Virus record (IMG/VR): IMGVR_UViG_3300017735_000003
Span: 2,291 to 66,290 of that record
DNA: 64,000 bases
Source: a virus
Reading direction: 5' to 3' (one strand)
The notes below the pieces were generated by a model. That model did not search any database. It had not been told where the DNA came from and saw only the letters and a list, made by a program, of their open reading frames with translations. The translations under genes and the position numbers were made by a program. Below, piece by piece: positions 1 through 64,000 of the stretch (position 1 is its first letter; every line of letters starts with the position of its first letter).

Positions 1-696
1 TATGCTTTCTATGAAACATATGACAGTTATAAATTTGACTCAATCTATAAGTTATTAACAGAACCATCAAATATTAATGTTAATCATGGTGCTTACAATG
101 TAAGTTTTGTGAACGATAACGAAACTAGTGAAGAACAGGCATCATATTCTATTTTAGGATATAAATTTTATGATGGGACAACTCAAACAAGTTTATTAGA
201 AGAAATTACTGCTAAAACGCGAGGTAAGGCAAAAACTCTTGTTATAGATCAAGAAAGAAGTTCTTATAAAACAATTGAAAAACTAACTCCTGAAACTGTA
301 GTTTCTCCTTGTCTTAAAGCATCATCAGATAATGATTTTGCGCCAGTAAAAACTGTTACTCAGAGCGAATACCAAATTGAGTATTATAATACTTGCGAAC
401 CTGATGCGTTAGACAATAGACCACCTAATCCAGAGTTATCATCAATGAATTATGGTGCTCTTTTAGATACGTTGAAGAGCAGAACATCGACTATTAAAAT
501 TAATGGCAATCTTTCATTATCTGCAGGAAATCATATCTATATTGATTTTCCTGAAATTCAAGGTGATGGTATTAAGCAGACTGAATTGAGTGCTAAATAT
601 TCAGGATACTATTTGATTACTAAAATCAAACATTATACGCAAGATATTCAGCATGTATACACTATCGCAGAAATTTGTAAATTAGTAACATCATGA
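1..696 (+). CDS. Baseplate hub protein (gp27-like), 5'-truncated
   Basis: Frame is open from base 1; C-terminal 'LSAGNHIYIDFP...KYSGYYLITKIKH' is typical of hub proteins; stop overlaps the gp5-like start (ATGA). Confidence 0.6.
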   Translation, partial: YAFYETYDSYKFDSIYKLLTEPSNINVNHGAYNVSFVNDNETSEEQASYSILGYKFYDGTTQTSLLEEITAKTRGKAKTLVIDQERSSYKTIEKLTPETVVSPCLKASSDNDFAPVKTVTQSEYQIEYYNTCEPDALDNRPPNPELSSMNYGALLDTLKSRTSTIKINGNLSLSAGNHIYIDFPEIQGDGIKQTELSAKYSGYYLITKIKHYTQDIQHVYTIAEICKLVTS

Positions 697-3600
697 GCAA
701 TAGTTTTCCTACAAATTATACCGGTGAAGAACTCACTAAAGCAGGCACCACTATGTTGGGGGTGGTTGTTTCAGTAAAGACAAAAGGTGCTCCCGGATAT
801 TATCAAGTAAGACTATTTGCAATTCATGGATATTGTGATATTAATGAAGAGAATTGTGAAGAAGATGTAGTAAAAAAAGCAGCACTTCCATGGATTGCTA
901 CTACACAATCTGATCAAGCAAATGCTGCTATCAGAAATAATAATGTCAAGCAACTTACTAAAGGTCAGTTTGTATTAGTTCGATTTGATGGACCGAATTA
1001 TACTAGTCCTCTAATTATCTCCACGTATAAACTACAGCATCCTGCTTTAGGCAATAAAGAAACTTTTAATCAGTCAAAACCATATATTATTGCAGGATTA
1101 GTTAAAAAAGCAGAGAATGGCGAAATCAGTGGTTCTCGTGCTGAAGGAGATTGTCCTGCAATCGTAACTGATGCAACTGACATTCAGGATAATGGCACTA
1201 GCACTAAGTCTGCTAGTAAATGTGGCACAGGCGGAGGATTATCCAATAATATTGGTGCTGTAATTGGTGATTTCATGAAAATCATCCAAGATAGCGATGG
1301 CAAGATTGGTTCTAAGTTTGTGAATGGTATCACTGGTGAGTTATTCTCCATTACTGGATACGTTCAGAAATATCTTGCTTCCATTACATCAATTATTCGT
1401 AACGGTATTGGATGGATCAAGGCAATTATTACTAAGGAAGTTAGAAAAGCAATTGATTCACTTGTTAAGGCGATAATGGTCCCTATCAAAGGGATTACAT
1501 CAACAATTAATGAAACACTTGAGAAAGTCCTTAATATGATTTTCTGTAGTTTTGGTGATATTGAGGGTATGATCTCCAATATGATCGAAGGTCTTCTTAA
1601 TACACTTGTAGATTCTGCACTCAATTCTATATTTGGTTGCTTGAATACATTAGTTGATGGAATTATGAATGAGATCATGGGAGAAATCCTAGGATTGATG
1701 AGTAATATTATAGGTGTTTTTGAAAATATTGCTGGTATCATTGGCGGATTTGGTGATATGTTCGGTACGGCAATCAATTCTATATTAGAACTTTTGGGAA
1801 TTAGTTGTGGTGGTTCTGGATCATGTTCTACTGCTGCCTCAAATGCATTGGTAACTGCTTTCAATAATCCTGGTGAATTTGGATTAACCAATGGCATTAA
1901 AGCAGGTCTTAATAATGGATTAAGTGCTCTTGATGGAGTATCAGGTTCTATCGGTAAAGAAACTTCAAAACTGAACTCTGAAGCAGCAGAATTTGCTAAG
2001 GGGGTTGACTTAGGCACAGCAAATGTTCCTGGTGTATCTACGACCAATCAAGCATTGAAGAATGCATTTACCACAGCTAATAATCTTGCTGCTAGTAAAA
2101 TAGGTAATGTATTTGATTTCTGTAATAATCTTTCCAATGGATATGATGGTTCGACTGGATCCTCAACAACACCAACAAATCCAGACATTAAAGATGACGG
2201 CACTTCAGACCCAATACCTACAGGGACTATTACACCATCAACTACTATTGCTGTTGTAGTCGGTCCTGTTGATAATAAGTTTGATGCAGTTTATAAGATG
2301 ACGCCTATTGGAACTAAAGTTTCTACAGGTGGGACACAGAAAGTTAAAATATTCAGAAACAATGGTGAAGAGAATGGTGTTATTATTTTCACCGTTCACT
2401 TGAAGTCAACTGATACTGCTAGAGTTGTTGGTATTACTCCTGGTATTGTCAGTGGAGGTGATCTTACATTAGGTGGATCTTTAGAAGAAAATCAGTATGC
2501 TACAAACCCATCTGGAATGAGTTCTCCTGAATTCCCCATGTCTGGTAATGTTATCACATCTAAGAAAGTTTATTTTCCTAAGAATGTCAAAGAAGTTATT
2601 GTAGATATTCCAACATTAAAAAATAATTCCCCAGAATCTGGGACAACTGAGTTAACTTATACTGCTACAATTTATAGAGCAGTTGATGATCTTGATTTAA
2701 ATCAGTATCCTTATAAAAATCTTCCTACTACATCATCAATCTTACATTCATCTACGTTAAGTATTGGGTTCGTTCAAGATCCAGTCCCTGATCCAACACC
2801 CGAACCTGGAGTTATTCCTCCTCAACTAGTCTTTAAAGATATTACTTATTCTATAAGTAATATAAGCGTAACTGCTGGACAACCAGCACAGTTTAAGATT
2901 ATTAGAGCACCATTATTAGCAGAAGAAACAATAATCAGATGTGCTACATCTGATGGTACTGCTATTAATAATGTTAATTATGAAGGCGGGTTGGCTGAGA
3001 TAAAATTTAAAGCAGGAGAATCTACGAAAATTTTCTCCGTAAATACTATAGAAAATGCTGCTCTTGTAAATCAATCATTATATTTTAATGTTACATTTAC
3101 TGATCTTCAATTACCTCCTGGTAGTTCTTCTAACTTAGGTGGAACAGGATCTATAAATGGAACTTCCATAGGAGCAGGAATTGTCAAGAAAGCAACTATC
3201 AATTATACACCAGTTCAAATTCCTTCCCCAATATGTCCTGCTGAGATCTTGATTACTGAACCACCAGTAACATGTTTAGTTCAGGAAGTTAATTTCCCAT
3301 TAGAGTTAGGTTTTATTGCTAAAACTAGTGTTCCTGGATATGTATTGTCGTATGAATGGCAGAGAACATATGATCCTTCTGCGACATGGACTACAGTGAC
3401 TGACGGAACAAGAAACGAACTCATAGATGAACTAGTCACAACATTTGGTCCTTCTGATGTAACTTTTGTTGATGGTAATGGTGTTAGTGTAACTCTTGAT
3501 GGTTGGGATACTCAAACTGTCCAACAATCAGCATCTATTACATACACGGGTGCTACTACAAGTGAATTGAGTGTTGCTCAACCATCATACTTAATCAATG

Positions 3601-4526
3601 ATGAAGAATATTATCGCTGTATAATTACTGCTACACCAACTACTCCTTCTGTATTCACACCAACATTAACTGAGACCACTGAAAATATTTACATTGGCAT
3701 GACAAAGACTGGTGTTTATCTCAGTTCAGTTAATTGTGCTCCTCCTGGAACTTTAGCAGATGGAGATCCTATCACATATGATAGTGCTCCAAAACCATTA
3801 AATCCTATCACTGCTGATACTGCCCAGTGTGAAGTTATTACACCAAATCCAGTTGTCCCTGATGATGTAAATATAGGTGATACTGATGATGATGATGATG
3901 ATGTTGATGATGTTGATCTGCCAAGTGATCCAACTAATCCAACAACACCATTTATTGTTCCTACTATTGATGAAGAACTACCAATTCCAAAAACTCCAGT
4001 AGTTATTGATCCAGGTGGCGGTGTAGTTTCTGTTCCTATTCCTAGTAATCTTCCTAATTATAAGTATCCTCCATTAATTCCTATTTCTGGACTAGGTACT
4101 GGTGCTGTTGCTAAAGCAGATATTGATGAAAATGGTAAATTAATCAATATTATAATTAAATCGAAAGGATTTGGATATCCACCATCAAGTTTCGATCAGT
4201 GTGGTATTATTACATCTATCGAGGTTACTAATGCAGGAGGTTTTTATGAATCCTCTCCAACCGTATATGTCAATGATGATCCAACTATTGCTGTTGCAGC
4301 GATTGATGAAAACGGTAGAGTGGCAGAAATTAGAATAACTAATCCTCAGAGTGTTGTATATGACAGAATACCAAGTATATTCATACAGGGTGATGGCGTT
4401 GGCGCATCTGGTGTTGCCGTGGTACAATATGTACCATGCGATCAAGTTGATGATCGCTATCTCAATGTAGTCAATAAATACAACGAGAGCACACTTGGAA
4501 TAGTAAACGTAGTAGACTGCCCGTAA
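693..4526 (+). CDS. Baseplate central spike protein, gp5-like N-terminal OB fold plus helical and Calx-beta/Ig-like domains
   Basis: 'GVVVSV..GYYQVRLFAIHG..LPW..GQFVLVRFDG..PLII' OB-fold pattern; 'CATSDGTAINNVNY..IKFKAGESTKIFSV' Calx-beta pattern; 'IEVTNAGGFYESSPTV' cyanophage virion repeats. Confidence 0.75.
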   Translation: MSNSFPTNYTGEELTKAGTTMLGVVVSVKTKGAPGYYQVRLFAIHGYCDINEENCEEDVVKKAALPWIATTQSDQANAAIRNNNVKQLTKGQFVLVRFDGPNYTSPLIISTYKLQHPALGNKETFNQSKPYIIAGLVKKAENGEISGSRAEGDCPAIVTDATDIQDNGTSTKSASKCGTGGGLSNNIGAVIGDFMKIIQDSDGKIGSKFVNGITGELFSITGYVQKYLASITSIIRNGIGWIKAIITKEVRKAIDSLVKAIMVPIKGITSTINETLEKVLNMIFCSFGDIEGMISNMIEGLLNTLVDSALNSIFGCLNTLVDGIMNEIMGEILGLMSNIIGVFENIAGIIGGFGDMFGTAINSILELLGISCGGSGSCSTAASNALVTAFNNPGEFGLTNGIKAGLNNGLSALDGVSGSIGKETSKLNSEAAEFAKGVDLGTANVPGVSTTNQALKNAFTTANNLAASKIGNVFDFCNNLSNGYDGSTGSSTTPTNPDIKDDGTSDPIPTGTITPSTTIAVVVGPVDNKFDAVYKMTPIGTKVSTGGTQKVKIFRNNGEENGVIIFTVHLKSTDTARVVGITPGIVSGGDLTLGGSLEENQYATNPSGMSSPEFPMSGNVITSKKVYFPKNVKEVIVDIPTLKNNSPESGTTELTYTATIYRAVDDLDLNQYPYKNLPTTSSILHSSTLSIGFVQDPVPDPTPEPGVIPPQLVFKDITYSISNISVTAGQPAQFKIIRAPLLAEETIIRCATSDGTAINNVNYEGGLAEIKFKAGESTKIFSVNTIENAALVNQSLYFNVTFTDLQLPPGSSSNLGGTGSINGTSIGAGIVKKATINYTPVQIPSPICPAEILITEPPVTCLVQEVNFPLELGFIAKTSVPGYVLSYEWQRTYDPSATWTTVTDGTRNELIDELVTTFGPSDVTFVDGNGVSVTLDGWDTQTVQQSASITYTGATTSELSVAQPSYLINDEEYYRCIITATPTTPSVFTPTLTETTENIYIGMTKTGVYLSSVNCAPPGTLADGDPITYDSAPKPLNPITADTAQCEVITPNPVVPDDVNIGDTDDDDDDVDDVDLPSDPTNPTTPFIVPTIDEELPIPKTPVVIDPGGGVVSVPIPSNLPNYKYPPLIPISGLGTGAVAKADIDENGKLINIIIKSKGFGYPPSSFDQCGIITSIEVTNAGGFYESSPTVYVNDDPTIAVAAIDENGRVAEIRITNPQSVVYDRIPSIFIQGDGVGASGVAVVQYVPCDQVDDRYLNVVNKYNESTLGIVNVVDCP

Positions 4527-4529
4527 ATT

Positions 4530-5717
4530 ATGTCACAATCTGTAAAACAATCAGAGCTCCAAGGCTCAGTTAAAATAGAAGAAACAGTCAATGAACTCAG
4601 AGAATTTATTACTGATGGTTCTTTTGCTTTCAGAGAAACTGTTAAACCTGGTGATAGATCATATGAGATGGCTCATTATCGCGGATCGCGAATTCGTTGG
4701 CAGGAAGATGGTTCAGTATTATTAATTGCTAGAAGTGCTGAAGCAACTCCTATCGAAGGATATCTTGATGTTAAATCATCTGGGTATATGCATTTTGTTT
4801 CAGGACATAATATTAAGTTGATAGCTGATGGACATCAAAAAACTGGTGGCGGCGAAGCAGGATCTGATGATGAAAAGTCTGTAGAAATACGTGGTCCAGG
4901 AGATATTGTTATCCAATCTGATGGTAAGGGTGGTGTTGTTATTAATGCTGCTAAAGATATTGAACTGATAGCTGGTGGTAGTATTAAATTAAAGGCAGCA
5001 GAACAAGTTAGTATTCAAACGGGAAGTTTAGCACCAGGATTAGGAATTCTTGGAAAGGATCTTGGTAGTGGTAAACTTACCATAGCAACTGGAATTTATG
5101 AACTTGGTTGTACGAGTTATAAGGAAACTGTAACTGGAAGTAAGACTGAAGAAAACTTTGGCGAAGTTATTAGAGACCAGAAACCAAGTATCGCTGCACC
5201 TACTTTACCAAATCAACATATTACTACAGATGAAACTACTGGAACTTTAGTTCATAAAATTGGATGTGATTATATCCTTGATGTTGGTGGTAAGATGAAG
5301 GTCAAAGTTGCTAATAATCCCTTAGCAGTAGGACCATTGACACCAGAAATGCCTCTTCATGCTGTGAAGCAAGAGATTTTTGGATCCAGAACTACAACTC
5401 TTCAAACATTAGGAACTCCTCCTTACGCTCAGGATTATCTTAGCATTCCTACGGGTAATGTATTTACTGAAATTGGTGCTGCCCTTCCTGGAACAACTGC
5501 ATGGGCTGTTGAGAGTCAAACTAAAGGTGATATTGTTGCTCAGGCATCTGTTATTGGAAGTATTGGATTGCAAACAGGAGCAACACCTTCTAATGCTATT
5601 CTTCTTCAAAATGCCGGTGGATCGATTAGATTTGAAGCAAACGGTGCTATTGGAATGATTCAAATGCTAGCAACAAAAATGATACAAGGAACAGCATTGA
5701 AAATCAATCTGAACTGA
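4530..5717 (+). CDS. gp5 C-terminal-like beta-helix spike protein
   Basis: 'HYRGSRIRWQEDGS' followed by 8-residue beta-helix repeats (INAAKDIE LIAGGSIK LKAAEQVS); ends 'KINLN' like spike C-termini. Confidence 0.6.
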   Translation: MSQSVKQSELQGSVKIEETVNELREFITDGSFAFRETVKPGDRSYEMAHYRGSRIRWQEDGSVLLIARSAEATPIEGYLDVKSSGYMHFVSGHNIKLIADGHQKTGGGEAGSDDEKSVEIRGPGDIVIQSDGKGGVVINAAKDIELIAGGSIKLKAAEQVSIQTGSLAPGLGILGKDLGSGKLTIATGIYELGCTSYKETVTGSKTEENFGEVIRDQKPSIAAPTLPNQHITTDETTGTLVHKIGCDYILDVGGKMKVKVANNPLAVGPLTPEMPLHAVKQEIFGSRTTTLQTLGTPPYAQDYLSIPTGNVFTEIGAALPGTTAWAVESQTKGDIVAQASVIGSIGLQTGATPSNAILLQNAGGSIRFEANGAIGMIQMLATKMIQGTALKINLN

Positions 5718-6049
5718 TGATACTTGGTAAACATTGTTTTACGGAAGCATATGGTTGTCCGTTTGAACTTCTAAATGACGAGCAGTATTTAAAAGACCAG
5801 ATTATTCAGTCTCTAAATAAAACTAGTTTAACCTTGTTGGATATTTCTTCCTATAAGTTTGAACCACAGGGTGTCACCATTGTAGCACTATTGTCTGAAA
5901 GTCATATTAGTATTCATACTTGGCCTGAAAGAGGAAGTGCAGCACTAGATGTATTTACTTGTGGAGAAAGTAATCCAGAATTAGCAATGGAACATATGTT
6001 GATGGCACTCGAAGCAAAAGATTATAATACCAATTGCATTAGGCGTTAA
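5717..6049 (+). CDS. speD: S-adenosylmethionine decarboxylase proenzyme (pyruvoyl-dependent)
   Basis: 'FEPQGVT..LLSESHISIHTWPE..AALDVFTCG' signature with the E-S self-cleavage site. Confidence 0.93.
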   Translation: MILGKHCFTEAYGCPFELLNDEQYLKDQIIQSLNKTSLTLLDISSYKFEPQGVTIVALLSESHISIHTWPERGSAALDVFTCGESNPELAMEHMLMALEAKDYNTNCIRR

Positions 6050-6324
6050 TGTATAAAGTAACTGTTAAAAATGTAATCACAGAGGAAGAGGGCATTGTAA
6101 AAGCATATTTCCTTAACGGAATTCCATTTACATTTGATTCATTAGATGATGATGAGAAGGAACAAGAAGAAGTAGTTGCAGAAGCAATTGACCACCCATG
6201 CATTTCAATTGAACTCATTCATCAGAAATCAGCATATTTATTACAAGAAGGTTTACATCCACTGCTCAGTAGTATAACATTAGATCCAGAAAGTATTCTA
6301 CCCGACATTCTCAATGAAAATTAA
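6049..6324 (+). CDS. Hypothetical protein
   Basis: 91-aa ORF translationally coupled to speD. Confidence 0.7.
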   Translation: MYKVTVKNVITEEEGIVKAYFLNGIPFTFDSLDDDEKEQEEVVAEAIDHPCISIELIHQKSAYLLQEGLHPLLSSITLDPESILPDILNEN

Positions 6325-6484
6325 TTTGTGGTACTCCCAGACACAACGTCAATGGAGATGGTCGTTATGTGACGACACTGATAAAATGAGACAAGAATCC
6401 GGTCAAAGACCATTTCTTCGTGATGCTATGGAAGATATAGCACATACTGTTGAATACATGCTTGACATTGAAGAAGATTGCTGA
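6314..6484 (+). CDS. Small hypothetical protein (MKINLWYS...)
   Basis: 56-aa ORF read by hand, overlapping the upstream stop. Confidence 0.65.
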   Translation: MKINLWYSQTQRQWRWSLCDDTDKMRQESGQRPFLRDAMEDIAHTVEYMLDIEEDC

Positions 6485-6490
6485 TATAAT
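6462..6490 (+). promoter_or_regulatory. Consensus sigma70-type promoter
   Basis: TTGACA (6462-6467), 17 nt, TATAAT (6485-6490). Confidence 0.85.
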
Positions 6491-6495
6491 ATAAG

Positions 6496-6558
6496 TTCCT
6501 TCCGTGTGAACGAAGTCACTGTGCTTCTTTAGAGATCAGGGTAACCTGATCTTTTTTT
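6496..6558 (+). ncRNA. Candidate ~60-nt small RNA
   Basis: Lies between a perfect promoter and an intrinsic terminator with no ORF; 5' hairpin CTTC(C)GT-GTGA-ACGAAG. Confidence 0.6.
6531..6558 (+). terminator. Rho-independent terminator
   Basis: AGATCAGG-GTAA-CCTGATCT followed by a T run. Confidence 0.88.
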
Positions 6559-6563
6559 GTAGT

Positions 6564-6571
6564 TATAAATA
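6564..6571 (+). promoter_or_regulatory. T4-type late promoter
   Basis: TATAAATA about 30 nt upstream of the fibre start. Confidence 0.85.
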
Positions 6572-6603
6572 ACCCAGAAGAACCCTCTTGTCTATAACTA
6601 CAG

Positions 6604-9600
6604 ATGGCATTAAATAGATTAACAAATTTGATTGCTACCAGAAATGGTAGGATGCTTTATGTCAACTCTGATGATTTTAATGCATCAGATTTGATTTCTA
6701 ATAATGGTAACTCACCTACGAGACCATTCAAAACAATTCAAAGAGCATTACTAGAAGTTGCTCGCTTCTCATATGTAACGGGACAGAATAACGATAAGTA
6801 CGATCAATTTACAATTAACATATCACCTGGTGATTATGTAATCGATAATCGCCCTGGTAAGTCAAACAGTGCTGAAGTTTCTGAATTATCAGATCAGTCA
6901 AACTTTGATATTTTAGATCCTAATAACGATCTTTATAAGTTTAATGCTACTGCTGGTGGACTTGTAATCCCTAGGGGTACTTCACTTGTAGGTATGGACT
7001 TGAGGAAAACGAGAATTCGTCCTCGTTATGTTCCAGATCCTGCTAATAGTGCCTACGCAAGAACATCAATTTTTAATGTAACTGGTGCATGTTACTTCTG
7101 GCAGTTCTCACTATTTGATGCTCTTCCTACATCTGATTCTTCAGGTAAGGGTGGTGTTTACAATGCACCCAACAGCACATCAATTGTAAACTCTGACTAT
7201 TCTCACCATAAAGTTACATGCTTTACATATTCAGATCAAAGTGATCTGGATCTGTTCTATGCCAAGGCAGCAAGAGCATTTGCTTCAATTCCAACATCTG
7301 CTGGTGAGTTAGAATCAAGAATTCAAGAGACTAGAATTGTTGGTCCTTTGCAGCAGTCAGGACAGCAAGGTATTTCTACAGCTACTGTTAGTGGTTCATT
7401 GGTAACTATTGTAACTGCTGGTCCTCATGAAGTATTTGAAGGACAGCAGATTACAATTGAAGATATTTCGGGGGTTTATAGTTCATTAAATGGAAGTTAC
7501 TATGTAACCACAGTTACTAATGATAGTCAATTAATTATTACTGTTCCTGGTCTTGCATCAGGTTCAATTCCTGCTAATGATCTTACGAATGCTATTGTAA
7601 AGGCTGAAGTTGATACTGTTGACTCATCTTCACCTTATATCTTTAACTGTTCCTTGCGTTCTACCTATGGTCTTTGTGGACTATGGGCTGATGGTAGTAA
7701 GGTCAGTGGATTCAAATCCATGGTTGTTGCACAGTTTACTGGAGTTTCACTTCAGAAGGATGACCGTGCGTTCGTTAAGTTCACTGAGACTACATCACCC
7801 AATCCTAGTTTCGTATTGGAAGGTGGATCATCTGATTCAGTAGCACTTCACCAAGATTCTGCTGGTTATGTTTACTACCGTGGTGATGCTACAGATGGTT
7901 GGAGACATTATCACATTCGTGTATCTAATAATGCATTCATTCAATCAGTTTCTGTGTTCGCTGTTGGTTATGCCGAGCAGCATTTGATTGAAGCAGGTGG
8001 TGATTATTCTATCACCAACTCTAACTCTAACTTCGGTACAATGGCACTTTGTGCTGATGGTTTCCGTCCCGATGCATTTACACTTGATAAGAAAGGATAT
8101 TTCTCACACATTGTTCCTCCACAGTCATTAGAAACACAAGAAACTGATGTTCCTTATTATCCTTTGGATGTTCAGAAGAGTAGGGATGGTATTAGTGCTA
8201 ATGGTGTTGGATCAAGGTTATACTTGTTTGAACAAACTGATCCAAATAAAACTCCAGTATTTGATATCAACCAATATAAAGTTGGTGGTAGGATAGGTGA
8301 TAAAGTTTTTGCTAACCTTACTAATCCTACTAATAGTCGTATTGAAGAGTTTCAAGCAATAATTAATCCAAGTGGTATTGAAGAGCATACGATTAGTTCT
8401 GTAGATACTGCTTTTGATACATTTGTTACAGCTAGCACCAATAACTTTGAGACTGCTACACCAATTAGAATTTATAGCACTACAGGTTATCTTCCTTTGG
8501 GAATGGAATCTAATAGACTTTATTATGTCATTAAGGTTAATAATACATCATTCAAGATTGCTCCTTCTGAAGAAGATGCTAGAGCTGGTGCTGGTGGTGC
8601 TGCAAATAGTATTGTTAATATTCGCTCTCAAATTCCTGCTGGAGCTGATCTATCGGTTAAGGCATATGTTTCTGATACCAATCCAGAACTACCAAATTTT
8701 GGCGTAGTTGTTAATGCTAACCAAGAAACAATGACTACGGGAACGTTCCCACATGGTTTCACAACTGGTGATAAGGTATTCTTCAATCGTAGTATCATTG
8801 CAGGTCAAGTGCAAACTGGTGCGCTGCCATTAATTCAGGCAGGAGGTACAGTTACATCACTGAGTTTGTCTACTGAATATTATGTTTATGTTGTAGATTC
8901 ATTCACATTTAAAATTGCTGATAGTGAATCTAATGCTAATAATAACGTACCAATTCCACTTGATACGAATGGTGATGCTAATGTTCTGACTGTTTACAGA
9001 AATATTCAGAAGTCACCACTACGTTTTGATCCAGTCCATAGAGCTGGATCAACTCAGGGTAACTGGTATATTGCTGTTACCGCAGATATTACTAACACTA
9101 TCCATCCAATTCTCACTAGTAGTGATACTAATAACATCTATGGTAACCCATCACTGTCTAATACTGAGAACGTATTCTTCAGAAGACTTAGTGATAACAG
9201 AGCATTAGCGGATAGAACCTATCGTTTACGTTATGTTATTCCTAAGACTGAACTTAATGCTAGACCACCACTTATTGGTTATGTTGTTAAGAGAAAGACT
9301 GATGCTAATAATACAATTCTTCCTTATAATACTGCTAATGCAGTTGATCAAACAGCAGACTTTGATAGAGTATATTTTGTTTATAGATCCGATACGATCT
9401 TAACACATATTCCGGGAGAACAAGATGGCATTTATTATCTGACAATTTTGATGGGTGATGTTTCACCTAAAGGTTCTCAGTTTAATTCACCCACAGATAC
9501 TTTTGCTTTCCTTGCTTACAGTCAAGATGTTGGTAAAATTTATCCTGACCTTGATAAAGATAACCCTGCTGCTGACCCTGCCGCGGCTGTTTCAGTTGCC

Positions 9601-12177
9601 GATAACATTATTCATGGTTTTGTTTATCAGGATAATGATAGATCTTCTATCACTAAAGAAGCAGTACAAACTTTAGTTACTGAAACTGGTTTCACACCAA
9701 CACTTGCTTCTCTTACCGGTAAAGCAGTATCAGGTCAAGAAAATAGACTTATTCCTTTCAGTGGTAGTCTCCCTCAAGTTGGTATTGAACTTAGAAGAAC
9801 ATCACAGGTTCGTGCTGGTAACCAAACGTTTGAATATACTGGTTTCGGTTCAGGTAACTACTCAACTGGTTTCCCTTCTAAGCAAGAACGAGTTCTAAAT
9901 GATAAGGAAGTTCTTTATTCTCAAGCACAACGTCGCCGTGCTGGTGTTGTATTCTATTCTGGATTGAATGCATATGGTGATCTATATGTTGGTAATCAGA
10001 AGATTAATGCTGTTACAGGTGAAGTTGAGATCCTTGATAAACCAATTCTAAGAGTTGCTGGATCTACTGCCGCTGTTAATGATGAATTCGTTCCTTATGT
10101 TGCTGGAACAAAGAATGTTAACATCGAAGGAACATTAGTAACAGGTGGTGGTGCTAATCAAACTGCTAACGGATTTAACAATGAATCACTCTTTAATGAG
10201 GGTATTCAGGTATCAACCAAAGATCCTACTGCTGTTAACAGAGCACTGACAACACATGATGTTAACTATCGTCCTAAAGGTCTTGCTCTCGCATCATCAT
10301 TCTCTAATGGCACAGTTAAGCAGACTGCCTTACTTAATAGTAATTTAAGACCTAATCCTGGTGTTGAGGGTGTATTCCTCGGAGATGCTTACTTCAAGAA
10401 TACTATTACCACTAATACTAGACATGAGGGTTACATCTATCTTGGATCTGATCTTAATGGTAATTTCTTAAATGGTGGTTGGAGACAAATTGGTTTAGTT
10501 GGTGTCGGTCATCTTACATCAATTGAAGAAACTTATAACACTACTGGTGGTCTTGCTTCTCCTGAACCTTATGAAGTTACTGGTAAGTTTGGTATCAACC
10601 AAGACAATCCTACCAAATCACTTCATGTAGGTACTGGCGATGTTCTGTTTGAAAATAATCTTGAGGTCGGTATTGACGGAGTTATTCAAGGTGATCTAGC
10701 AATTAATGGCGGGGATCTTACTACAACCGCTCCTACATTTAATTATACTAATAGTTCTACAGAAGTTAATTTCGCTACTGGTGCAACAACATTAACCATT
10801 GCTGCTTCTAATGCTGCTAATGGTGCTGGAACATCGGGAGGAACTTCTGTTGCAACACTCAGGAGTGATAACCTTGTTATTAATAGTGATATTGAATTCT
10901 CTGGTAAGTTTGATACTGGAACTACTGGTTCCAAGACATTCAATGCCACTGTGACGGCAGAAGTTGCTAACTTCATGACTACACCTAATACGGTTAATTT
11001 TGCTACTCAGGAAGTTAATGCTTTCACTGGTGCTACTAACTTAAACTTTGGTGCTTCAACTGGAACCACACAGGTCAATAATGATCTTAAAGTTATTGGT
11101 AATTTCTCGGTTCAAGGAACTACGAGTACTGTTAATTCAACAGTAACAACAATCCAAGATCCTGTAATTACACTTGGTGGGGGTGTTGATAATGCTAACT
11201 TATCATCTGATGATAACAAAGATAGAGGTCTTGAACTTAAGTATTATGATGGATCTTCTAAACTTGCCTTCATGGGTTGGGATAATTCTGCTAATGAATT
11301 TGCCTTCCTTTATGATGCTGCAAATTCCAGTGAAGTATTCAGTGGCACAGATGCTAGATTAAGAACAGGTGCTCTTACAATTAGCACTGCTGGTGGTAGT
11401 AACTATATTAACTATCAACCAAATCCATATTCTCCATTCAATAGTTCTGATGTAAGTTCTAACTTCCAGAGATTGATCGGAAAGTATGGTGTTCCTACAG
11501 GAACTATCGCAATGTATTCAGGAACAAGTGCTCCCGAAGGTTGGGCATTATGCAATGGTGGAAGTGCTACTACTAGAACAGGTGGTTCAGTCAGTCTTCC
11601 TGATCTGAGAAATAGATTTATTATTGGTGCTGGATCTTCTTATTCTCTTAACTCTACTGGTGGTTCAGCAAGCACTAGTATCAATCAAAATAGTGGAAAT
11701 AATAATCAAGCTCCTACTGTTAGTGATAATATTTCAATTAGTGTGAGCGGTCACACACTTACCAAAGCAGAAATACCTGTCCATGTTCATGGTATCGGAC
11801 ACATTCATGGATCTGCAACTGCTGCACTTCCTTCACACTCACACTCATATAATGACCGATATCTATCTGATAGTGGAGAAGGAGATTATGATAACGAAGA
11901 ATCAGATAACCAAGATGGTAAGTACACCTCACGTACTCCCCAAACAGATGCAGAACCAGCAAAAACCTTAACTGTCACAACTGGTCCTGCAAATTCCATT
12001 GATCCTAATACTAGCGGATCAGGTAACCAGCAAGGTCTGGGTAGTGGATCTCATAGTCATGGATCAACAAAGAGTGGTGGTGTTTCAATCAGCAACACTA
12101 CTCACCAACATAATATTAACTTTACCATTCCTACGATCCCGCCATATTATGCATTAACATTCATCTACAAACTGTGA
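6604..12177 (+). CDS. Large tail fibre protein with C-terminal tail-collar domain and HxH needle motifs
   Basis: Cyanophage fibre-type N-terminus ('GNSPTRPFKTIQRALLE'); collar 'VPTGTIAMYSGTSAPEGWALCNG..LPDLRNRFIIGAG'; HVH/HIH/HSH/HQH motifs; ends 'PPYYALTFIYKL'. Confidence 0.85.
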   Translation: MALNRLTNLIATRNGRMLYVNSDDFNASDLISNNGNSPTRPFKTIQRALLEVARFSYVTGQNNDKYDQFTINISPGDYVIDNRPGKSNSAEVSELSDQSNFDILDPNNDLYKFNATAGGLVIPRGTSLVGMDLRKTRIRPRYVPDPANSAYARTSIFNVTGACYFWQFSLFDALPTSDSSGKGGVYNAPNSTSIVNSDYSHHKVTCFTYSDQSDLDLFYAKAARAFASIPTSAGELESRIQETRIVGPLQQSGQQGISTATVSGSLVTIVTAGPHEVFEGQQITIEDISGVYSSLNGSYYVTTVTNDSQLIITVPGLASGSIPANDLTNAIVKAEVDTVDSSSPYIFNCSLRSTYGLCGLWADGSKVSGFKSMVVAQFTGVSLQKDDRAFVKFTETTSPNPSFVLEGGSSDSVALHQDSAGYVYYRGDATDGWRHYHIRVSNNAFIQSVSVFAVGYAEQHLIEAGGDYSITNSNSNFGTMALCADGFRPDAFTLDKKGYFSHIVPPQSLETQETDVPYYPLDVQKSRDGISANGVGSRLYLFEQTDPNKTPVFDINQYKVGGRIGDKVFANLTNPTNSRIEEFQAIINPSGIEEHTISSVDTAFDTFVTASTNNFETATPIRIYSTTGYLPLGMESNRLYYVIKVNNTSFKIAPSEEDARAGAGGAANSIVNIRSQIPAGADLSVKAYVSDTNPELPNFGVVVNANQETMTTGTFPHGFTTGDKVFFNRSIIAGQVQTGALPLIQAGGTVTSLSLSTEYYVYVVDSFTFKIADSESNANNNVPIPLDTNGDANVLTVYRNIQKSPLRFDPVHRAGSTQGNWYIAVTADITNTIHPILTSSDTNNIYGNPSLSNTENVFFRRLSDNRALADRTYRLRYVIPKTELNARPPLIGYVVKRKTDANNTILPYNTANAVDQTADFDRVYFVYRSDTILTHIPGEQDGIYYLTILMGDVSPKGSQFNSPTDTFAFLAYSQDVGKIYPDLDKDNPAADPAAAVSVADNIIHGFVYQDNDRSSITKEAVQTLVTETGFTPTLASLTGKAVSGQENRLIPFSGSLPQVGIELRRTSQVRAGNQTFEYTGFGSGNYSTGFPSKQERVLNDKEVLYSQAQRRRAGVVFYSGLNAYGDLYVGNQKINAVTGEVEILDKPILRVAGSTAAVNDEFVPYVAGTKNVNIEGTLVTGGGANQTANGFNNESLFNEGIQVSTKDPTAVNRALTTHDVNYRPKGLALASSFSNGTVKQTALLNSNLRPNPGVEGVFLGDAYFKNTITTNTRHEGYIYLGSDLNGNFLNGGWRQIGLVGVGHLTSIEETYNTTGGLASPEPYEVTGKFGINQDNPTKSLHVGTGDVLFENNLEVGIDGVIQGDLAINGGDLTTTAPTFNYTNSSTEVNFATGATTLTIAASNAANGAGTSGGTSVATLRSDNLVINSDIEFSGKFDTGTTGSKTFNATVTAEVANFMTTPNTVNFATQEVNAFTGATNLNFGASTGTTQVNNDLKVIGNFSVQGTTSTVNSTVTTIQDPVITLGGGVDNANLSSDDNKDRGLELKYYDGSSKLAFMGWDNSANEFAFLYDAANSSEVFSGTDARLRTGALTISTAGGSNYINYQPNPYSPFNSSDVSSNFQRLIGKYGVPTGTIAMYSGTSAPEGWALCNGGSATTRTGGSVSLPDLRNRFIIGAGSSYSLNSTGGSASTSINQNSGNNNQAPTVSDNISISVSGHTLTKAEIPVHVHGIGHIHGSATAALPSHSHSYNDRYLSDSGEGDYDNEESDNQDGKYTSRTPQTDAEPAKTLTVTTGPANSIDPNTSGSGNQQGLGSGSHSHGSTKSGGVSISNTTHQHNINFTIPTIPPYYALTFIYKL

Positions 12178-12421
12178 TTTCATAATCGATGTATTCATTC
12201 TTCGTTCCTTCGCTGGACCACTTTCCGGCGAACTGAAAATCCCATCGTTTAGTATTACGATCTTTGACGCATACTAATTTAAATCTGCGGGTGACAAATG
12301 AATACATTTTCAACCCATATTTTCCTTCTGCTTCCTTCTCATCGTGATTGAAAGCACCAACATATAAACTTTTGGTTCTTGAATCAATCTGGAACCAATT
12401 TTTTCCTCTGGAAAGTTTCAT
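12161..12421 (-). CDS. Hypothetical protein (minus strand)
   Basis: 86-aa ORF from the ATG at 12421, filling the gap between the fibre gene and the early promoter. Confidence 0.6.
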   Translation of the reverse strand: MKLSRGKNWFQIDSRTKSLYVGAFNHDEKEAEGKYGLKMYSFVTRRFKLVCVKDRNTKRWDFQFAGKWSSEGTKNEYIDYEITVCR

Positions 12422-12449
12422 AATAATAATAACTCTTAATGTATGTAGA

Positions 12450-12504
12450 CCAGTTTGCAAACTGGCACAGGGTGGTCTCCTCCATGGGGTCCGCCCTTTA
12501 TACT
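12450..12504 (+). promoter_or_regulatory. Early promoter motif copy 1
   Basis: Palindrome CCAGTTTGCAAACTGG, then CAC, 30 nt, TATACT. Confidence 0.8.
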
Positions 12505-12525
12505 TGTGTCAGTTGAGAGGAACGC

Positions 12526-14673
12526 ATGATTAATCAGGAGATCAAAGGCAATCTTGCCAAACTGCTCGCCACGGAGAACCTTGTGGTGGAGCATCGCAAT
12601 GTCTCCACAGCATCTTTTGACACGGGTCGCCGTGTTCTGACGCTGCCTGTTTGGAACAAGGCATCCTCTACAGTATATGACATGCTGGTAGGTCATGAGG
12701 TGGGACATGCCCTTTATACTCCTGATACTGACTGGACTGAGATTGTTCGTAATAGTGTACCACATGACTTCGTGAATGTTGTGGAAGATGCTCGCATCGA
12801 GAAACTTATGAAGCGTAAGTTTCCTGGTCTCTCACGTAGTTTCTATCAGGGATATGAAGAACTGAATGATCAGGACTTCTTTGAGATCCAGGAAATCGAC
12901 GCTGAACGTCTGTCATTTATTGATCGTATTAACCTTCACTTCAAGGTTGGTGCTTTCGCTATGATCCCGTTCGCAAATAATACTGAAGATCAATTCATCG
13001 TTCGTATCGGTGATGCTGAAACGTTTGAAGAAGTGCTCGCTATTTGCGAGGATATTGTAGATTATCTGAAGGAGCAGGAACAACAGCAAACTCCTGTTGC
13101 CTCACAGCAACCACAGCAGGGTCAAATTGATGAAGATGATGATAACCCTACATCAGAAGATAAGAAGGATACAGACGCTCCTCAGGGTGAATCAGAAGAT
13201 CAATCTAATGATCCTGCTGAACTTGAGACCCCTTCATATGAAGGTAACACTCCTGATATTGATGAGGAAGTATCACAAACTCAGCGTTCTTTCGATGAAA
13301 GTGCTGAAGAACTCTCTTCAAATCAATCATACTATGGTAATGTTGAGTATGTAGAAGTCCCTAAGATCAAACTTGAAAATACTATTGTTGATTGTAAGGC
13401 ACTTAACGATTACATCAGTAAGTTTTGGTTTGATCAGGGTTTTGAACGCCAGAAGCATTGGGGAGATATCTTTGAAACAGTAGATAATGAGTATAAGAAC
13501 TACAAATTATCCGCTCAGAAAGAAGTAAACTACCTTGTAAAGGAGTTTGAGTGTAAGAAGTCTGCTGATGCTTATGCTCGCACTTCTACAGCACGTTCTG
13601 GTGTGCTTGATACTAGCAAACTCCATACTTATAAGTATAGTGATGATATCTTTAAGAAAATCAATGTCATCCCTGATGGTAAGAACCATGGTCTGATCTT
13701 TATTCTGGACTGGTCTGGTTCTATGGTAGATGCTCTCATGGATACTGTTAAGCAACTGCTTAATCTTTGTTGGTTCTGTAAGAAAGTACAGATCCCATTT
13801 GAAGTGTATGCATTTACACTTGAGTGGAATCCTTATGTTCTTGATGAAGAAATGGAAATTGGGGAGTTCCCATCTAAGTGTGACAATAAAGTTGGTGAGT
13901 TTAATATTCACCGTCGTTTCTTCCTGCTGAACTTCTTGAGTTCACGTAGTAATTCCATGGAGTTTGACACACAGGCAAAGCATCTCTTCCGTATGGCATA
14001 TAGTTATCGTAATCATGTTTCTTACCACTGTCCTCATGGTTGTGGTCTTAGTGGCACACCTCTGAACGAGAGTATCATCACTCTTCATCAGATCATTCCA
14101 CAGTTCAAGAATGATAACAAACTCCAGAAGGTTAACGTTGTTATTCTGACTGATGGTGAGGGTTGTGATCTGACATTTAATACTGAGAATAGTTATGCGT
14201 CAACAGGTATCGGCACCCGCCGTGTTGCTGGTGCTGCTGCTCTTCGTGATCGTAAGACTGGTAACGTTTATCGTACATTTGGTGAATGGAATGGATCATA
14301 TGATAATTCTTTGACTGCCATTCTTCTGGAAAATCTTAAGCATCGTTTCCCTGAGGTTAATCTCATCGGTTTCCGTATCGTAACAGGATCTGAATTCAAT
14401 CGTTTCTATCGTTACATTAACGTTTGTCAGTGGAGTGATGAAGTTCCTGATAAAGTTACCAAGCAGTGGCGTAAGTCTAGGTCCATTGAAATGAATCCTA
14501 CAGGATATGATGCTCTGTATGCCATTGCTGCCAGTGCATTATCTGCTGATACTACCTTTGATGTTGCAGAAGATGCTAGCATCGCTGAGGTTCGTAAGGC
14601 ATTCAGGACTACCCTGAAGAAAAAATCTTCCAACAAAAAACTGCTTTCTTCTTTTGCCTCTCTTGTCTCTTGA
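12526..14673 (+). CDS. Metallopeptidase-vWA domain protein (CobT-like partner of the MoxR ATPase)
   Basis: HExxH ('HEVGH') and 'NVVEDARIE'; acidic linker; MIDAS motif 'LDWSGSM..GTPL..LTDG'. Confidence 0.88.
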   Translation: MINQEIKGNLAKLLATENLVVEHRNVSTASFDTGRRVLTLPVWNKASSTVYDMLVGHEVGHALYTPDTDWTEIVRNSVPHDFVNVVEDARIEKLMKRKFPGLSRSFYQGYEELNDQDFFEIQEIDAERLSFIDRINLHFKVGAFAMIPFANNTEDQFIVRIGDAETFEEVLAICEDIVDYLKEQEQQQTPVASQQPQQGQIDEDDDNPTSEDKKDTDAPQGESEDQSNDPAELETPSYEGNTPDIDEEVSQTQRSFDESAEELSSNQSYYGNVEYVEVPKIKLENTIVDCKALNDYISKFWFDQGFERQKHWGDIFETVDNEYKNYKLSAQKEVNYLVKEFECKKSADAYARTSTARSGVLDTSKLHTYKYSDDIFKKINVIPDGKNHGLIFILDWSGSMVDALMDTVKQLLNLCWFCKKVQIPFEVYAFTLEWNPYVLDEEMEIGEFPSKCDNKVGEFNIHRRFFLLNFLSSRSNSMEFDTQAKHLFRMAYSYRNHVSYHCPHGCGLSGTPLNESIITLHQIIPQFKNDNKLQKVNVVILTDGEGCDLTFNTENSYASTGIGTRRVAGAAALRDRKTGNVYRTFGEWNGSYDNSLTAILLENLKHRFPEVNLIGFRIVTGSEFNRFYRYINVCQWSDEVPDKVTKQWRKSRSIEMNPTGYDALYAIAASALSADTTFDVAEDASIAEVRKAFRTTLKKKSSNKKLLSSFASLVS

Positions 14674-14698
14674 CAATCTTCTTTTTCTAATGTATAAT
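14670..14698 (+). promoter_or_regulatory. Consensus sigma70-type promoter
   Basis: TTGACA-17-TATAAT. Confidence 0.8.
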
Positions 14699-14727
14699 TT
14701 AACAGTAAGCAATTTTTAAGAGACAAT

Positions 14728-15255
14728 ATGTTTTCCACTGCCACTAACGAACTTCGTAATGCTGTTGAGCGCAGTAACTGGGGTGTTGTATACGATGGAT
14801 ATGCTATCTGGGCTAAGAATAATCATCATAAGATCATGATCGGAGATAATCCTATCAGCATTCCACTCCCAAGTATGAAGCGTCCATATGGATTTCGTGA
14901 CTACTTATTTACTTTCATGGGTCGTAATGACTTAAAGGAAGTTAAGAAAGTAGAACAGAATGCATCGAAGTTTCTTTCTAAGCACCCTAGAAAGATTATG
15001 GAAGATGCAAAAATCTTTACCGAACTTCTTCCTGCTGTTCTGGAAAATAAAATTTACCAGAATGAAGTAAAGGATGCAAAGATCAATGCCACACTCAACA
15101 ATTACTTTGAGGGTAAGACTGAAGAGTTTCATCAGTCATCCATTGACTTTAATGCCCCAACACAGTCATCAGAAATTATGAATGTGATTAAGATGGCATC
15201 AGAATGTGGTGTCAAGTCCCTTAAGACACCCGAGGGATACGAAATCCAATTCTGA
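14728..15255 (+). CDS. Hypothetical protein
   Basis: 175-aa ORF with its own promoter. Confidence 0.75.
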   Translation: MFSTATNELRNAVERSNWGVVYDGYAIWAKNNHHKIMIGDNPISIPLPSMKRPYGFRDYLFTFMGRNDLKEVKKVEQNASKFLSKHPRKIMEDAKIFTELLPAVLENKIYQNEVKDAKINATLNNYFEGKTEEFHQSSIDFNAPTQSSEIMNVIKMASECGVKSLKTPEGYEIQF

Positions 15256-15300
15256 AACTGGCACAGGGTCTCACCCACGACCCCTTAAATACTGTATATT
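15245..15300 (+). promoter_or_regulatory. Early promoter motif copy 2
   Basis: AACTGGCAC (15256-15264), 30 nt, TATATT. Confidence 0.78.
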
Positions 15301-15328
15301 TACATTGTTCGCAACCGAGACACACCAC

Positions 15329-16441
15329 ATGCCCCGCAAGATCAACATCGACATGAATGCTCTCACATCATTCATCGCTACCAATTACGGTAATGAATTT
15401 GGTGGTGATGCTGTTCGCGCTGCTGCTGGTTCGTTTAATGTTTCCTACCCCACCATGATGAAACGTCTCGACCAGTATAAAGTGGGTCACGGTAAGTGGA
15501 ACCTGAGTATTCAGGAGAAACTTGAGCAAACATATGAAGCACCTTCTGCTCCTACTGTAGTTGAACCGATCACACAAAACTTAGTACCAGAAAAAGATGA
15601 TACCTTCGTCCCTTTTGGTAACTATGGTGATCTCAAGAAGATTATTTCTTCTAACATCTTTTACCCTGTGTTTGTCACTGGGTTATCAGGTAATGGTAAA
15701 ACTTTCAGTGTAGAGCAAGCATGTGCCGCTCTTGGGCGTGAATTAATTCGTATCAATATTACCATTGAAACTGATGAAGATGATCTTGTGGGCGGTTTCC
15801 GTCTGGTTGATGGTAATACTGTCTGGCACAATGGTCCTGTCATTGAGGCTCTTGAGCGTGGTGCTATTCTCCTTCTGGATGAAATCGATCTGGCATCCAA
15901 TAAAATTATGTGTCTCCAGTCAATTCTTGAAGGTAAAGGTGTCTTCCTGAAGAAGACTGGACGTTATGTGAAACCTGCTGCTGGTTTCAATGTGATTGCT
16001 ACTGCCAATACTAAAGGTAAAGGTTCTGATGATGGACGTTTCATCGGCACTAATGTGTTGAATGAGGCATTTCTTGAGCGTTTTGCATTGACCTTCGAGC
16101 AGGATTATCCTACTCCTAAGATCGAACAACGTATTCTTGAGGGTATTTCCCTTGATCTGGGGTTGACAGATCGCGAGTTTTGTGAGAAACTTGCTTCATG
16201 GGCTGATATTATTCGTAAGACCTTTAAAGATGGTGGCATTGATGAAGTGATCTCAACACGTCGTCTGGTCCACATCATCCGTGCTTATGCTATCTTTAAC
16301 AAGCGTATGAAGTCTATCGAGGTTTGTGTCAATCGTTTTGATGATGAAACCAAGACTTCATTCATTGAACTCTATGACAAACTTGACGCCAGTGTGCATC
16401 AGGAAAGTGTCGTAGATACCGAACTCTTGACAAATTCTTGA
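15329..16441 (+). CDS. cobS: MoxR/CobS-like AAA+ ATPase
   Basis: Walker A 'GLSGNGKT', Walker B 'LLLDEID', 'ATANTKG', 'LNEAFLERF'; start reassigned to ATG 15329, downstream of the promoter. Confidence 0.92.
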   Translation: MPRKINIDMNALTSFIATNYGNEFGGDAVRAAAGSFNVSYPTMMKRLDQYKVGHGKWNLSIQEKLEQTYEAPSAPTVVEPITQNLVPEKDDTFVPFGNYGDLKKIISSNIFYPVFVTGLSGNGKTFSVEQACAALGRELIRINITIETDEDDLVGGFRLVDGNTVWHNGPVIEALERGAILLLDEIDLASNKIMCLQSILEGKGVFLKKTGRYVKPAAGFNVIATANTKGKGSDDGRFIGTNVLNEAFLERFALTFEQDYPTPKIEQRILEGISLDLGLTDREFCEKLASWADIIRKTFKDGGIDEVISTRRLVHIIRAYAIFNKRMKSIEVCVNRFDDETKTSFIELYDKLDASVHQESVVDTELLTNS

Positions 16442-16460
16442 AATTCGGTTACACTAAATA
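16427..16460 (+). promoter_or_regulatory. Overlapping sigma70 and late-type promoters
   Basis: TTGACA-17-TACACT overlapping ACTAAATA. Confidence 0.65.
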
Positions 16461-16570
16461 AGTATCGTAGCACACTCAGTGTTACGATATATAACAAACG
16501 AGAGAACGTCGATCTCTCTTTCATCCGTAGGTTAAACTCTACGAGACATACTTAAAGGTAATTAAACAAA

Positions 16571-16942
16571 ATGATTAAATCTGTATTCGCAGCCGCTGCT
16601 GCACTTTCAATGTCCGCTACTGCCGCACTTGCTGGACCCTACGTCAACGTAGAAGCAAACTCAGGATTCACGGGATCCGATTACAACGGCACAAATACCG
16701 ACCTTCACGTAGGGTACGAAGACGCTCTGGGTGCCAATGCATCATACTACGTCCAGGTTGGCGCTACTGTAGTCGCTCCTGACAGCGGCGAAGGCGATAC
16801 TGTTCCCTCTGGTAAGGCAGGACTTGGCATCGGTCTTACAGACGCTCTGGGAGCATACGGCGAAATCAGTTTCGTCGGTTCAGGTGATAGCGATATCGAC
16901 CGTGGTTATGGAACCAAATTGGGTCTGAAGTATTCCTTCTGA
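16571..16942 (+). CDS. Small outer-membrane beta-barrel-like protein with signal peptide
   Basis: Ala-rich signal peptide ending ALA, alternating beta-strand pattern, C-terminal 'GLKYSF' BAM-type signal. Confidence 0.8.
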   Translation: MIKSVFAAAAALSMSATAALAGPYVNVEANSGFTGSDYNGTNTDLHVGYEDALGANASYYVQVGATVVAPDSGEGDTVPSGKAGLGIGLTDALGAYGEISFVGSGDSDIDRGYGTKLGLKYSF

Positions 16943-16957
16943 TATCTGCTATAATTT

Positions 16958-16979
16958 GGGGGTCTTCGGACCCTTTTTT
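16958..16979 (+). terminator. Rho-independent terminator
   Basis: GGGTC-TTCG-GACCC-TTTTTT. Confidence 0.85.
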
Positions 16980-16982
16980 ACT

Positions 16983-17067
16983 GGAAGGTTGGCAGAGCGG
17001 TTTATTGCACCAGTCTTGAAAACTGGAGAGGGTCACACCTCCGTGAGTTCAAATCTCACATCTTCCT
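16983..17067 (+). tRNA. tRNA-Ser(TGA)
   Basis: Acceptor GGAAGGT/ATCTTCC; anticodon arm CCAGT-CTTGAAA-ACTGG; long variable arm; GTTCAAATC T-loop; no encoded CCA. Confidence 0.92.
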
Positions 17068-17107
17068 TTGGAGTTTAACTCCACCCACCCAATTACATTT
17101 TTCTCTC

Positions 17108-17293
17108 ATGAGCGATCTCAACCAAGTAGAAAACATTCTTTGCGACATTGATGGTCTTATTGGTGCTGCCATGGAGGCAGGAGACACCGAAAATGCTAGG
17201 GCATTAGCAGAAGAATTCGGTGAGTGGTTCATGGATTACAATAATGAGAAAGATATTGATGTCATGTGCCTGGAGGTATTGAGCGAGCAATGA
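17108..17293 (+). CDS. Hypothetical protein
   Basis: 61-aa acidic ORF. Confidence 0.65.
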   Translation: MSDLNQVENILCDIDGLIGAAMEAGDTENARALAEEFGEWFMDYNNEKDIDVMCLEVLSEQ

Positions 17294-17508
17294 TATATCA
17301 ATACACCATTTTTGTGGTGGTTGCTATTTTTGTTTACTTAATTTTTACTGAACCCAACGCATCACTTTACATTGACTTACAAGTACAGGGAGCATGGATA
17401 AACATCCGTCGTCTCCTTTTTCTTGCTCGTATGTATCCACGGATTAAATTTGATACGTGGATGATTAAGCGTAGATATAAAAAAATTATGAAAGACAATG
17501 GGCAGTAA
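17290..17508 (+). CDS. Hypothetical membrane protein
   Basis: N-terminal hydrophobic helix; ATGA overlap with the upstream ORF. Confidence 0.65.
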   Translation: MIYQYTIFVVVAIFVYLIFTEPNASLYIDLQVQGAWINIRRLLFLARMYPRIKFDTWMIKRRYKKIMKDNGQ

Positions 17509-18025
17509 TATATTTTATGATTACATCTGGTCGAAAGATGTATTAGATTATTATCGTGAAATGTTTGATGACTGGAAGGGTAAACAATCAAATCCAGTTC
17601 ATAAGAGTGGTGATCGTGAACTGCTAGACATTACTCACGATTGCCCTGATCCATCTCCACTAATTGATAAGTATATAAACTCCTTATCAGATAGAGTTGC
17701 CGCTGAATTATCTAATTCTTTTTCCTCTGGGTATTCTACTGATGGAAGGTTAAGTTTGTATAATATACAACAACGTTATGATTGGCATCATGATGCTAGT
17801 CGTAAATATAAGCACCCACAAAATCCTAATTGGAGAAGGATTATTTCATCGATAACATATTTGAATGATGACTTCAAAGGTGGTGAGACAGAATTTGAAG
17901 ATCAGTTAATCATACCACAATCAGGAAAAACAGTTACATTCCCATCCACATTTACTTATCCTCACCGTGGATGTCCTATTGCAGAGGGCACCAAAAAAAT
18001 CTTAGTCATGCATGTATGGGTGTAA
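17498..18025 (+). CDS. 2OG-Fe(II) oxygenase (prolyl-4-hydroxylase-like)
   Basis: 'WHHD..YLNDDFKGGETEF..FPS..YPHRG..GTK'. Confidence 0.9.
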   Translation: MGSNIFYDYIWSKDVLDYYREMFDDWKGKQSNPVHKSGDRELLDITHDCPDPSPLIDKYINSLSDRVAAELSNSFSSGYSTDGRLSLYNIQQRYDWHHDASRKYKHPQNPNWRRIISSITYLNDDFKGGETEFEDQLIIPQSGKTVTFPSTFTYPHRGCPIAEGTKKILVMHVWV

Positions 18026-18064
18026 AAATGTGTTATAATTAGTAGTAGTTCTTTATCATTAGTG

Positions 18065-18238
18065 ATGACTACCAATCATCTAATTAATTCGATTGTATAT
18101 GAAATCCAGTGCATCAATCCAGAAGAAACACTGGATCATGCTAAAGTAAAGAAAGCATCACAAAAGATTGTAACTCTTGTAGAAGACTATCAATCTAGAC
18201 AAAAAGAAAAACCAACTCGCTGGAGAGCGTCTGACTAA
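18065..18238 (+). CDS. Hypothetical protein
   Basis: 57-aa ORF read by hand; TAATG coupling to the next gene. Confidence 0.55.
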   Translation: MTTNHLINSIVYEIQCINPEETLDHAKVKKASQKIVTLVEDYQSRQKEKPTRWRASD

Positions 18239-18453
18239 TGACTAGTAACATTTACAAGAAATACTGGGAGGAACCAGACAGACAAAAACAATCATGGATC
18301 CTTCCTGTAGAGACATGTTGTAATCATCATAGTGGTGATTATGCAATCACATTTCCTGATGATCTTATCGAAGCAGTAGGATGGGAGATTGGAGATGACT
18401 TGGAATGGATTGACAACAATGATGGATCATTCACACTAAAGAAAATTAACTAA
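18238..18453 (+). CDS. AbrB/MazE-like swapped-hairpin protein
   Basis: 'YAITFPDDLIEAVGWEIGDDLEW..DGSFTLKK'. Confidence 0.65.
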   Translation: MTSNIYKKYWEEPDRQKQSWILPVETCCNHHSGDYAITFPDDLIEAVGWEIGDDLEWIDNNDGSFTLKKIN

Positions 18454-18770
18454 TGGCAATTCGTAATCATAAGGGTGAGACTGTTGGTGCTGAAGATGTA
18501 GCACCTAAGCGTAAACCAGGACGCCCTAAGAAAACTGAAGCAACATCGAATAAGAAAGTACGCGCACCTAAAGGACCAGTGATTGATCCTCCCCGTGTTA
18601 CTGACGGTCCATTTCATATGGTATTTCCTTACCATCTTCATTATAAGGATACTGATGGCAGCAATAGAAATTTCTATTTTCAATGCGAAGGTCACATGAA
18701 CACACACATCGAGAGGTACAAAGTTGACAGAAGAAAAGCAACAATCAGAGCAACAGAACCAAGGAATTGA
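18453..18770 (+). CDS. Hypothetical basic protein
   Basis: Coupled ORF containing AT-hook-like 'KRKPGRPKK'. Confidence 0.65.
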   Translation: MAIRNHKGETVGAEDVAPKRKPGRPKKTEATSNKKVRAPKGPVIDPPRVTDGPFHMVFPYHLHYKDTDGSNRNFYFQCEGHMNTHIERYKVDRRKATIRATEPRN

Positions 18771-18990
18771 AATTCCTGAGGGTGCAGAACTCATCGATGA
18801 ATGCTTCTATGTCTGGGAAACTAGGTATGGATTGTATTCTACCATGACAAAGGAAGGTCGTCGGATGATGACTGGTGCTACTAAAGATGGTGTCACTGTT
18901 ATGACACGTTGGCATCTTAAATGTGAACAGGAGGGCACACTACATCTATACACTAGAGTTGTCAATACTACCCAAGGCGTTAAATTATGA
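18724..18990 (+). CDS. Hypothetical protein
   Basis: 88-aa ORF in the operon. Confidence 0.65.
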   Translation: MTEEKQQSEQQNQGIEIPEGAELIDECFYVWETRYGLYSTMTKEGRRMMTGATKDGVTVMTRWHLKCEQEGTLHLYTRVVNTTQGVKL

Positions 18991-19631
18991 TCCTGACTAC
19001 AACTCGTAAAGTTGAATTAGATTCCAAGTTGATTAAACAACTTGAGACTAAATTCATGACACCTGAATATAAGTTTCCAAAAGATTCTTATCTTGATGAT
19101 GCTGGTCAAAAACCACCAGAAGATTTCCTAAATTCTCGAATATATTCGAGTTGGGATGAGATGACTAAACCTCATTTTCCTCCTGATGTAGAGACATGGT
19201 ATCACAATTTAATTAGTGGTATTTTATCCGAGGTTGGATTACTGGGAAGAATTCATGCTGTCAATAGTAAGTGGTGTCAAATTTATACCAATAAAACTGA
19301 AGGTCATGGCGTTCACACACACTGCGGCGGTCAAGAATTTATATCATGGGTACATTTTGTGAAGACACCAACAGATCAGAAATGTTTTTTCTTTGTTGAT
19401 TCTAATTCACAGAAAGTATATCCAGAGCAGGACAGTGGAACTCTACTACTCTTTCCACCTTATATGATGCATGGTGTAGAACCTCTAGGGGACAGTCAAA
19501 ATTCTAGGATTGTCGTTGCCGGAAATATTGTTGCTCAACAATATAAACCTGTTCCATATGCAGACTTGACATTTAATATTGATAATGATAATGGAAAGGT
19601 CACATGGAAACCTAGTGAAGATCCTAGATAG
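18987..19631 (+). CDS. Putative 2OG-Fe(II) oxygenase (HxH type)
   Basis: 'WCQIY..HGVHTH..ISWVHF..GTLLLFPPYMMHGV..RIVVAGN'. Confidence 0.82.
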   Translation: MILTTTRKVELDSKLIKQLETKFMTPEYKFPKDSYLDDAGQKPPEDFLNSRIYSSWDEMTKPHFPPDVETWYHNLISGILSEVGLLGRIHAVNSKWCQIYTNKTEGHGVHTHCGGQEFISWVHFVKTPTDQKCFFFVDSNSQKVYPEQDSGTLLLFPPYMMHGVEPLGDSQNSRIVVAGNIVAQQYKPVPYADLTFNIDNDNGKVTWKPSEDPR

Positions 19632-19652
19632 ATGAGTATATGATTACATGCC

Positions 19653-19871
19653 ATGTCTATGTTAGATTTCTTTAAGAGAGAAGAATATGATAATGCTTTT
19701 GCATTTGCTGATAAACTTCTCGAACTTCAAGATCGTATAGAAGATCTTGAAAGAGCAAATTCTGAAAAAAATACCGCTTTGTTTGAATTAGAAAATCGAC
19801 TATTATATGAGATTGACAGAATTCATCCGGTGCAGTATAATATAGTTGCTAAAGAAGACATCGATGCATAG
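19653..19871 (+). CDS. Hypothetical coiled-coil protein
   Basis: 72-aa ORF with a heptad pattern. Confidence 0.65.
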   Translation: MSMLDFFKREEYDNAFAFADKLLELQDRIEDLERANSEKNTALFELENRLLYEIDRIHPVQYNIVAKEDIDA

Positions 19872-20427
19872 TATACGTGATTACATCAAATTATATGAGA
19901 ATATCTTCACTCCAGAAGATTGTGCAATAATTCTTGATGAGTATAAAGATTGTGATTGCTGGCATCCAGCAAAGGTGGGATCTAAATCTACTGAAAATTA
20001 TAATATCCGCAATTGTGATATTATGAACCTATCTTTATCTTATGTTATTAATAAAAACATGCATCATCGTAAAGAGATTGATAACATGATCTATGAGAAA
20101 ATAGGTGAAGTAATACGAAAATATGGTGACAAGTTTTCTCTGTGTAATGTCAGAGATGATAGTGGATATGATCTACTTAGATATAAAACAGGTGGATTTT
20201 ATAGAGAACATGTAGACAATGCTCCTGATCTGCTGAGAACAGTTGCTATGTCTATCAATTTAAACGATGATTATGTGGGCGGAGAAATGGCATTCTTTGG
20301 CAACAAAATACATGTCAGAGGTGGTGCTGGTAGTGTAATAGTATTCCCTGCTAATTTTATGTACCCCCATCAAATTCTAGATGTCACTGAAGGAACTAGA
20401 TATTCTATCGTAACTTGGCTAACTTAG
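19864..20427 (+). CDS. 2OG-Fe(II) oxygenase (prolyl-4-hydroxylase-like)
   Basis: 'LLRY..GGFYREHVD..LNDDYVGGE..FPANFMYPHQI..GTRYSIVTW'. Confidence 0.92.
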   Translation: MHSIRDYIKLYENIFTPEDCAIILDEYKDCDCWHPAKVGSKSTENYNIRNCDIMNLSLSYVINKNMHHRKEIDNMIYEKIGEVIRKYGDKFSLCNVRDDSGYDLLRYKTGGFYREHVDNAPDLLRTVAMSINLNDDYVGGEMAFFGNKIHVRGGAGSVIVFPANFMYPHQILDVTEGTRYSIVTWLT

Positions 20428-20474
20428 AGACTAAAGTGTTAAATAGTTAAAACATTTAATACAAAAATCTTAAA

Positions 20475-20615
20475 GTGGACTTATCCGATAAGAAAGCAAT
20501 CAAAAAAATAATCAAACGATCTAAAAAACATCCTGACTGGTATACCCAAGAGGAAGTTATATACGCTAAACTAGTAAAGAAACAATTAAAGAAACAAGAG
20601 AAGACAGATGAGTAA
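20475..20615 (+). CDS. Small basic hypothetical protein
   Basis: GTG-start 46-aa ORF read by hand ('KKHPDWYTQEEV'). Confidence 0.55.
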   Translation: MDLSDKKAIKKIIKRSKKHPDWYTQEEVIYAKLVKKQLKKQEKTDE

Positions 20616-21012
20616 ACTAGACGATCTTCGCGAACAGACGAGACAAAAAGAGGTAGTTATTCGTTGTAGACATTGTGGATTAAATGGTGATTGGAGAATA
20701 GATAACAAAAATGCTAAATTATACTTATCTAAAATCATTGATTTGTTGTCTGAAACTCAAATTATAGATCATGAAGATATTGCATGGGGAATGAAAGTCG
20801 ATAAACATTGGAAAGGTCCGAGATATGATAAATGTGATATTTCATATCCAGGAATAGTATGTAAAGATGCTCCAAATCCTTATGGAAAAAAATACCGACT
20901 GATAGATGGTAATCATCGAATGGCGAAGATGACTGATATGAACATAACGAAGAGTTGCTATTATGTTATTGAATATGCTATACTAAAACCATACTTTGTA
21001 TACACACCCTAA
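20608..21012 (+). CDS. ParB/sulfiredoxin-like domain protein
   Basis: 'YPGIV..YRLIDGNHR' motif. Confidence 0.7.
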   Translation: MSKLDDLREQTRQKEVVIRCRHCGLNGDWRIDNKNAKLYLSKIIDLLSETQIIDHEDIAWGMKVDKHWKGPRYDKCDISYPGIVCKDAPNPYGKKYRLIDGNHRMAKMTDMNITKSCYYVIEYAILKPYFVYTP

Positions 21013-21022
21013 AGAAAAACTA

Positions 21023-21208
21023 ATGACTAAACCCGAAGATGATTCACTACTCGTCGAATATGACGAGGACACTGGCACAATGAAGGTTGAATGGGATGAT
21101 AAAGATCCTAAATGGAACTGGTTGAATAGTCTCGATCAGCAAGAAGTTAAGGAAGTTATTAGCACCAATCTCTCACGAATGCTAGCAGAGCATGAAGGTG
21201 ACGATTAG
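21023..21208 (+). CDS. Hypothetical protein
   Basis: 61-aa acidic ORF. Confidence 0.6.
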   Translation: MTKPEDDSLLVEYDEDTGTMKVEWDDKDPKWNWLNSLDQQEVKEVISTNLSRMLAEHEGDD

Positions 21209-21290
21209 TAACAGCAATCTAAATAAAGTGTTGAAAGTCACACACTTTCAGTATTTTCCTGCTATTATTGATAAATCACTAAGGTAACAC

Positions 21291-21446
21291 ATGACACTCT
21301 CGATGAAGGACCAAAAACTCAGTAAAGAAGAAGTCGAAAGCATTGAAAATGCCATCGAAGATGCTGGTGTTACCGCTATTCATCCCAGTAAAATGGAAGC
21401 ATTCGCCCAGTATATGGTCGAAAAAATGAAAACTCAAAATAAATAG
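21291..21446 (+). CDS. Small hypothetical protein
   Basis: 51-aa ORF read by hand, with AAGG RBS. Confidence 0.6.
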   Translation: MTLSMKDQKLSKEEVESIENAIEDAGVTAIHPSKMEAFAQYMVEKMKTQNK

Positions 21447-21466
21447 TAACAAAATTTCATACTACA

Positions 21467-21694
21467 ATGGAAAACATCGAAACTCACATCGCCAAGGACA
21501 AAGAAATCCTTGACAATCCTATGATTTCACCGAATCAACGTCGCCACATTGAAGGTGAGTTGCATGAACTGGAAGAGTATGCAGAACATCACAAGAAAGA
21601 AATTGAAGCAGGTGATCATCATGATCCAACATACTTAGAACTATTCTGTGATCAAAACCCATCCGAACCTGAATGTTTAATCTATGAAGATTAG
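21467..21694 (+). CDS. cp12: CP12 Calvin-cycle inhibitor (cyanophage type)
   Basis: C-terminal 'LELFCDQNPSEPECLIYED' Cys-pair motif. Confidence 0.93.
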   Translation: MENIETHIAKDKEILDNPMISPNQRRHIEGELHELEEYAEHHKKEIEAGDHHDPTYLELFCDQNPSEPECLIYED

Positions 21695-21881
21695 TGATTT
21701 TGTAAAGGGACAACGATTTCTCTACGTTGCTAATGGTTTTGAACACGATGGTGTAGTAAATTTCATTGATGATATTGGTGGAAAGTATATTACATTAACA
21801 GTTGGTCCGAGTAACTTAGTGATCTATCCGCAATGGTGGGACAGATTAACTCCAATTGACAAGCCCCCCTGTGACAGTTAA
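21684..21881 (+). CDS. Hypothetical protein
   Basis: 65-aa ORF overlapping the cp12 stop. Confidence 0.6.
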   Translation: MKISDFVKGQRFLYVANGFEHDGVVNFIDDIGGKYITLTVGPSNLVIYPQWWDRLTPIDKPPCDS

Positions 21882-21928
21882 TGAACTGGTTCAGCACCCT
21901 TGACGGGGTGCTTTTTTTATGCCATACT
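21871..21928 (+). promoter_or_regulatory. Early promoter motif copy 3 with an embedded terminator hairpin
   Basis: GTGACAGTTAATGAACTGGTTC, 30 nt (AGCACCC-TTGAC-GGGGTGCT + T run), CATACT. Confidence 0.78.
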
Positions 21929-21951
21929 TACAAAGTAATCGAGACCACAGC

Positions 21952-22515
21952 ATGAACGAGTATCTAACCCGCACACTGCTTCCGTTGATTGTCACCATTG
22001 AACCTAAAAAGTCTGAGAGTGATCTTGTCGATGCACTTGGATTAGAATTAAATTCTAGTCAAAGCATTTTGATTACTACCGGTAATCGTATTGAACAATT
22101 CTGGAACATTGTTATCAGTGATAGTAAGAGTGATAATCTGATTGAAAAGGTTAACTTAGTTGCCGTCAACGGAAAAGATCGTCAGATTGATCATCACTTT
22201 AAGTGCTATCTGGATGGTCTCTTTTACTATTTGGAGAGTAAGTGCAACACAAACTTAGATAGTGAGAAAGTAAAAGCATCTAATAAGAAGGTTGGTGAGG
22301 TTAAATGTGCTCTTAATGCTAATGTTGGTGCATACTTCAAACCTGTTGTGAGTGTGCCATCAGCAGCAGATCTTACCAAGTTTAATAATAAAGGAGTTGA
22401 TATCTATGGTGTTAAGTGGATGCTCTCCAAGATTGATGCACAGTTTACTGAAGAAGAATATTTCACATTCTTGCGTGAGGTTGTTGCTCCAATCTTAGTG
22501 GAAAAGGGTCTGTGA
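21952..22515 (+). CDS. Putative PD-(D/E)xK endonuclease (restriction-enzyme-like)
   Basis: 'GNRIEQF..QIDHHF..YYLESKCN' (E..D..ExK) directly upstream of a methylase. Confidence 0.55.
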   Translation: MNEYLTRTLLPLIVTIEPKKSESDLVDALGLELNSSQSILITTGNRIEQFWNIVISDSKSDNLIEKVNLVAVNGKDRQIDHHFKCYLDGLFYYLESKCNTNLDSEKVKASNKKVGEVKCALNANVGAYFKPVVSVPSAADLTKFNNKGVDIYGVKWMLSKIDAQFTEEEYFTFLREVVAPILVEKGL

Positions 22516-22546
22516 TATAATTAACTAGTAAACTGACTGAGTACAT

Positions 22547-23374
22547 ATGAAACCTGTCATTAAGTATCAAGGTGGTAAAACTCGCGAGATCAAAACTATC
22601 ACGCGGATGATGCCTAAACAATTCAATCGCATTGTGGAACCATTTTGTGGTGGTGCAGCGGTGTCATTTAACTTCGAGAAACCATCAGTATTATCTGATA
22701 GTAACTCGATGGTAATCAATCTCTACAAAGTATTGCAGAGTGATGACTATGTGCATGTCTTAAATCATATTGACATCATCAAAAGTTATGATCATGATGC
22801 ATTACAAGAGGCATTCTATGCTGCAAGAAATGTAATCAATAATCCTCAAGATTTCACGCCATTAATACAAGCAATATCATATATTATTGTGCGGCAGTTA
22901 TGTTTCTCTGGCATGGAGAGGTATAATGCTAAGGGTGAATTTAATGTGCCATTCGGACACTATAAGAAGATGGGATGTAACTTAACATCAGATCATCATA
23001 CATTTCTGAGTAATACTATCATTGATCATGGTGATTTTGAGGTAGCACTCAATCATGCTAACTCCGATGACTTTGTGTTCATTGATCCTCCTTATCTTGA
23101 ACGTTTAGGATATCATACTGGTGATGGTGGTGAGGTTCACTCACGTCTCGCAGAAATTCTTAAGAATGCATCATACAAGTGGATGATCGTACACTCTGAT
23201 CATGAATTCTACCGTGAGCAATACAAATCTTTTCATATTATGACTAAAGATTTTCAGTATGCTCAACGGTTTGGTAAAGATAAAGACCATGCTGGTGCTA
23301 GCGTACAGCATCTTTACATCACCAACTACGAACCAGTTGACGAACTGGCACAGGGTCGCCTCCCACTGCCATGA
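22547..23374 (+). CDS. DNA N6-adenine methyltransferase (D12/Dam class)
   Basis: 'IKYQGGK', 'EPFCGGAAV', 'RYNAKGEFNVPFG', 'FIDPPY'. Confidence 0.93.
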   Translation: MKPVIKYQGGKTREIKTITRMMPKQFNRIVEPFCGGAAVSFNFEKPSVLSDSNSMVINLYKVLQSDDYVHVLNHIDIIKSYDHDALQEAFYAARNVINNPQDFTPLIQAISYIIVRQLCFSGMERYNAKGEFNVPFGHYKKMGCNLTSDHHTFLSNTIIDHGDFEVALNHANSDDFVFIDPPYLERLGYHTGDGGEVHSRLAEILKNASYKWMIVHSDHEFYREQYKSFHIMTKDFQYAQRFGKDKDHAGASVQHLYITNYEPVDELAQGRLPLP

Positions 23375-23387
23375 AACCGTGTATATT
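23333..23387 (+). promoter_or_regulatory. Early promoter motif copy 4
   Basis: CCAGTTGACGAACTGGCAC, 30 nt, TATATT; followed by two 5'-leader hairpins. Confidence 0.8.
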
Positions 23388-23460
23388 AGATGAGTGGAGG
23401 GGAGACCTTCCACGTCACGCGCTAGTCTCCTAGGGACTAGCAAACCTTTCTTTCCTTAAC

Positions 23461-23703
23461 ATGCAAATCTCCAACAACGTCTGCACTGTTGATTTCTTTC
23501 CTGAGGCATTCATCGCTGATGAGGGCGTCAAGCGTTTCCAGAAGCGTGTCACCTTCAACAATGGTACAAAGTCCTATAGCACTGTAACCCTGCTCACAGC
23601 ACGTAATGAGTGGGAGACACGCATCGCTAACGGTGCTGAGGTCACTGGTTATAACATGTCACAAATGCCACGTTCTGAGTATGCTCCGATGGCAGTCGGA
23701 TGA
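23461..23703 (+). CDS. Hypothetical early protein
   Basis: 80-aa ORF after the promoter motif. Confidence 0.75.
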   Translation: MQISNNVCTVDFFPEAFIADEGVKRFQKRVTFNNGTKSYSTVTLLTARNEWETRIANGAEVTGYNMSQMPRSEYAPMAVG

Positions 23704-24122
23704 GTAATATTCCTTTCTTTACCGTTCAAGAATGGGAGGAGCAATGGGATAATCTCTTTGCTCGCGTTGAGAACGGTGAAACACTTGGGGTGACAAATGG
23801 CACACAATGTGCTATTATGTTACCGTACACAATCTATCAATCAATCAAACCAACTTCTAAAGAAATGATCGTATCTGCTCCTATCGCTCGTATGCTGACC
23901 GCTGAACAGTCTAGTGCTGTTGCATTCATCAAGATCGAAGACAACATTGTAACTATTTCATATCAGTCTAATCCTGATAACATGTATGAGTTCACCAGTG
24001 AATCACAATCATTTGTATCACAACTGACGCAAATTGTTGAGGCAGAAGATCTTATGGGCATGTCTCTCGGTGGTGTTATTGCTGATGCTCGCCGCGTTGG
24101 TGATTTAGTCCAGAATGGTTAG
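23700..24122 (+). CDS. Phd/YefM-like N-terminus fused to a KTSC-like domain
   Basis: 'FTVQEWEEQWDNLFARVENGETLGVT..AIMLP' and 'SSAVAFIKI..ISYQS..YEF..SLG'. Confidence 0.5.
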   Translation: MSNIPFFTVQEWEEQWDNLFARVENGETLGVTNGTQCAIMLPYTIYQSIKPTSKEMIVSAPIARMLTAEQSSAVAFIKIEDNIVTISYQSNPDNMYEFTSESQSFVSQLTQIVEAEDLMGMSLGGVIADARRVGDLVQNG

Positions 24123-24252
24123 TATTCCATTAGTATACGAAGAAATTGTTCTTCTTCAAGAAATCCTGATCGCTATCGATAACGCTGAACCAGTTATCAT
24201 CGAGGATCAGGATTTATTTCACTCACTTTATCTCAAGGTAATGCAATCATGA
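24115..24252 (+). CDS. Small hypothetical protein
   Basis: 45-aa ORF read by hand, overlapping neighbours on both sides. Confidence 0.5.
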   Translation: MVSIPLVYEEIVLLQEILIAIDNAEPVIIEDQDLFHSLYLKVMQS

Positions 24253-24392
24253 CTTATATTGTTACCATGTATGCCGCTGGCAAAACATTCAAAGAAAAAG
24301 TAATCGCTGCTAATCCTCAAGATGCTCGCACAACTGCTGAAGCCCGTAACCCCAGTGCAACAGTCATGGGAGTTACTGTTCAATTCGACTGA
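24249..24392 (+). CDS. Small hypothetical protein
   Basis: 47-aa ORF read by hand ('VIAANPQDARTTAEARNP'). Confidence 0.6.
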   Translation: MTYIVTMYAAGKTFKEKVIAANPQDARTTAEARNPSATVMGVTVQFD

Positions 24393-24477
24393 ATATGTTG
24401 ATGAAAGTGTTGATGGAGCGATTGAAGATCACCACATCAATGAATTACATAAGTTTGCTGAACTGTCAATCAACCCT

Positions 24478-24535
24478 GTGACAGTTCATAAACTGGTTGC
24501 TAGTACGTGGCAAACGCTCTAGCATGGTCTATAAT
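24478..24535 (+). promoter_or_regulatory. Early promoter motif copy 5
   Basis: GTGACAGTTCATAAACTGGTTG, 30 nt, TATAAT. Confidence 0.8.
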
Positions 24536-24556
24536 TAATTCATCAGCAAAGCACTC

Positions 24557-24808
24557 ATGACCGTCACCATCGTCAAGCACTCCTTCTACAAGATCGAGAT
24601 CGACACTCATGAGGCACCACAGCAACCGATCGTGTATTTCCGTAAGGAAGGCAAGTGTACCACTGCTAAGGGCATGGATCGTCAGCATGATCGTATTGTG
24701 ATGGAGACTGTTGAGCAATGGCGTCCATTCTCACAGCAGATCCGTCGCTACACTGTCTCTCGTGTGCCAGTTGACGTAGTGGTCGGTGGCGAGATCCGCA
24801 AGGCATAA
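24557..24808 (+). CDS. Hypothetical early protein
   Basis: 83-aa ORF between two promoter motifs. Confidence 0.72.
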   Translation: MTVTIVKHSFYKIEIDTHEAPQQPIVYFRKEGKCTTAKGMDRQHDRIVMETVEQWRPFSQQIRRYTVSRVPVDVVVGGEIRKA

Positions 24809-24821
24809 TACCTGCTATAAT
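24764..24821 (+). promoter_or_regulatory. Early promoter motif copy 6
   Basis: GTGCCAGTTGACGTAGTGGTCG, 30 nt, TATAAT. Confidence 0.72.
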
Positions 24822-24848
24822 TAATTCATCAACCAAGGAACCCCACTC

Positions 24849-25079
24849 ATGATCGTTCTCACCTGCGAAGACCACGGATGTGCTTATTCTATTGATAGCG
24901 AGGGCACATTATACTATAGTGTGCAATATAATGATGGATCTATTAATGTAGAAGACTGGGATGAAGTCGATCATATGGCATTGTTAGGTGAAGAGTGTGA
25001 GTATAAGACAATCATTGATACTGTTCATGAGCAACTGATTGCCATGAGTAAGTTAATTGGAGAGTATTATCAGGCATAA
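24849..25079 (+). CDS. Hypothetical early protein
   Basis: 76-aa ORF with AAGGA RBS. Confidence 0.72.
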   Translation: MIVLTCEDHGCAYSIDSEGTLYYSVQYNDGSINVEDWDEVDHMALLGEECEYKTIIDTVHEQLIAMSKLIGEYYQA

Positions 25080-25122
25080 TTAGTATAGTTCCGCATCGTT
25101 CTTCATTCTTTCCGCATTCATC

Positions 25123-25578
25123 ATGACTACTACTTTCACTGACTACGTTGCTACTCAAGATGCTCGTAATAGTATTCAACTTAAGGTACGTGAGTATGCA
25201 TTAATGTTATGTGATGCATTGGAATATGACTTCAAGCGTGATAGCATTCGCCGTGCTAACTTCTTTAATCATACTGATCCTGAGTATAAAGCACAACGTC
25301 TTGAATCTATTGAGCGTGGTGATTGCCTGTATAAGTTTTATATTGAATCCGGTCGTAAGTATCACAAGATCATTATGGAGACTGAGAGTGGTAATCGTAG
25401 CGTACATTGCTTTATTAACATGAAGACTGGTGAGTTGCATAAAGCAGCATCATTCAAAGCACCAGTGAAAGAAGCACGTTTCGATCTGAATATCATTAAA
25501 GAGCGTGAGTTTGTCCTTGAGAAGTGTGACTGGAGTGGTGGATATCTTTATAAGAATGCATACTACCAAGGTGCCTGA
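25123..25578 (+). CDS. Hypothetical early protein
   Basis: 151-aa ORF ('GRKYHKI..SVHCFI..TGELHKAASFKAP'). Confidence 0.8.
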   Translation: MTTTFTDYVATQDARNSIQLKVREYALMLCDALEYDFKRDSIRRANFFNHTDPEYKAQRLESIERGDCLYKFYIESGRKYHKIIMETESGNRSVHCFINMKTGELHKAASFKAPVKEARFDLNIIKEREFVLEKCDWSGGYLYKNAYYQGA

Positions 25579-25579
25579 T

Positions 25580-25780
25580 ATGCAGTACACTAAAGAACAA
25601 TTGATTGATGCACTCGTATATGAGTGGGATTACCTTTGCCATGATGATTACGATCCTGATGATGACACACCAGAAGAGTATCGTCTTAAGTTAGAGTTAC
25701 TTACTACTGAAGAACTGGTAGAAGAAACATCTACTGGTGAAGGATATACTTTAGAAGAGTTTATGGAGAACTGGTTATGA
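25580..25780 (+). CDS. Hypothetical acidic protein
   Basis: 66-aa ORF from ATG 25580. Confidence 0.7.
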   Translation: MQYTKEQLIDALVYEWDYLCHDDYDPDDDTPEEYRLKLELLTTEELVEETSTGEGYTLEEFMENWL

Positions 25781-26310
25781 CAGTTGTTGCAGAGTATAAG
25801 GATATATTGTCACAAGAAGATTGGAATACTGTTCGTAATATCTTAAAGCGTCCACAATGGAAGTTCGGTCATACTTCTACGCATCTTGATAGTCTCGCAT
25901 CAGTACTGCCAAGACCGAAATATTGGAAGATGAAGTTACATGAGGATGAATTCTTTATGTCATATATGTCAGAGATCATACTCAACCTAGTTCCAGTTAA
26001 TAATCTCAAGGTCAGGAACGTATATGCTGGAGGTAATACATTCGGTACGTCTGGTGATATTCATACTGATAGTGAAGATGATAACTATTATACTTTTTTA
26101 TATCATGCCTCACCTGATCTATGGAAACCAATGTATGGAGGTAAGACATCATTCTATCCAGTCAATGCTCCCCCTGAGTATTACGAGTTCACTCCTAATA
26201 GCGGTCTCTTCTTTCACTCTAATGTCCCACATCTAGGTGAACCAGTCACTAGATACTTTGATGGATTACGCATCTGCATTGCATTTAAACTTATACCCTT
26301 ACTCTCATGA
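25777..26310 (+). CDS. 2OG-Fe(II) oxygenase
   Basis: 'GDIHTD..W..YGGKT..FHSNVPH..LRICIAFK'. Confidence 0.88.
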   Translation: MTVVAEYKDILSQEDWNTVRNILKRPQWKFGHTSTHLDSLASVLPRPKYWKMKLHEDEFFMSYMSEIILNLVPVNNLKVRNVYAGGNTFGTSGDIHTDSEDDNYYTFLYHASPDLWKPMYGGKTSFYPVNAPPEYYEFTPNSGLFFHSNVPHLGEPVTRYFDGLRICIAFKLIPLLS

Positions 26311-26933
26311 TTCATAATCATATCTACTATTCGGATGAACCAATCATTACATCAGAATTCTGTAATGATCTTATTAATAAGTTTGAACAAGATCCCCACC
26401 TACGTTCTGGTTCTACTGGACCAACTAATGTTATAGATGATAGGATTAAGAAGTCAACTGATCTTCATATCACATCACATCCTGGGTATGAAGAAGAACA
26501 TGAAGTCCTGAAGAAAGCAACAATTAATCAATTTGCTGAGTATAAGAAAGCATTAGAAGAGTTAGTCCCAGTATATTACTTGACTACTGTTGGTATGAAG
26601 TTCCCTGGATTTAATATGCAGAGGACATTACCAGGTGAGTATTATAATTGGCATTGTGATGAAGATAATGTAGCAGGTGGTAGAAACTATTCTAGAGGCA
26701 TTACTTATATCATATACATGAATGATATACACAATGATGGTTATACTGAGTTCTATGATGGGACACGTATTCAACCCAAGCAAGGGCATTGTTTATTGTT
26801 TCCCGCAACTTGGACTTATGTTCATCGTGGTGTTCCGCCTGTTGATGAAACGAAGTACTTATGCACTGGTTGGGCATACTATCAGGGGTTAGTTAATCCA
26901 ACAGATCGGCAGGGTAATATGCGTGTTATGTGA
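26307..26933 (+). CDS. 2OG-Fe(II) oxygenase
   Basis: 'YNWHCD..YMNDI..GYTEF..LFPATWTYVHRG..KYLCTGW'. Confidence 0.92.
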   Translation: MIHNHIYYSDEPIITSEFCNDLINKFEQDPHLRSGSTGPTNVIDDRIKKSTDLHITSHPGYEEEHEVLKKATINQFAEYKKALEELVPVYYLTTVGMKFPGFNMQRTLPGEYYNWHCDEDNVAGGRNYSRGITYIIYMNDIHNDGYTEFYDGTRIQPKQGHCLLFPATWTYVHRGVPPVDETKYLCTGWAYYQGLVNPTDRQGNMRVM

Positions 26934-27065
26934 TGTTTACTGTATGAATTAAATGTTAATTAAAATATACTTTAGTTTTCCACAACCCTGTGGATAATGT
27001 GTGGAAAAAGGTGTGGAATACTTCATAATGCCTTGTAATGGTTGATAATGTACGGAGGTCTTTCT

Positions 27066-27094
27066 GTCTTAGCGTGCAACGTACCGAAAGTCAA
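27066..27094 (-). promoter_or_regulatory. Leftward sigma70-type promoter facing the DnaA boxes
   Basis: Minus strand TTGACT-17-TAAGAC. Confidence 0.45.
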
Positions 27095-27128
27095 GCCGAT
27101 GTATAAGATCTTCACAATTACTCCATAC

Positions 27129-27157
27129 TTGACAAAACTGCCAGAAGGCATTATAAT
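27129..27157 (+). promoter_or_regulatory. Consensus sigma70-type promoter
   Basis: TTGACA-17-TATAAT. Confidence 0.82.
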
Positions 27158-27241
27158 AACTCTGTAGGGGTTCAAAGGTAGCAAACCCTATAAGATCCTC
27201 TGAATGCCCCTTAGAATGTCTTCTGAGTGCCTCTGAGAGAC

Positions 27242-27271
27242 TTGACAGAACTACAGTTCCTATGCTATTAT
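27242..27271 (+). promoter_or_regulatory. Sigma70-type promoter
   Basis: TTGACA-18-TATTAT with TGn extension. Confidence 0.65.
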
Positions 27272-27283
27272 GAAATCTGTTGG

Positions 27284-27363
27284 TTCTGAGGTTTTTATAA
27301 TTCCTGAGAAACTTATAGAAACTCAGAAATTGAAGAAACTGAGGAATTATAAAAACCTCAGAA
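27284..27363. repeat. Perfect 22-bp inverted repeat
   Basis: TTCTGAGGTTTTTATAATTCCT (27284-27305) and its exact reverse complement (27342-27363). Confidence 0.95.
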
Positions 27364-27452
27364 GTTTAAAAAACTTAAAAAGTTTAAAAGTTAAGTATTT
27401 AAGTATTTCACAGAACTGTGGAAAACTTTATAATTAAATAACTTTATTAACT

Positions 27453-27537
27453 GGGACTATGGTGAAATTGGTAAACACAACAGACTTAAAATCTGTCGAA
27501 CATTAAGTTCTTGTCAGTTCAATTCTGACTAGTCCTA
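27453..27537 (+). tRNA. tRNA-Leu(TAA)
   Basis: Acceptor GGGACTA/TAGTCCT; anticodon arm ACAGA-CTTAAAA-TCTGT; long variable arm. Confidence 0.92.
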
Positions 27538-27582
27538 TTGATAGTATTATAACTATCATTTGTAAACATTAAAGACTAAGAC

Positions 27583-27738
27583 ATGTCTTCAACTAAATTT
27601 GAGTATTACTTCGAGACTGACGAAGGTGACAGTCAAGAAGGTTATATTGTTGCAAACAATCACCAAACTGCTGTGAAAAAACTTAAGAAAGAGAATCGAA
27701 AACTTAAGATCACCTATCTAGATGTACAACCAACCTAA
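27583..27738 (+). CDS. Small hypothetical protein
   Basis: 51-aa ORF read by hand. Confidence 0.55.
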   Translation: MSSTKFEYYFETDEGDSQEGYIVANNHQTAVKKLKKENRKLKITYLDVQPT

Positions 27739-27752
27739 TTTATTTGAAGACA

Positions 27753-27998
27753 ATGAAAGAACAATCTGACAACTATGTGGTCTGTGAAGGGTATGCTTAC
27801 TGGGAAAAGGATGGCAACTACTTCACAACAACCGTTGACAAACGTAAGAATATCGACTGGAAGAATGCTTCTAGAATTGATATTAAATCCCCTGGTGGAC
27901 TTGATATCTCTAATATACATCAACTGTATGATTGTCTCCACACAATCAAATCAGCACAGCGACAGTTACTTAACGAAACTCGTAAAATCGCCGTTTAA
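27753..27998 (+). CDS. Hypothetical protein
   Basis: 81-aa ORF. Confidence 0.6.
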   Translation: MKEQSDNYVVCEGYAYWEKDGNYFTTTVDKRKNIDWKNASRIDIKSPGGLDISNIHQLYDCLHTIKSAQRQLLNETRKIAV

Positions 27999-28002
27999 TA
28001 GT

Positions 28003-28155
28003 ATGCATGAAACAACACTAGATCTCTTCTGTGGTGATGATAACTCAGACGAAGAGAATCATATGTTCGCAGAAGAATTCGCTGCTAGTTTAGAAGAACG
28101 TGCTGCATTCTATGAAGTTACTGTAGACTACTACATGGAGGAGTTTCTAACATAA
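28003..28155 (+). CDS. Small acidic hypothetical protein
   Basis: 'ERAAFYEVTVDYYMEEF'; start reassigned to ATG 28003. Confidence 0.6.
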   Translation: MHETTLDLFCGDDNSDEENHMFAEEFAASLEERAAFYEVTVDYYMEEFLT

Positions 28156-28171
28156 ACTGGTCAGCCGCCCG

Positions 28172-28229
28172 TGGACGATTGGTTAACTGTCACATGGTAG
28201 CAGGTCAGCGGTGGGGGATGCTGTAGGAT
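28172..28229 (+). promoter_or_regulatory. Early promoter motif copy 7
   Basis: TGGACGATTGGTTAACTGTCAC, 30 nt, TAGGAT. Confidence 0.72.
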
Positions 28230-28252
28230 GACTTCAGTTGAGAGAAAAACCA

Positions 28253-28420
28253 ATGTGGGACGAAATTCAGGACATGATGGGCGAAATCTTTGACTTTGGA
28301 GATGTGACCGATGACATCCCGTCCATCCTCTCGTTTGACTGTGACATCGATGATCGGGACGCCATGCCCTTGGACATGCAGGAGGACATTGAGAAGGAAG
28401 ACCCTCTGCTGGACGATTGA
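28253..28420 (+). CDS. Very acidic small early protein
   Basis: 'MWDEIQDMMGEIFD...'; Asp/Glu-rich. Confidence 0.65.
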   Translation: MWDEIQDMMGEIFDFGDVTDDIPSILSFDCDIDDRDAMPLDMQEDIEKEDPLLDD

Positions 28421-28466
28421 CTAACTGTCACCCTAGCGTGGCACAGCACTCAAAATCCTCTATTGT
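28410..28466 (+). promoter_or_regulatory. Early promoter motif copy 8
   Basis: TGGACGATTGACTAACTGTCAC, 29 nt, TATTGT. Confidence 0.7.
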
Positions 28467-28472
28467 AGACAC

Positions 28473-28706
28473 ATGAACAAATTCAAAGATCCTTGCACCA
28501 TGGCACTTGAGACCGATGAGGTTCTGATGAACATCCACAACCCCTACGTGGCGAACCTGGTTGAGATGGGATACGACCGGGCAGACTGTGAGATGGTCGC
28601 TGCTGCTGGTCGTGATGCCTCCTATCCTCGCACGATCTACGGTCGGACCTTTGACACCAAGGAAGAATACGATGAGGCACTCGCAGATTATCTTAATGGT
28701 CTGTGA
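28473..28706 (+). CDS. Hypothetical early protein
   Basis: 77-aa ORF after the promoter motif. Confidence 0.7.
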   Translation: MNKFKDPCTMALETDEVLMNIHNPYVANLVEMGYDRADCEMVAAAGRDASYPRTIYGRTFDTKEEYDEALADYLNGL

Positions 28707-28741
28707 TCGCATTCTGTCCCGTCATCCTCTACAATAGCATC

Positions 28742-28924
28742 ATGCAAACACTTCACGACAATTTTCGCGCTTGCCTCGTTGCCCTTCCAACGTTCATGAA
28801 GCACCACGACCCAACGTTCATGGAGTCTGTTGAGTGGGTTCTTCGTCAGTGTGGTTGGTGCTATATCTCCAACACTGAATGGAAGATCTTAGAGGCACAC
28901 TACGAGCACCACTGTGCCGACTGA
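28742..28924 (+). CDS. Hypothetical early protein
   Basis: 60-aa ORF after TACAAT. Confidence 0.6.
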   Translation: MQTLHDNFRACLVALPTFMKHHDPTFMESVEWVLRQCGWCYISNTEWKILEAHYEHHCAD

Positions 28925-28970
28925 CTAAGTGTCACACAAAATAGGCACTGCACCCCAGATGCCTTATATT
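28914..28970 (+). promoter_or_regulatory. Early promoter motif copy 9
   Basis: GTGCCGACTGACTAAGTGTCAC, 29 nt, TATATT. Confidence 0.72.
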
Positions 28971-28998
28971 GAACAAGTCAACCAAACCGACACCAAAC

Positions 28999-29325
28999 AT
29001 GCGTAAGATCGAAACCCAGATGAACGCCGCCATCAAAGGCAACGCCAACTGGAAACTGAAGAACACGACTGTCACCACGACCGATGGTGTCTCAGAAGTT
29101 CGCCTTCATGGTAACTTGATCGCTAAAGTGGGCGATGATTTCGTCACCGTCTTTGATGGCGGTTGGCAGTCTACCACGACAAAATCACGTTTGAACGCGA
29201 TCATCAACGAATTCTGCAACGCTTTCACCGATGGTGTTTTTCAGAAGGATTTCGCCTGGTATGTTCGCGACAACAAAGTGACTCATGATTTCGTCAATGG
29301 TTACACCTTCGCTGAGTTCGCCTGA
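28999..29325 (+). CDS. Hypothetical early protein (MRKIE...)
   Basis: 'LHGNLIA..DGGWQSTTTKSRLNAI' pattern familiar from phage early regions. Confidence 0.8.
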   Translation: MRKIETQMNAAIKGNANWKLKNTTVTTTDGVSEVRLHGNLIAKVGDDFVTVFDGGWQSTTTKSRLNAIINEFCNAFTDGVFQKDFAWYVRDNKVTHDFVNGYTFAEFA

Positions 29326-29327
29326 GA

Positions 29328-29372
29328 AATTGGCACATGGGGGCAAGCGTTGCCCCTCACAGCCCCTATAAT
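29328..29372 (+). promoter_or_regulatory. Early promoter motif copy 10 (half site)
   Basis: AATTGGCAC, 30 nt including hairpin GGGGCAA-GCG-TTGCCCC, TATAAT. Confidence 0.7.
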
Positions 29373-29396
29373 AAGGACATCAAACGAACCGACACC

Positions 29397-29678
29397 ATGC
29401 GTTTCAAAATCAACTCTGACCAATCCAGTTCAGTTCACAGTCTCAAAGTCAATCCTATCACGGGAACCGCTCGCGTGAAATGGGGCAAGGCAACGAATTG
29501 TGAGTATCGCTGCACCAGGGTGTCCCGTCGTAAGATCCTCGCTCTGATCCTGGATTCAGATCGTTCGCTCGGTCGTTGGGTTAACCGCCATGCACAGTGG
29601 AAAGACTACGCCATCAAAGGCACCAACGTCTTTCGGAATATTTCCATTGCTCCTTCTGAACTGACGGGGTGGAACTGA
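29397..29678 (+). CDS. KTSC-like early protein
   Basis: 'SSSVHSLKV..ARVKW..Y..VS..SLGRWVN'. Confidence 0.55.
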   Translation: MRFKINSDQSSSVHSLKVNPITGTARVKWGKATNCEYRCTRVSRRKILALILDSDRSLGRWVNRHAQWKDYAIKGTNVFRNISIAPSELTGWN

Positions 29679-29680
29679 TC

Positions 29681-29854
29681 ATGCAACGTACAGGATTTTT
29701 CATTCACAGCGACAACCCCTCCCCTCTGATGACCAAGGTCATGGAGGACATTCAACGCCAGCACCTGGCAGAGACCGAACGCCGCCAACGCATCAGAGCA
29801 GGACTTGAGCCAGGTGGACAGTGGGGAACCTGGCACATCAGCGACAGACATTGA
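29681..29854 (+). CDS. Hypothetical early protein
   Basis: 57-aa ORF. Confidence 0.6.
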   Translation: MQRTGFFIHSDNPSPLMTKVMEDIQRQHLAETERRQRIRAGLEPGGQWGTWHISDRH

Positions 29855-29898
29855 TCGCTGACCGACTAGACTTTAAAAGAACAAACGAACAAAGCATC

Positions 29899-30147
29899 AT
29901 GAACGGTTGGGCAAACTACGAAACTTGGAACGCTTCCCTGTGGATCGGAAACGATGAATTCCTGTACAACACCGCTCGCGCTTGCGTCAAGTTCTGCAGT
30001 GAGGACGAGACCCCATGGACCAAGTTCGTCCGCTGCATGACAGATGGGCAGATCGGTCGGATGCTCGGTGAGACAGCAGACGGCGTGGCATGGAATGATC
30101 CAGCGATTGACGCCGACGAGATGAACGAAATGATGGAAGAACTTTGA
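29899..30147 (+). CDS. Hypothetical early protein (NGWANYETWN...)
   Basis: 'NGWANYETWNASLWIGNDE' motif familiar from phage proteins. Confidence 0.78.
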   Translation: MNGWANYETWNASLWIGNDEFLYNTARACVKFCSEDETPWTKFVRCMTDGQIGRMLGETADGVAWNDPAIDADEMNEMMEEL

Positions 30148-30196
30148 GGGCATCCGCCCCACACCCTGACCCCTTCGCTATCCTTCTATGTACAGC

Positions 30197-30352
30197 ATGA
30201 GCACCGACATTCAGACACGCCGCATCGTCTGGACTATGAACAACGGCACAGCAGATCACCCGATCGGTTCGCCTTCCTTCGCTATCGCTGGACAGATGGC
30301 AGAGATCTGGCATGATGAGGCAATCGCCGCCATCCCCACCTTTGAGGACTGA
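30197..30352 (+). CDS. Small hypothetical protein
   Basis: 51-aa ORF read by hand. Confidence 0.5.
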   Translation: MSTDIQTRRIVWTMNNGTADHPIGSPSFAIAGQMAEIWHDEAIAAIPTFED

Positions 30353-30355
30353 GGC

Positions 30356-30547
30356 ATGGCAAAAGATCTCATTGCTCCGATCATGAGGGTCAATCAGTTC
30401 ACTCTGAAGCGTAGCAGCGGCAAGCATCTGGTTTGGCATCACTTCAGCGGTGCAACCGTGACGACGGCAAAGACACCGAGCGATCACCGAGCACTCAAGA
30501 ACATTCAGCGCGACATCAAACGAGAGTTGGCACGGGTGGCATCCTAG
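30356..30547 (+). CDS. HicA-like small basic protein
   Basis: 'FTLKRSSGKHLVWHHFSGATVTTAKTPSD..ALKNIQRDI' fits the HicA fold with a conserved His; GAGG RBS. Confidence 0.65.
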   Translation: MAKDLIAPIMRVNQFTLKRSSGKHLVWHHFSGATVTTAKTPSDHRALKNIQRDIKRELARVAS

Positions 30548-30663
30548 CACAGATCGACACCCCCTAAGGGGGGTTAATTGAAAAAACCCATACTACCCTA
30601 ACCTACAAAGGTTCCCAAACGACCGAAAGAATTCCCATCCATATAAAAAATTTTTACCCCCAC

Positions 30664-30736
30664 GCTTCCTTAGCAATCTGGTGAATGCAGCAAACTCATA
30701 ATTTGCCTAAGGAGAGTTCGATCCTCTCAGGAAGCA
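30664..30736 (+). tRNA. tRNA with CAT anticodon (elongator Met or Ile2)
   Basis: Acceptor GCTTCCT/AGGAAGC; anticodon arm GCAAA-CTCATAA-TTTGC; GTTCGATCC T-loop; no initiator hallmarks. Confidence 0.9.
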
Positions 30737-32334
30737 TTCCAATAAATTTTTCGGAGATATTCATAGTGGTTAGTAGAAATTTTTGCGAGAGCATTCCAAC
30801 GTTGTATACGGCGATCAGACTTCTCTAAGATATCGGGAAGCATAAGATGCAAGCGTTTAAGAGAAGGACCGGAACCATAGTAAGCATCTTTAGTAATTTG
30901 CCAAGGGTTGAGAGACATATGGTTCATTCCATTCATTATACAGGATGTTCCGTTATCTGACTTATCCTTACAGTCAAAGTAAGATTTTGTCAGGACTTCG
31001 GAGATATAGTAATCGTGACTGTGAAGTGGTGGCATATCTCTCTCATATGGCAGGAGGTGAGTATTATAGTCACGAGTTCTGCAATCCTTCCAATATTGTG
31101 TATCATCACGTTGAGTGAACATATAATGAGATGCAGTAAATTTTGCGAGACCATCAAAGTTTGCTCTACAGAGGATATTGAACTCATTAACTTGGAATTG
31201 ATTATACCCATCATCATTGAGAATTTCTGTAAGGCGATCAATGGTTGTGATAGTAGTAAAGAGACCAGTAGATTCTAGAGGTTCAATGAAACCCGCAGAG
31301 AGACCAACAGCGACACAGTTTTGGATCCAGAGATCTTTCTGAACACCGTTGCGAAAGTGTACATCATTATATGAAGATATTTCAGATGTCTTATAGCCTT
31401 GAGCTTTAAGGTGGGAGGTGAATTCTAACAGAGCGTCGTCTGGTGTTGTGTAGTGATCACTATACACGTAGCCTGTACCGATACGAGACCATGTAGGAGT
31501 ATTCCACACCCATCCATTACCTAGAGCGGTGCAATCTGTATAATTCTTCATTTGATTATGAATATCATTATAAGGTACTCTTGCAGTCCATGCACGATTG
31601 TTAGGAATAATATCAGAATATGATATCCACTCAGCTTTAAGTTTATTAAGTAGAAGAGATTTAAACCCAGTGCAATCAATAAAGAGATCAGCATGAACTA
31701 GATCACCATTCTTTAATTGGACAGATTCAATTCCATCATCATTTAAATTGATATCAGTAACAGTAGAGGAGATATGTTGAACATTACGAGGAATGCAGAC
31801 ATGATCACGAAGATAATCAGCGAACATGATGGCATCAAAATGAAATGCATATGCGCGTGAGAGATCTAGATTAGCGAACTCTTTATTTTCATTAAAATTA
31901 ATTGTGTTGCTATGACATAGTGCTACTGCAGGCCAGTAAGAATCTGCAAAATAAGAGTTAGGTAATTCTGGATATTTCCACTTAAGATATTGGAAAGCGT
32001 TAATACCTAATTCTTGAAATATTTGTTTGTCTGGAGATGATGAACCGAAGGGATAATGAAAACCCTTGTCATCTTTTTTATAGAACTGATTAAATTTAAT
32101 ACTAAGTTTATATGTTCCATCACAATAACGAAATAGATCAGTAGGATTAATACCTGCTGAGTGTAACCAAAAGGTGAAATGTTCTAATGTACTTTCCCCG
32201 ACACCAATTCTTGGAATGTCTGGACTTTCGATAACAGTAATTTTTTTATTAGGAAAGAATTGACTTAAAGATGATGCTGTCATCCACCCAGATGATCCAC
32301 CACCCACAATTACAATACTATCCGAACAATTCAT
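30727..32334 (-). CDS. Flavin-dependent (tryptophan-type) halogenase
   Basis: 'IVGGGSSGW', 'IGVGEST', catalytic-Lys region 'GTYKLSIKF', 'FIDCTGF', 'GWVWNTP', 'GFIEPLESTG'. Confidence 0.92.
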   Translation of the reverse strand: MNCSDSIVIVGGGSSGWMTASSLSQFFPNKKITVIESPDIPRIGVGESTLEHFTFWLHSAGINPTDLFRYCDGTYKLSIKFNQFYKKDDKGFHYPFGSSSPDKQIFQELGINAFQYLKWKYPELPNSYFADSYWPAVALCHSNTINFNENKEFANLDLSRAYAFHFDAIMFADYLRDHVCIPRNVQHISSTVTDINLNDDGIESVQLKNGDLVHADLFIDCTGFKSLLLNKLKAEWISYSDIIPNNRAWTARVPYNDIHNQMKNYTDCTALGNGWVWNTPTWSRIGTGYVYSDHYTTPDDALLEFTSHLKAQGYKTSEISSYNDVHFRNGVQKDLWIQNCVAVGLSAGFIEPLESTGLFTTITTIDRLTEILNDDGYNQFQVNEFNILCRANFDGLAKFTASHYMFTQRDDTQYWKDCRTRDYNTHLLPYERDMPPLHSHDYYISEVLTKSYFDCKDKSDNGTSCIMNGMNHMSLNPWQITKDAYYGSGPSLKRLHLMLPDILEKSDRRIQRWNALAKISTNHYEYLRKIYWNAS

Positions 32335-32408
32335 AACAAGAGACTTTCATAACATTATACTATATATTTTCTAAAAATGCTATATAAAATTAATTAAACA
32401 AAATAGTT

Positions 32409-32576
32409 ATGGAAAGTATTCATATAGATTTGTCAGAGCATGAGATGGATGTAGTTCTGAATGCATTAGAGATTGCTGTCGATAATGCTGACGAGTATGA
32501 CAGTGGTGAGTATGAGGAAGTATTGTTTGGCGTACAGCGAAAGCTTGACGAACAGTATGAGCTTGATGTAGAATAG
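32409..32576 (+). CDS. Small acidic hypothetical protein
   Basis: 55-aa ORF read by hand. Confidence 0.55.
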   Translation: MESIHIDLSEHEMDVVLNALEIAVDNADEYDSGEYEEVLFGVQRKLDEQYELDVE

Positions 32577-32595
32577 TAGTTTACCGTTAGTAAAA

Positions 32596-32832
32596 ATGCC
32601 TTACAAGATTTACAGTAAGAGAAATTGTTCTTACTGTGCCACTATCAAGAAAGTTTTAGAACAGGTAGGGGAGAGTTATATTGAATTAACATTAGATAAT
32701 AATTTTACGAAGGAAGAATTTATTAGGAAGTTTGGATATGGGGCATCGTTTCCGAAAGTAATGGAAGGGGAGCAATTAATTGGTGGAGCGAATGAAACTA
32801 TCATGCATTTGCGAAAGCAAGGATTAGTATGA
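32596..32832 (+). CDS. nrdC: Glutaredoxin
   Basis: CSYC active site, 'SFPKV', 'LIGG'. Confidence 0.9.
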   Translation: MPYKIYSKRNCSYCATIKKVLEQVGESYIELTLDNNFTKEEFIRKFGYGASFPKVMEGEQLIGGANETIMHLRKQGLV

Positions 32833-32975
32833 AGGTAGGAGTTCAAATTGGAGAGAATAGCGAGATCATCTTCGATAGTTATGATGAAGCAATGGATTAC
32901 ATTGAAGTTGTTATACCAGAGGTAGAATCGTTAAATATAAGTACCGATGACATTAAGGTAAAGTATTATGGCTAA
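32829..32975 (+). CDS. Small hypothetical protein
   Basis: 48-aa ORF read by hand, overlapping neighbours on both sides. Confidence 0.5.
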   Translation: MKVGVQIGENSEIIFDSYDEAMDYIEVVIPEVESLNISTDDIKVKYYG

Positions 32976-33150
32976 GAAATGGCATATCAGAGAAAAGAAC
33001 TCTTCACGTTATGTTGAGGGTGATTGGATCTATTACGTTCAGGGTAACGTCTGGGGTGGGTTTGAAAAAGCAAATTATTGGAGAACCAAAAAAGCAGCAA
33101 CAGCTTATCTTACTGACATTTTGAAGAGAGGTGAAGTTTATGGCGAATGA
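32968..33150 (+). CDS. Hypothetical protein
   Basis: 60-aa ORF in the operon. Confidence 0.6.
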   Translation: MAKKWHIREKNSSRYVEGDWIYYVQGNVWGGFEKANYWRTKKAATAYLTDILKRGEVYGE

Positions 33151-33337
33151 AGAATACTTTGACTTCGAGGAGGTGCTAGCCCGCCTAAATAATCTCGAAG
33201 TAGTTGTATCACAGTTAGCTACTCCAGAGTTGAATTATAAACGACCTGGAAGCGAAGAGTATGAAAAACTTACTGATACATTAGATTATCTCCATAATAA
33301 GATAGCAGAACTAGAAAACAAATGTCATACACCATAG
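33140..33337 (+). CDS. Hypothetical coiled-coil protein
   Basis: 65-aa ORF ('YKRPGSEEYEKLTDTLDYL'). Confidence 0.65.
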   Translation: MANEEYFDFEEVLARLNNLEVVVSQLATPELNYKRPGSEEYEKLTDTLDYLHNKIAELENKCHTP

Positions 33338-34353
33338 TATACAGTGATTATAATGGTCTCCCTGGCGGAGCAGGTAACTACGATTATTTAAGTGGTGCTC
33401 AGGCACCAATACTACCTGCTGTAGATTTATTCAACAGTTTTAATTTTGAGATCAAGGCAACGACAGCAGAAGTTGCTACACCTCCGACACAGAAGACTGG
33501 TGCAGGAAAAGATGGTCGCACATATAGTAATTCAACAAACTACAGGACTAGAGGTACTAGGTATGGTTCTAGCACCGCTAAACCTCAAGGAGCATATCGC
33601 GGTGTCCATGTTGCTCGTATTCCTACCGATGTGAGATGGGTAGATACCAATGGTCCTAATGGTGATGGTATCGCACAGAATGAGAAGGGTGATTGGTTTA
33701 GTCGTGAAGTGCTATCTAAATCAGATGGAAAAGGTGGTGGTGTTACTTTTGTAAAAAATCCAACACCATCAGGTAATACTAGTTTTTCATTTGTTACGAA
33801 TACAGAAGAAGAAACAGCAGCAGAATCATTTACTGTTCTTGATTGGAATAGTTTAAGTATTCAAGGTTCTTATAATGGTGGTGTATTCTGTTATAATGAA
33901 TTTGCATATATCGATGAGGATCCAAATACCTATGGAAATGCAGACTACACAACTCAGACGTATGAGGTAACTAGTTTATATGAATTACCAGAAAAGTTTG
34001 ATCAACTTTATAAATTTGTTCCTGATCAGCGAGAGAGCACAACACTTACATTTACAATTGAAGTAGATTGGCAAGTCTTCATTAGTTATGGTGCATATGC
34101 AGGATTAATTAGTGCATCAAATCAGGCAAAGATTTTAGATAGAATGGGATATACTAATGCTACTCAAACTGGAACTGATGTTCACACAATCACTCATACA
34201 ATTAATAATGATACTCGTCATTGGCCTAAGATCTTAGAAGAGATTCTAGCAACCAGGCAAAGATCACAGGAGGAACAGAATGAGCGTCTCGGACAAACAT
34301 TCCCCACTACTGAAATTGAAATTACAACATCTAAAAAAATAGGGGCAGAATAA
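33322..34353 (+). CDS. Hypothetical, probably virion-associated protein
   Basis: 343-aa Thr/Gly-rich ORF directly upstream of PAAR. Confidence 0.7.
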   Translation: MSYTIVYSDYNGLPGGAGNYDYLSGAQAPILPAVDLFNSFNFEIKATTAEVATPPTQKTGAGKDGRTYSNSTNYRTRGTRYGSSTAKPQGAYRGVHVARIPTDVRWVDTNGPNGDGIAQNEKGDWFSREVLSKSDGKGGGVTFVKNPTPSGNTSFSFVTNTEEETAAESFTVLDWNSLSIQGSYNGGVFCYNEFAYIDEDPNTYGNADYTTQTYEVTSLYELPEKFDQLYKFVPDQRESTTLTFTIEVDWQVFISYGAYAGLISASNQAKILDRMGYTNATQTGTDVHTITHTINNDTRHWPKILEEILATRQRSQEEQNERLGQTFPTTEIEITTSKKIGAE

Positions 34354-34354
34354 C

Positions 34355-34666
34355 ATGTCATTAAGAGCTGCTGGCAGGATCGGAGATGTTTATATAAAGA
34401 GATGTAGCACACCAGTGCAAGGCACAGGTTCTCCAAAAGTTTTTATGGAACAACTTGCTGCTAGTAGAATTGGTGATAAAACTCTTCCTTATCAGGAAAT
34501 AGTCCCATGTCCGAAATGTTGTAAGACTCATACAGCAACTGTTCTTTCTGGTTCTCCCAAGGTCTTTGCTACGGGTTCAGCAGTAGAGGCGATTGGTGAT
34601 ATGGCATTGGGTATTACTGGATCATTTTCTTTACTTAAAGGTGCTCCAACAGTATTTGTAATATGA
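34355..34666 (+). CDS. PAAR-repeat spike tip protein (gp5.4-like)
   Basis: 'AAGRIGD', 'GSPKVF..AASRIGD', 'GAPTVF' repeats and Cys/His zinc ligands. Confidence 0.88.
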   Translation: MSLRAAGRIGDVYIKRCSTPVQGTGSPKVFMEQLAASRIGDKTLPYQEIVPCPKCCKTHTATVLSGSPKVFATGSAVEAIGDMALGITGSFSLLKGAPTVFVI

Positions 34667-37600
34667 GAATAATTCCATTTAGCAATCAAGTTAAATTTAT
34701 TCCTAAAGACAGTAAGAGTGAACGCATAACTCCTGCTGCTTGGTTTACTGTAACTCAAACTGATATTGCTATTGCTGAATCTAGTTCTGGTGCCACAACT
34801 GTCGGTATTGCTGATCCTAATAATTCTCCTGGTGGAGGAGGAGGTGCCGGTGGTGGTGGTGGTGGAACTAGTCTGGAAGATTTAATACCACTTATTAATA
34901 ATGTGACGCCATTAGAAGATACTTTTATTCAATTACTTGAACCAACAACAGTTCCATATGTATTAATAGCATCTGCTGGCACTAACTTAGCAGATCCAGC
35001 ATTGCTGGAATATCAGTGGCAACTGAAAGATTCTGGAACTAATACTTATGTTGATATTGCTGGTGCTAATTCTGCATCATATTCAGTTCCTGTCGGAATG
35101 ACTGTAGCAAATGCTGATGGTGATTGCTATCGTTGTAAAATTACTCATAGTGGTACTGCAGTAAACTCTCCTCAGTATTCATCCAAATATGAATTTGATA
35201 TTCGTAGAACAATTACGATTACAACACAACCTGAATTAGCAGGATCTGGAGTTGCTGGTGATACAGTTACATTTGCTGTAGCGGCAACAATTAGCAGTGA
35301 CGTAGTTAGTTTTCAATGGCAATTAAAAGAAAATAATACTAATACTTTTATTAGTATTATTGGTGCTAATTCAGCAAGTTATACTACACCAATATTAGAC
35401 ACGTATGAAGATAATGGAGATCAATATAGATGTGTTCTAACTAATCCATTTGCAAACACTGTAACATCATCTATTGTTACTCTGATTGTTGATGGTGCTG
35501 ATTTTAGAGTTTCCCCTCCCATTTACAGAATTGATACTGAGGGTGTTGGATATGATACAGAATTTTGGAGTTTGGAAAGAGATGGTGCATTAATCTTAGA
35601 TCCATCAATAAGTTCTGACTATACTCTTACTTCATTGGATAGTAGGAGAACTAAATTTCTTTCTCATCTATGGGGTCAGGGAACATGCGCTGGTAAAGGT
35701 GGATACACAAAAGCGGGTGTTCCTATTGCATCAACTGAAAGTGTTTCTATGAAATTGAATGCTGGGGCAGGTGCTGCCGGATCTTCTGATAGTGGACGCT
35801 ATGCTGAAGCAGGCGGTGGGTATGCTGGTATTTTTGAAGGCAATGTCATATCTCATGCAACTGCTCTTGCTGTCGCAGGTGGTGCTGGGGGTTCTAGTCT
35901 TAACACAACTTCTTCTTGTACTGGATCCCAATCATCAATATCATATCCTTATACTACTACTACTTCGTATCAGCAAGCATATGATTGTTCGACAACTCAG
36001 TACAAAACTAATTACGGAAGCATCAATCATCTTTTTGATTGGGCTGGTAATCGTACTTTATCCATAACGCATACTGGAACCCCCCTGGCGGCTCGTCTCG
36101 CCCTTGGTGGGCAAACTCAGGCAAGAAGATATTATATATTTTTTGCTCCTGGACATTATATGTTGGATAATAATTATTCTTTAAGCATTTCTAGTAGTGG
36201 ATGTACTGCTGGAAGCAGACCTAGATGTCCTGGGATGTATTATACTATTGATTTAAAATACTACCACTTTTTCTCCGTTACTTTTTATAGGTATGATTTG
36301 AATGTTACTTCATTCGTATCAAGTTTTAATTATTATGCTACACAATCAAAAAGAACTCCACAAACATGCTATAGAACTGCTTATACTAGCACTACTAACT
36401 ATTATTATCATACACCAACTGCAGCAGTCTCTGGTGGGTCTGGAGGTGGTCTAACAGGAACTGATGGTGGCGATAGTTCACAATCAGTAATTTCTGCTAA
36501 GGGAGGTGATGCTGGATCCCAGTCTGCGGGAGGTGCAGGAGGTACAACTTCATCTGCTGGATCAACTAACGGATCTGATGGTTCTGCACTGCAGGGTGGT
36601 AGTGGTGGTGCTAACAGTGGATCTTATGCTGCTCCTGGAGGCGGGGGCGGCGGCGGTGGATATTATGGCGGCGGTGGTGGTGCCGGTGGTTATGATGGAT
36701 ATAATGGAAGTAGTAATCCCGGAAGAGGACCGCAATCGGGTGGTGGCGGTGCTGGTGGCGCAGGTTATATTGATACCAGTGTAGTTGGAACCACCGGAGC
36801 ATTTGCTAATGAAACTAATACGAATAGAGGGACTGCAGGTGAAGAACAGCAAAATTCAAGAATTGTTATTAATGCGACATATATTGAAGTAACAGCAGAT
36901 CCAGAATCTTCTGTAGTTAATGATGGGGATACAGTTACATTTACTGTAGCGGCAACTGTAGTAAATGGGGAGGGTGAATTAGTAAGTTTCCAGTGGCAGA
37001 AAAAGACATCAGGAATTTGGAATGATATTTCTGGAGCCACTAATGCTAATTACACTACGCCCACATTAACTATTTCAAATACTAATGAATCTTATCGTTG
37101 TGTTTTAAATAATGACTACTGTTCAGAAAAGATTAGTGCAGAAGCTCTTACTGTTGTGGCAGGAGCAGCAGAAACTAATTTTGTAATTACTAATCCTGGT
37201 CAGACAAATATACCAATACCATCTGCTGCTTCTGAGTTTACATTTAAAATCTGGGGTGCTGGTGGTGCTGGCACTGGAGAAGGTTTCCCTGTTAGAGGTG
37301 GATCTGGCGGATTTGCAAAGGGTACTATACTCATTCCCGAATCTAATACAAATAGTATTAATGTATTTGTTGGTGCTACTGGTTTAGGTTCTCCTGTTGG
37401 TATGTCTGGTTATGGTGCTGGTCGTGGCGGTCAAAGATCAGAAATGACATTTGGATCAGATATTGTTTACGTTGGCGGTGGCGGCGGATCAGCACAAGCA
37501 GGTAATGGTGGATTTGGTGGAGGTGCTAATAGAAATGGTGGTTCTGGTGATGGCACATTTGCTCCTGGTAGTGGTGCTAGCACTGGAGGAGGCGGTGGTG

Positions 37601-38739
37601 GTAGTTCTAGTGGCACTACAGGTCGTTCTGGTGGTGGAGCAGGCGGTGGTTTCCCATATAACACTGGTAACCGTGGTGGCGGTGGCGGATCAGGATATTA
37701 TGGTGGAGGCGGCGGTGGCGGCGGTAATGGCACCACAGGACAGTCTGGAGGAGGTGGTGGTGGATCAGGATATAAAACTGGGTCCAATATTACTAATTTT
37801 GTAACTGCTGATGGGTCTAAAGGATCTACTACTGCTCCATATTCAAATGATCCAGACTATGTTTCCGGTCATGGTGCTGGTGGTCAGAATGGTCTTGCTG
37901 TGATTAATTTCCTCATAGAAAACCAATTAGTCATGACTGGTCTTAGTAGTTCTAATACAACTGATATTAGTGCTTTATCTTCGACTTTAACTCTCACCGA
38001 AAATGTCCTTTTATCACCACTTGATGGAGACTATGATGTAGTTGTAAAATGTCGTGGTGGAAGTCCATCTGGAACAGGTGCATATGTTCAGGGAACAATT
38101 CACATGACGAGTGGAAATATCTACATGCTTTATTATGATGCTAACTATGCAGCAGTTTTCTTTGGAACTTCAGTTGATGGGAATAAGTGTATAATGCTCG
38201 GTGCTCAAGGTGGGCATCAGGGTAATGGTGTATATGGTGGAGTTGGTCCCGGTGGTAATGCTGGATATCCATCTGGAAGTTCTGGAAGTAATCTCAATGC
38301 TTCTGGTGGCGGCGGTGGCGGAACCACTGCGCTTTATAGAGCAGGAACATTTAATGCCACATATCTTATGAGTTACAAATTAGGATCTGGTGGTGGTGGC
38401 GGATATCCTGGTGCTAGTGATGGATATAGTGGAGCTCCTGGAACCAGCGGTGGTTTCTTCTCTGCTGGTTCTGGTGGTGGCGGTGTTGATGGTTCTGGCG
38501 GTAACGGAGGCATGGGTTACTACGGCGGTGGCGGCGGTGGCGGCGGTTGGGACTTAGAATATAATGCTGGTGGTGAATTTGGCGGCGGAGGCGGCGGTGG
38601 ATCTTCTTATCATGGAGGTCTTCCAAAACCTTCTATTAATTCTTATAGTCCGGCAGAAGTTGTTGTCAGTAATACTTCTGAGGGGAATGAAGCAGGAGGA
38701 GTTCAACTTCAAATTATCAGTGTGACTGCTGTGCCTTGA
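34663..38739 (+). CDS. Ig-like plus glycine-rich (polyGly II) virion protein, candidate adhesin
   Basis: Three Ig-like domains ('YQWQ/FQWQ..I.GA..A.Y..YRC') and three Gly-rich domains with 'GGGGYYGGGGG' motifs. Confidence 0.8.
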   Translation: MRIIPFSNQVKFIPKDSKSERITPAAWFTVTQTDIAIAESSSGATTVGIADPNNSPGGGGGAGGGGGGTSLEDLIPLINNVTPLEDTFIQLLEPTTVPYVLIASAGTNLADPALLEYQWQLKDSGTNTYVDIAGANSASYSVPVGMTVANADGDCYRCKITHSGTAVNSPQYSSKYEFDIRRTITITTQPELAGSGVAGDTVTFAVAATISSDVVSFQWQLKENNTNTFISIIGANSASYTTPILDTYEDNGDQYRCVLTNPFANTVTSSIVTLIVDGADFRVSPPIYRIDTEGVGYDTEFWSLERDGALILDPSISSDYTLTSLDSRRTKFLSHLWGQGTCAGKGGYTKAGVPIASTESVSMKLNAGAGAAGSSDSGRYAEAGGGYAGIFEGNVISHATALAVAGGAGGSSLNTTSSCTGSQSSISYPYTTTTSYQQAYDCSTTQYKTNYGSINHLFDWAGNRTLSITHTGTPLAARLALGGQTQARRYYIFFAPGHYMLDNNYSLSISSSGCTAGSRPRCPGMYYTIDLKYYHFFSVTFYRYDLNVTSFVSSFNYYATQSKRTPQTCYRTAYTSTTNYYYHTPTAAVSGGSGGGLTGTDGGDSSQSVISAKGGDAGSQSAGGAGGTTSSAGSTNGSDGSALQGGSGGANSGSYAAPGGGGGGGGYYGGGGGAGGYDGYNGSSNPGRGPQSGGGGAGGAGYIDTSVVGTTGAFANETNTNRGTAGEEQQNSRIVINATYIEVTADPESSVVNDGDTVTFTVAATVVNGEGELVSFQWQKKTSGIWNDISGATNANYTTPTLTISNTNESYRCVLNNDYCSEKISAEALTVVAGAAETNFVITNPGQTNIPIPSAASEFTFKIWGAGGAGTGEGFPVRGGSGGFAKGTILIPESNTNSINVFVGATGLGSPVGMSGYGAGRGGQRSEMTFGSDIVYVGGGGGSAQAGNGGFGGGANRNGGSGDGTFAPGSGASTGGGGGGSSSGTTGRSGGGAGGGFPYNTGNRGGGGGSGYYGGGGGGGGNGTTGQSGGGGGGSGYKTGSNITNFVTADGSKGSTTAPYSNDPDYVSGHGAGGQNGLAVINFLIENQLVMTGLSSSNTTDISALSSTLTLTENVLLSPLDGDYDVVVKCRGGSPSGTGAYVQGTIHMTSGNIYMLYYDANYAAVFFGTSVDGNKCIMLGAQGGHQGNGVYGGVGPGGNAGYPSGSSGSNLNASGGGGGGTTALYRAGTFNATYLMSYKLGSGGGGGYPGASDGYSGAPGTSGGFFSAGSGGGGVDGSGGNGGMGYYGGGGGGGGWDLEYNAGGEFGGGGGGGSSYHGGLPKPSINSYSPAEVVVSNTSEGNEAGGVQLQIISVTAVP

Positions 38740-38764
38740 CAGATTTCGTTTATCTTGGTATACT
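38736..38764 (+). promoter_or_regulatory. Sigma70-type promoter
   Basis: TTGACA-17-TATACT. Confidence 0.75.
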
Positions 38765-38788
38765 ACTTGAGTAGTCAATGATTGAGTA

Positions 38789-38932
38789 ATGGCAAAAAGC
38801 CCAAAGTTCGGTTCAAATGAAAATATTGAGACCAAACCGAAAAGAACACGTCAGGGAACTGGTAAACATACTAAATATAGTGCAACCTCCAGTAATGGAA
38901 AGCGTAAACGTTATCGAGGACAAGGAAGATGA
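38789..38932 (+). CDS. Small basic protein (..KRYRGQGR)
   Basis: 47-aa ORF read by hand, of a type familiar upstream of gp25 in T4-like cyanophages. Confidence 0.7.
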   Translation: MAKSPKFGSNENIETKPKRTRQGTGKHTKYSATSSNGKRKRYRGQGR

Positions 38933-39019
38933 GCGAAGAAACACCAGCACCAAAGTCTTATGGTTATGTTGTAGGCAAAAGAGCCTCTGAGCAAGATCAT
39001 CCAGATAAAGAAAAGTCTG

Positions 39020-39478
39020 ATGAGTGAAATTGAAGAGCACATTAAAGAGTGGATTGGCAAAATTTCTGAGTTTAGACCAGAACTAAACAATTTTGCCATC
39101 TGCCCTTTCTCTTCAACAGCAACTTATAAAATTATTGAAGCACCTATTGACGATATCATGCCTTTAAATGGGTATGATGTCGTCATTTTTGCTGTCGAAG
39201 ACTATTTGGATGTCAATGCTATTCAAATGTGGTGTGAAATTTACAATACCATCTACCCTGAATACATTTTTTTAGAGGATTGCGCTCATTCTCATACTTT
39301 CATCAATGGTATTCAGACAAATAATGCGAAATATAACTTACTTTTATGTCAAAGTAAGGAAAAATTACGAAAAAGTCGTAAAATACTAGCAGAATCGGGA
39401 TATTATCAGCATTGGAACGATGCAATGATGAAAGAAATTCTTGGGGAAGATTTTGATATGGTAAACCACTATAAATAA
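39020..39478 (+). CDS. Hypothetical protein
   Basis: 152-aa ORF ('FAICPF..L.KSR..L..SGYY..W'). Confidence 0.75.
   Translation: MSEIEEHIKEWIGKISEFRPELNNFAICPFSSTATYKIIEAPIDDIMPLNGYDVVIFAVEDYLDVNAIQMWCEIYNTIYPEYIFLEDCAHSHTFINGIQTNNAKYNLLLCQSKEKLRKSRKILAESGYYQHWNDAMMKEILGEDFDMVNHYK
39470..39477 (+). promoter_or_regulatory. T4-type late promoter
   Basis: TATAAATA upstream of gp25. Confidence 0.85.
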
Positions 39479-39497
39479 TTGAAAAAAACCATATCAA

Positions 39498-39902
39498 ATG
39501 GCATTAAAAGCATCAAGATCCTATAAGGACTTGAGTTTCACATTTAAAACCAACCCCTTACGGAAGGATTTAAACCTTTTGAAGGATGAAAATGCGATTA
39601 AGAGATCACTTCTTAATCTTTTTTCTTACAGGAAGGGTGAAAAGTTTTTTAATGCTGGTTTTGGTAGTGGAATTCCTGAATTGTTATTTGATCCATTTGA
39701 TTTTGTTACTGCTGGATCAATAAAAACTGAGATAGAAAATTTAATTACTTTATATGAACCCAGAATTAATCTTATTGAGGTAGTTTTGGATTTGAATGAA
39801 GATCAATATGAGTATGATATTCAAGTAATTTATAGTATTCCTGATACAGATCCTCAGATCTTCACCACTTCGTTAACATTAACGTCATCATCAAAGATAT
39901 AA
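39498..39902 (+). CDS. gp25: Baseplate wedge subunit gp25
   Basis: 'YKDLS..AIKRSLLNL..GEKFF..FGS..LLF..YEPRI'. Confidence 0.92.
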   Translation: MALKASRSYKDLSFTFKTNPLRKDLNLLKDENAIKRSLLNLFSYRKGEKFFNAGFGSGIPELLFDPFDFVTAGSIKTEIENLITLYEPRINLIEVVLDLNEDQYEYDIQVIYSIPDTDPQIFTTSLTLTSSSKI

Positions 39903-39905
39903 TCA

Positions 39906-41756
39906 ATGGCATTCGCACAAGTTAGTTCCCTAGATTACGCTGATATCAAATCTGCCTTGGTTGATTACCTGAGGCGAAATACTGATTTTACAGATTATGA
40001 CTTTGAAGGATCAACACTGTCTTCTATTGTTGACCTCTTAGCATACAACACTTATTATACTGCCTTCAATACTACGATGGCAGTTAATGAGAGTTTCTTG
40101 TCGTCTGCCTCTCTAAGAGACAATATTGTAAAAGTTGCCAAACAACTTGGATACAGTCCAAAGTCAACAACTTCAGCAACAGCATTTCTTAAATTAAAAG
40201 TTGATTTTAGTAGTGTTGCGGCAGTTGACCAAAGATTAGTGCCATCATTCCTTACTCTCAAGAAGGGTAACTGTTTTATTTCATCAAATCCAGAAAATAG
40301 AAACGAAACATACCAATTTTCTATTTTAGAAGATGTTGTATCTCCGGTAACGAATAATATTGGATATATTTCAAATGTTTCATCGGATCAATTGCAAGTA
40401 ACCGAAGGAATTTACTTAAATTTTAGTTATGTCGTAGATAATACAATTTCCAATCAAAAATTTATCATTCCTACTGCTAATGTAGACACTGAAACCATTA
40501 AAGTAGTAGTAAGAGAAAATGCTGTAGCGTCAAAAACTGAAATTTTCACAAAAGTTGAAAATATCCTTGATGTAACTGCGGTTGATAAAGTATTTTTCGT
40601 CCAAGAGACTGATGATGCCAGATATGAATTAATTTTTGGTGATGATGTGCTGGGGAAGAAAGTTACTGACGGGCAAATTATTGAAGTTTCATATATTGCA
40701 TCATCTGGTAAAGCAGCAAACAAATTAAAGAATTTTGTTTTCTCAGGTGAAATTTATGACGAAGATTTAAACCGAGTTTTGACAGGAATTACAACAACAG
40801 TTGTATCTGGTTCTGAAGGTGGTGATGATATTGAAGACAGTGAAATAATCAGAAAAAATGCTCCTGCATTCTATTCCTCACAAAATAGAGCAGTAACATT
40901 AGAAGATTATAAGGTAATTACTCAAAGACTTTACTCAGCAATTGCTGATATTATTGTATATGGTGGCGAAAGTGAAGAACCACCTGAGTATGGTCGTGTA
41001 AAAATTGCTATCAAACCAAAATTTAGCGATATTTTAAGTAATTCTACTAAAAGAGATATTATTACTAAACTTAAGAAGTATACAGTTGCTTCTGTTACTC
41101 CAATTATTGTTGATCCATCGATTGTTGATGTAGTTTTAAGAACTAAAATTTATTATAGGCAAACTGAAACTAATTTGACATCCGAACAAATTAGAAACGT
41201 TGCAATTCAAAATTTAACTGAATATAGAGATACTAATAATATTAGTAAGTTTGGTGGAGTGATTAGAAAAAGTAAAGTAACTACAGTTATTGATGCTTCC
41301 GAAAGTTCAATTGCAGGTAATGTTACTGATTTTATATTGAGGAAAAAATTAGTACCAGCACTCGGTACTACAGCTCAATACTTGTTATGCTATGTAAATC
41401 AATTCCAAACATCATGTGCTGGAAAAACCACTATCACAAGTTCCAAATTTAGAACTGTAAATTATCCGAATGATGATTCATTCATGGAAAATACTGAGGA
41501 TGGTGCAATTAGAATATATACTATTGATTCTGCTACTGCATCTAAGAAAATTTTAGTTGAAAATGCAGGAACTGTTGATTTTACTAATGGCAAAGTGACT
41601 ATAAATTCAATTCAATTTGTTAGCGGCAGTAATGAAAATGATGAAATTTTTATTAGTGCCATCCCATTTAATGATGATGTGAGTGCAGTGAGAGAAGTAT
41701 ACTTAAATCTCTCAATAGAAGATAGTATTCTCCAGGTATTCCAAGAAACAGCATAA
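39906..41756 (+). CDS. gp6: Baseplate wedge subunit gp6
   Basis: 'FTDYDFEGS..DLLAYNTYY..AKQLGY.P' and 'QNRAVT.EDY'. Confidence 0.95.
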   Translation: MAFAQVSSLDYADIKSALVDYLRRNTDFTDYDFEGSTLSSIVDLLAYNTYYTAFNTTMAVNESFLSSASLRDNIVKVAKQLGYSPKSTTSATAFLKLKVDFSSVAAVDQRLVPSFLTLKKGNCFISSNPENRNETYQFSILEDVVSPVTNNIGYISNVSSDQLQVTEGIYLNFSYVVDNTISNQKFIIPTANVDTETIKVVVRENAVASKTEIFTKVENILDVTAVDKVFFVQETDDARYELIFGDDVLGKKVTDGQIIEVSYIASSGKAANKLKNFVFSGEIYDEDLNRVLTGITTTVVSGSEGGDDIEDSEIIRKNAPAFYSSQNRAVTLEDYKVITQRLYSAIADIIVYGGESEEPPEYGRVKIAIKPKFSDILSNSTKRDIITKLKKYTVASVTPIIVDPSIVDVVLRTKIYYRQTETNLTSEQIRNVAIQNLTEYRDTNNISKFGGVIRKSKVTTVIDASESSIAGNVTDFILRKKLVPALGTTAQYLLCYVNQFQTSCAGKTTITSSKFRTVNYPNDDSFMENTEDGAIRIYTIDSATASKKILVENAGTVDFTNGKVTINSIQFVSGSNENDEIFISAIPFNDDVSAVREVYLNLSIEDSILQVFQETA

Positions 41757-41757
41757 A

Positions 41758-44700
41758 ATGAATTTTAACAAGTTAACTATCTCAGACTTAGTAGATCAGC
41801 AACTACCAGAGTTTGTTGTCAACGAATTTCCTACATTTGTAAAATTCTTTGAGGAATACTATAAATCATTAGAATTATCTGGTGGTCTACTTGATATCAC
41901 CAATAATTTTCTTGATTATAAAAATATTGATAATTTAAGAAAATATAATCTTGTTACTACTTATAAATTACAGCAAGCAATTTCTGCTACTGATGAAACC
42001 ATTGTTTTAGACAGTCTTGATGGACTTCCTTCGGAGAATGGTTTAATTAGCATAGGTGATGAGATTATTCTTTATGAGACCGTCAATTTATCGTCTAGAA
42101 CACTCCTAAATTGTAAAAGAGGATATTCGGCAACAACTAAGTTTGATAGCACTGCTACGACCGTAGAGAGCACTGTAGCAGCATCTCATCAATCAGACGA
42201 TACTGTAACAAATTTATCAAATCTTGTTCTATTTCTTATCTTAAGAAATTACGAACATCAATACCTTGCTGGGTTCCCATTTGAGAATATTTCTTCTAAT
42301 ATTGATAAAGACACCTTACTTAGAAATATTAAAGATTTCTATAATTACAAGGGAACTGATACTTCTATTGAATTTTTATTCAGAGCTTTATTTGACGAAG
42401 AAGTTACAGTAAAATATCCAAAAGATTATGTAATTAAATCTTCTTATTCGGATTTTACTGTTGATGACATTATCAAAGTAGAAGCAATTGAAGGAAACCC
42501 ATATGATCTTATCGGAAATCGATTAAGTCAAAGTGATGCTAGTGGAGTATTGACAAGTAGTGCTGTAATTGATGAAATTTTAATTAATAATATTTCAAAT
42601 TATGCTTCTGCTAATAAAACTGTTTATGAATGTAGATTAAACGTTATCAATCAACAATTTTTTGAAATTCCTAGAGAAACTCTTCTTAGAGGAGTTTTGT
42701 CGTCCACAGATTCTGTAATTACTGTTGATAGTACAATTGGATTTCCTCAGTTAAATGGAATTATCCAAATCGATGATGAAGTTATAACTTATCGATATAA
42801 AACGTTCAATCAATTCATTGATTGTGGAAGAGGTGTTTTTGATACTGTTGCTATTAGTCATGCAAATTTAAGTGATGTTAGAACTACCGAATTTCTTTTT
42901 GGATATGCTGATGGTATAGAACTTGAGTCAAATAAAGTAACTATGAGGTTACTTGGTGTTTCTTCTAGTGTTATTATTAATGATGGCGGTGCTTATTTTG
43001 AGGAAGCTGAAAAAGTAGAGTTATCACTTGATGGGGATATTGATTCGAGGCAACAATTTACAACATGGATTAAAAACGAAACTGGAACTCTCTCAAGTAG
43101 TTCTGATGTTCAGATAAACAATAATGTCAGCACTATTACCACTGAAATATCAAATATTTACAAAGATGAAAATTATGCTTATATTGTCTCGTCTGGACTT
43201 CCCGTACATCCAATCGGAGACTTTATTGGAGTTGGTTTTAATGTAAATAATCAAAATCTTTTAAAAACAATTCCACTTTCGACTGAAAAAAATACTCAAA
43301 CTCAATTTACTGGAAGTAACGCAGTTGGTTTGTTTATTAATGGTGTAGAAGCATTTAGTTCTCAGGATTATGAAGATGTTTCATTCGGCAATATCGAAAG
43401 TGTTGAAATTGTCCAAAAAGGATTTGGTTTCGAGACTGATATTCAACCAGTATTCAGAGTAGCAAATTCTTCCGGCGCTGGGGCTACATTTCATGCAAAT
43501 ATTATAGATGGAAAAGTATTTTCAATATCAGTAGTAGATGGCGGAAATGGATATACTGAAAATCAATCATTAGAAGTTACATATGGATTTGATGCCACTG
43601 CAACAATTGCAAATGATTTAGATATTATTAATGGTTCCATTAGAACAATTACAGTAACTAATCCAGGTCAAGATTATGTTGCCACACCTAATGTAGAAAT
43701 TATTGATAGCACTGGCAAAGGAACGGGAGCTTTCGCTATTGCTGAGGTAACTAATAATCAGTTGACTGGTGTAATTGTTCTCAATGGAGGTGTTGATTAC
43801 AGTGATAAAGATACTATCACTGTGAGGATTGTTTCTAAAGGTACTGGTGTTGTTGCTAATGCTATCGTTAAAAAATGGTCTTTTGATAGAATATTTAAGA
43901 CAAAAAATTCTATTGATATAAATGGTAACTGGACACCTGCACAAACAATTAAATCTGATACCGGTAACGGTTATCTATATCCAAGTAGAAATATTGCGTA
44001 TAATCTTCAATATGCATATCCATCAAATCCAAAACTTCTTAGACATTCGTTATCTGATAACGTCCAGGGTGTAAATGCCAACTATGATGAAAAAACATCT
44101 GGATTTGTTCATTCTCCTATTTTAGGATGGGCATATGATGGAAATCCAATTTATGGTCCTTATGGATATCTTACTCCAACCGTTCCTGCTAATGGTATTT
44201 CTAGACAAACCAGTTCTTATGTATTAAAAACTACTGCAGAAGCTACTAGACCTAACGTAGTAAAATATCCTTTAGGTTCTTTTGTCAATGACTATGAGTT
44301 CATTCAAGGATCTGGAAGTCTTGATATCAATAATGGTCGTTTTTGCATCACTCCAGAATATCCTGATGGAAGATATTGTTACTTCCTTACAGTAGACAGT
44401 TTTGGTTCTGGTGTTTATCCATATATTCTCGGAAAGACATATCATTCTGTTCCGGCAGAAAATAATTTTAATATTGAGTTTAATCAGCAAAACGAAGATA
44501 ACTTACCCAAAGAAGCAAGAAGAATTAGAAGTTCTGCTACTCCAAGTAAAGGTTTTGATGCTATTTTATCAGTATCTAATGTTGAAAGAGGAACTATTGA
44601 TGATTTTGTCGTTTACGAAAGTGAAAATGTATTCAAAGTATTAGATTCTTTGTATATCAACAATGATGACACCGAAGGTTCTAGAGCATTCGGTAGAGTT

Positions 44701-47700
44701 GAATCGGTTAAAGGTGAAAATGTAACTACAGTATCATATCAAGTTTCTTCTGGGTTTACGCATCCTCAATTAACTACAACTAATGGAATTCCTGACAATC
44801 CTTGGCCTGTTGAGATTAGTGCTCCATATTTAATGGCAGCAGGTCTTACATATGATATTACAGTAGAGACCTCAAATCCTCATTTATTATCTGATAATGA
44901 TATAATTACATTAGCATTAAATAGACAAGCATTATCATTAACAAAAACTTTTAAAGTAAGAGTATCTAATTATCAAACTATTAATTATGTAAAACCTGTT
45001 GTTGAGACTACCTTAGTTGTTGATGTTGCTTTCAACCAAACGACCATTAACGTAGATAATTCTAACGATTATAGAGAAAATGATTATTTAAAAGTTAATG
45101 ATGAAATTTTAAAAATTGTTTCGATTGATTATAATTCAGATCAAATTACTGTCGAAAGAACTCAGTTTGGATCTTCACTGAGATTACATGCAGCTACTAA
45201 CAAAGTAGAACTTTACATACCCGATGATCAACCAGATTATAGATTAACTGTAGGGTCGGCAATCACGAGTAGTGGTGTTTCAGGAACAATTTATAGTATC
45301 GACAAAGAAAATTCTGTTATTGAAGTAAGAGTTGGTTCAGGCACACTTACAAATTCAAGTGTTCTTACAGATGCATCTTCGCCAACAGGAAGAACTATTA
45401 ATGTAAGTAGTGTAAGTGATACTAAGATTTATTGGGAATTCGATCCTACTGGAACTGGCAATTATTATGTTCGTGATTTGTCTTTTAGATTAATTAGGGG
45501 AACTGAATATATTTTTGATACTAGTGATGGAAGTATTTTTGGGTACAGTTTAATTTTCTCTGAAGATTCAGCAAATATCAATACTGTCGCAGGTGTAACC
45601 TCTGTTGGAACTCCAGGAACTTCTGGATCATCAGTAACTATCACAAAAGATGCATTGTTGAACTTTGATGTTTCTAGAATATATTATTATGAGCAAAACG
45701 GTCAAATTCTCAATAATAAAACATTTTTATCAGTCCTCACATTTCCTGATGGTGTTAAAAAAATTAAAGTGGTTGATGACAATAGGTTTAAGTTCACTAT
45801 TCCTATACAACCCGAACAGACTAGTTACACAAATTTAGTTTCATACAGCACAACTTCACAAACTAGTATTGGTGCAATTAATACTGTCACGGTAGTTGAT
45901 GGGGGTGAAGGTTATAAAAAACTGCCAAATATTTCTGGAGTTATTCATACAGAATTAGATTCAGCAAAATTGGCATATTCAATTACTGGAGGTGCATTCA
46001 ATGACACATTCAGTGTTTTAAATCCCGGAAATAGATATTCAAATAATACAAAAATTATTGTCAATACTCTCACTGGTAGTGGAGCAGTTTTAACACCAAC
46101 GATTGTGGGTGGTAAAATTATTTCAGTAAAGGTTACTGTTGCTGGTAACGGATATGATGAGAATGATACTATCTCAATAATTGATACTGGTGCTAAAATT
46201 TTCCCAGTCAGTGATAGTATTGGCAAAATTAAAACAATTAGATTTAATAATAGTGGAAGTCAGTTTAATCCTGATAGAACATTTTCTAAATCTTTAGTAT
46301 TCAAACAAAAAATAATTATTACTGGTATTTCTGGTGGTACTTATAAACTTTCTGAAAATGTAACATCTTCTGGTGGATTATCTGCTAAAATTGACAAAAT
46401 AAGACAAATTGGTGTTGATGTTTTCTTACTTGATTTAAAAATCAACTCAGGAATTCCTAGAGTAGGTGATACTATCACGGGTTCTATTTTACAGGTAACA
46501 TCTACAATTTATTCTGTAACAAATCCCGATATTATTGGAAGTATTTCTGGATTTATCTCAAAAGTTGGTTTCTTTGATTCTGATTTAGGTAAGATTAGTG
46601 CTTCATCGCAAAAAATTACTGATAGTTATTACTATCAAGATTTCTCCTATGTCATCAGAAGTACAAAATCTCTAAGTGATTATAAAAAATATGTTGATGA
46701 AACAACACATCCACTTGGATTTAAATTATTTGGTGAAGTATCTGTAGAGAATGATGTTGACTTTGATGATACTGTAACAGGAAATCCATTTAGTATCGGT
46801 CTTGCTGACGATCATTCTGCTAATGAAGTTATTATTACATTACCTAATGTAAATGTAGAATCGGATATTGTTTTCAAAAAATATGAAATTTCTAGACTTA
46901 ATACAGTTAATATAAAAGCTTATCGTGGTATAGGAGCTGCTCGTCTTAATTTCTTAGATAACCAAATTGAAGCAGTGCAAATGGCAGATCTTTCTGCAGA
47001 ACTTAATGCTAGTACTCAAACATATACCTTGACTACACAGGATGGTAATTTCCCATTAGATACATCCAATACTTCTATTCTTCTTTCATTGAATGATGTA
47101 TTCCAAGAACCATTCCAAACATCTACTGTAACTGGAATTAGTTACTCTGGTGGAATTGCGACTATTACTACTGCCGCAGATCATAATTTAGCAACTACAT
47201 TAGTAGGTCAAACATATCCAAATCAAAAATATATTCATATTTCTGGTGTAACCAATACTGGCAATTTAAATTTTAACGATCAGTTTGAAGTATATGATGT
47301 GCCATCAACAACTACAATCAGAGTTGTGTTTAATAACCCCAATGGTTATCTAACAAATAATGATCCTGCAGTTTGTGCTGATGTCAAGTCAACCATTGAT
47401 AATTTAGTTAGTATTTTAACATATTATTTAAATAATCCATCTGCTGCACTACCCACAAATAACACAGGCGTTTGGTTGGATGAAGCATCATCAACCGTTG
47501 TTAGTGCTAATAGACACAGAGATGGTGCTAATTTAATTGATATCAATAGATTTGAAATTATTGATAGAGCTAATGCAGAAATTTCTTTACAGTATCCTGA
47601 TTTTTACTATCCAAATGATACTCAAACATCTGGATATAGCAGACAGAAAGATTCTTATAGATTAATTCAGCAAAACCGTAAAGAATTAATTGATAGAGGT

Positions 47701-50700
47701 GCTGCTGAAATTGCAGTTCAGTATCCTGATTTTGTATATCCTGGTGATCCTGCTAATGCAAGTGATTATCGCTTCAAGGATGCTTACAGACTAATTCAGC
47801 AGAATAGAACTGAGATTATTGATAATGCATATGCTGTAGTAGCAGCAAATCCTCCTGTTCCAGCTCCGGCTGATCTTGAGAACAAATGTAAGCGTGATAT
47901 TGGATTATTCATTGATTATACATCAATTGATCTTGTCAATGGTGGTAATGAGTATGCGCGTAAGTTTGCCCTTCAGTATTTTGATGATGCTGGAAATCCT
48001 CTCACAAATGGATTACTTAATGAGGAAGTAGCATCAGTTGCTGCATTTACTTCTGCTAAGGATAATATGATCCTTGCGTTTACTAATCAACTTACAATTA
48101 CTGATACTACAATCACTGTAGATCCTAATGGTTGTGCTAACGTAACATCTGCTATTACAGTTCTTGCTGGTATTGTAAATGATGCTATCACAGCAGGATC
48201 TACTGCTGGTCTTCCAACAGAAACTATCGGTGCTGATACTACTGGTGAAGCAAAATGTAAGCGCGACCTTGGATTGTTTATTGATGCCGTATCACTAGAT
48301 GTTCATACTGGCGGTAATGTATATGCTGTTAAATTCCTCAAAAAATATTTTAACGCTCAAGGAACATCATTTATCTCAAATGGTCTTTCCGGTGAAGTTC
48401 TAGAATCTAATACTGCATTCAATAAAGTAAGAGATTTGATGAAGCAAGCAATTGTAAATCAACTTCTTGTTAAGGATCTTACTATTACTAACGGTAATGC
48501 TAGTTACTGGGGGGATGCAGTCGGAACACCAACAGATGTCACGTATGATGCTAATACTGGCGTCTCAGTTATCACGATTGCTAATCATGGATTGTCTAAT
48601 GGTGAAGAGGTCAAGATTAGAGATAATGGTCTGACATTTACCTGTGAAATGGATGGGAATGTTAAAGAAAAATCTTATCCAAGACTTCTTGATGGTAATT
48701 CAAATACAGCAATGCCTGTTTCTAATGTTACTACAGATACATTTGAAATCAATGTTGGTACTTCACCAATTGTAAATTTCAATGTCAGTGATGCTACTTA
48801 TACTCCTTCCACTGGAGATGTTGAGATTAATATTGGTACTCACTCATTACGCGCAGGAACATCTATTAAACTTGCTGACGAAGCACTTACGTTCACCTGT
48901 GATTTTGACAACAATCAAACTCAGCATAGTTACCCCAAGACTGCTATCTTAAGTGAAACTGTCACAGATGCATCTTATGATCCAATACTTGGTGTTCTCA
49001 CTGTTACTGTTAAAAATCATGGATGGGAAAACGGAGATCTCGTTAAATTTGATGATGACTCTCTAGTCTTTACTTGTGGAATGGATGGAAATGCTACTAA
49101 CCACCCATACCCTCGTTCTACTGATCCATTCAGTGGTAAGTGGATACCCATTTACGCTGTAACAGGAAATACTTTTAGGGTTGCGGTAGGAGTTTCATCT
49201 AATACTTCTACACATACATTTGTCAGTGCAGTCGAAGACGGATTGAAGAAGAAAAAAGATAAGACATACGATACTGCTGTAAATATTGTCACAGTCACAG
49301 CAGATACAATTACGATCAATGTAGGTAGTTCAACAGATACATCAGCACATACATTTATTTCTGCTGTCCCAAATGCTGTTATTTCTGGTGGTGATTATCA
49401 GCATACATTTATAAGAGCAGTTACTGATGCTATTGTCAAAACACAAGTTAGTTCTCCTGTTTCAAATAACAGTGATGGTGCATGTGCTGACATCAAATCA
49501 AATATTGACACTCTCGTTGAAATTGTAACAGTATACTTAACTCAAGGATCTTTGAATTTTCCAAATCCTCTACCGGCACAATCTGTAAGAGTTCCTTCTG
49601 CTGGCGAAGCAAAATGCAAGAGAGATTTAAGTCTAATTGTTGATGCTGTTATTAGTGATATGAGAACAGGTGGTAATTCCAATATTAGAAGTTCCACTCA
49701 GAAATATTTGGATGGAGCTGCTTTATTGAGTAATGGTCTTGCAGGCGAAGTAGATGAATCTATCACTGCTTTCAATAAGGCAAGGGATCTGATGAAACTT
49801 GCAATTGCAAACCAACTTTATATTCAAGATTTAACTATCTTACCTGATTTCCTTACTACTTCTGGAACCATTGAGGCATCGAGTCTTACCAATTCTGTTT
49901 TTACTGAAGGTCAGTTTGAATATTCTAATTCAATACTTAAACTGTATGAAACTGTAAGAGAAGGAACTGTATTCCATAGTACTTTCTTTAAATTTGTTTC
50001 TGCTGGAGATGATGCTCGATATTCATATAAAGTAAAAAATATCTTGTTTGATGGAGTCAGTACAGATTATCCTTTATATAAAATTAATGGTTCTAATGTT
50101 ACTACAGAAGCAGATGAAAATCTATTAGTGTTTATTGATGGTGTTCTTCAACTTTATGGAGAATCTTATACCATTGATAGAAGTGTAAATCCAAATATAA
50201 TTAAATTTACCCATGTAATAGAAAAAGACAGACACTTCTTCTCTTATACATTCAGTAAATATAAAGTCTTAAATAATTTTGCAGATAAATTTAATTCTAG
50301 TGCAAGATCATTTGAATTTGCGTTTGGAGAAGACAACATTCTTCCTCCAGATGATCATCAAATGTTGGTGATGCTTGATGGTGTTCCTCAAGTAGAGGGA
50401 TCTTCATATAACATTGTTGATAACGTAATTACATTTACTGAAGCACCCACTACAGGGAAAAAATGTTTCGTATTATATTTCTATGGTAAAGTATTTGAGA
50501 AGACTATTTCAATCTGGAATGGTGAAGTATTTGAAAACTTAGAATATATTGGAGATAATAGTCCCGAAGGATGTCAGTATTTAACTAAGGTTGCAAATAC
50601 TGGAGATATTATCAAACCTGGTGATAAAATTAGAATTGATGGAGAATCCGTAAAAGAAATTATTAAAGTTGAAGAAAGGGCACTTGTCAATACTGACAAT

Positions 50701-52986
50701 TTGATTTACACAGCATTAGTATACACCGACAATTCATATATCCGTGGTAAGAATGCTGTTGCTAATGCTGTAATAGATCCTAGTGCTACTACTGTTTCAG
50801 GTGGCAATCCAGTTGGCATTGATGGAACTGTAGGTGTTGAATTTGGAATGGGTATTCCTACAGTATTTGCTCCAGGACCAATTACTGGGATTAATATAAC
50901 AAACCCAGGTCTTGAATATGATGTAGCTCCTATCGTTCTGTTCAAAACAGAATGTGATAATCCAGGAACTGGTGCAGAAGCTATCGCTCAAATTACTAAT
51001 GGTAAAGTAACTAATGTCATTATCACAAATGGCGGTTCTGGATATACAGAACCACCCGAATTAATTTTTGCTAAAAAGTATGAGATCATTAGACCTCATA
51101 CACCATTGTTTATGAGAAATAATACAATTGTTGATATTTCTTTAGCAAGTGCATCATTGCCCGGATTTAACGTCGTAAATGAAAGTGAATTGGAAGATAT
51201 CATTCCTCTAGTTTCAACTCAACTCACCACTTCACACACTAGTGTGCTTGAAATTGAAAATAAGACTAACCGAGATACATCACGTCCTGGACTTTCTTAT
51301 GTTCTGGAGACATTTGATAATAACAAATTCTCTTATGAACCGCGTGATCTTAATGATCCATTAGCATCTTATCTTGGTACTGGTGTTACTATTGAAATGA
51401 TTAACAGATATGCCCCTGCTCTTACAGTTGGTGATTTTACTACTCATAGAGGAGCTACGCAAGGAGCAACTGAACCAAATATTATTAATATCGGACCAGA
51501 AGCGTATATGTCATATGGATTCACACTTCCTAATGGTGCTTCTAGCACAGATACTATAATTGAAATTGATGGCTCAATTAATAATGTTCCTTCCAGCGGA
51601 TTTATTGAACTTGGAGATGAGTTAATTGATGCCGAAAGAATTTCTGGACCAACAACTCCAGGAGTTCAGGCAGTAGTTGATATTACTGGAGTTGGTTATG
51701 TTGATTCAGTAAATGTTTCAAACGCTGGTAGTGGATATGAAACAACTCCAACGGTATCTGTTACATCTCCAAGTGGAACTGATGCTACAATTACTGCTAA
51801 TCTAACAACTTCAGGATCATTTAAGAGATTTGATGTTACTAGTGGTGGTTCCAACTACACTTATCCACCAATCGTTACTTTGGGTGGTGGAATGACTGGT
51901 GTAAGTGCTACTGCTGAGATTACGGCAGGAGTTCTCACAGGAATTTCTCTTGATGGAATAAGTTACAACACTACAAATAGTAATCAAATTTTTGAATTTG
52001 GTAATGGAACTAGTATCGCTCAAAATGGTTCGGGATCTGGATCTACAGGTGGATTTGATATCGGTGGTTCCCATTTGAGATTTGGTGGTGCCAATGGAAC
52101 TAGATTTGCAACATTGAATGCAGTTGATACAACAGATGCTGATACTGTTAGAGTATATGCAATTAGAGGTACTGGTAGTAATGGCGGAGAAACACCAGAT
52201 GTTGTTGGAACAGAAGATTTAGTGCTTCAATACCAAACCACTGCTGTCGGAACAGATCCTGACAATTCATCATGGATTACTCTTGGAATTATTATTGATG
52301 CTGTTCCTAATGGATCAGGCACTGGCGTTCTTGACAACTATGACTTTGATATTTCTTCTACACCAGGAGCAATTAATTCAAATACTTGGTTTAGATTGTA
52401 TCAGGAAGGAAATAGTGGAGCAAACTTTGACCACTATGGCATCCTGAGTGTTTCATTCTTGGATACTAGCACTACCTATACAGATAGCACAGTAACTCTT
52501 TCTAATAATCCTCTTGATACTACTGGTAGTGGAGCAACCGCTGATGTTTATATGAATAAAGAAGTTGCTAGTTTGACATTAACGGATGGTGGTACTGGAT
52601 ATGCTCAGGCAACTACTTATAATCTCGTATTCAGCGGCGGCAATCCAACTTCTACCGCTATTGCTACTGGAGATGCTGTGTTTGAATTTAATATTAGTAT
52701 TGTAAATGCTGGAGAAAGTTATGACACTGCTACTGTGACCTTCACTGGTGGTGGTGGTAGTAATCTGGCAGCACAACTTACTGTTGATCCAAACACCACT
52801 AGAATTAGTAATGCAGTTATTACCAACCAAGGAAGTGGTTACACATCAGTTCCTTCATTCCAAGTCTCCGCTCCAGATGATGTTTGGAATTATAATCACA
52901 TTAAAGTAAAAACACGCGGAGCAAATGGAACGACAGCATCTACACATGCTACTGGAAAATACGCGAGACTCGCTTGGCGAGGGTGA
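41758..52986 (+). CDS. gp7: Giant baseplate wedge protein gp7 with YHYH-type region and nested globin-like/beta-repeat insertions
   Basis: 'QLPEFV..FVKFFEEYY', 'IKDFYNYKGT..FLFRALF', 'HSPILGWAYDGNPIYGPYG', 'DSYYYQDFSYVI..THPLGF'; position between gp6 and gp8. Confidence 0.88.
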   Translation: MNFNKLTISDLVDQQLPEFVVNEFPTFVKFFEEYYKSLELSGGLLDITNNFLDYKNIDNLRKYNLVTTYKLQQAISATDETIVLDSLDGLPSENGLISIGDEIILYETVNLSSRTLLNCKRGYSATTKFDSTATTVESTVAASHQSDDTVTNLSNLVLFLILRNYEHQYLAGFPFENISSNIDKDTLLRNIKDFYNYKGTDTSIEFLFRALFDEEVTVKYPKDYVIKSSYSDFTVDDIIKVEAIEGNPYDLIGNRLSQSDASGVLTSSAVIDEILINNISNYASANKTVYECRLNVINQQFFEIPRETLLRGVLSSTDSVITVDSTIGFPQLNGIIQIDDEVITYRYKTFNQFIDCGRGVFDTVAISHANLSDVRTTEFLFGYADGIELESNKVTMRLLGVSSSVIINDGGAYFEEAEKVELSLDGDIDSRQQFTTWIKNETGTLSSSSDVQINNNVSTITTEISNIYKDENYAYIVSSGLPVHPIGDFIGVGFNVNNQNLLKTIPLSTEKNTQTQFTGSNAVGLFINGVEAFSSQDYEDVSFGNIESVEIVQKGFGFETDIQPVFRVANSSGAGATFHANIIDGKVFSISVVDGGNGYTENQSLEVTYGFDATATIANDLDIINGSIRTITVTNPGQDYVATPNVEIIDSTGKGTGAFAIAEVTNNQLTGVIVLNGGVDYSDKDTITVRIVSKGTGVVANAIVKKWSFDRIFKTKNSIDINGNWTPAQTIKSDTGNGYLYPSRNIAYNLQYAYPSNPKLLRHSLSDNVQGVNANYDEKTSGFVHSPILGWAYDGNPIYGPYGYLTPTVPANGISRQTSSYVLKTTAEATRPNVVKYPLGSFVNDYEFIQGSGSLDINNGRFCITPEYPDGRYCYFLTVDSFGSGVYPYILGKTYHSVPAENNFNIEFNQQNEDNLPKEARRIRSSATPSKGFDAILSVSNVERGTIDDFVVYESENVFKVLDSLYINNDDTEGSRAFGRVESVKGENVTTVSYQVSSGFTHPQLTTTNGIPDNPWPVEISAPYLMAAGLTYDITVETSNPHLLSDNDIITLALNRQALSLTKTFKVRVSNYQTINYVKPVVETTLVVDVAFNQTTINVDNSNDYRENDYLKVNDEILKIVSIDYNSDQITVERTQFGSSLRLHAATNKVELYIPDDQPDYRLTVGSAITSSGVSGTIYSIDKENSVIEVRVGSGTLTNSSVLTDASSPTGRTINVSSVSDTKIYWEFDPTGTGNYYVRDLSFRLIRGTEYIFDTSDGSIFGYSLIFSEDSANINTVAGVTSVGTPGTSGSSVTITKDALLNFDVSRIYYYEQNGQILNNKTFLSVLTFPDGVKKIKVVDDNRFKFTIPIQPEQTSYTNLVSYSTTSQTSIGAINTVTVVDGGEGYKKLPNISGVIHTELDSAKLAYSITGGAFNDTFSVLNPGNRYSNNTKIIVNTLTGSGAVLTPTIVGGKIISVKVTVAGNGYDENDTISIIDTGAKIFPVSDSIGKIKTIRFNNSGSQFNPDRTFSKSLVFKQKIIITGISGGTYKLSENVTSSGGLSAKIDKIRQIGVDVFLLDLKINSGIPRVGDTITGSILQVTSTIYSVTNPDIIGSISGFISKVGFFDSDLGKISASSQKITDSYYYQDFSYVIRSTKSLSDYKKYVDETTHPLGFKLFGEVSVENDVDFDDTVTGNPFSIGLADDHSANEVIITLPNVNVESDIVFKKYEISRLNTVNIKAYRGIGAARLNFLDNQIEAVQMADLSAELNASTQTYTLTTQDGNFPLDTSNTSILLSLNDVFQEPFQTSTVTGISYSGGIATITTAADHNLATTLVGQTYPNQKYIHISGVTNTGNLNFNDQFEVYDVPSTTTIRVVFNNPNGYLTNNDPAVCADVKSTIDNLVSILTYYLNNPSAALPTNNTGVWLDEASSTVVSANRHRDGANLIDINRFEIIDRANAEISLQYPDFYYPNDTQTSGYSRQKDSYRLIQQNRKELIDRGAAEIAVQYPDFVYPGDPANASDYRFKDAYRLIQQNRTEIIDNAYAVVAANPPVPAPADLENKCKRDIGLFIDYTSIDLVNGGNEYARKFALQYFDDAGNPLTNGLLNEEVASVAAFTSAKDNMILAFTNQLTITDTTITVDPNGCANVTSAITVLAGIVNDAITAGSTAGLPTETIGADTTGEAKCKRDLGLFIDAVSLDVHTGGNVYAVKFLKKYFNAQGTSFISNGLSGEVLESNTAFNKVRDLMKQAIVNQLLVKDLTITNGNASYWGDAVGTPTDVTYDANTGVSVITIANHGLSNGEEVKIRDNGLTFTCEMDGNVKEKSYPRLLDGNSNTAMPVSNVTTDTFEINVGTSPIVNFNVSDATYTPSTGDVEINIGTHSLRAGTSIKLADEALTFTCDFDNNQTQHSYPKTAILSETVTDASYDPILGVLTVTVKNHGWENGDLVKFDDDSLVFTCGMDGNATNHPYPRSTDPFSGKWIPIYAVTGNTFRVAVGVSSNTSTHTFVSAVEDGLKKKKDKTYDTAVNIVTVTADTITINVGSSTDTSAHTFISAVPNAVISGGDYQHTFIRAVTDAIVKTQVSSPVSNNSDGACADIKSNIDTLVEIVTVYLTQGSLNFPNPLPAQSVRVPSAGEAKCKRDLSLIVDAVISDMRTGGNSNIRSSTQKYLDGAALLSNGLAGEVDESITAFNKARDLMKLAIANQLYIQDLTILPDFLTTSGTIEASSLTNSVFTEGQFEYSNSILKLYETVREGTVFHSTFFKFVSAGDDARYSYKVKNILFDGVSTDYPLYKINGSNVTTEADENLLVFIDGVLQLYGESYTIDRSVNPNIIKFTHVIEKDRHFFSYTFSKYKVLNNFADKFNSSARSFEFAFGEDNILPPDDHQMLVMLDGVPQVEGSSYNIVDNVITFTEAPTTGKKCFVLYFYGKVFEKTISIWNGEVFENLEYIGDNSPEGCQYLTKVANTGDIIKPGDKIRIDGESVKEIIKVEERALVNTDNLIYTALVYTDNSYIRGKNAVANAVIDPSATTVSGGNPVGIDGTVGVEFGMGIPTVFAPGPITGINITNPGLEYDVAPIVLFKTECDNPGTGAEAIAQITNGKVTNVIITNGGSGYTEPPELIFAKKYEIIRPHTPLFMRNNTIVDISLASASLPGFNVVNESELEDIIPLVSTQLTTSHTSVLEIENKTNRDTSRPGLSYVLETFDNNKFSYEPRDLNDPLASYLGTGVTIEMINRYAPALTVGDFTTHRGATQGATEPNIINIGPEAYMSYGFTLPNGASSTDTIIEIDGSINNVPSSGFIELGDELIDAERISGPTTPGVQAVVDITGVGYVDSVNVSNAGSGYETTPTVSVTSPSGTDATITANLTTSGSFKRFDVTSGGSNYTYPPIVTLGGGMTGVSATAEITAGVLTGISLDGISYNTTNSNQIFEFGNGTSIAQNGSGSGSTGGFDIGGSHLRFGGANGTRFATLNAVDTTDADTVRVYAIRGTGSNGGETPDVVGTEDLVLQYQTTAVGTDPDNSSWITLGIIIDAVPNGSGTGVLDNYDFDISSTPGAINSNTWFRLYQEGNSGANFDHYGILSVSFLDTSTTYTDSTVTLSNNPLDTTGSGATADVYMNKEVASLTLTDGGTGYAQATTYNLVFSGGNPTSTAIATGDAVFEFNISIVNAGESYDTATVTFTGGGGSNLAAQLTVDPNTTRISNAVITNQGSGYTSVPSFQVSAPDDVWNYNHIKVKTRGANGTTASTHATGKYARLAWRG

Positions 52987-52990
52987 TAAA

Positions 52991-52998
52991 TATAAATA
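52991..52998 (+). promoter_or_regulatory. T4-type late promoter
   Basis: TATAAATA upstream of gp8. Confidence 0.85.
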
Positions 52999-53034
52999 AC
53001 ACAAGGAAAACCGTAAACATTAACATTTATAGAA

Positions 53035-54606
53035 ATGCCAGCACTTATTTCTGAACAGTTTAGAATTCATAATGCCCAACAGTTTGAGGAAGCATTTTCT
53101 GAGGCAGCACCCACGAACATGTATTTCTTCATGGGCAGACCCCAAGACTGGGATACCGCTGCTGTAGCTGGTGCGACTTCATATGTCGGTCAAGCTTCAG
53201 GTAGTCAGCACAGTGGATCTTATCTCGCAGCTCCTGATGAGAACAATCCACCCACGCCCATCGATAGTTTCAATTACGAAAAAGAAGTTTTTGATGATAT
53301 GATTTCTCTTAAGAGAATTCAATCGTCAGATGTTAGATTAGTTGTCAATAGATACAACTGGACATCAGGAACGACATATTCAATGTATCGTTCTAACTAC
53401 AGCGCAGACTTCAAGGCAAACTCTGCCGGAGAAAATGCACCTCATATTTACTCAGCGAAATATTATGTTGTAAGTGACTATAAGGTTTACAAGTGTATCT
53501 ACAATGGATCATCACCCGCTAACCCTAATGGTATTGCTTCGACTGTTGCTCCTAGTGGAACTGGAACTACTATTTTCACAACTGCTGATACTTACAAGTG
53601 GAAGTTCCTCTACAGTATCGGAACCGATGATGTAATTAAATTCTTCACAACCTCCTATGCCCCTGTTCCCGCTAACTGGGGCGTCGGAACTGCTGGAGAC
53701 CCTGCTAATGGCGTTGATGTTAAAGCAGCTGCTGTAGACGGTGCTATCGACACTGTAGTGATTAATACTGGTGGTACAGGATATACTGATAATGCTTCAA
53801 CCGGATATACTAACGTCCCCATCCGTGGAGACTGGGCGCAAAACGGAGGTGTTCAAGCACTTGCGACAGTTAAAGTTAGTAGCGGTGCTGTAACTGAAGT
53901 AACAATCACCACTCCTGGATCTGGTTATACTTATGGTTATATCAACGTAAACTCGACTGAAATCTCTGGTATCGGTGCCCCCGGAACAGAAGCAGTTTTA
54001 GAAGTTATCATTCCTCCTGCAGGCGGACACGGATATAACATCTACAAGGAACTTGGCACTAAGCGTGTTATGATCAACTCCAGAGTTCAATATGATGAGA
54101 ATCTTGAGTTCCCTGTTGATACTGATTTCAGAAGAATTGGTGTTCTTCGCAATCCCGAAGAATCTGGTGGTGGTAGTGCTTCTGGTTCTACCTATAATGG
54201 TTTGACTGCTATTAAATTCCCATCTGCAACAGTTGCTTCATTTAATATTGACGAGACTGTAACGCAAACTACAACTGGCGCTACTGGTAAAGTCGTCTCT
54301 TGGGATTCTGCTACTAAAATTCTTAAAGTTTATCAGAGCAGCTACGAGCACATTGTTACTGGCAACCAAGGTGGAGATTTAACTCCTTTCTCAGGTTCAA
54401 ATGCAATCACTGGAGCACTTTCATCATCTGTTGAAACTCCAGACACTACTTACAGTTTGACTACTTCCAATCTAACTTTTGCTAATGGTTATTCAGCGCC
54501 AGAAATTAAAAAATATACTGGTGACATCATTTATGTTGAGAACAGAAGAACTGTTTCTCGTTCTATTGATCAAATTGAAGATGTCAAATTGGTCGTAGAA
54601 TTCTAA
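53035..54606 (+). CDS. gp8: Baseplate wedge subunit gp8
   Basis: 'FRIHNA', 'YKVYKCIYN', 'YKWKFLY', 'YVENR..R..DQIEDVKLVVEF'. Confidence 0.93.
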   Translation: MPALISEQFRIHNAQQFEEAFSEAAPTNMYFFMGRPQDWDTAAVAGATSYVGQASGSQHSGSYLAAPDENNPPTPIDSFNYEKEVFDDMISLKRIQSSDVRLVVNRYNWTSGTTYSMYRSNYSADFKANSAGENAPHIYSAKYYVVSDYKVYKCIYNGSSPANPNGIASTVAPSGTGTTIFTTADTYKWKFLYSIGTDDVIKFFTTSYAPVPANWGVGTAGDPANGVDVKAAAVDGAIDTVVINTGGTGYTDNASTGYTNVPIRGDWAQNGGVQALATVKVSSGAVTEVTITTPGSGYTYGYINVNSTEISGIGAPGTEAVLEVIIPPAGGHGYNIYKELGTKRVMINSRVQYDENLEFPVDTDFRRIGVLRNPEESGGGSASGSTYNGLTAIKFPSATVASFNIDETVTQTTTGATGKVVSWDSATKILKVYQSSYEHIVTGNQGGDLTPFSGSNAITGALSSSVETPDTTYSLTTSNLTFANGYSAPEIKKYTGDIIYVENRRTVSRSIDQIEDVKLVVEF

Positions 54607-54648
54607 TATATACCATATAAGATCAAAACAACATTCTAGTCTAGTAAT

Positions 54649-57600
54649 ATGCCCCAGAGTACTAATCTAAACAAAGCTCCATACTTTGATGATTTTGATC
54701 CGAATAGTAACTTTCATAGAGTTCTTTTCAGACCTGGATACTCAATTCAATCTAGGGAGTTAACAACTCTACAATCTATTCTACAAAATCAAGTCGAAAG
54801 TCTCGCTAAAGCAAACTTTAGGCAGGGATCTGTTGTTGTTCCTGGGGAAGTTATTGTAGATAAACAGTATAGTTATGTAAAGGTAAGTTCCTTTACAAAT
54901 AACTTACAAATTACCGATTATATCGGTAAGAAAATGACGGGTAATATTTCTGGTGTAGTTGCTACGGTATTAAATGCCACAGCTTCCACAACAACAGATT
55001 CTCCTACTTTGTTTGTTAAGTATGAAACTGGTGGTAATAGTAATACTGCAGTTACATTTAGTGAAGGTGAGACCATCACTTCTAATTCACCAGGAGCTCC
55101 TACAGCAATTGTTGGTATTACTGGAAATGTGAAACCTACTCAAAGTGCTGCCATGGGGTATGGCTCTGCTGTTTCAGTTAGAGAAGGTATCTATTTTATC
55201 AATGGATCTTTGGTAAAAAATGAGAATGCTACTATACTTTTAGACAAGTATGGCAATACTCCTACTTATAAAGTAGGTTTCATTGTATCAGAGCAACTTA
55301 TTACTCCAGAAGAGGACTTCTCTCTGCTTGATAACGCTCAAGGTTATTCTAACTATGCTGCTCCTGGCGCTCACAGACTTAAGTTATCTGTAACGTTAGT
55401 AACAAGACCTATTAACTTAGAAGCACAAAAAGATTTTGTAGAGTTACTTCAAGTAAGAAATGGAAATGTCGATGCTACTGTAGATCTTGTTTCTCCTAAT
55501 GCTCTTATTGAAGATATTCTTGCTAGAAGAACATTTGACGAATCCGGTGATTATGTCGTCAAAGAGTTTCTATTAAACTTTAAAGAAAGTTTAGCAACTG
55601 CAGATAATAATGGTGTATACTCTGCAACTCAAGGTGGATCAGAAGATAAATTTGTAGCAGTCATTGAACCTGGAAAGGCATATGTAAAGGGGTATGAAAT
55701 TGAAACTACATCAGTAAGATATGTTGAAATTGATAAAGCAAGAACAACTGAAACACAAGAAAATAATTCACTGAGCCCCGGCGAAGGATCTAATTTTACT
55801 GTAAATAATCTTTTATCATTCCCTGATGTTGAAAGTAAGTCTTCGTCATTGACTGGTACTGGATTACTTAGTACCAATGCATATCAGGAACTTAAATTAT
55901 ATGATAAGTATACTGACGTTGTATTTGGAGAAACAACTGCTAATCTTGACGGCACTGCACCAGAAGCAGAAAATTTCTGGATGGTTACAATCGAGACGTT
56001 ATCTTCTGCAGATGTAGTTGCATTAAATAGCAACTGGAGTAATGGTGCTCTTTCCGGTCAAGTTAGATACTACCAATTAAATGCTTCTTTAACTGAAGCA
56101 GTTGCTATTCTTACGAAACCATCATCAGTTGGATTTAGTATCGGTGAAAATATCACCATGGGGGCTGTTTCAGGAACATTGAAAACAGCAGAAAGACTTA
56201 CGACACCTTATATTGGTATTGGTAAAACTAAATCAGTTAAATTTCTTACTGGAACTTCGCAAAATGGAGTTTATGATAGATCATCACTTTACAAACTTGG
56301 TTTATTTGGTGTAGAATATTTTACTAAAATTTTATGCCAAAATCCACTAAATTTCTCGGTAGGTAAATTTATTACCGGTCAGACAAGTGGTGCTAGAGGT
56401 ATTGTAGAGCAATTACTTACTGATACAAATGAACTAATTTTATCTAGAGTTTCTGGCACTTTCGCTAATGCAGAGACTTTACTTTCAGAACAAGATGGAA
56501 CTACAACCCCATATAATTTCGTAGAACCAAGAGGTTCTTTAGCGTCATTTAAAGTAGTATCTTTTGGTGCTACATATGCGGCAAATACAGATATCACTGC
56601 AATTAATATCAATGGTGTAAATAGACTTACTGAAATTGGTTCTTCAAATATCACTATTTTAAATAATGAAATTAGATCTATTGTGATCACAGATTCTGCA
56701 AGAGCAGCAATAGGAGTATTCACAACTACTCCTACTATAGAAATTGTTGACCCAACTGGAAGTGGATGTGTTGTTTCTGCAGATTTGAATGATAGCACCA
56801 TCGTAAATTATGATTCATCTTTTGTAAAAAGTTTCTTTAACGCTACGACAGGAAATAATTTTGCTGGAGATATTTACAGCAATGATCTTTCATATTATAT
56901 TGATAATGGAGCTACATTTAGTGGCACTGAAGGAAACTATTTTATTACTGCAGACAATCTTGGTTCCAGACCAGATGTAGATCTAGTAAAAGGAGATGTT
57001 ATTGCTGTTGTTGATAATGCTGGTGTTACCAGAAAATATCTAGTAAAATATTCAGTACCTGATGGTGCTGGAGGTTCTGCTAAAATCTTTATCTATGGTG
57101 CTGTTCTTTCAGCATTCTCAACTAAGAAAATTTCTAGAATTCGTTCAAAACTTTCTGGTGCTGAATCCAATACTTTATTATATCCACTACCAAATAAGCA
57201 TGTAAAAACAATGGTGTTGGATCCCGATAACACCAACATTGATTATACCGTACAGCAACAATTCTTAGGAAATCTCGATAGTAGTGGTTCTATCAGTATC
57301 AGTGTAGGAACGAACGAACAGTTCCTTGGATACACATCAGAAAATTATATAATGTCGAACCCAAATACGGGTGAATTACTTGATCTCGGTAATAGTGATC
57401 CCAATAGTCCTAAAGTATCTTTGGGTAATAGTGCTCAAAGTATCACACTTGATCTTGGTGCTACATTTGCTGACATTCCGTTTAAGTTAATTGCTCCTGT
57501 AAGAAAGGCAGATACTTCTCCCAAGACTAAAATTCTCGTAGAAAATCAAGAATACAATGTATCTACAGGATTTTCAGATCCATCAATTCCAATTCAGTAT

Positions 57601-60600
57601 GCTGATGGATTGAAATTAAAAGCAGTTTATATGTCTGCTACTGCTGCAGATGCTACCAACAATGACGTTGAGGTTACTGATCGTTTTGATTTTGACGGCG
57701 GTCAAAGAGACACACACTACGATCTTGCTCGTATTACATTAAAACCAGGAGCAATTGCACCTACTAGTAAACTTCTTGTAGTATTTGATTACTTTAAGCA
57801 TATTGGTGGTGTTAACACTGGTGATTATTTTACAGTAGACTCATATACTAATATTACTTACAGTGATATCCCATATTATAATTCAAGTGTTTATGGAAAG
57901 ATTTCACTTAGAGATACAGTTGACTTTAGACCTAGAGTTTCTGACTATGATGGTCTAGACACAGCTACAGTTCTTCCTGGATATAGTGATAAAGTAACTG
58001 TAAATGCTCTTAAATTTACTGGAACAGGATCTTCACCATCCACACTTCCTATTGCAGGAACATCTTTTGATTCTGGATATGAATTCTATCTGAATAGAAT
58101 TGATGCTGTTTACATTAGTAAGAGTGGTGGTTTTGTTGTTTCAAAAGGAACTCCGGCATTAAACCCACAGACACCCCAAGAAATTTCTGATGGTATTCTT
58201 TTATACCACTTAAACATCCCTGCATATACCTACAGTCTTTCTGACATCACTTCCAAGAGTTTCGATAACCGTCGTTACACGATGCGTGATATCGGTAAAC
58301 TGGAGAAGAGAGTTGAGAAACTTGAATACTATACAGTATTAAGTCTCCTGGAGCAGGATACATTTAATACCCAAGTCAGAGACGAGTTTGGTAATGACAG
58401 GTTCAAGAATGGTATTCTTGTAGATAACTTTGAAGGTCATGGAATTGGTAACACAGCATCAACAGATTATAGATGTGCTATTGACACTCAACTAGGAATT
58501 TTAAGACCTAGTTATGCTGCTTCTCAATCAAGTCTTATCGAAAAAGATTTAAATGACGCTCAAAGAGCTGTTAGTGGATATGTAAGAAAAGGTGAGCTTA
58601 TCATGCTACCTTATACTGAGATAACAACAGTAGAAAATTTAGCTGCTACTAAAACCATTACAGTCAACCCAAATAAATCAGCAAAGTTTACTGGGTTGAT
58701 GACATTAGAACCTAATATCGATGAGTGGAAAGATACTTATAGAGCACCTGAGTTAATTGTAAATGAGAATTCAGTTTTTGATAATATCAAAAATAACAAT
58801 CCTGAATTATGGGGAAGTCTTTGGAATGAATGGCAGATCTCATGGACTGGAACTCCAACGTATGCTCTGAATAACTCTACTAACTTTACTGGTTCTTCCA
58901 ATCAATTTGCTGCTGTACCTGATGTTGCTATTGCAAGTAAGACTAGAACGAGATCCAGAAATGGTACATTAAATAGAGTTTCACCTTATGGATCTGCTGC
59001 ATTAGACAGAGGTCAAAGATCTTTAGCAACTCCTTATAATCCTTATATCAGAACTAAGAAAGTTCAATTTGTTGTCAATGGTTTAGAACCAAATACTAAG
59101 TTGTATGCTTTCTTTGATGGCATCTCAGTTTCCTCATGGGTAAATCCAGATGATGTAACTAATATCACAACACCATTTACTGGTATTGCTGGATATGCTG
59201 AAAAAGGTTTTGGTGAAGATATTGTTACTGATGATAATGGAAGCATCAGTGGTATTTTCTTAATTCCTAGTGGATATGCTCCAATCAAAAGTAAGAAGAC
59301 AATTGATTTACAAACTTCTCCTGGAACATTTTATGATACCACAAGTTCCAAGAAATCATTCGTTGTTGGCAACAAATCATTTAGATTAACATCGAGTGGT
59401 ACTAATAGTGGTTCTAATTCAGATGTTTCTACTTTTGCAGAAGCATCATATAATGTAACTGGATTACCAGAAACATTTACAACTTCTATCCAATCTACTA
59501 GAGTACCATATATCAGCAGAAGATCAACTTCAAATTCTGATACCGTTCAATATATTGGAAGTTCACTAGTTAATATCAATCAGTCTGGATTATTAGATCC
59601 TCTCGCTCAAACATTCCGAGTTTCTGGTTTCGAGGAAGGAGTATTCCTTTCTAGTATTGATCTTTACTTTGCTAATAAAGCAACTCCAACTGAAGAAGAT
59701 ACTAATAGACCTGTTAGTGTATACTTAACAGAAACTAATGGTGGTGTCCCTACAAGAACTGTTTTACCTTTTAGTGAATGCACTATGGATTCTGATACTA
59801 GACTCAGAATTAAAATGAGTGTTGATATTCCTTCTGGTATTACACTCCTTGCTGGAGAAACAATCACTGGAAAAACTTCCGGTGCTGTAGGAACAATTAA
59901 AACTAATCTAACTGTCACAACAGCAAACGCTAGATATAACTTAATTCTTTCAAACCATAATGGAATTGAATTCCTTGCCGGTGAAGAATTTACTGTCAAC
60001 AGATCTCCTGCAATCACATCTACGGTATTCAATGTAGATGATGATTCTGGTATTGTTGAAAAAATTAAAGTTACTAGCTTTGGTTCTCAATACGAGGATT
60101 CGACTACAACAGTTAATATCACTGGTGACATTGGTGGTTCATTTGGTTCTTCTGCTACTGCATCAGCTAAAATTTATAATGGTAAAGTATATGATGTCAA
60201 TCTATCAAACAAAGGATCCGGTTATTATACCGCACCAACAGTAATTATTTCTGGTGGTGATAATTTAGCATCCGCTACAGCGGTATTTAAAGTGACAAAT
60301 CCAGCTGTTAGAATGGGTATTTCTACTTCAACTGATGCTTCAAATAGAACTAAGTTTAATTTCAAATCACCTGTTTATTTACGGAATGATGCAACATATG
60401 CTGTAGTCGTAACTACATCATCTAAAGATTATACTTTATACAGTTCTGTAGTAGGAGATGCACTTTTAAATAGTGTTATTGCTGCTGCCGCTCAACCAAA
60501 TGTAGGGTCGCTGTATAAATCACAAAATTCTTCTTCATGGGTTGAAGATAAATTACAAGACCTTAAATTTGTTGCTAACAGATGTGTGTTTAATACTGCA

Positions 60601-62229
60601 GGAACAGCAAATATTGAATTAGTGAATGATGATTTAGATGTTATAGAACTTCCTGACAATGCTATTTCCGTTGATGATACTTTAGGAACCTCTGCACTAT
60701 TTGGTTCTAATCAAAAAATTCTTCGTGTCAATCAACCCAATCATGGTATGAAAGAAGGTGATCTTGTCATAATTGATAATGCTGTTGGTGCAGGTGCAGA
60801 AAATGGTATTTTTGGAGTTCCAGTAACATTAATCAATGGTTTGCATTCTGTAAGTAATGTTGGTATCGATGAGTATTGCATTTTTATCGACACTACTCTT
60901 TGGAATGCTGCTAATGTCTCTATGACTGGAAGTGGTTCTGGAGGTGGAAATGCAATGACAGCAACCACCAATAAGTTATATCAAATCGTTTCTCCTCAAG
61001 TTGCTCTTCTAAGTTTCCCATCATCAACAGTTTCTCAGAATATAAAAACTGTTTATGGCAAACCAGTTGACTCAAATACAACTAATGAATATAAAATTTC
61101 TCCTACCTACTTCATTACTTCTAATGATAATTATTACTTTGAAGAAAGTAGAATAATTGCCTCGGCAGTCAATGAAGTATACAGAGCTCAATCATCTTTA
61201 ATGAATGGGGAAAGATCTGTAACTCAAACTATTTCGCTTCAAACATCAAAAGATAATATATCACCTGTGCTTGATGCGAACAGATGTAATTTAATTACTG
61301 TTTCTTCCCGAATGGATAATCCAACTGGTAAAGAAGATAGATTTGGTACTGTCTCACAAACTTTGAGTGTAGATGTAAATTCAGACTATACAGTATCAAC
61401 TGTTAGCCCTGATGTAGTTTCTACAGGAGTGTTTACTTATTCTAGTCCTAGTGGTGGTGATTTTATTAATACTATTGATACTTCTACTAGATTAGTACAA
61501 TCAGGTTCTGGTGCATCAGGTCAAATTGTTGATGTTGATTTATCAAACAGTACACTAAAATTAATTGATATTACAGGAACTTTTGTTGCAGGTAATTCTG
61601 TTACTCAAGATGCGGTCACGGCAACATTAGATACTACCACGCTCAAATCTGGTATTGTTATTGGTTGGGATTCTGGAACTGGATCACTGAAAGTTAAAGT
61701 TACTACTGAAGATTTATTCACAGCTGGTGATATTATTGATGATAGTAACACAGGAACATCTCCAATAACGGATAGACTTATTAATTCAATCACAGGATCT
61801 AATGGTTTCTTATTCGTAGGTGAAGATTCGTTTAATAGTTCTTCATCTTCTAAGTATCTCACCAAAGAGGTAACATTAGAAACTCCAGGAACATCTCTTG
61901 ATTGTAAGATTACTGCAAATATGTTTGATAATAAAAATATCAAAGTCTTCTATAAAGTAAGACCTGATGGCAGTTCTGACGATTTCAAGAATATCTCATG
62001 GGAAGCCTTCAATGGCACAGGATACTCGGACAATACGGATATCGTAATTCCAAGTAATCTTAAATCTTTCTCTCAATCGGTAGAAGATTTAGGTTCATAT
62101 CTGGAATATGCTTATAGCGTAAATGATCTGAAACCATTCTCATCATTCGCAATTAAAATTGTGTTTGTCGGAAATGATCCATCACTTGCTCCAAGAATTG
62201 AAGACCTTCGTGCTATCGCTCACTCATAA
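54649..62229 (+). CDS. VrlC-like / DUF4815 virion structural protein
   Basis: 'PYFDDFD..HRVLFRPG..QSRELT.LQS.LQNQ', 'NRRYTMRDIGKLEKR', 'DPLAQTF'. Confidence 0.9.
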   Translation: MPQSTNLNKAPYFDDFDPNSNFHRVLFRPGYSIQSRELTTLQSILQNQVESLAKANFRQGSVVVPGEVIVDKQYSYVKVSSFTNNLQITDYIGKKMTGNISGVVATVLNATASTTTDSPTLFVKYETGGNSNTAVTFSEGETITSNSPGAPTAIVGITGNVKPTQSAAMGYGSAVSVREGIYFINGSLVKNENATILLDKYGNTPTYKVGFIVSEQLITPEEDFSLLDNAQGYSNYAAPGAHRLKLSVTLVTRPINLEAQKDFVELLQVRNGNVDATVDLVSPNALIEDILARRTFDESGDYVVKEFLLNFKESLATADNNGVYSATQGGSEDKFVAVIEPGKAYVKGYEIETTSVRYVEIDKARTTETQENNSLSPGEGSNFTVNNLLSFPDVESKSSSLTGTGLLSTNAYQELKLYDKYTDVVFGETTANLDGTAPEAENFWMVTIETLSSADVVALNSNWSNGALSGQVRYYQLNASLTEAVAILTKPSSVGFSIGENITMGAVSGTLKTAERLTTPYIGIGKTKSVKFLTGTSQNGVYDRSSLYKLGLFGVEYFTKILCQNPLNFSVGKFITGQTSGARGIVEQLLTDTNELILSRVSGTFANAETLLSEQDGTTTPYNFVEPRGSLASFKVVSFGATYAANTDITAININGVNRLTEIGSSNITILNNEIRSIVITDSARAAIGVFTTTPTIEIVDPTGSGCVVSADLNDSTIVNYDSSFVKSFFNATTGNNFAGDIYSNDLSYYIDNGATFSGTEGNYFITADNLGSRPDVDLVKGDVIAVVDNAGVTRKYLVKYSVPDGAGGSAKIFIYGAVLSAFSTKKISRIRSKLSGAESNTLLYPLPNKHVKTMVLDPDNTNIDYTVQQQFLGNLDSSGSISISVGTNEQFLGYTSENYIMSNPNTGELLDLGNSDPNSPKVSLGNSAQSITLDLGATFADIPFKLIAPVRKADTSPKTKILVENQEYNVSTGFSDPSIPIQYADGLKLKAVYMSATAADATNNDVEVTDRFDFDGGQRDTHYDLARITLKPGAIAPTSKLLVVFDYFKHIGGVNTGDYFTVDSYTNITYSDIPYYNSSVYGKISLRDTVDFRPRVSDYDGLDTATVLPGYSDKVTVNALKFTGTGSSPSTLPIAGTSFDSGYEFYLNRIDAVYISKSGGFVVSKGTPALNPQTPQEISDGILLYHLNIPAYTYSLSDITSKSFDNRRYTMRDIGKLEKRVEKLEYYTVLSLLEQDTFNTQVRDEFGNDRFKNGILVDNFEGHGIGNTASTDYRCAIDTQLGILRPSYAASQSSLIEKDLNDAQRAVSGYVRKGELIMLPYTEITTVENLAATKTITVNPNKSAKFTGLMTLEPNIDEWKDTYRAPELIVNENSVFDNIKNNNPELWGSLWNEWQISWTGTPTYALNNSTNFTGSSNQFAAVPDVAIASKTRTRSRNGTLNRVSPYGSAALDRGQRSLATPYNPYIRTKKVQFVVNGLEPNTKLYAFFDGISVSSWVNPDDVTNITTPFTGIAGYAEKGFGEDIVTDDNGSISGIFLIPSGYAPIKSKKTIDLQTSPGTFYDTTSSKKSFVVGNKSFRLTSSGTNSGSNSDVSTFAEASYNVTGLPETFTTSIQSTRVPYISRRSTSNSDTVQYIGSSLVNINQSGLLDPLAQTFRVSGFEEGVFLSSIDLYFANKATPTEEDTNRPVSVYLTETNGGVPTRTVLPFSECTMDSDTRLRIKMSVDIPSGITLLAGETITGKTSGAVGTIKTNLTVTTANARYNLILSNHNGIEFLAGEEFTVNRSPAITSTVFNVDDDSGIVEKIKVTSFGSQYEDSTTTVNITGDIGGSFGSSATASAKIYNGKVYDVNLSNKGSGYYTAPTVIISGGDNLASATAVFKVTNPAVRMGISTSTDASNRTKFNFKSPVYLRNDATYAVVVTTSSKDYTLYSSVVGDALLNSVIAAAAQPNVGSLYKSQNSSSWVEDKLQDLKFVANRCVFNTAGTANIELVNDDLDVIELPDNAISVDDTLGTSALFGSNQKILRVNQPNHGMKEGDLVIIDNAVGAGAENGIFGVPVTLINGLHSVSNVGIDEYCIFIDTTLWNAANVSMTGSGSGGGNAMTATTNKLYQIVSPQVALLSFPSSTVSQNIKTVYGKPVDSNTTNEYKISPTYFITSNDNYYFEESRIIASAVNEVYRAQSSLMNGERSVTQTISLQTSKDNISPVLDANRCNLITVSSRMDNPTGKEDRFGTVSQTLSVDVNSDYTVSTVSPDVVSTGVFTYSSPSGGDFINTIDTSTRLVQSGSGASGQIVDVDLSNSTLKLIDITGTFVAGNSVTQDAVTATLDTTTLKSGIVIGWDSGTGSLKVKVTTEDLFTAGDIIDDSNTGTSPITDRLINSITGSNGFLFVGEDSFNSSSSSKYLTKEVTLETPGTSLDCKITANMFDNKNIKVFYKVRPDGSSDDFKNISWEAFNGTGYSDNTDIVIPSNLKSFSQSVEDLGSYLEYAYSVNDLKPFSSFAIKIVFVGNDPSLAPRIEDLRAIAHS

Positions 62230-62432
62230 TGAATAAGATCAAAGTAGAAGGTCACAGCAACTTATATCGTGATGCACAAAGTGGTGCTGTGATCAATTCC
62301 AATCGTTCGGAATATGAAAAATATATGATAGCCAAACAAAATAGAACTGGCATGAGAAACGAGATAAATACTTTGAAGCAAGAACTTGATGAAATCAAGC
62401 AGTTACTAAAGAAACTTACAAATGGCAATTAG
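62229..62432 (+). CDS. Small conserved protein downstream of VrlC
   Basis: 'KVEGHSNLYRD..SGAVIN' plus a coiled coil. Confidence 0.8.
   Translation: MNKIKVEGHSNLYRDAQSGAVINSNRSEYEKYMIAKQNRTGMRNEINTLKQELDEIKQLLKKLTNGN
62363..62370 (+). promoter_or_regulatory. Late-promoter variant
   Basis: GATAAATA about 50 nt upstream of the next ATG. Confidence 0.6.
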
Positions 62433-64000
62433 AGAAGTATTAGTTAGTTTTACATTCGAGCAACAGCGTCAGATGCTCAATCTGATCGGCGCTGATGTGG
62501 GAGATGCAAGTTTATTACTAACACCGACAAATGTTGTAGTTACTGCAATCAATGAGATCATCACTGGTGATGTTGATTTATCAAACCAAACTATTGGGAT
62601 GGATGATGGCACCCTATCATCACCAAGTTTATTCTGGGATGCAGGTCAAGGATTTTATAAAGTAGATGCTAATAAATTAGGATTAACTACCAGTCTTGCC
62701 GTTACTGGTAACTTAGAAGTAGATGGAGATATTACATTTAGAGCTGGTTCTGGAACTGGAGGAACATTAACATTCGGTGATCTTGATACTGATAATATTG
62801 TAATTAACGCAGATGTTCAATCAAGTATCGTTCCTGATAGCACAGCGAATTATAATTTAGGTAGTCTTAACAAGCAATGGAATAACTTATGGATTGATGG
62901 AACTGCTTCTATTGATACACTAGAAGTAGATTTGAATACTACACTTACTGGACAACTTGCAGTAAACTCAGGTATTCTTAAGGTTGATCCTAGTACTGCA
63001 ACAACAGCAACTATTTTCAATAATTATATCACCACTGCACAAGTCCTTATGGACGCAACTGATATTACAATAGGTGCTGATGTTGCTGGCAGTCTTTCTA
63101 TCAGAAATGATAATATTGTAACATCGAGAACTTCCATCAATGTTTTTAATACAATAGCAACAACAGTCAATGCTTTTGGTGCTGCCTCTAATGTGGTTAC
63201 TGGTCTTAGTACTTTTGGAACAACTGGAGTAAACAGTAACTTTAATATTAGATCTGATGATACGGTTTTAGATGGTGACTTAAACGTCAATGGTGGTGAA
63301 ATTCTTTCACAAGAAAATACTTTTGATCTTTTAATTGCTAATAATGATGTAAGAATTGGAGCTGCTAATGGTGTTGGCGAAACAGTAATTAATAATTCAC
63401 TGAAGGTTACTGAGAATGTAAATCTTGCAAACTCAGGAACAAACATTACTATTAAAGATAATACAGCAAACGCTCTTGCTATTAAGGAAGGATCTAATAC
63501 TTACATTACCTTTCAGACGACTGATGCATCTGAAAGAGTTATTGTTTATAAAGATCTTTATGTTGTAGGTAACCTTGATATCTCTGGTGCATCAACAGTC
63601 ATTGATACAACTACTTTAACAGTAGAAGATAAGAATATTGAACTTGGAACTAGCGGATCACCTTCCGATGCCACAGCCGATGGTGGTGGAATTACATTGA
63701 AGGGAACTACTGATAAGACGATTGCTTATAGTAATACCACTGGAGTTTGGGAAAGTAATATTGGTTTTGGAGTAAAAGGATCTGACACTCCAACTGGTTT
63801 GTACAGTGCTATCAGCAAATATGGTTCACTGCTGATAGGCACCTCTTCACAGATAGTTACTGATGCAAAATTGTCTATTGATGCAGGCAATGGCAACCTC
63901 AATTCTATCGGAACTGCCACGTTTGCTAACACTGTAAGAGTAGATCACTCAAATAACGTAGGTAGTGACCAACTTCTTCGTCTCGGCAATGTCAACAATA
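62422..64000 (+). CDS. Tail fibre / fibritin-like structural protein, 3'-truncated
   Basis: ATG 62422 'MAIREVLVSFTFEQQRQMLN'; frame appears open to the window end; 'TLTVEDKNIELG..ADGGGITLKG' fibre motif. Confidence 0.8.
   Translation, partial: MAIREVLVSFTFEQQRQMLNLIGADVGDASLLLTPTNVVVTAINEIITGDVDLSNQTIGMDDGTLSSPSLFWDAGQGFYKVDANKLGLTTSLAVTGNLEVDGDITFRAGSGTGGTLTFGDLDTDNIVINADVQSSIVPDSTANYNLGSLNKQWNNLWIDGTASIDTLEVDLNTTLTGQLAVNSGILKVDPSTATTATIFNNYITTAQVLMDATDITIGADVAGSLSIRNDNIVTSRTSINVFNTIATTVNAFGAASNVVTGLSTFGTTGVNSNFNIRSDDTVLDGDLNVNGGEILSQENTFDLLIANNDVRIGAANGVGETVINNSLKVTENVNLANSGTNITIKDNTANALAIKEGSNTYITFQTTDASERVIVYKDLYVVGNLDISGASTVIDTTTLTVEDKNIELGTSGSPSDATADGGGITLKGTTDKTIAYSNTTGVWESNIGFGVKGSDTPTGLYSAISKYGSLLIGTSSQIVTDAKLSIDAGNGNLNSIGTATFANTVRVDHSNNVGSDQLLRLGNVNN

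Follow-up and report, generated by a model that had tools for sequence, protein, structure and literature searches.

Phycobiliprotein-like, putatively nested domains in the giant gp7-like baseplate protein of a marine cyanomyovirus, and the question of whether they carry bilins

Phycobiliproteins (PBPs) are known as the antenna proteins of cyanobacteria and algae, and the question raised by the locus described here is whether domains in the baseplate of a virus are genuinely related to them and, if so, whether they could carry pigment there. The domains sit in a giant gp7-like baseplate wedge protein of 3742 aa from IMGVR_UViG_3300017735_000003, a marine cyanobacterial virus (cyanomyovirus), of which a stretch of 64,000 nucleotides, referred to as the window, was analysed. 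The protein, identified from its ORF, its Pfam and PHROG matches and its neighbours, is encoded at 41758..52986 on the + strand, which is also the strand of every feature described within it. A Pfam Baseplate_wedge domain (PF23786) at aa 181-225 scores 33.7 bits against a cut-off of 27, and the ORF matches phrog_2885, a baseplate wedge subunit, with an E-value of 1.8e-240. It is flanked by gp25 (39498-39902), gp6 (39906-41756) and gp8 (53035-54606), neighbours that match phrog_261, phrog_219 and phrog_438. The combination of this domain with the gene order gp25-gp6-gp7-gp8 is that of a T4-type gp7, and the counterpart ORF in P-HM2 is annotated as gp7. The cyanophage protein thus resembles T4 gp7 in its place between gp6 and gp8, its N-terminal Baseplate_wedge domain and its phrog_2885 match, but it is approximately three times as long, and among the inserted domains that it contains outside the Pfam/PHROG core match are YHYH, PBP-fold and beta-repeat domains.

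The original prediction drew attention to a set of motifs in the centre of this protein, all of which are present where they were said to be. KCKRD occurs three times, with its Cys at aa 2044, 2167 and 2620 (codons 47887, 48256 and 49615) and a GG at +18/+19 in each case; CA[DN][VI] is likewise present in three copies, those of Cys1873, Cys2126 and Cys2576 (codons 47374, 48133 and 49483); and there are three “AF....[KR]D.M” (G-type) helices and three upstream “D..RLI..NR.EIID” (B-type) helices. Neither C.[RK]D nor YP[DT]F was present in the eight other large ORFs checked in the window, and the motifs are invariant across 12 related IMG/VR loci. In pairwise BLASTP comparisons the E-G units show 43-59% mutual identity (E 5e-18 to 2e-28), the B-type units show 56-59% (E 1e-11 to 2e-12 for two of the three pairs), and the Cys helices give E-values of 1e-4 to 2e-11 for two of the three pairs. 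The units are clearly internal repeats, with a similarity far beyond chance.

That these repeats are real homologues of PBPs, with the PBP (globin-like) fold, as had been predicted, can be stated with high confidence from the agreement of Pfam, profile searches, HHalign and an AlphaFold model in which the fold is seen for the innermost domain, M1. The gathering cut-off of the phycobiliprotein family PF00502 is 22.2 bits, and it is exceeded by an 855-aa piece of the protein (31.3 bits), by aa 1868-2120 (34.9 bits) and by the whole ORF (22.5 bits); the M1 core on its own falls slightly below it (21.2 bits), and M2 and M3 on their own give no Pfam match, though they are 43-59% identical to the M1 E-G unit. 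The majority of the homologues listed have a precomputed PF00502 match. A 13-sequence profile searched against the PDB retrieved 44 chains at E<=1; PBPs or their derivatives account for 43 of these, with CpcA as the best match (E 0.0033). HHalign gave a probability of 93.8 (E 1.8e-7) against a CpcA alignment and 44.6 (E 2.3e-4) against CpcB. The expected gapless register with alpha-phycocyanin was recovered by both the profile search and HHalign, in which KCKRD falls on CpcA K83-C84-A85-R86-D87 and the longer pattern K-C-x-R-D-I-G...GG on CpcA 83-103; the Cys84-x-Arg86-Asp87 chromophore triad of helix E is present in all three domains. The centre of cyanomyovirus gp7 is accordingly read here as three domains descended from cyanobacterial phycobiliproteins, of which no published description in cyanophages was found in literature searches.

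The innermost domain, predicted at 47760-48220, was delimited by PF00502, HHalign and VIA-align as a complete domain at 47755..48210 (aa 2000-2151), and it consists of AB3 (47761-47856), E1-G1 (47863-48096, with Cys2044) and H1 (48118-48201, with Cys2126). In the structure models it has the globin-type fold of the PBPs. The first AF2 model has a pLDDT of 78.6 and a pTM of 0.80, and the top eight of 48,161 chains aligned to M1 by VIA-align are all PBPs or ApcE (Z 12.9-15.9), including 5aqd_M (Z 15.9, 146 aligned residues, rmsd 4.0), 4xxi_A (Z 14.4) and 8or7_A (Z 14.2), with generic globins scoring lower (Z 6-10). The PBP matches of M1 recur with the 855-aa model, which is mediocre (pLDDT 66, pTM 0.57), and the top rows of a Foldseek search are nearly all PBPs, with every E-value above 1e-3 (e.g. 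0.037). The closest relatives are CpcA by sequence and the beta subunits of phycoerythrin and phycocyanin by structure and by the G-H region; like PBP subunits, the phage domain has helices A/B, E, F', G and H and a “P.F..PG” loop following helix B. There are differences as well. PBP subunits pair into alpha/beta monomers by means of an N-terminal X-Y helix hairpin and build (alpha-beta)3 discs; the PBP structural alignments start at chain residues 21-50, and no helices assignable as X-Y of M1 appear in the model. The region of the F helix seems to be shorter in the model, and a single domain unites features of the alpha and the beta type. The domains are also embedded in a 3742-aa virion protein, probably one within another, rather than forming free subunits of 160-180 aa.

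Because every PBP structural match covers M1 alone, we infer the arrangement of the other two domains from the order of the units, for which unit HMMs give h-a-a-a-E-h-E-[insert]-h-E. The homologues read a^n(Eh)^n, e.g. aaaEhEhEh, aaEhEh or EaaaaaEhEhEhEhEhh, and the three unit counts are equal in 92 of 265 homologous proteins. This order and this pattern suggest that the three domains are probably nested like Russian dolls, each inner one inserted into the B-E loop of the next. The outermost domain would then begin with H0 (47353..47442, with Cys1873; H-unit HMM E 6.7e-17, model helix 3-25), which we propose to be its H helix, shifted to the N-terminal side by circular permutation, followed by AB1 (47500..47604; AB-unit HMM E 4.3e-21, model helices 48-62 and 64-78), a B-type helix pair ending in QYPDF which would supply its A/B helices. 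The A/B helices of the middle domain are proposed to be AB2 (47632..47733; AB-unit HMM E 1.8e-21), a second pair ending in QYPDF, which on its own matches PF00502 profile positions 33-66 (E 0.0095) and has allophycocyanin-B alpha 41-73 as its best single-sequence PDB match. Beyond M1 comes E2-G2 (48232..48468, with Cys2167; EG-unit HMM E 1e-42), comprising the E, F' and G helices of the middle domain, which is 49% identical to E1-G1, is modelled with a pLDDT of 83-92, and matches CpcA 65-104 in the profile search (query 283-321). The middle domain would hold in its G-H loop a beta-rich insert of 330 aa (48469..49458), recognized from its sequence, the model and PHROG; it has three “L.FTC..DGN...YP” repeats, strands at 397-704 of the 855-aa model, a resemblance to E1 FCCH and endosialidase beta-barrel domains (Z 7.7-8.1), and matches to phrog_5342 and phrog_1276. 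H2 (49459..49551, with Cys2576; H-unit HMM E 3.8e-17, helix 716-738 of the 855-aa model) is proposed as the H helix of the middle domain, a pairing taken from the unit order in homologues. The outermost domain would be completed by the E, F' and G helices of E3-G3 (49591..49821, with Cys2620; EG-unit HMM E 5.5e-37), which is 59% identical to E2-G2 and is modelled with helices at 758-780, 784-791 and 808-830 of the 855-aa model. As many as about 30 copies of the domain occur in a single giant structural protein, and gp7 would illustrate strikingly how domains can be inserted into one another again and again.

The second cysteine of each domain was originally likened to the Cys155 site of the beta subunits. 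The phage “DPNG..C” ahead of helix H does align on CpcB “DPNGITPGDC153”, although this pairing comes from a forced global HHalign alignment with a probability of 11.5, which is weak on its own, the local alignment stopping short of the H helix. In the model, helix 260-279, the H helix, starts one residue after Cys2126, which thus occupies its N-cap, and this helix aligns with the last helix of PE-beta (up to residue 278 of the model and 184 of the chain), so that the predicted M1 H helix begins with a Cys at the CpcB Cys153 (“beta-155”) position. Among 1802 E units in 265 proteins the Cys, Arg and Asp of the triad are retained in 99%, 97% and 99%, and the Cys of the H unit in 100% of 627 H units, percentages which are biased upward by the selection of units with HMMs.

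The best overall explanation, to which we assign a probability of about 0.45, is that PBP-derived nested domains of gp7 carry bilin on their conserved Cys and make the baseplate pigmented; that bilin is bound, and that the virion is pigmented or senses light, is put forward as a hypothesis for which the evidence is circumstantial. Attachment of bilin to the conserved Cys, taken by itself, has odds a little short of even. Most likely a thioether-linked bilin (PEB or PCB) would be acquired during assembly in the infected bilin-making cell, either autocatalytically or through host lyases, and in phages that have cpeT the phage T-type lyase CpeT could also serve the beta-155-type site. The baseplate, together with the tail fibres in related phages, would then bear pigment, which might be used for light-gated adsorption. 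This would be the most attractive use, a purely structural use of the fold being nearly as likely, but light-gating itself appears unlikely. Similarly doubtful is the fuller proposal that T4-like cyanophage particles carry bilins covalently on PBP-derived domains of both baseplate and tail fibres, as the long-sought photoreceptor for light-dependent adsorption, with cpeT mainly pigmenting the beta-155-type Cys of the virion and not the host antenna. If the sites are used, such pigmented virions would represent a novel type of virus particle, and two old puzzles, that of cpeT and bilin genes in cyanomyoviruses and that of light-only adsorption, would become directly testable. Pigment and light sensing by a virus particle can now be tested, since the domains are true PBP relatives with the attachment residues kept.

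The distribution of the modules bears on these proposals. A tblastn search found module matches in 267 of 50,697 phage records, all of them cyanophages. The window has no bilin gene, as had been noted, and CpeT or bilin-reductase matches are absent from the entire 66-kb record. Co-occurrence with bilin genes was examined in a hand-picked panel of 20 genomes, with statistics that ignore phylogeny: modules are present in 11 of 12 cpeT-positive and 4 of 8 cpeT-negative genomes, a statistically weak tendency (Fisher one-sided p 0.058; two-sided p 0.109, not significant). Bilin reductases, found in four of the 20 genomes, all Prochlorococcus phages, are unlinked to the modules. S-PM2, S-CAM1, S-RIM44 and G006 each have a giant tail gene with modules and, 0.7-3 kb upstream of it, cpeT; S-CAM7 has cpeT and no module match. 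Passages in two papers call the benefit of cpeT and bilin genes to cyanomyoviruses “unclear” (PMC2984593, PMC10452541). According to statements in a study of adsorption, some cyanophages adsorb only in the light, independently of host photosynthesis, with light needed by P-HM1/P-HM2 and S-PM2 and dark adsorption seen for P-SSM2 and P-SSP7 (PMC6628666); in this comparison of four phages only, module matches number 6 in P-HM2, 13 in S-PM2, and 0 in both P-SSM2 and P-SSP7.

A serious competitor, itself a possible reading, is that the modules derive from a captured PBP gene whose compact helical fold only provides giant baseplate and fibre proteins with a rigid spacer that can be inserted, with Cys, Arg and Asp needed for folding or packing and no bilin bound. 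The high copy number and the acceptance of nested and beta-domain insertions are scaffold-like, and the shortened F-helix region is in keeping with this. The triad could be structural because positions not shared with PBPs (D at +14, Y, N..L) are conserved to the same degree; G001, a close relative (95% complete), and phage B3 have modules yet lack both cpeT and bilin reductase; and no report of coloured or fluorescent cyanophage particles was found in literature searches. A spacer, however, would have no need to keep, at 97-99%, precisely those three residues that contact the chromophore in a domain which otherwise drifts to 25-30% identity, nor would it need the invariant second Cys at the beta-155 position. 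One lone near-invariant Cys per domain is unusual in an extracellular structural protein, and the restriction to phages of bilin-making hosts, with the leaning towards cpeT, is left unexplained. Even without pigment, a protein of host photosynthesis has here clearly been exapted for a structural role in a phage, and the domain could serve as a compact, insertion-tolerant scaffold in fluorescent-protein engineering.

It is considerably less probable that the PBP fold was reused with its bilin site repurposed for other Cys chemistry, such as intermolecular disulfides locking baseplate or fibre subunits in oxidising sea water, or for another ligand or a metal. The medium into which virions mature is indeed oxidising, there are two Cys per nested domain and three further “FTC” Cys in the beta insert, and relatives of the fold take other ligands (heme in globin-coupled sensors, B12 and bilin in photocobilins). 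The Arg and Asp beside the Cys, however, are as conserved as the Cys and are not required for disulfides; in the tandem-type proteins (n=74), 1010 of 1716 Cys lie in C.[RK][DE] motifs, one per domain, so that a partner would have to come from another chain; and the sequence has no metal-type motif. The disulfide between the two Cys that the original prediction offered as an alternative is unlikely, because they occupy the two positions at which PBPs attach bilin, which lie at a distance from each other in PBP structures, and because this large related class has one Cys only. That an unrelated helical repeat merely resembles the PBP E helix by chance or convergence is very improbable, for although the individual E-values against PBPs are modest (0.0033 and 0.037) and all-helical models frequently yield middling Z scores, the four independent lines from Pfam, the PDB profile, HHalign and structure agree, the PBP Z scores lie well above those of generic globins, and the match spans B helix, loop, E helix, G helix and DPNG..C-H helix in PBP order.

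The significance of these domains lies in the occurrence of a PBP fold, multiplied, probably nested and with both pigment-attachment sites kept, in the infection machinery of viruses that kill bilin-making cells. A precedent is the bilin-binding domain of ApcE (4xxi_A), the core-membrane linker, where a PBP domain likewise forms part of a large protein of several domains. In ApcE a loop is inserted between helix B and helix E, the bilin is attached autocatalytically, and the attachment Cys is at a different position. The B-E loop would on this account be a proven insertion point, although in ApcE it is a loop in a single PBP domain and not a whole domain that is inserted, and ApcE belongs to the phycobilisome rather than to a virion; in the two models it ranks second or first among the structural matches (Z 14.4 and 13.5). 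The same fold outside light harvesting, partly in sensing, is found in photocobilins (8j2w_B, 8j2y_B) and globin-coupled/RsbR-type sensor globins. These are cellular signalling proteins for which sequence searches gave no C-x-R-D register match, and their structural scores against M1 (Z 10.7-11.9 for photocobilins and 8-11 for the sensor globins) lie below those of the true PBPs.

The domains in gp7, the giant baseplate protein of this cyanophage, are phycobiliprotein (PBP)-fold domains, members of a known family that phages have exapted and multiplied in their virion proteins, where the copies are probably nested; the observation from which the analysis started is confirmed. The 3742-aa ORF that contains the PBP-like domains (41758-52986, + strand) matches the Pfam model Baseplate_wedge at 33.7 bits (cut-off 27) as well as phrog_2885, "baseplate wedge subunit", and its neighbours match the T4-type baseplate genes gp25 (39498-39902), gp6 (39906-41756) and gp8 (53035-54606), so that it can be identified as a giant gp7, which bears out the original assignment to the baseplate. 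Among isolates, T4-like cyanophages come nearest (57% amino-acid identity to S-CAM1 across the module), and a phage megablast search with the gp7 region gave no match.

The motifs described in the original prediction were all found where it had placed them. The KCKRD cysteines are residues 2044, 2167 and 2620 and those of the CA(D/N)(V/I) helices are residues 1873, 2126 and 2576, and there are also three AF....(K/R)D.M helices and three D..RLI..NR.EIID helices; the motifs are absent from the other large ORFs of the window that were checked. Unit boundaries were set with unit HMMs made from relatives, for the B-type helix pair ("a"), the E, F' and G helices with KCKRD ("E") and the CA(D/N)(V/I) Cys helix ("h"). 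These place an h unit at aa 1866-1895, a units at aa 1915-1949, 1959-1992 and 2002-2033, and then E at aa 2036-2113, h at aa 2121-2148, E at aa 2159-2237, h at aa 2568-2598 and E at aa 2612-2688. The units repeat one another within gp7, and any two E-G units share 43-59% identity (E as low as 2e-28). The 330-aa beta-rich insert between the second E unit and the last h unit (48469-49458, aa 2238-2567) would occupy the G-H loop of the middle domain and contains three repeats of its own, each with "L.FTC..DGN...YP(R/K)"; in the model it is similar to the ubiquitin-E1 FCCH domain and to the phage endosialidase beta-barrel (Z 7.7-8.1).

Several independent tests agree in pointing, at the level of sequence, to homology between gp7 and the phycobiliproteins, and the likeness first proposed is borne out by the Pfam PBP family (PF00502), by a profile search of the PDB and by HHalign alignment to phycocyanin alpha (CpcA). 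Against a cut-off of 22.2 bits, PF00502 reaches 34.9 bits with aa 1868-2120, 31.3 bits with an 855-aa piece and 21.2 bits with the core of the innermost domain, M1 (47755-48210), while the middle and outermost domains, M2 and M3, give no Pfam match when taken singly. The sole single-sequence match in the PDB is allophycocyanin-B alpha (E 0.49), but a 13-row profile, A1, matches 44 PDB sequences at E<=1: a viral VP4 and 43 PBPs or fluorescent proteins derived from PBPs. CpcA ranks first (E 0.0033), with KCKRDIG..GGN aligned on KCARDIG..GGT, and the same CpcA residues are matched by the second module. When the alignment of M1 (A3) is compared with alignments of CpcA and of phycocyanin beta (CpcB) built from the cpcBA loci of cyanobacterial genomes, HHalign gives a probability of 93.8 (E 1.8e-7) across the E helix for CpcA and of 44.6 (E 2.3e-4) across helices B and E for CpcB. 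Both local alignments stop short of the H helix; a forced global alignment to CpcB, with a probability of only 11.5, pairs "TVDPNG-----CANVTSAI" of the phage with "ANDPNGITPGDCSALMSEI" of CpcB and thereby aligns Cys2126 with Cys153, the "beta-155" bilin site. Of the 120 homologues listed, the majority come with a precomputed PF00502 hit, so that the domain is already recognized by public pipelines even though the protein names read "hypothetical". A query of the ESM Atlas with M1 gave no usable match, and no published description of PBP-like domains in cyanophage virion proteins was found in the literature searched.

The AlphaFold2 model of aa 1868-2250, computed with A1, has a pLDDT of 78.6 and a pTM of 0.80. 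Foldseek finds nothing in the PDB at E<=1e-3, and its top rows are nearly all PBP beta subunits (best 5ook_B, E 0.037, target TM 0.61). VIA-align, a structure search independent of Foldseek that covers 48,161 chains, places PBPs or ApcE exclusively at ranks 1-8, among them phycoerythrin beta (PE-beta; 5aqd_M, Z 15.9, 146 residues aligned, rmsd 4.0), ApcE (4xxi_A, Z 14.4), 8or7_A (Z 14.2) and, at rank 8, 1b8d_A (Z 12.9), followed by photocobilins (11.9 and 10.7), sensor globins and RsbR (8-11) and haemoglobins (6-7). Since helical models can reach Z 14 through arrangement alone, the weight rests on this ranking of families and not on the Z value. The PBP matches cover model residues of about 133-284 (aa 2000-2151), which comprise the third B-type pair (AB3), E1, a short F', G1 and the CAN helix as helix H. 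The latter is aligned by VIA-align to the C-terminal helix of PE-beta, and the "CA(D/N)V" helix of the original prediction is therefore helix H; in the model its Cys lies at the helix N-cap, as it does in PBP beta subunits. The 855-aa model is weak (pLDDT 66, pTM 0.57), and a structure search with it gives PBP matches on M1 only. The expected globin-type PBP fold was thus recovered for M1, with no PBP structural match for M2 or M3; homology and fold are established for the innermost domain, and their extension to M2 and M3 follows from the identity between the repeats.

The arrangement of the three domains can be read from the order of units in relatives. A profile run against 1.84 billion representatives matched 879 proteins at E<=1e-3, and 265 proteins, namely those listed from this search, the homologues mentioned above and gp7 itself, were scanned with the three unit HMMs. 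Two classes of unit order emerge. The first is a^n(Eh)^n, with examples such as aaaEhEhEh-E, aaEhEh, EaaaEhEhEh and EaaaaaEhEhEhEhEhh, and with one protein in which ten a units are followed by seven Eh; a, E and h counts are equal in 92 of the 265 proteins, many of which are fragments. This order is what would be predicted if each inner domain were inserted in the B-E loop of the next, so that "Russian-doll" nesting of the gp7 domains appears well supported by comparative unit order. M1 consists of AB3, E1-G1 and H1, as seen in the model; M2 would then be made up of AB2, E2-G2, the 330-aa insert and H2, and M3 of AB1 and E3-G3, its H helix being H0 on the N-terminal side, since the model shows no helix after G3. 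Compact packing would fit the high pTM of the 383-aa model; a two-chain prediction pairing H0-AB1 (A6) with E3-G3 (A7) gave a median of 0.28 against a mark of 0.32, which tells neither for nor against the pairing. In a close relative (genome G001, locus L016; IMG/VR contig of 177,686 bases, 95% complete) the gp7 homologue is interrupted: L016:1078-3111 holds a stop codon, and the module matches occur in two open frames, 2364 and 1169 aa long.

In the second class, E units stand in tandem, as many as 31 of them, and recur about every 135-160 aa, with B-type and H-type helices too diverged for the unit HMMs. It includes P0022, P0024, P0026, P0056, P0093 and similar giant metagenome proteins with no close isolate, in which up to about 30 non-nested copies each have a single Cys in C-x-R-D and an H-type helix without Cys; at its ends, P0093 is similar to tail-fibre proteins of the P-SSM2 type.

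In a tblastn search, the module (aa 1995-2241) was found in 267 of 50,697 phage records, all of them cyanophages (by name, Synechococcus 209, Cyanophage 45, Prochlorococcus 12, Marine 1). The tandem-class protein P0093 matched 375 records, eight of them with non-cyanophage names (Methylophilales 4, Roseobacter 2, Pelagibacter 1, uncultured 1); the match in Melnitz, the only non-cyanophage listed, was rejected, as it covers query residues 29-92, outside the modules, which begin at residue 453. Relatives sought with A1 in 185,579 prokaryote genomes yielded 129 pattern matches, none confirmed; with no more than two peptide patterns in the search, this argues weakly for absence.

Among 1802 E units, the Cys, Arg and Asp of the putative pigment site are conserved at 99%, 97% and 99%, and the Cys of 627 H units at 100%, figures biased upward by the selection of units by HMM; some positions that do not correspond to PBP residues are equally conserved. 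An alternative role for these cysteines, a disulfide between the two Cys of one domain, is unlikely both from PBP geometry and from the tandem class: in 74 such proteins the Cys of C.[RK][DE] accounts for 1010 of 1716 cysteines, about one per domain, so that intradomain disulfides cannot in general explain its retention. The gp7 domains may bind bilin, a hypothesis with circumstantial support.

The original statement that the window holds no bilin gene proved correct, since neither CpeT nor a bilin reductase is found in it or in its IMG/VR source record, although the latter (66,290 bases, 35% complete by CheckV) is too incomplete for this lack to say much. CpeT, the T-type lyase, occurs in two of five related IMG/VR records (71% and 43% complete) and is absent from G001, and bilin reductase occurs in none of the five. 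Of 80 loci in an IMG/VR panel gathered with a gp6 profile, one lay on a contig of at least 150 kb, and only L204 (genome G006) was retained. Co-occurrence was scored in 20 hand-picked genomes, complete or nearly so (G001, G006 and 18 isolates), among which likely negatives were taken from phage matches to P0093, blind to cpeT. The modules are accompanied by cpeT in 11 genomes and occur without it in 4, while genomes without modules have cpeT in 1 case and lack it in 4 (Fisher one-sided p 0.058, two-sided p 0.109, phylogeny uncontrolled); a post-hoc count that takes the single weak matches in S-SKS1 and ACG-2014f as absent gives 11/2/1/6 and p 0.004. Co-occurrence, the test proposed at the outset, leans towards an association for cpeT and shows no link for bilin reductase, which is found in 4 of the 20 genomes, all Prochlorococcus phages and one of them the module-free P-SSM2. 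Four genomes have cpeT 0.7-3 kb upstream of a giant tail or fibre gene that bears the modules: in S-PM2 (LN828717.1, 154417-167723) it ends at 154926 and the giant ORF starts at 156384, in S-CAM1 (KU686192.1, 18277-30947) the positions are 18789 and 19866, in S-RIM44 (NC_047734.1, 20977-34263) 21489 and 22210, and in G006 (46991-53019) cpeT ends at 47440 and the first module is at 50347; the three isolates belong to different genera. A link between cpeT and the modules can accordingly be hypothesized on circumstantial grounds. Passages of PMC2984593 call the benefit of phage bilin genes for Prochlorococcus phages "unclear" and describe P-SSM2 and P-SSM4 as without cpeT, and PMC10452541 gives, for 153 cyanophage genomes, CpeT in 31, PcyA in 16, PebS in 9 and HO in 8, in myoviruses only except for one podovirus with PebS.

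Light-dependent adsorption provides a further lead. Passages of PMC6628666 report no adsorption in the dark by P-HM1 and P-HM2, dark adsorption by P-SSM2 and P-SSP7, and, citing Jia et al. 2010, light-dependent adsorption by S-PM2 that is independent of host photosynthesis. Profile A3 finds 6 module matches in P-HM2, 13 in S-PM2 and none in P-SSM2 or P-SSP7, PF00502 agrees with these counts, and P-SSM2 is matched by P0093 only outside the P0093 modules. With four phages, of which two are otherwise widely separated, the association is a lead and falls short of a test; gp7-type domains could conceivably gate adsorption by light, a hypothesis for which the support is circumstantial.

Other features of the window were recorded. 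Upstream of the PBP-fold region, gp7 contains a YHYH domain (PF14240, E 2.1e-26) at 44095-44397 (aa 780-880). Directly after gp8 lies a giant ORF of 2526 aa and unknown function (phrog_358; 54649-62229), and the stretch 34355-38739 holds a PAAR-like gene and then a 1358-aa protein with a Hoc-like segment. The sole large minus-strand gene, at 30727-32334, is tryptophan-halogenase-like (phrog_2928, E 4e-141) and falls within a region (28000-32000) of raised G+C, 0.43-0.50 versus about 0.35. Host-like metabolic genes at 5717-6049, 15206-16441, 17498-18025, 18987-19631, 19846-20427 and 26307-26933 comprise an S-adenosylmethionine decarboxylase, a CobS-like "porphyrin biosynthesis" ATPase and four 2OG-Fe(II) oxygenases.
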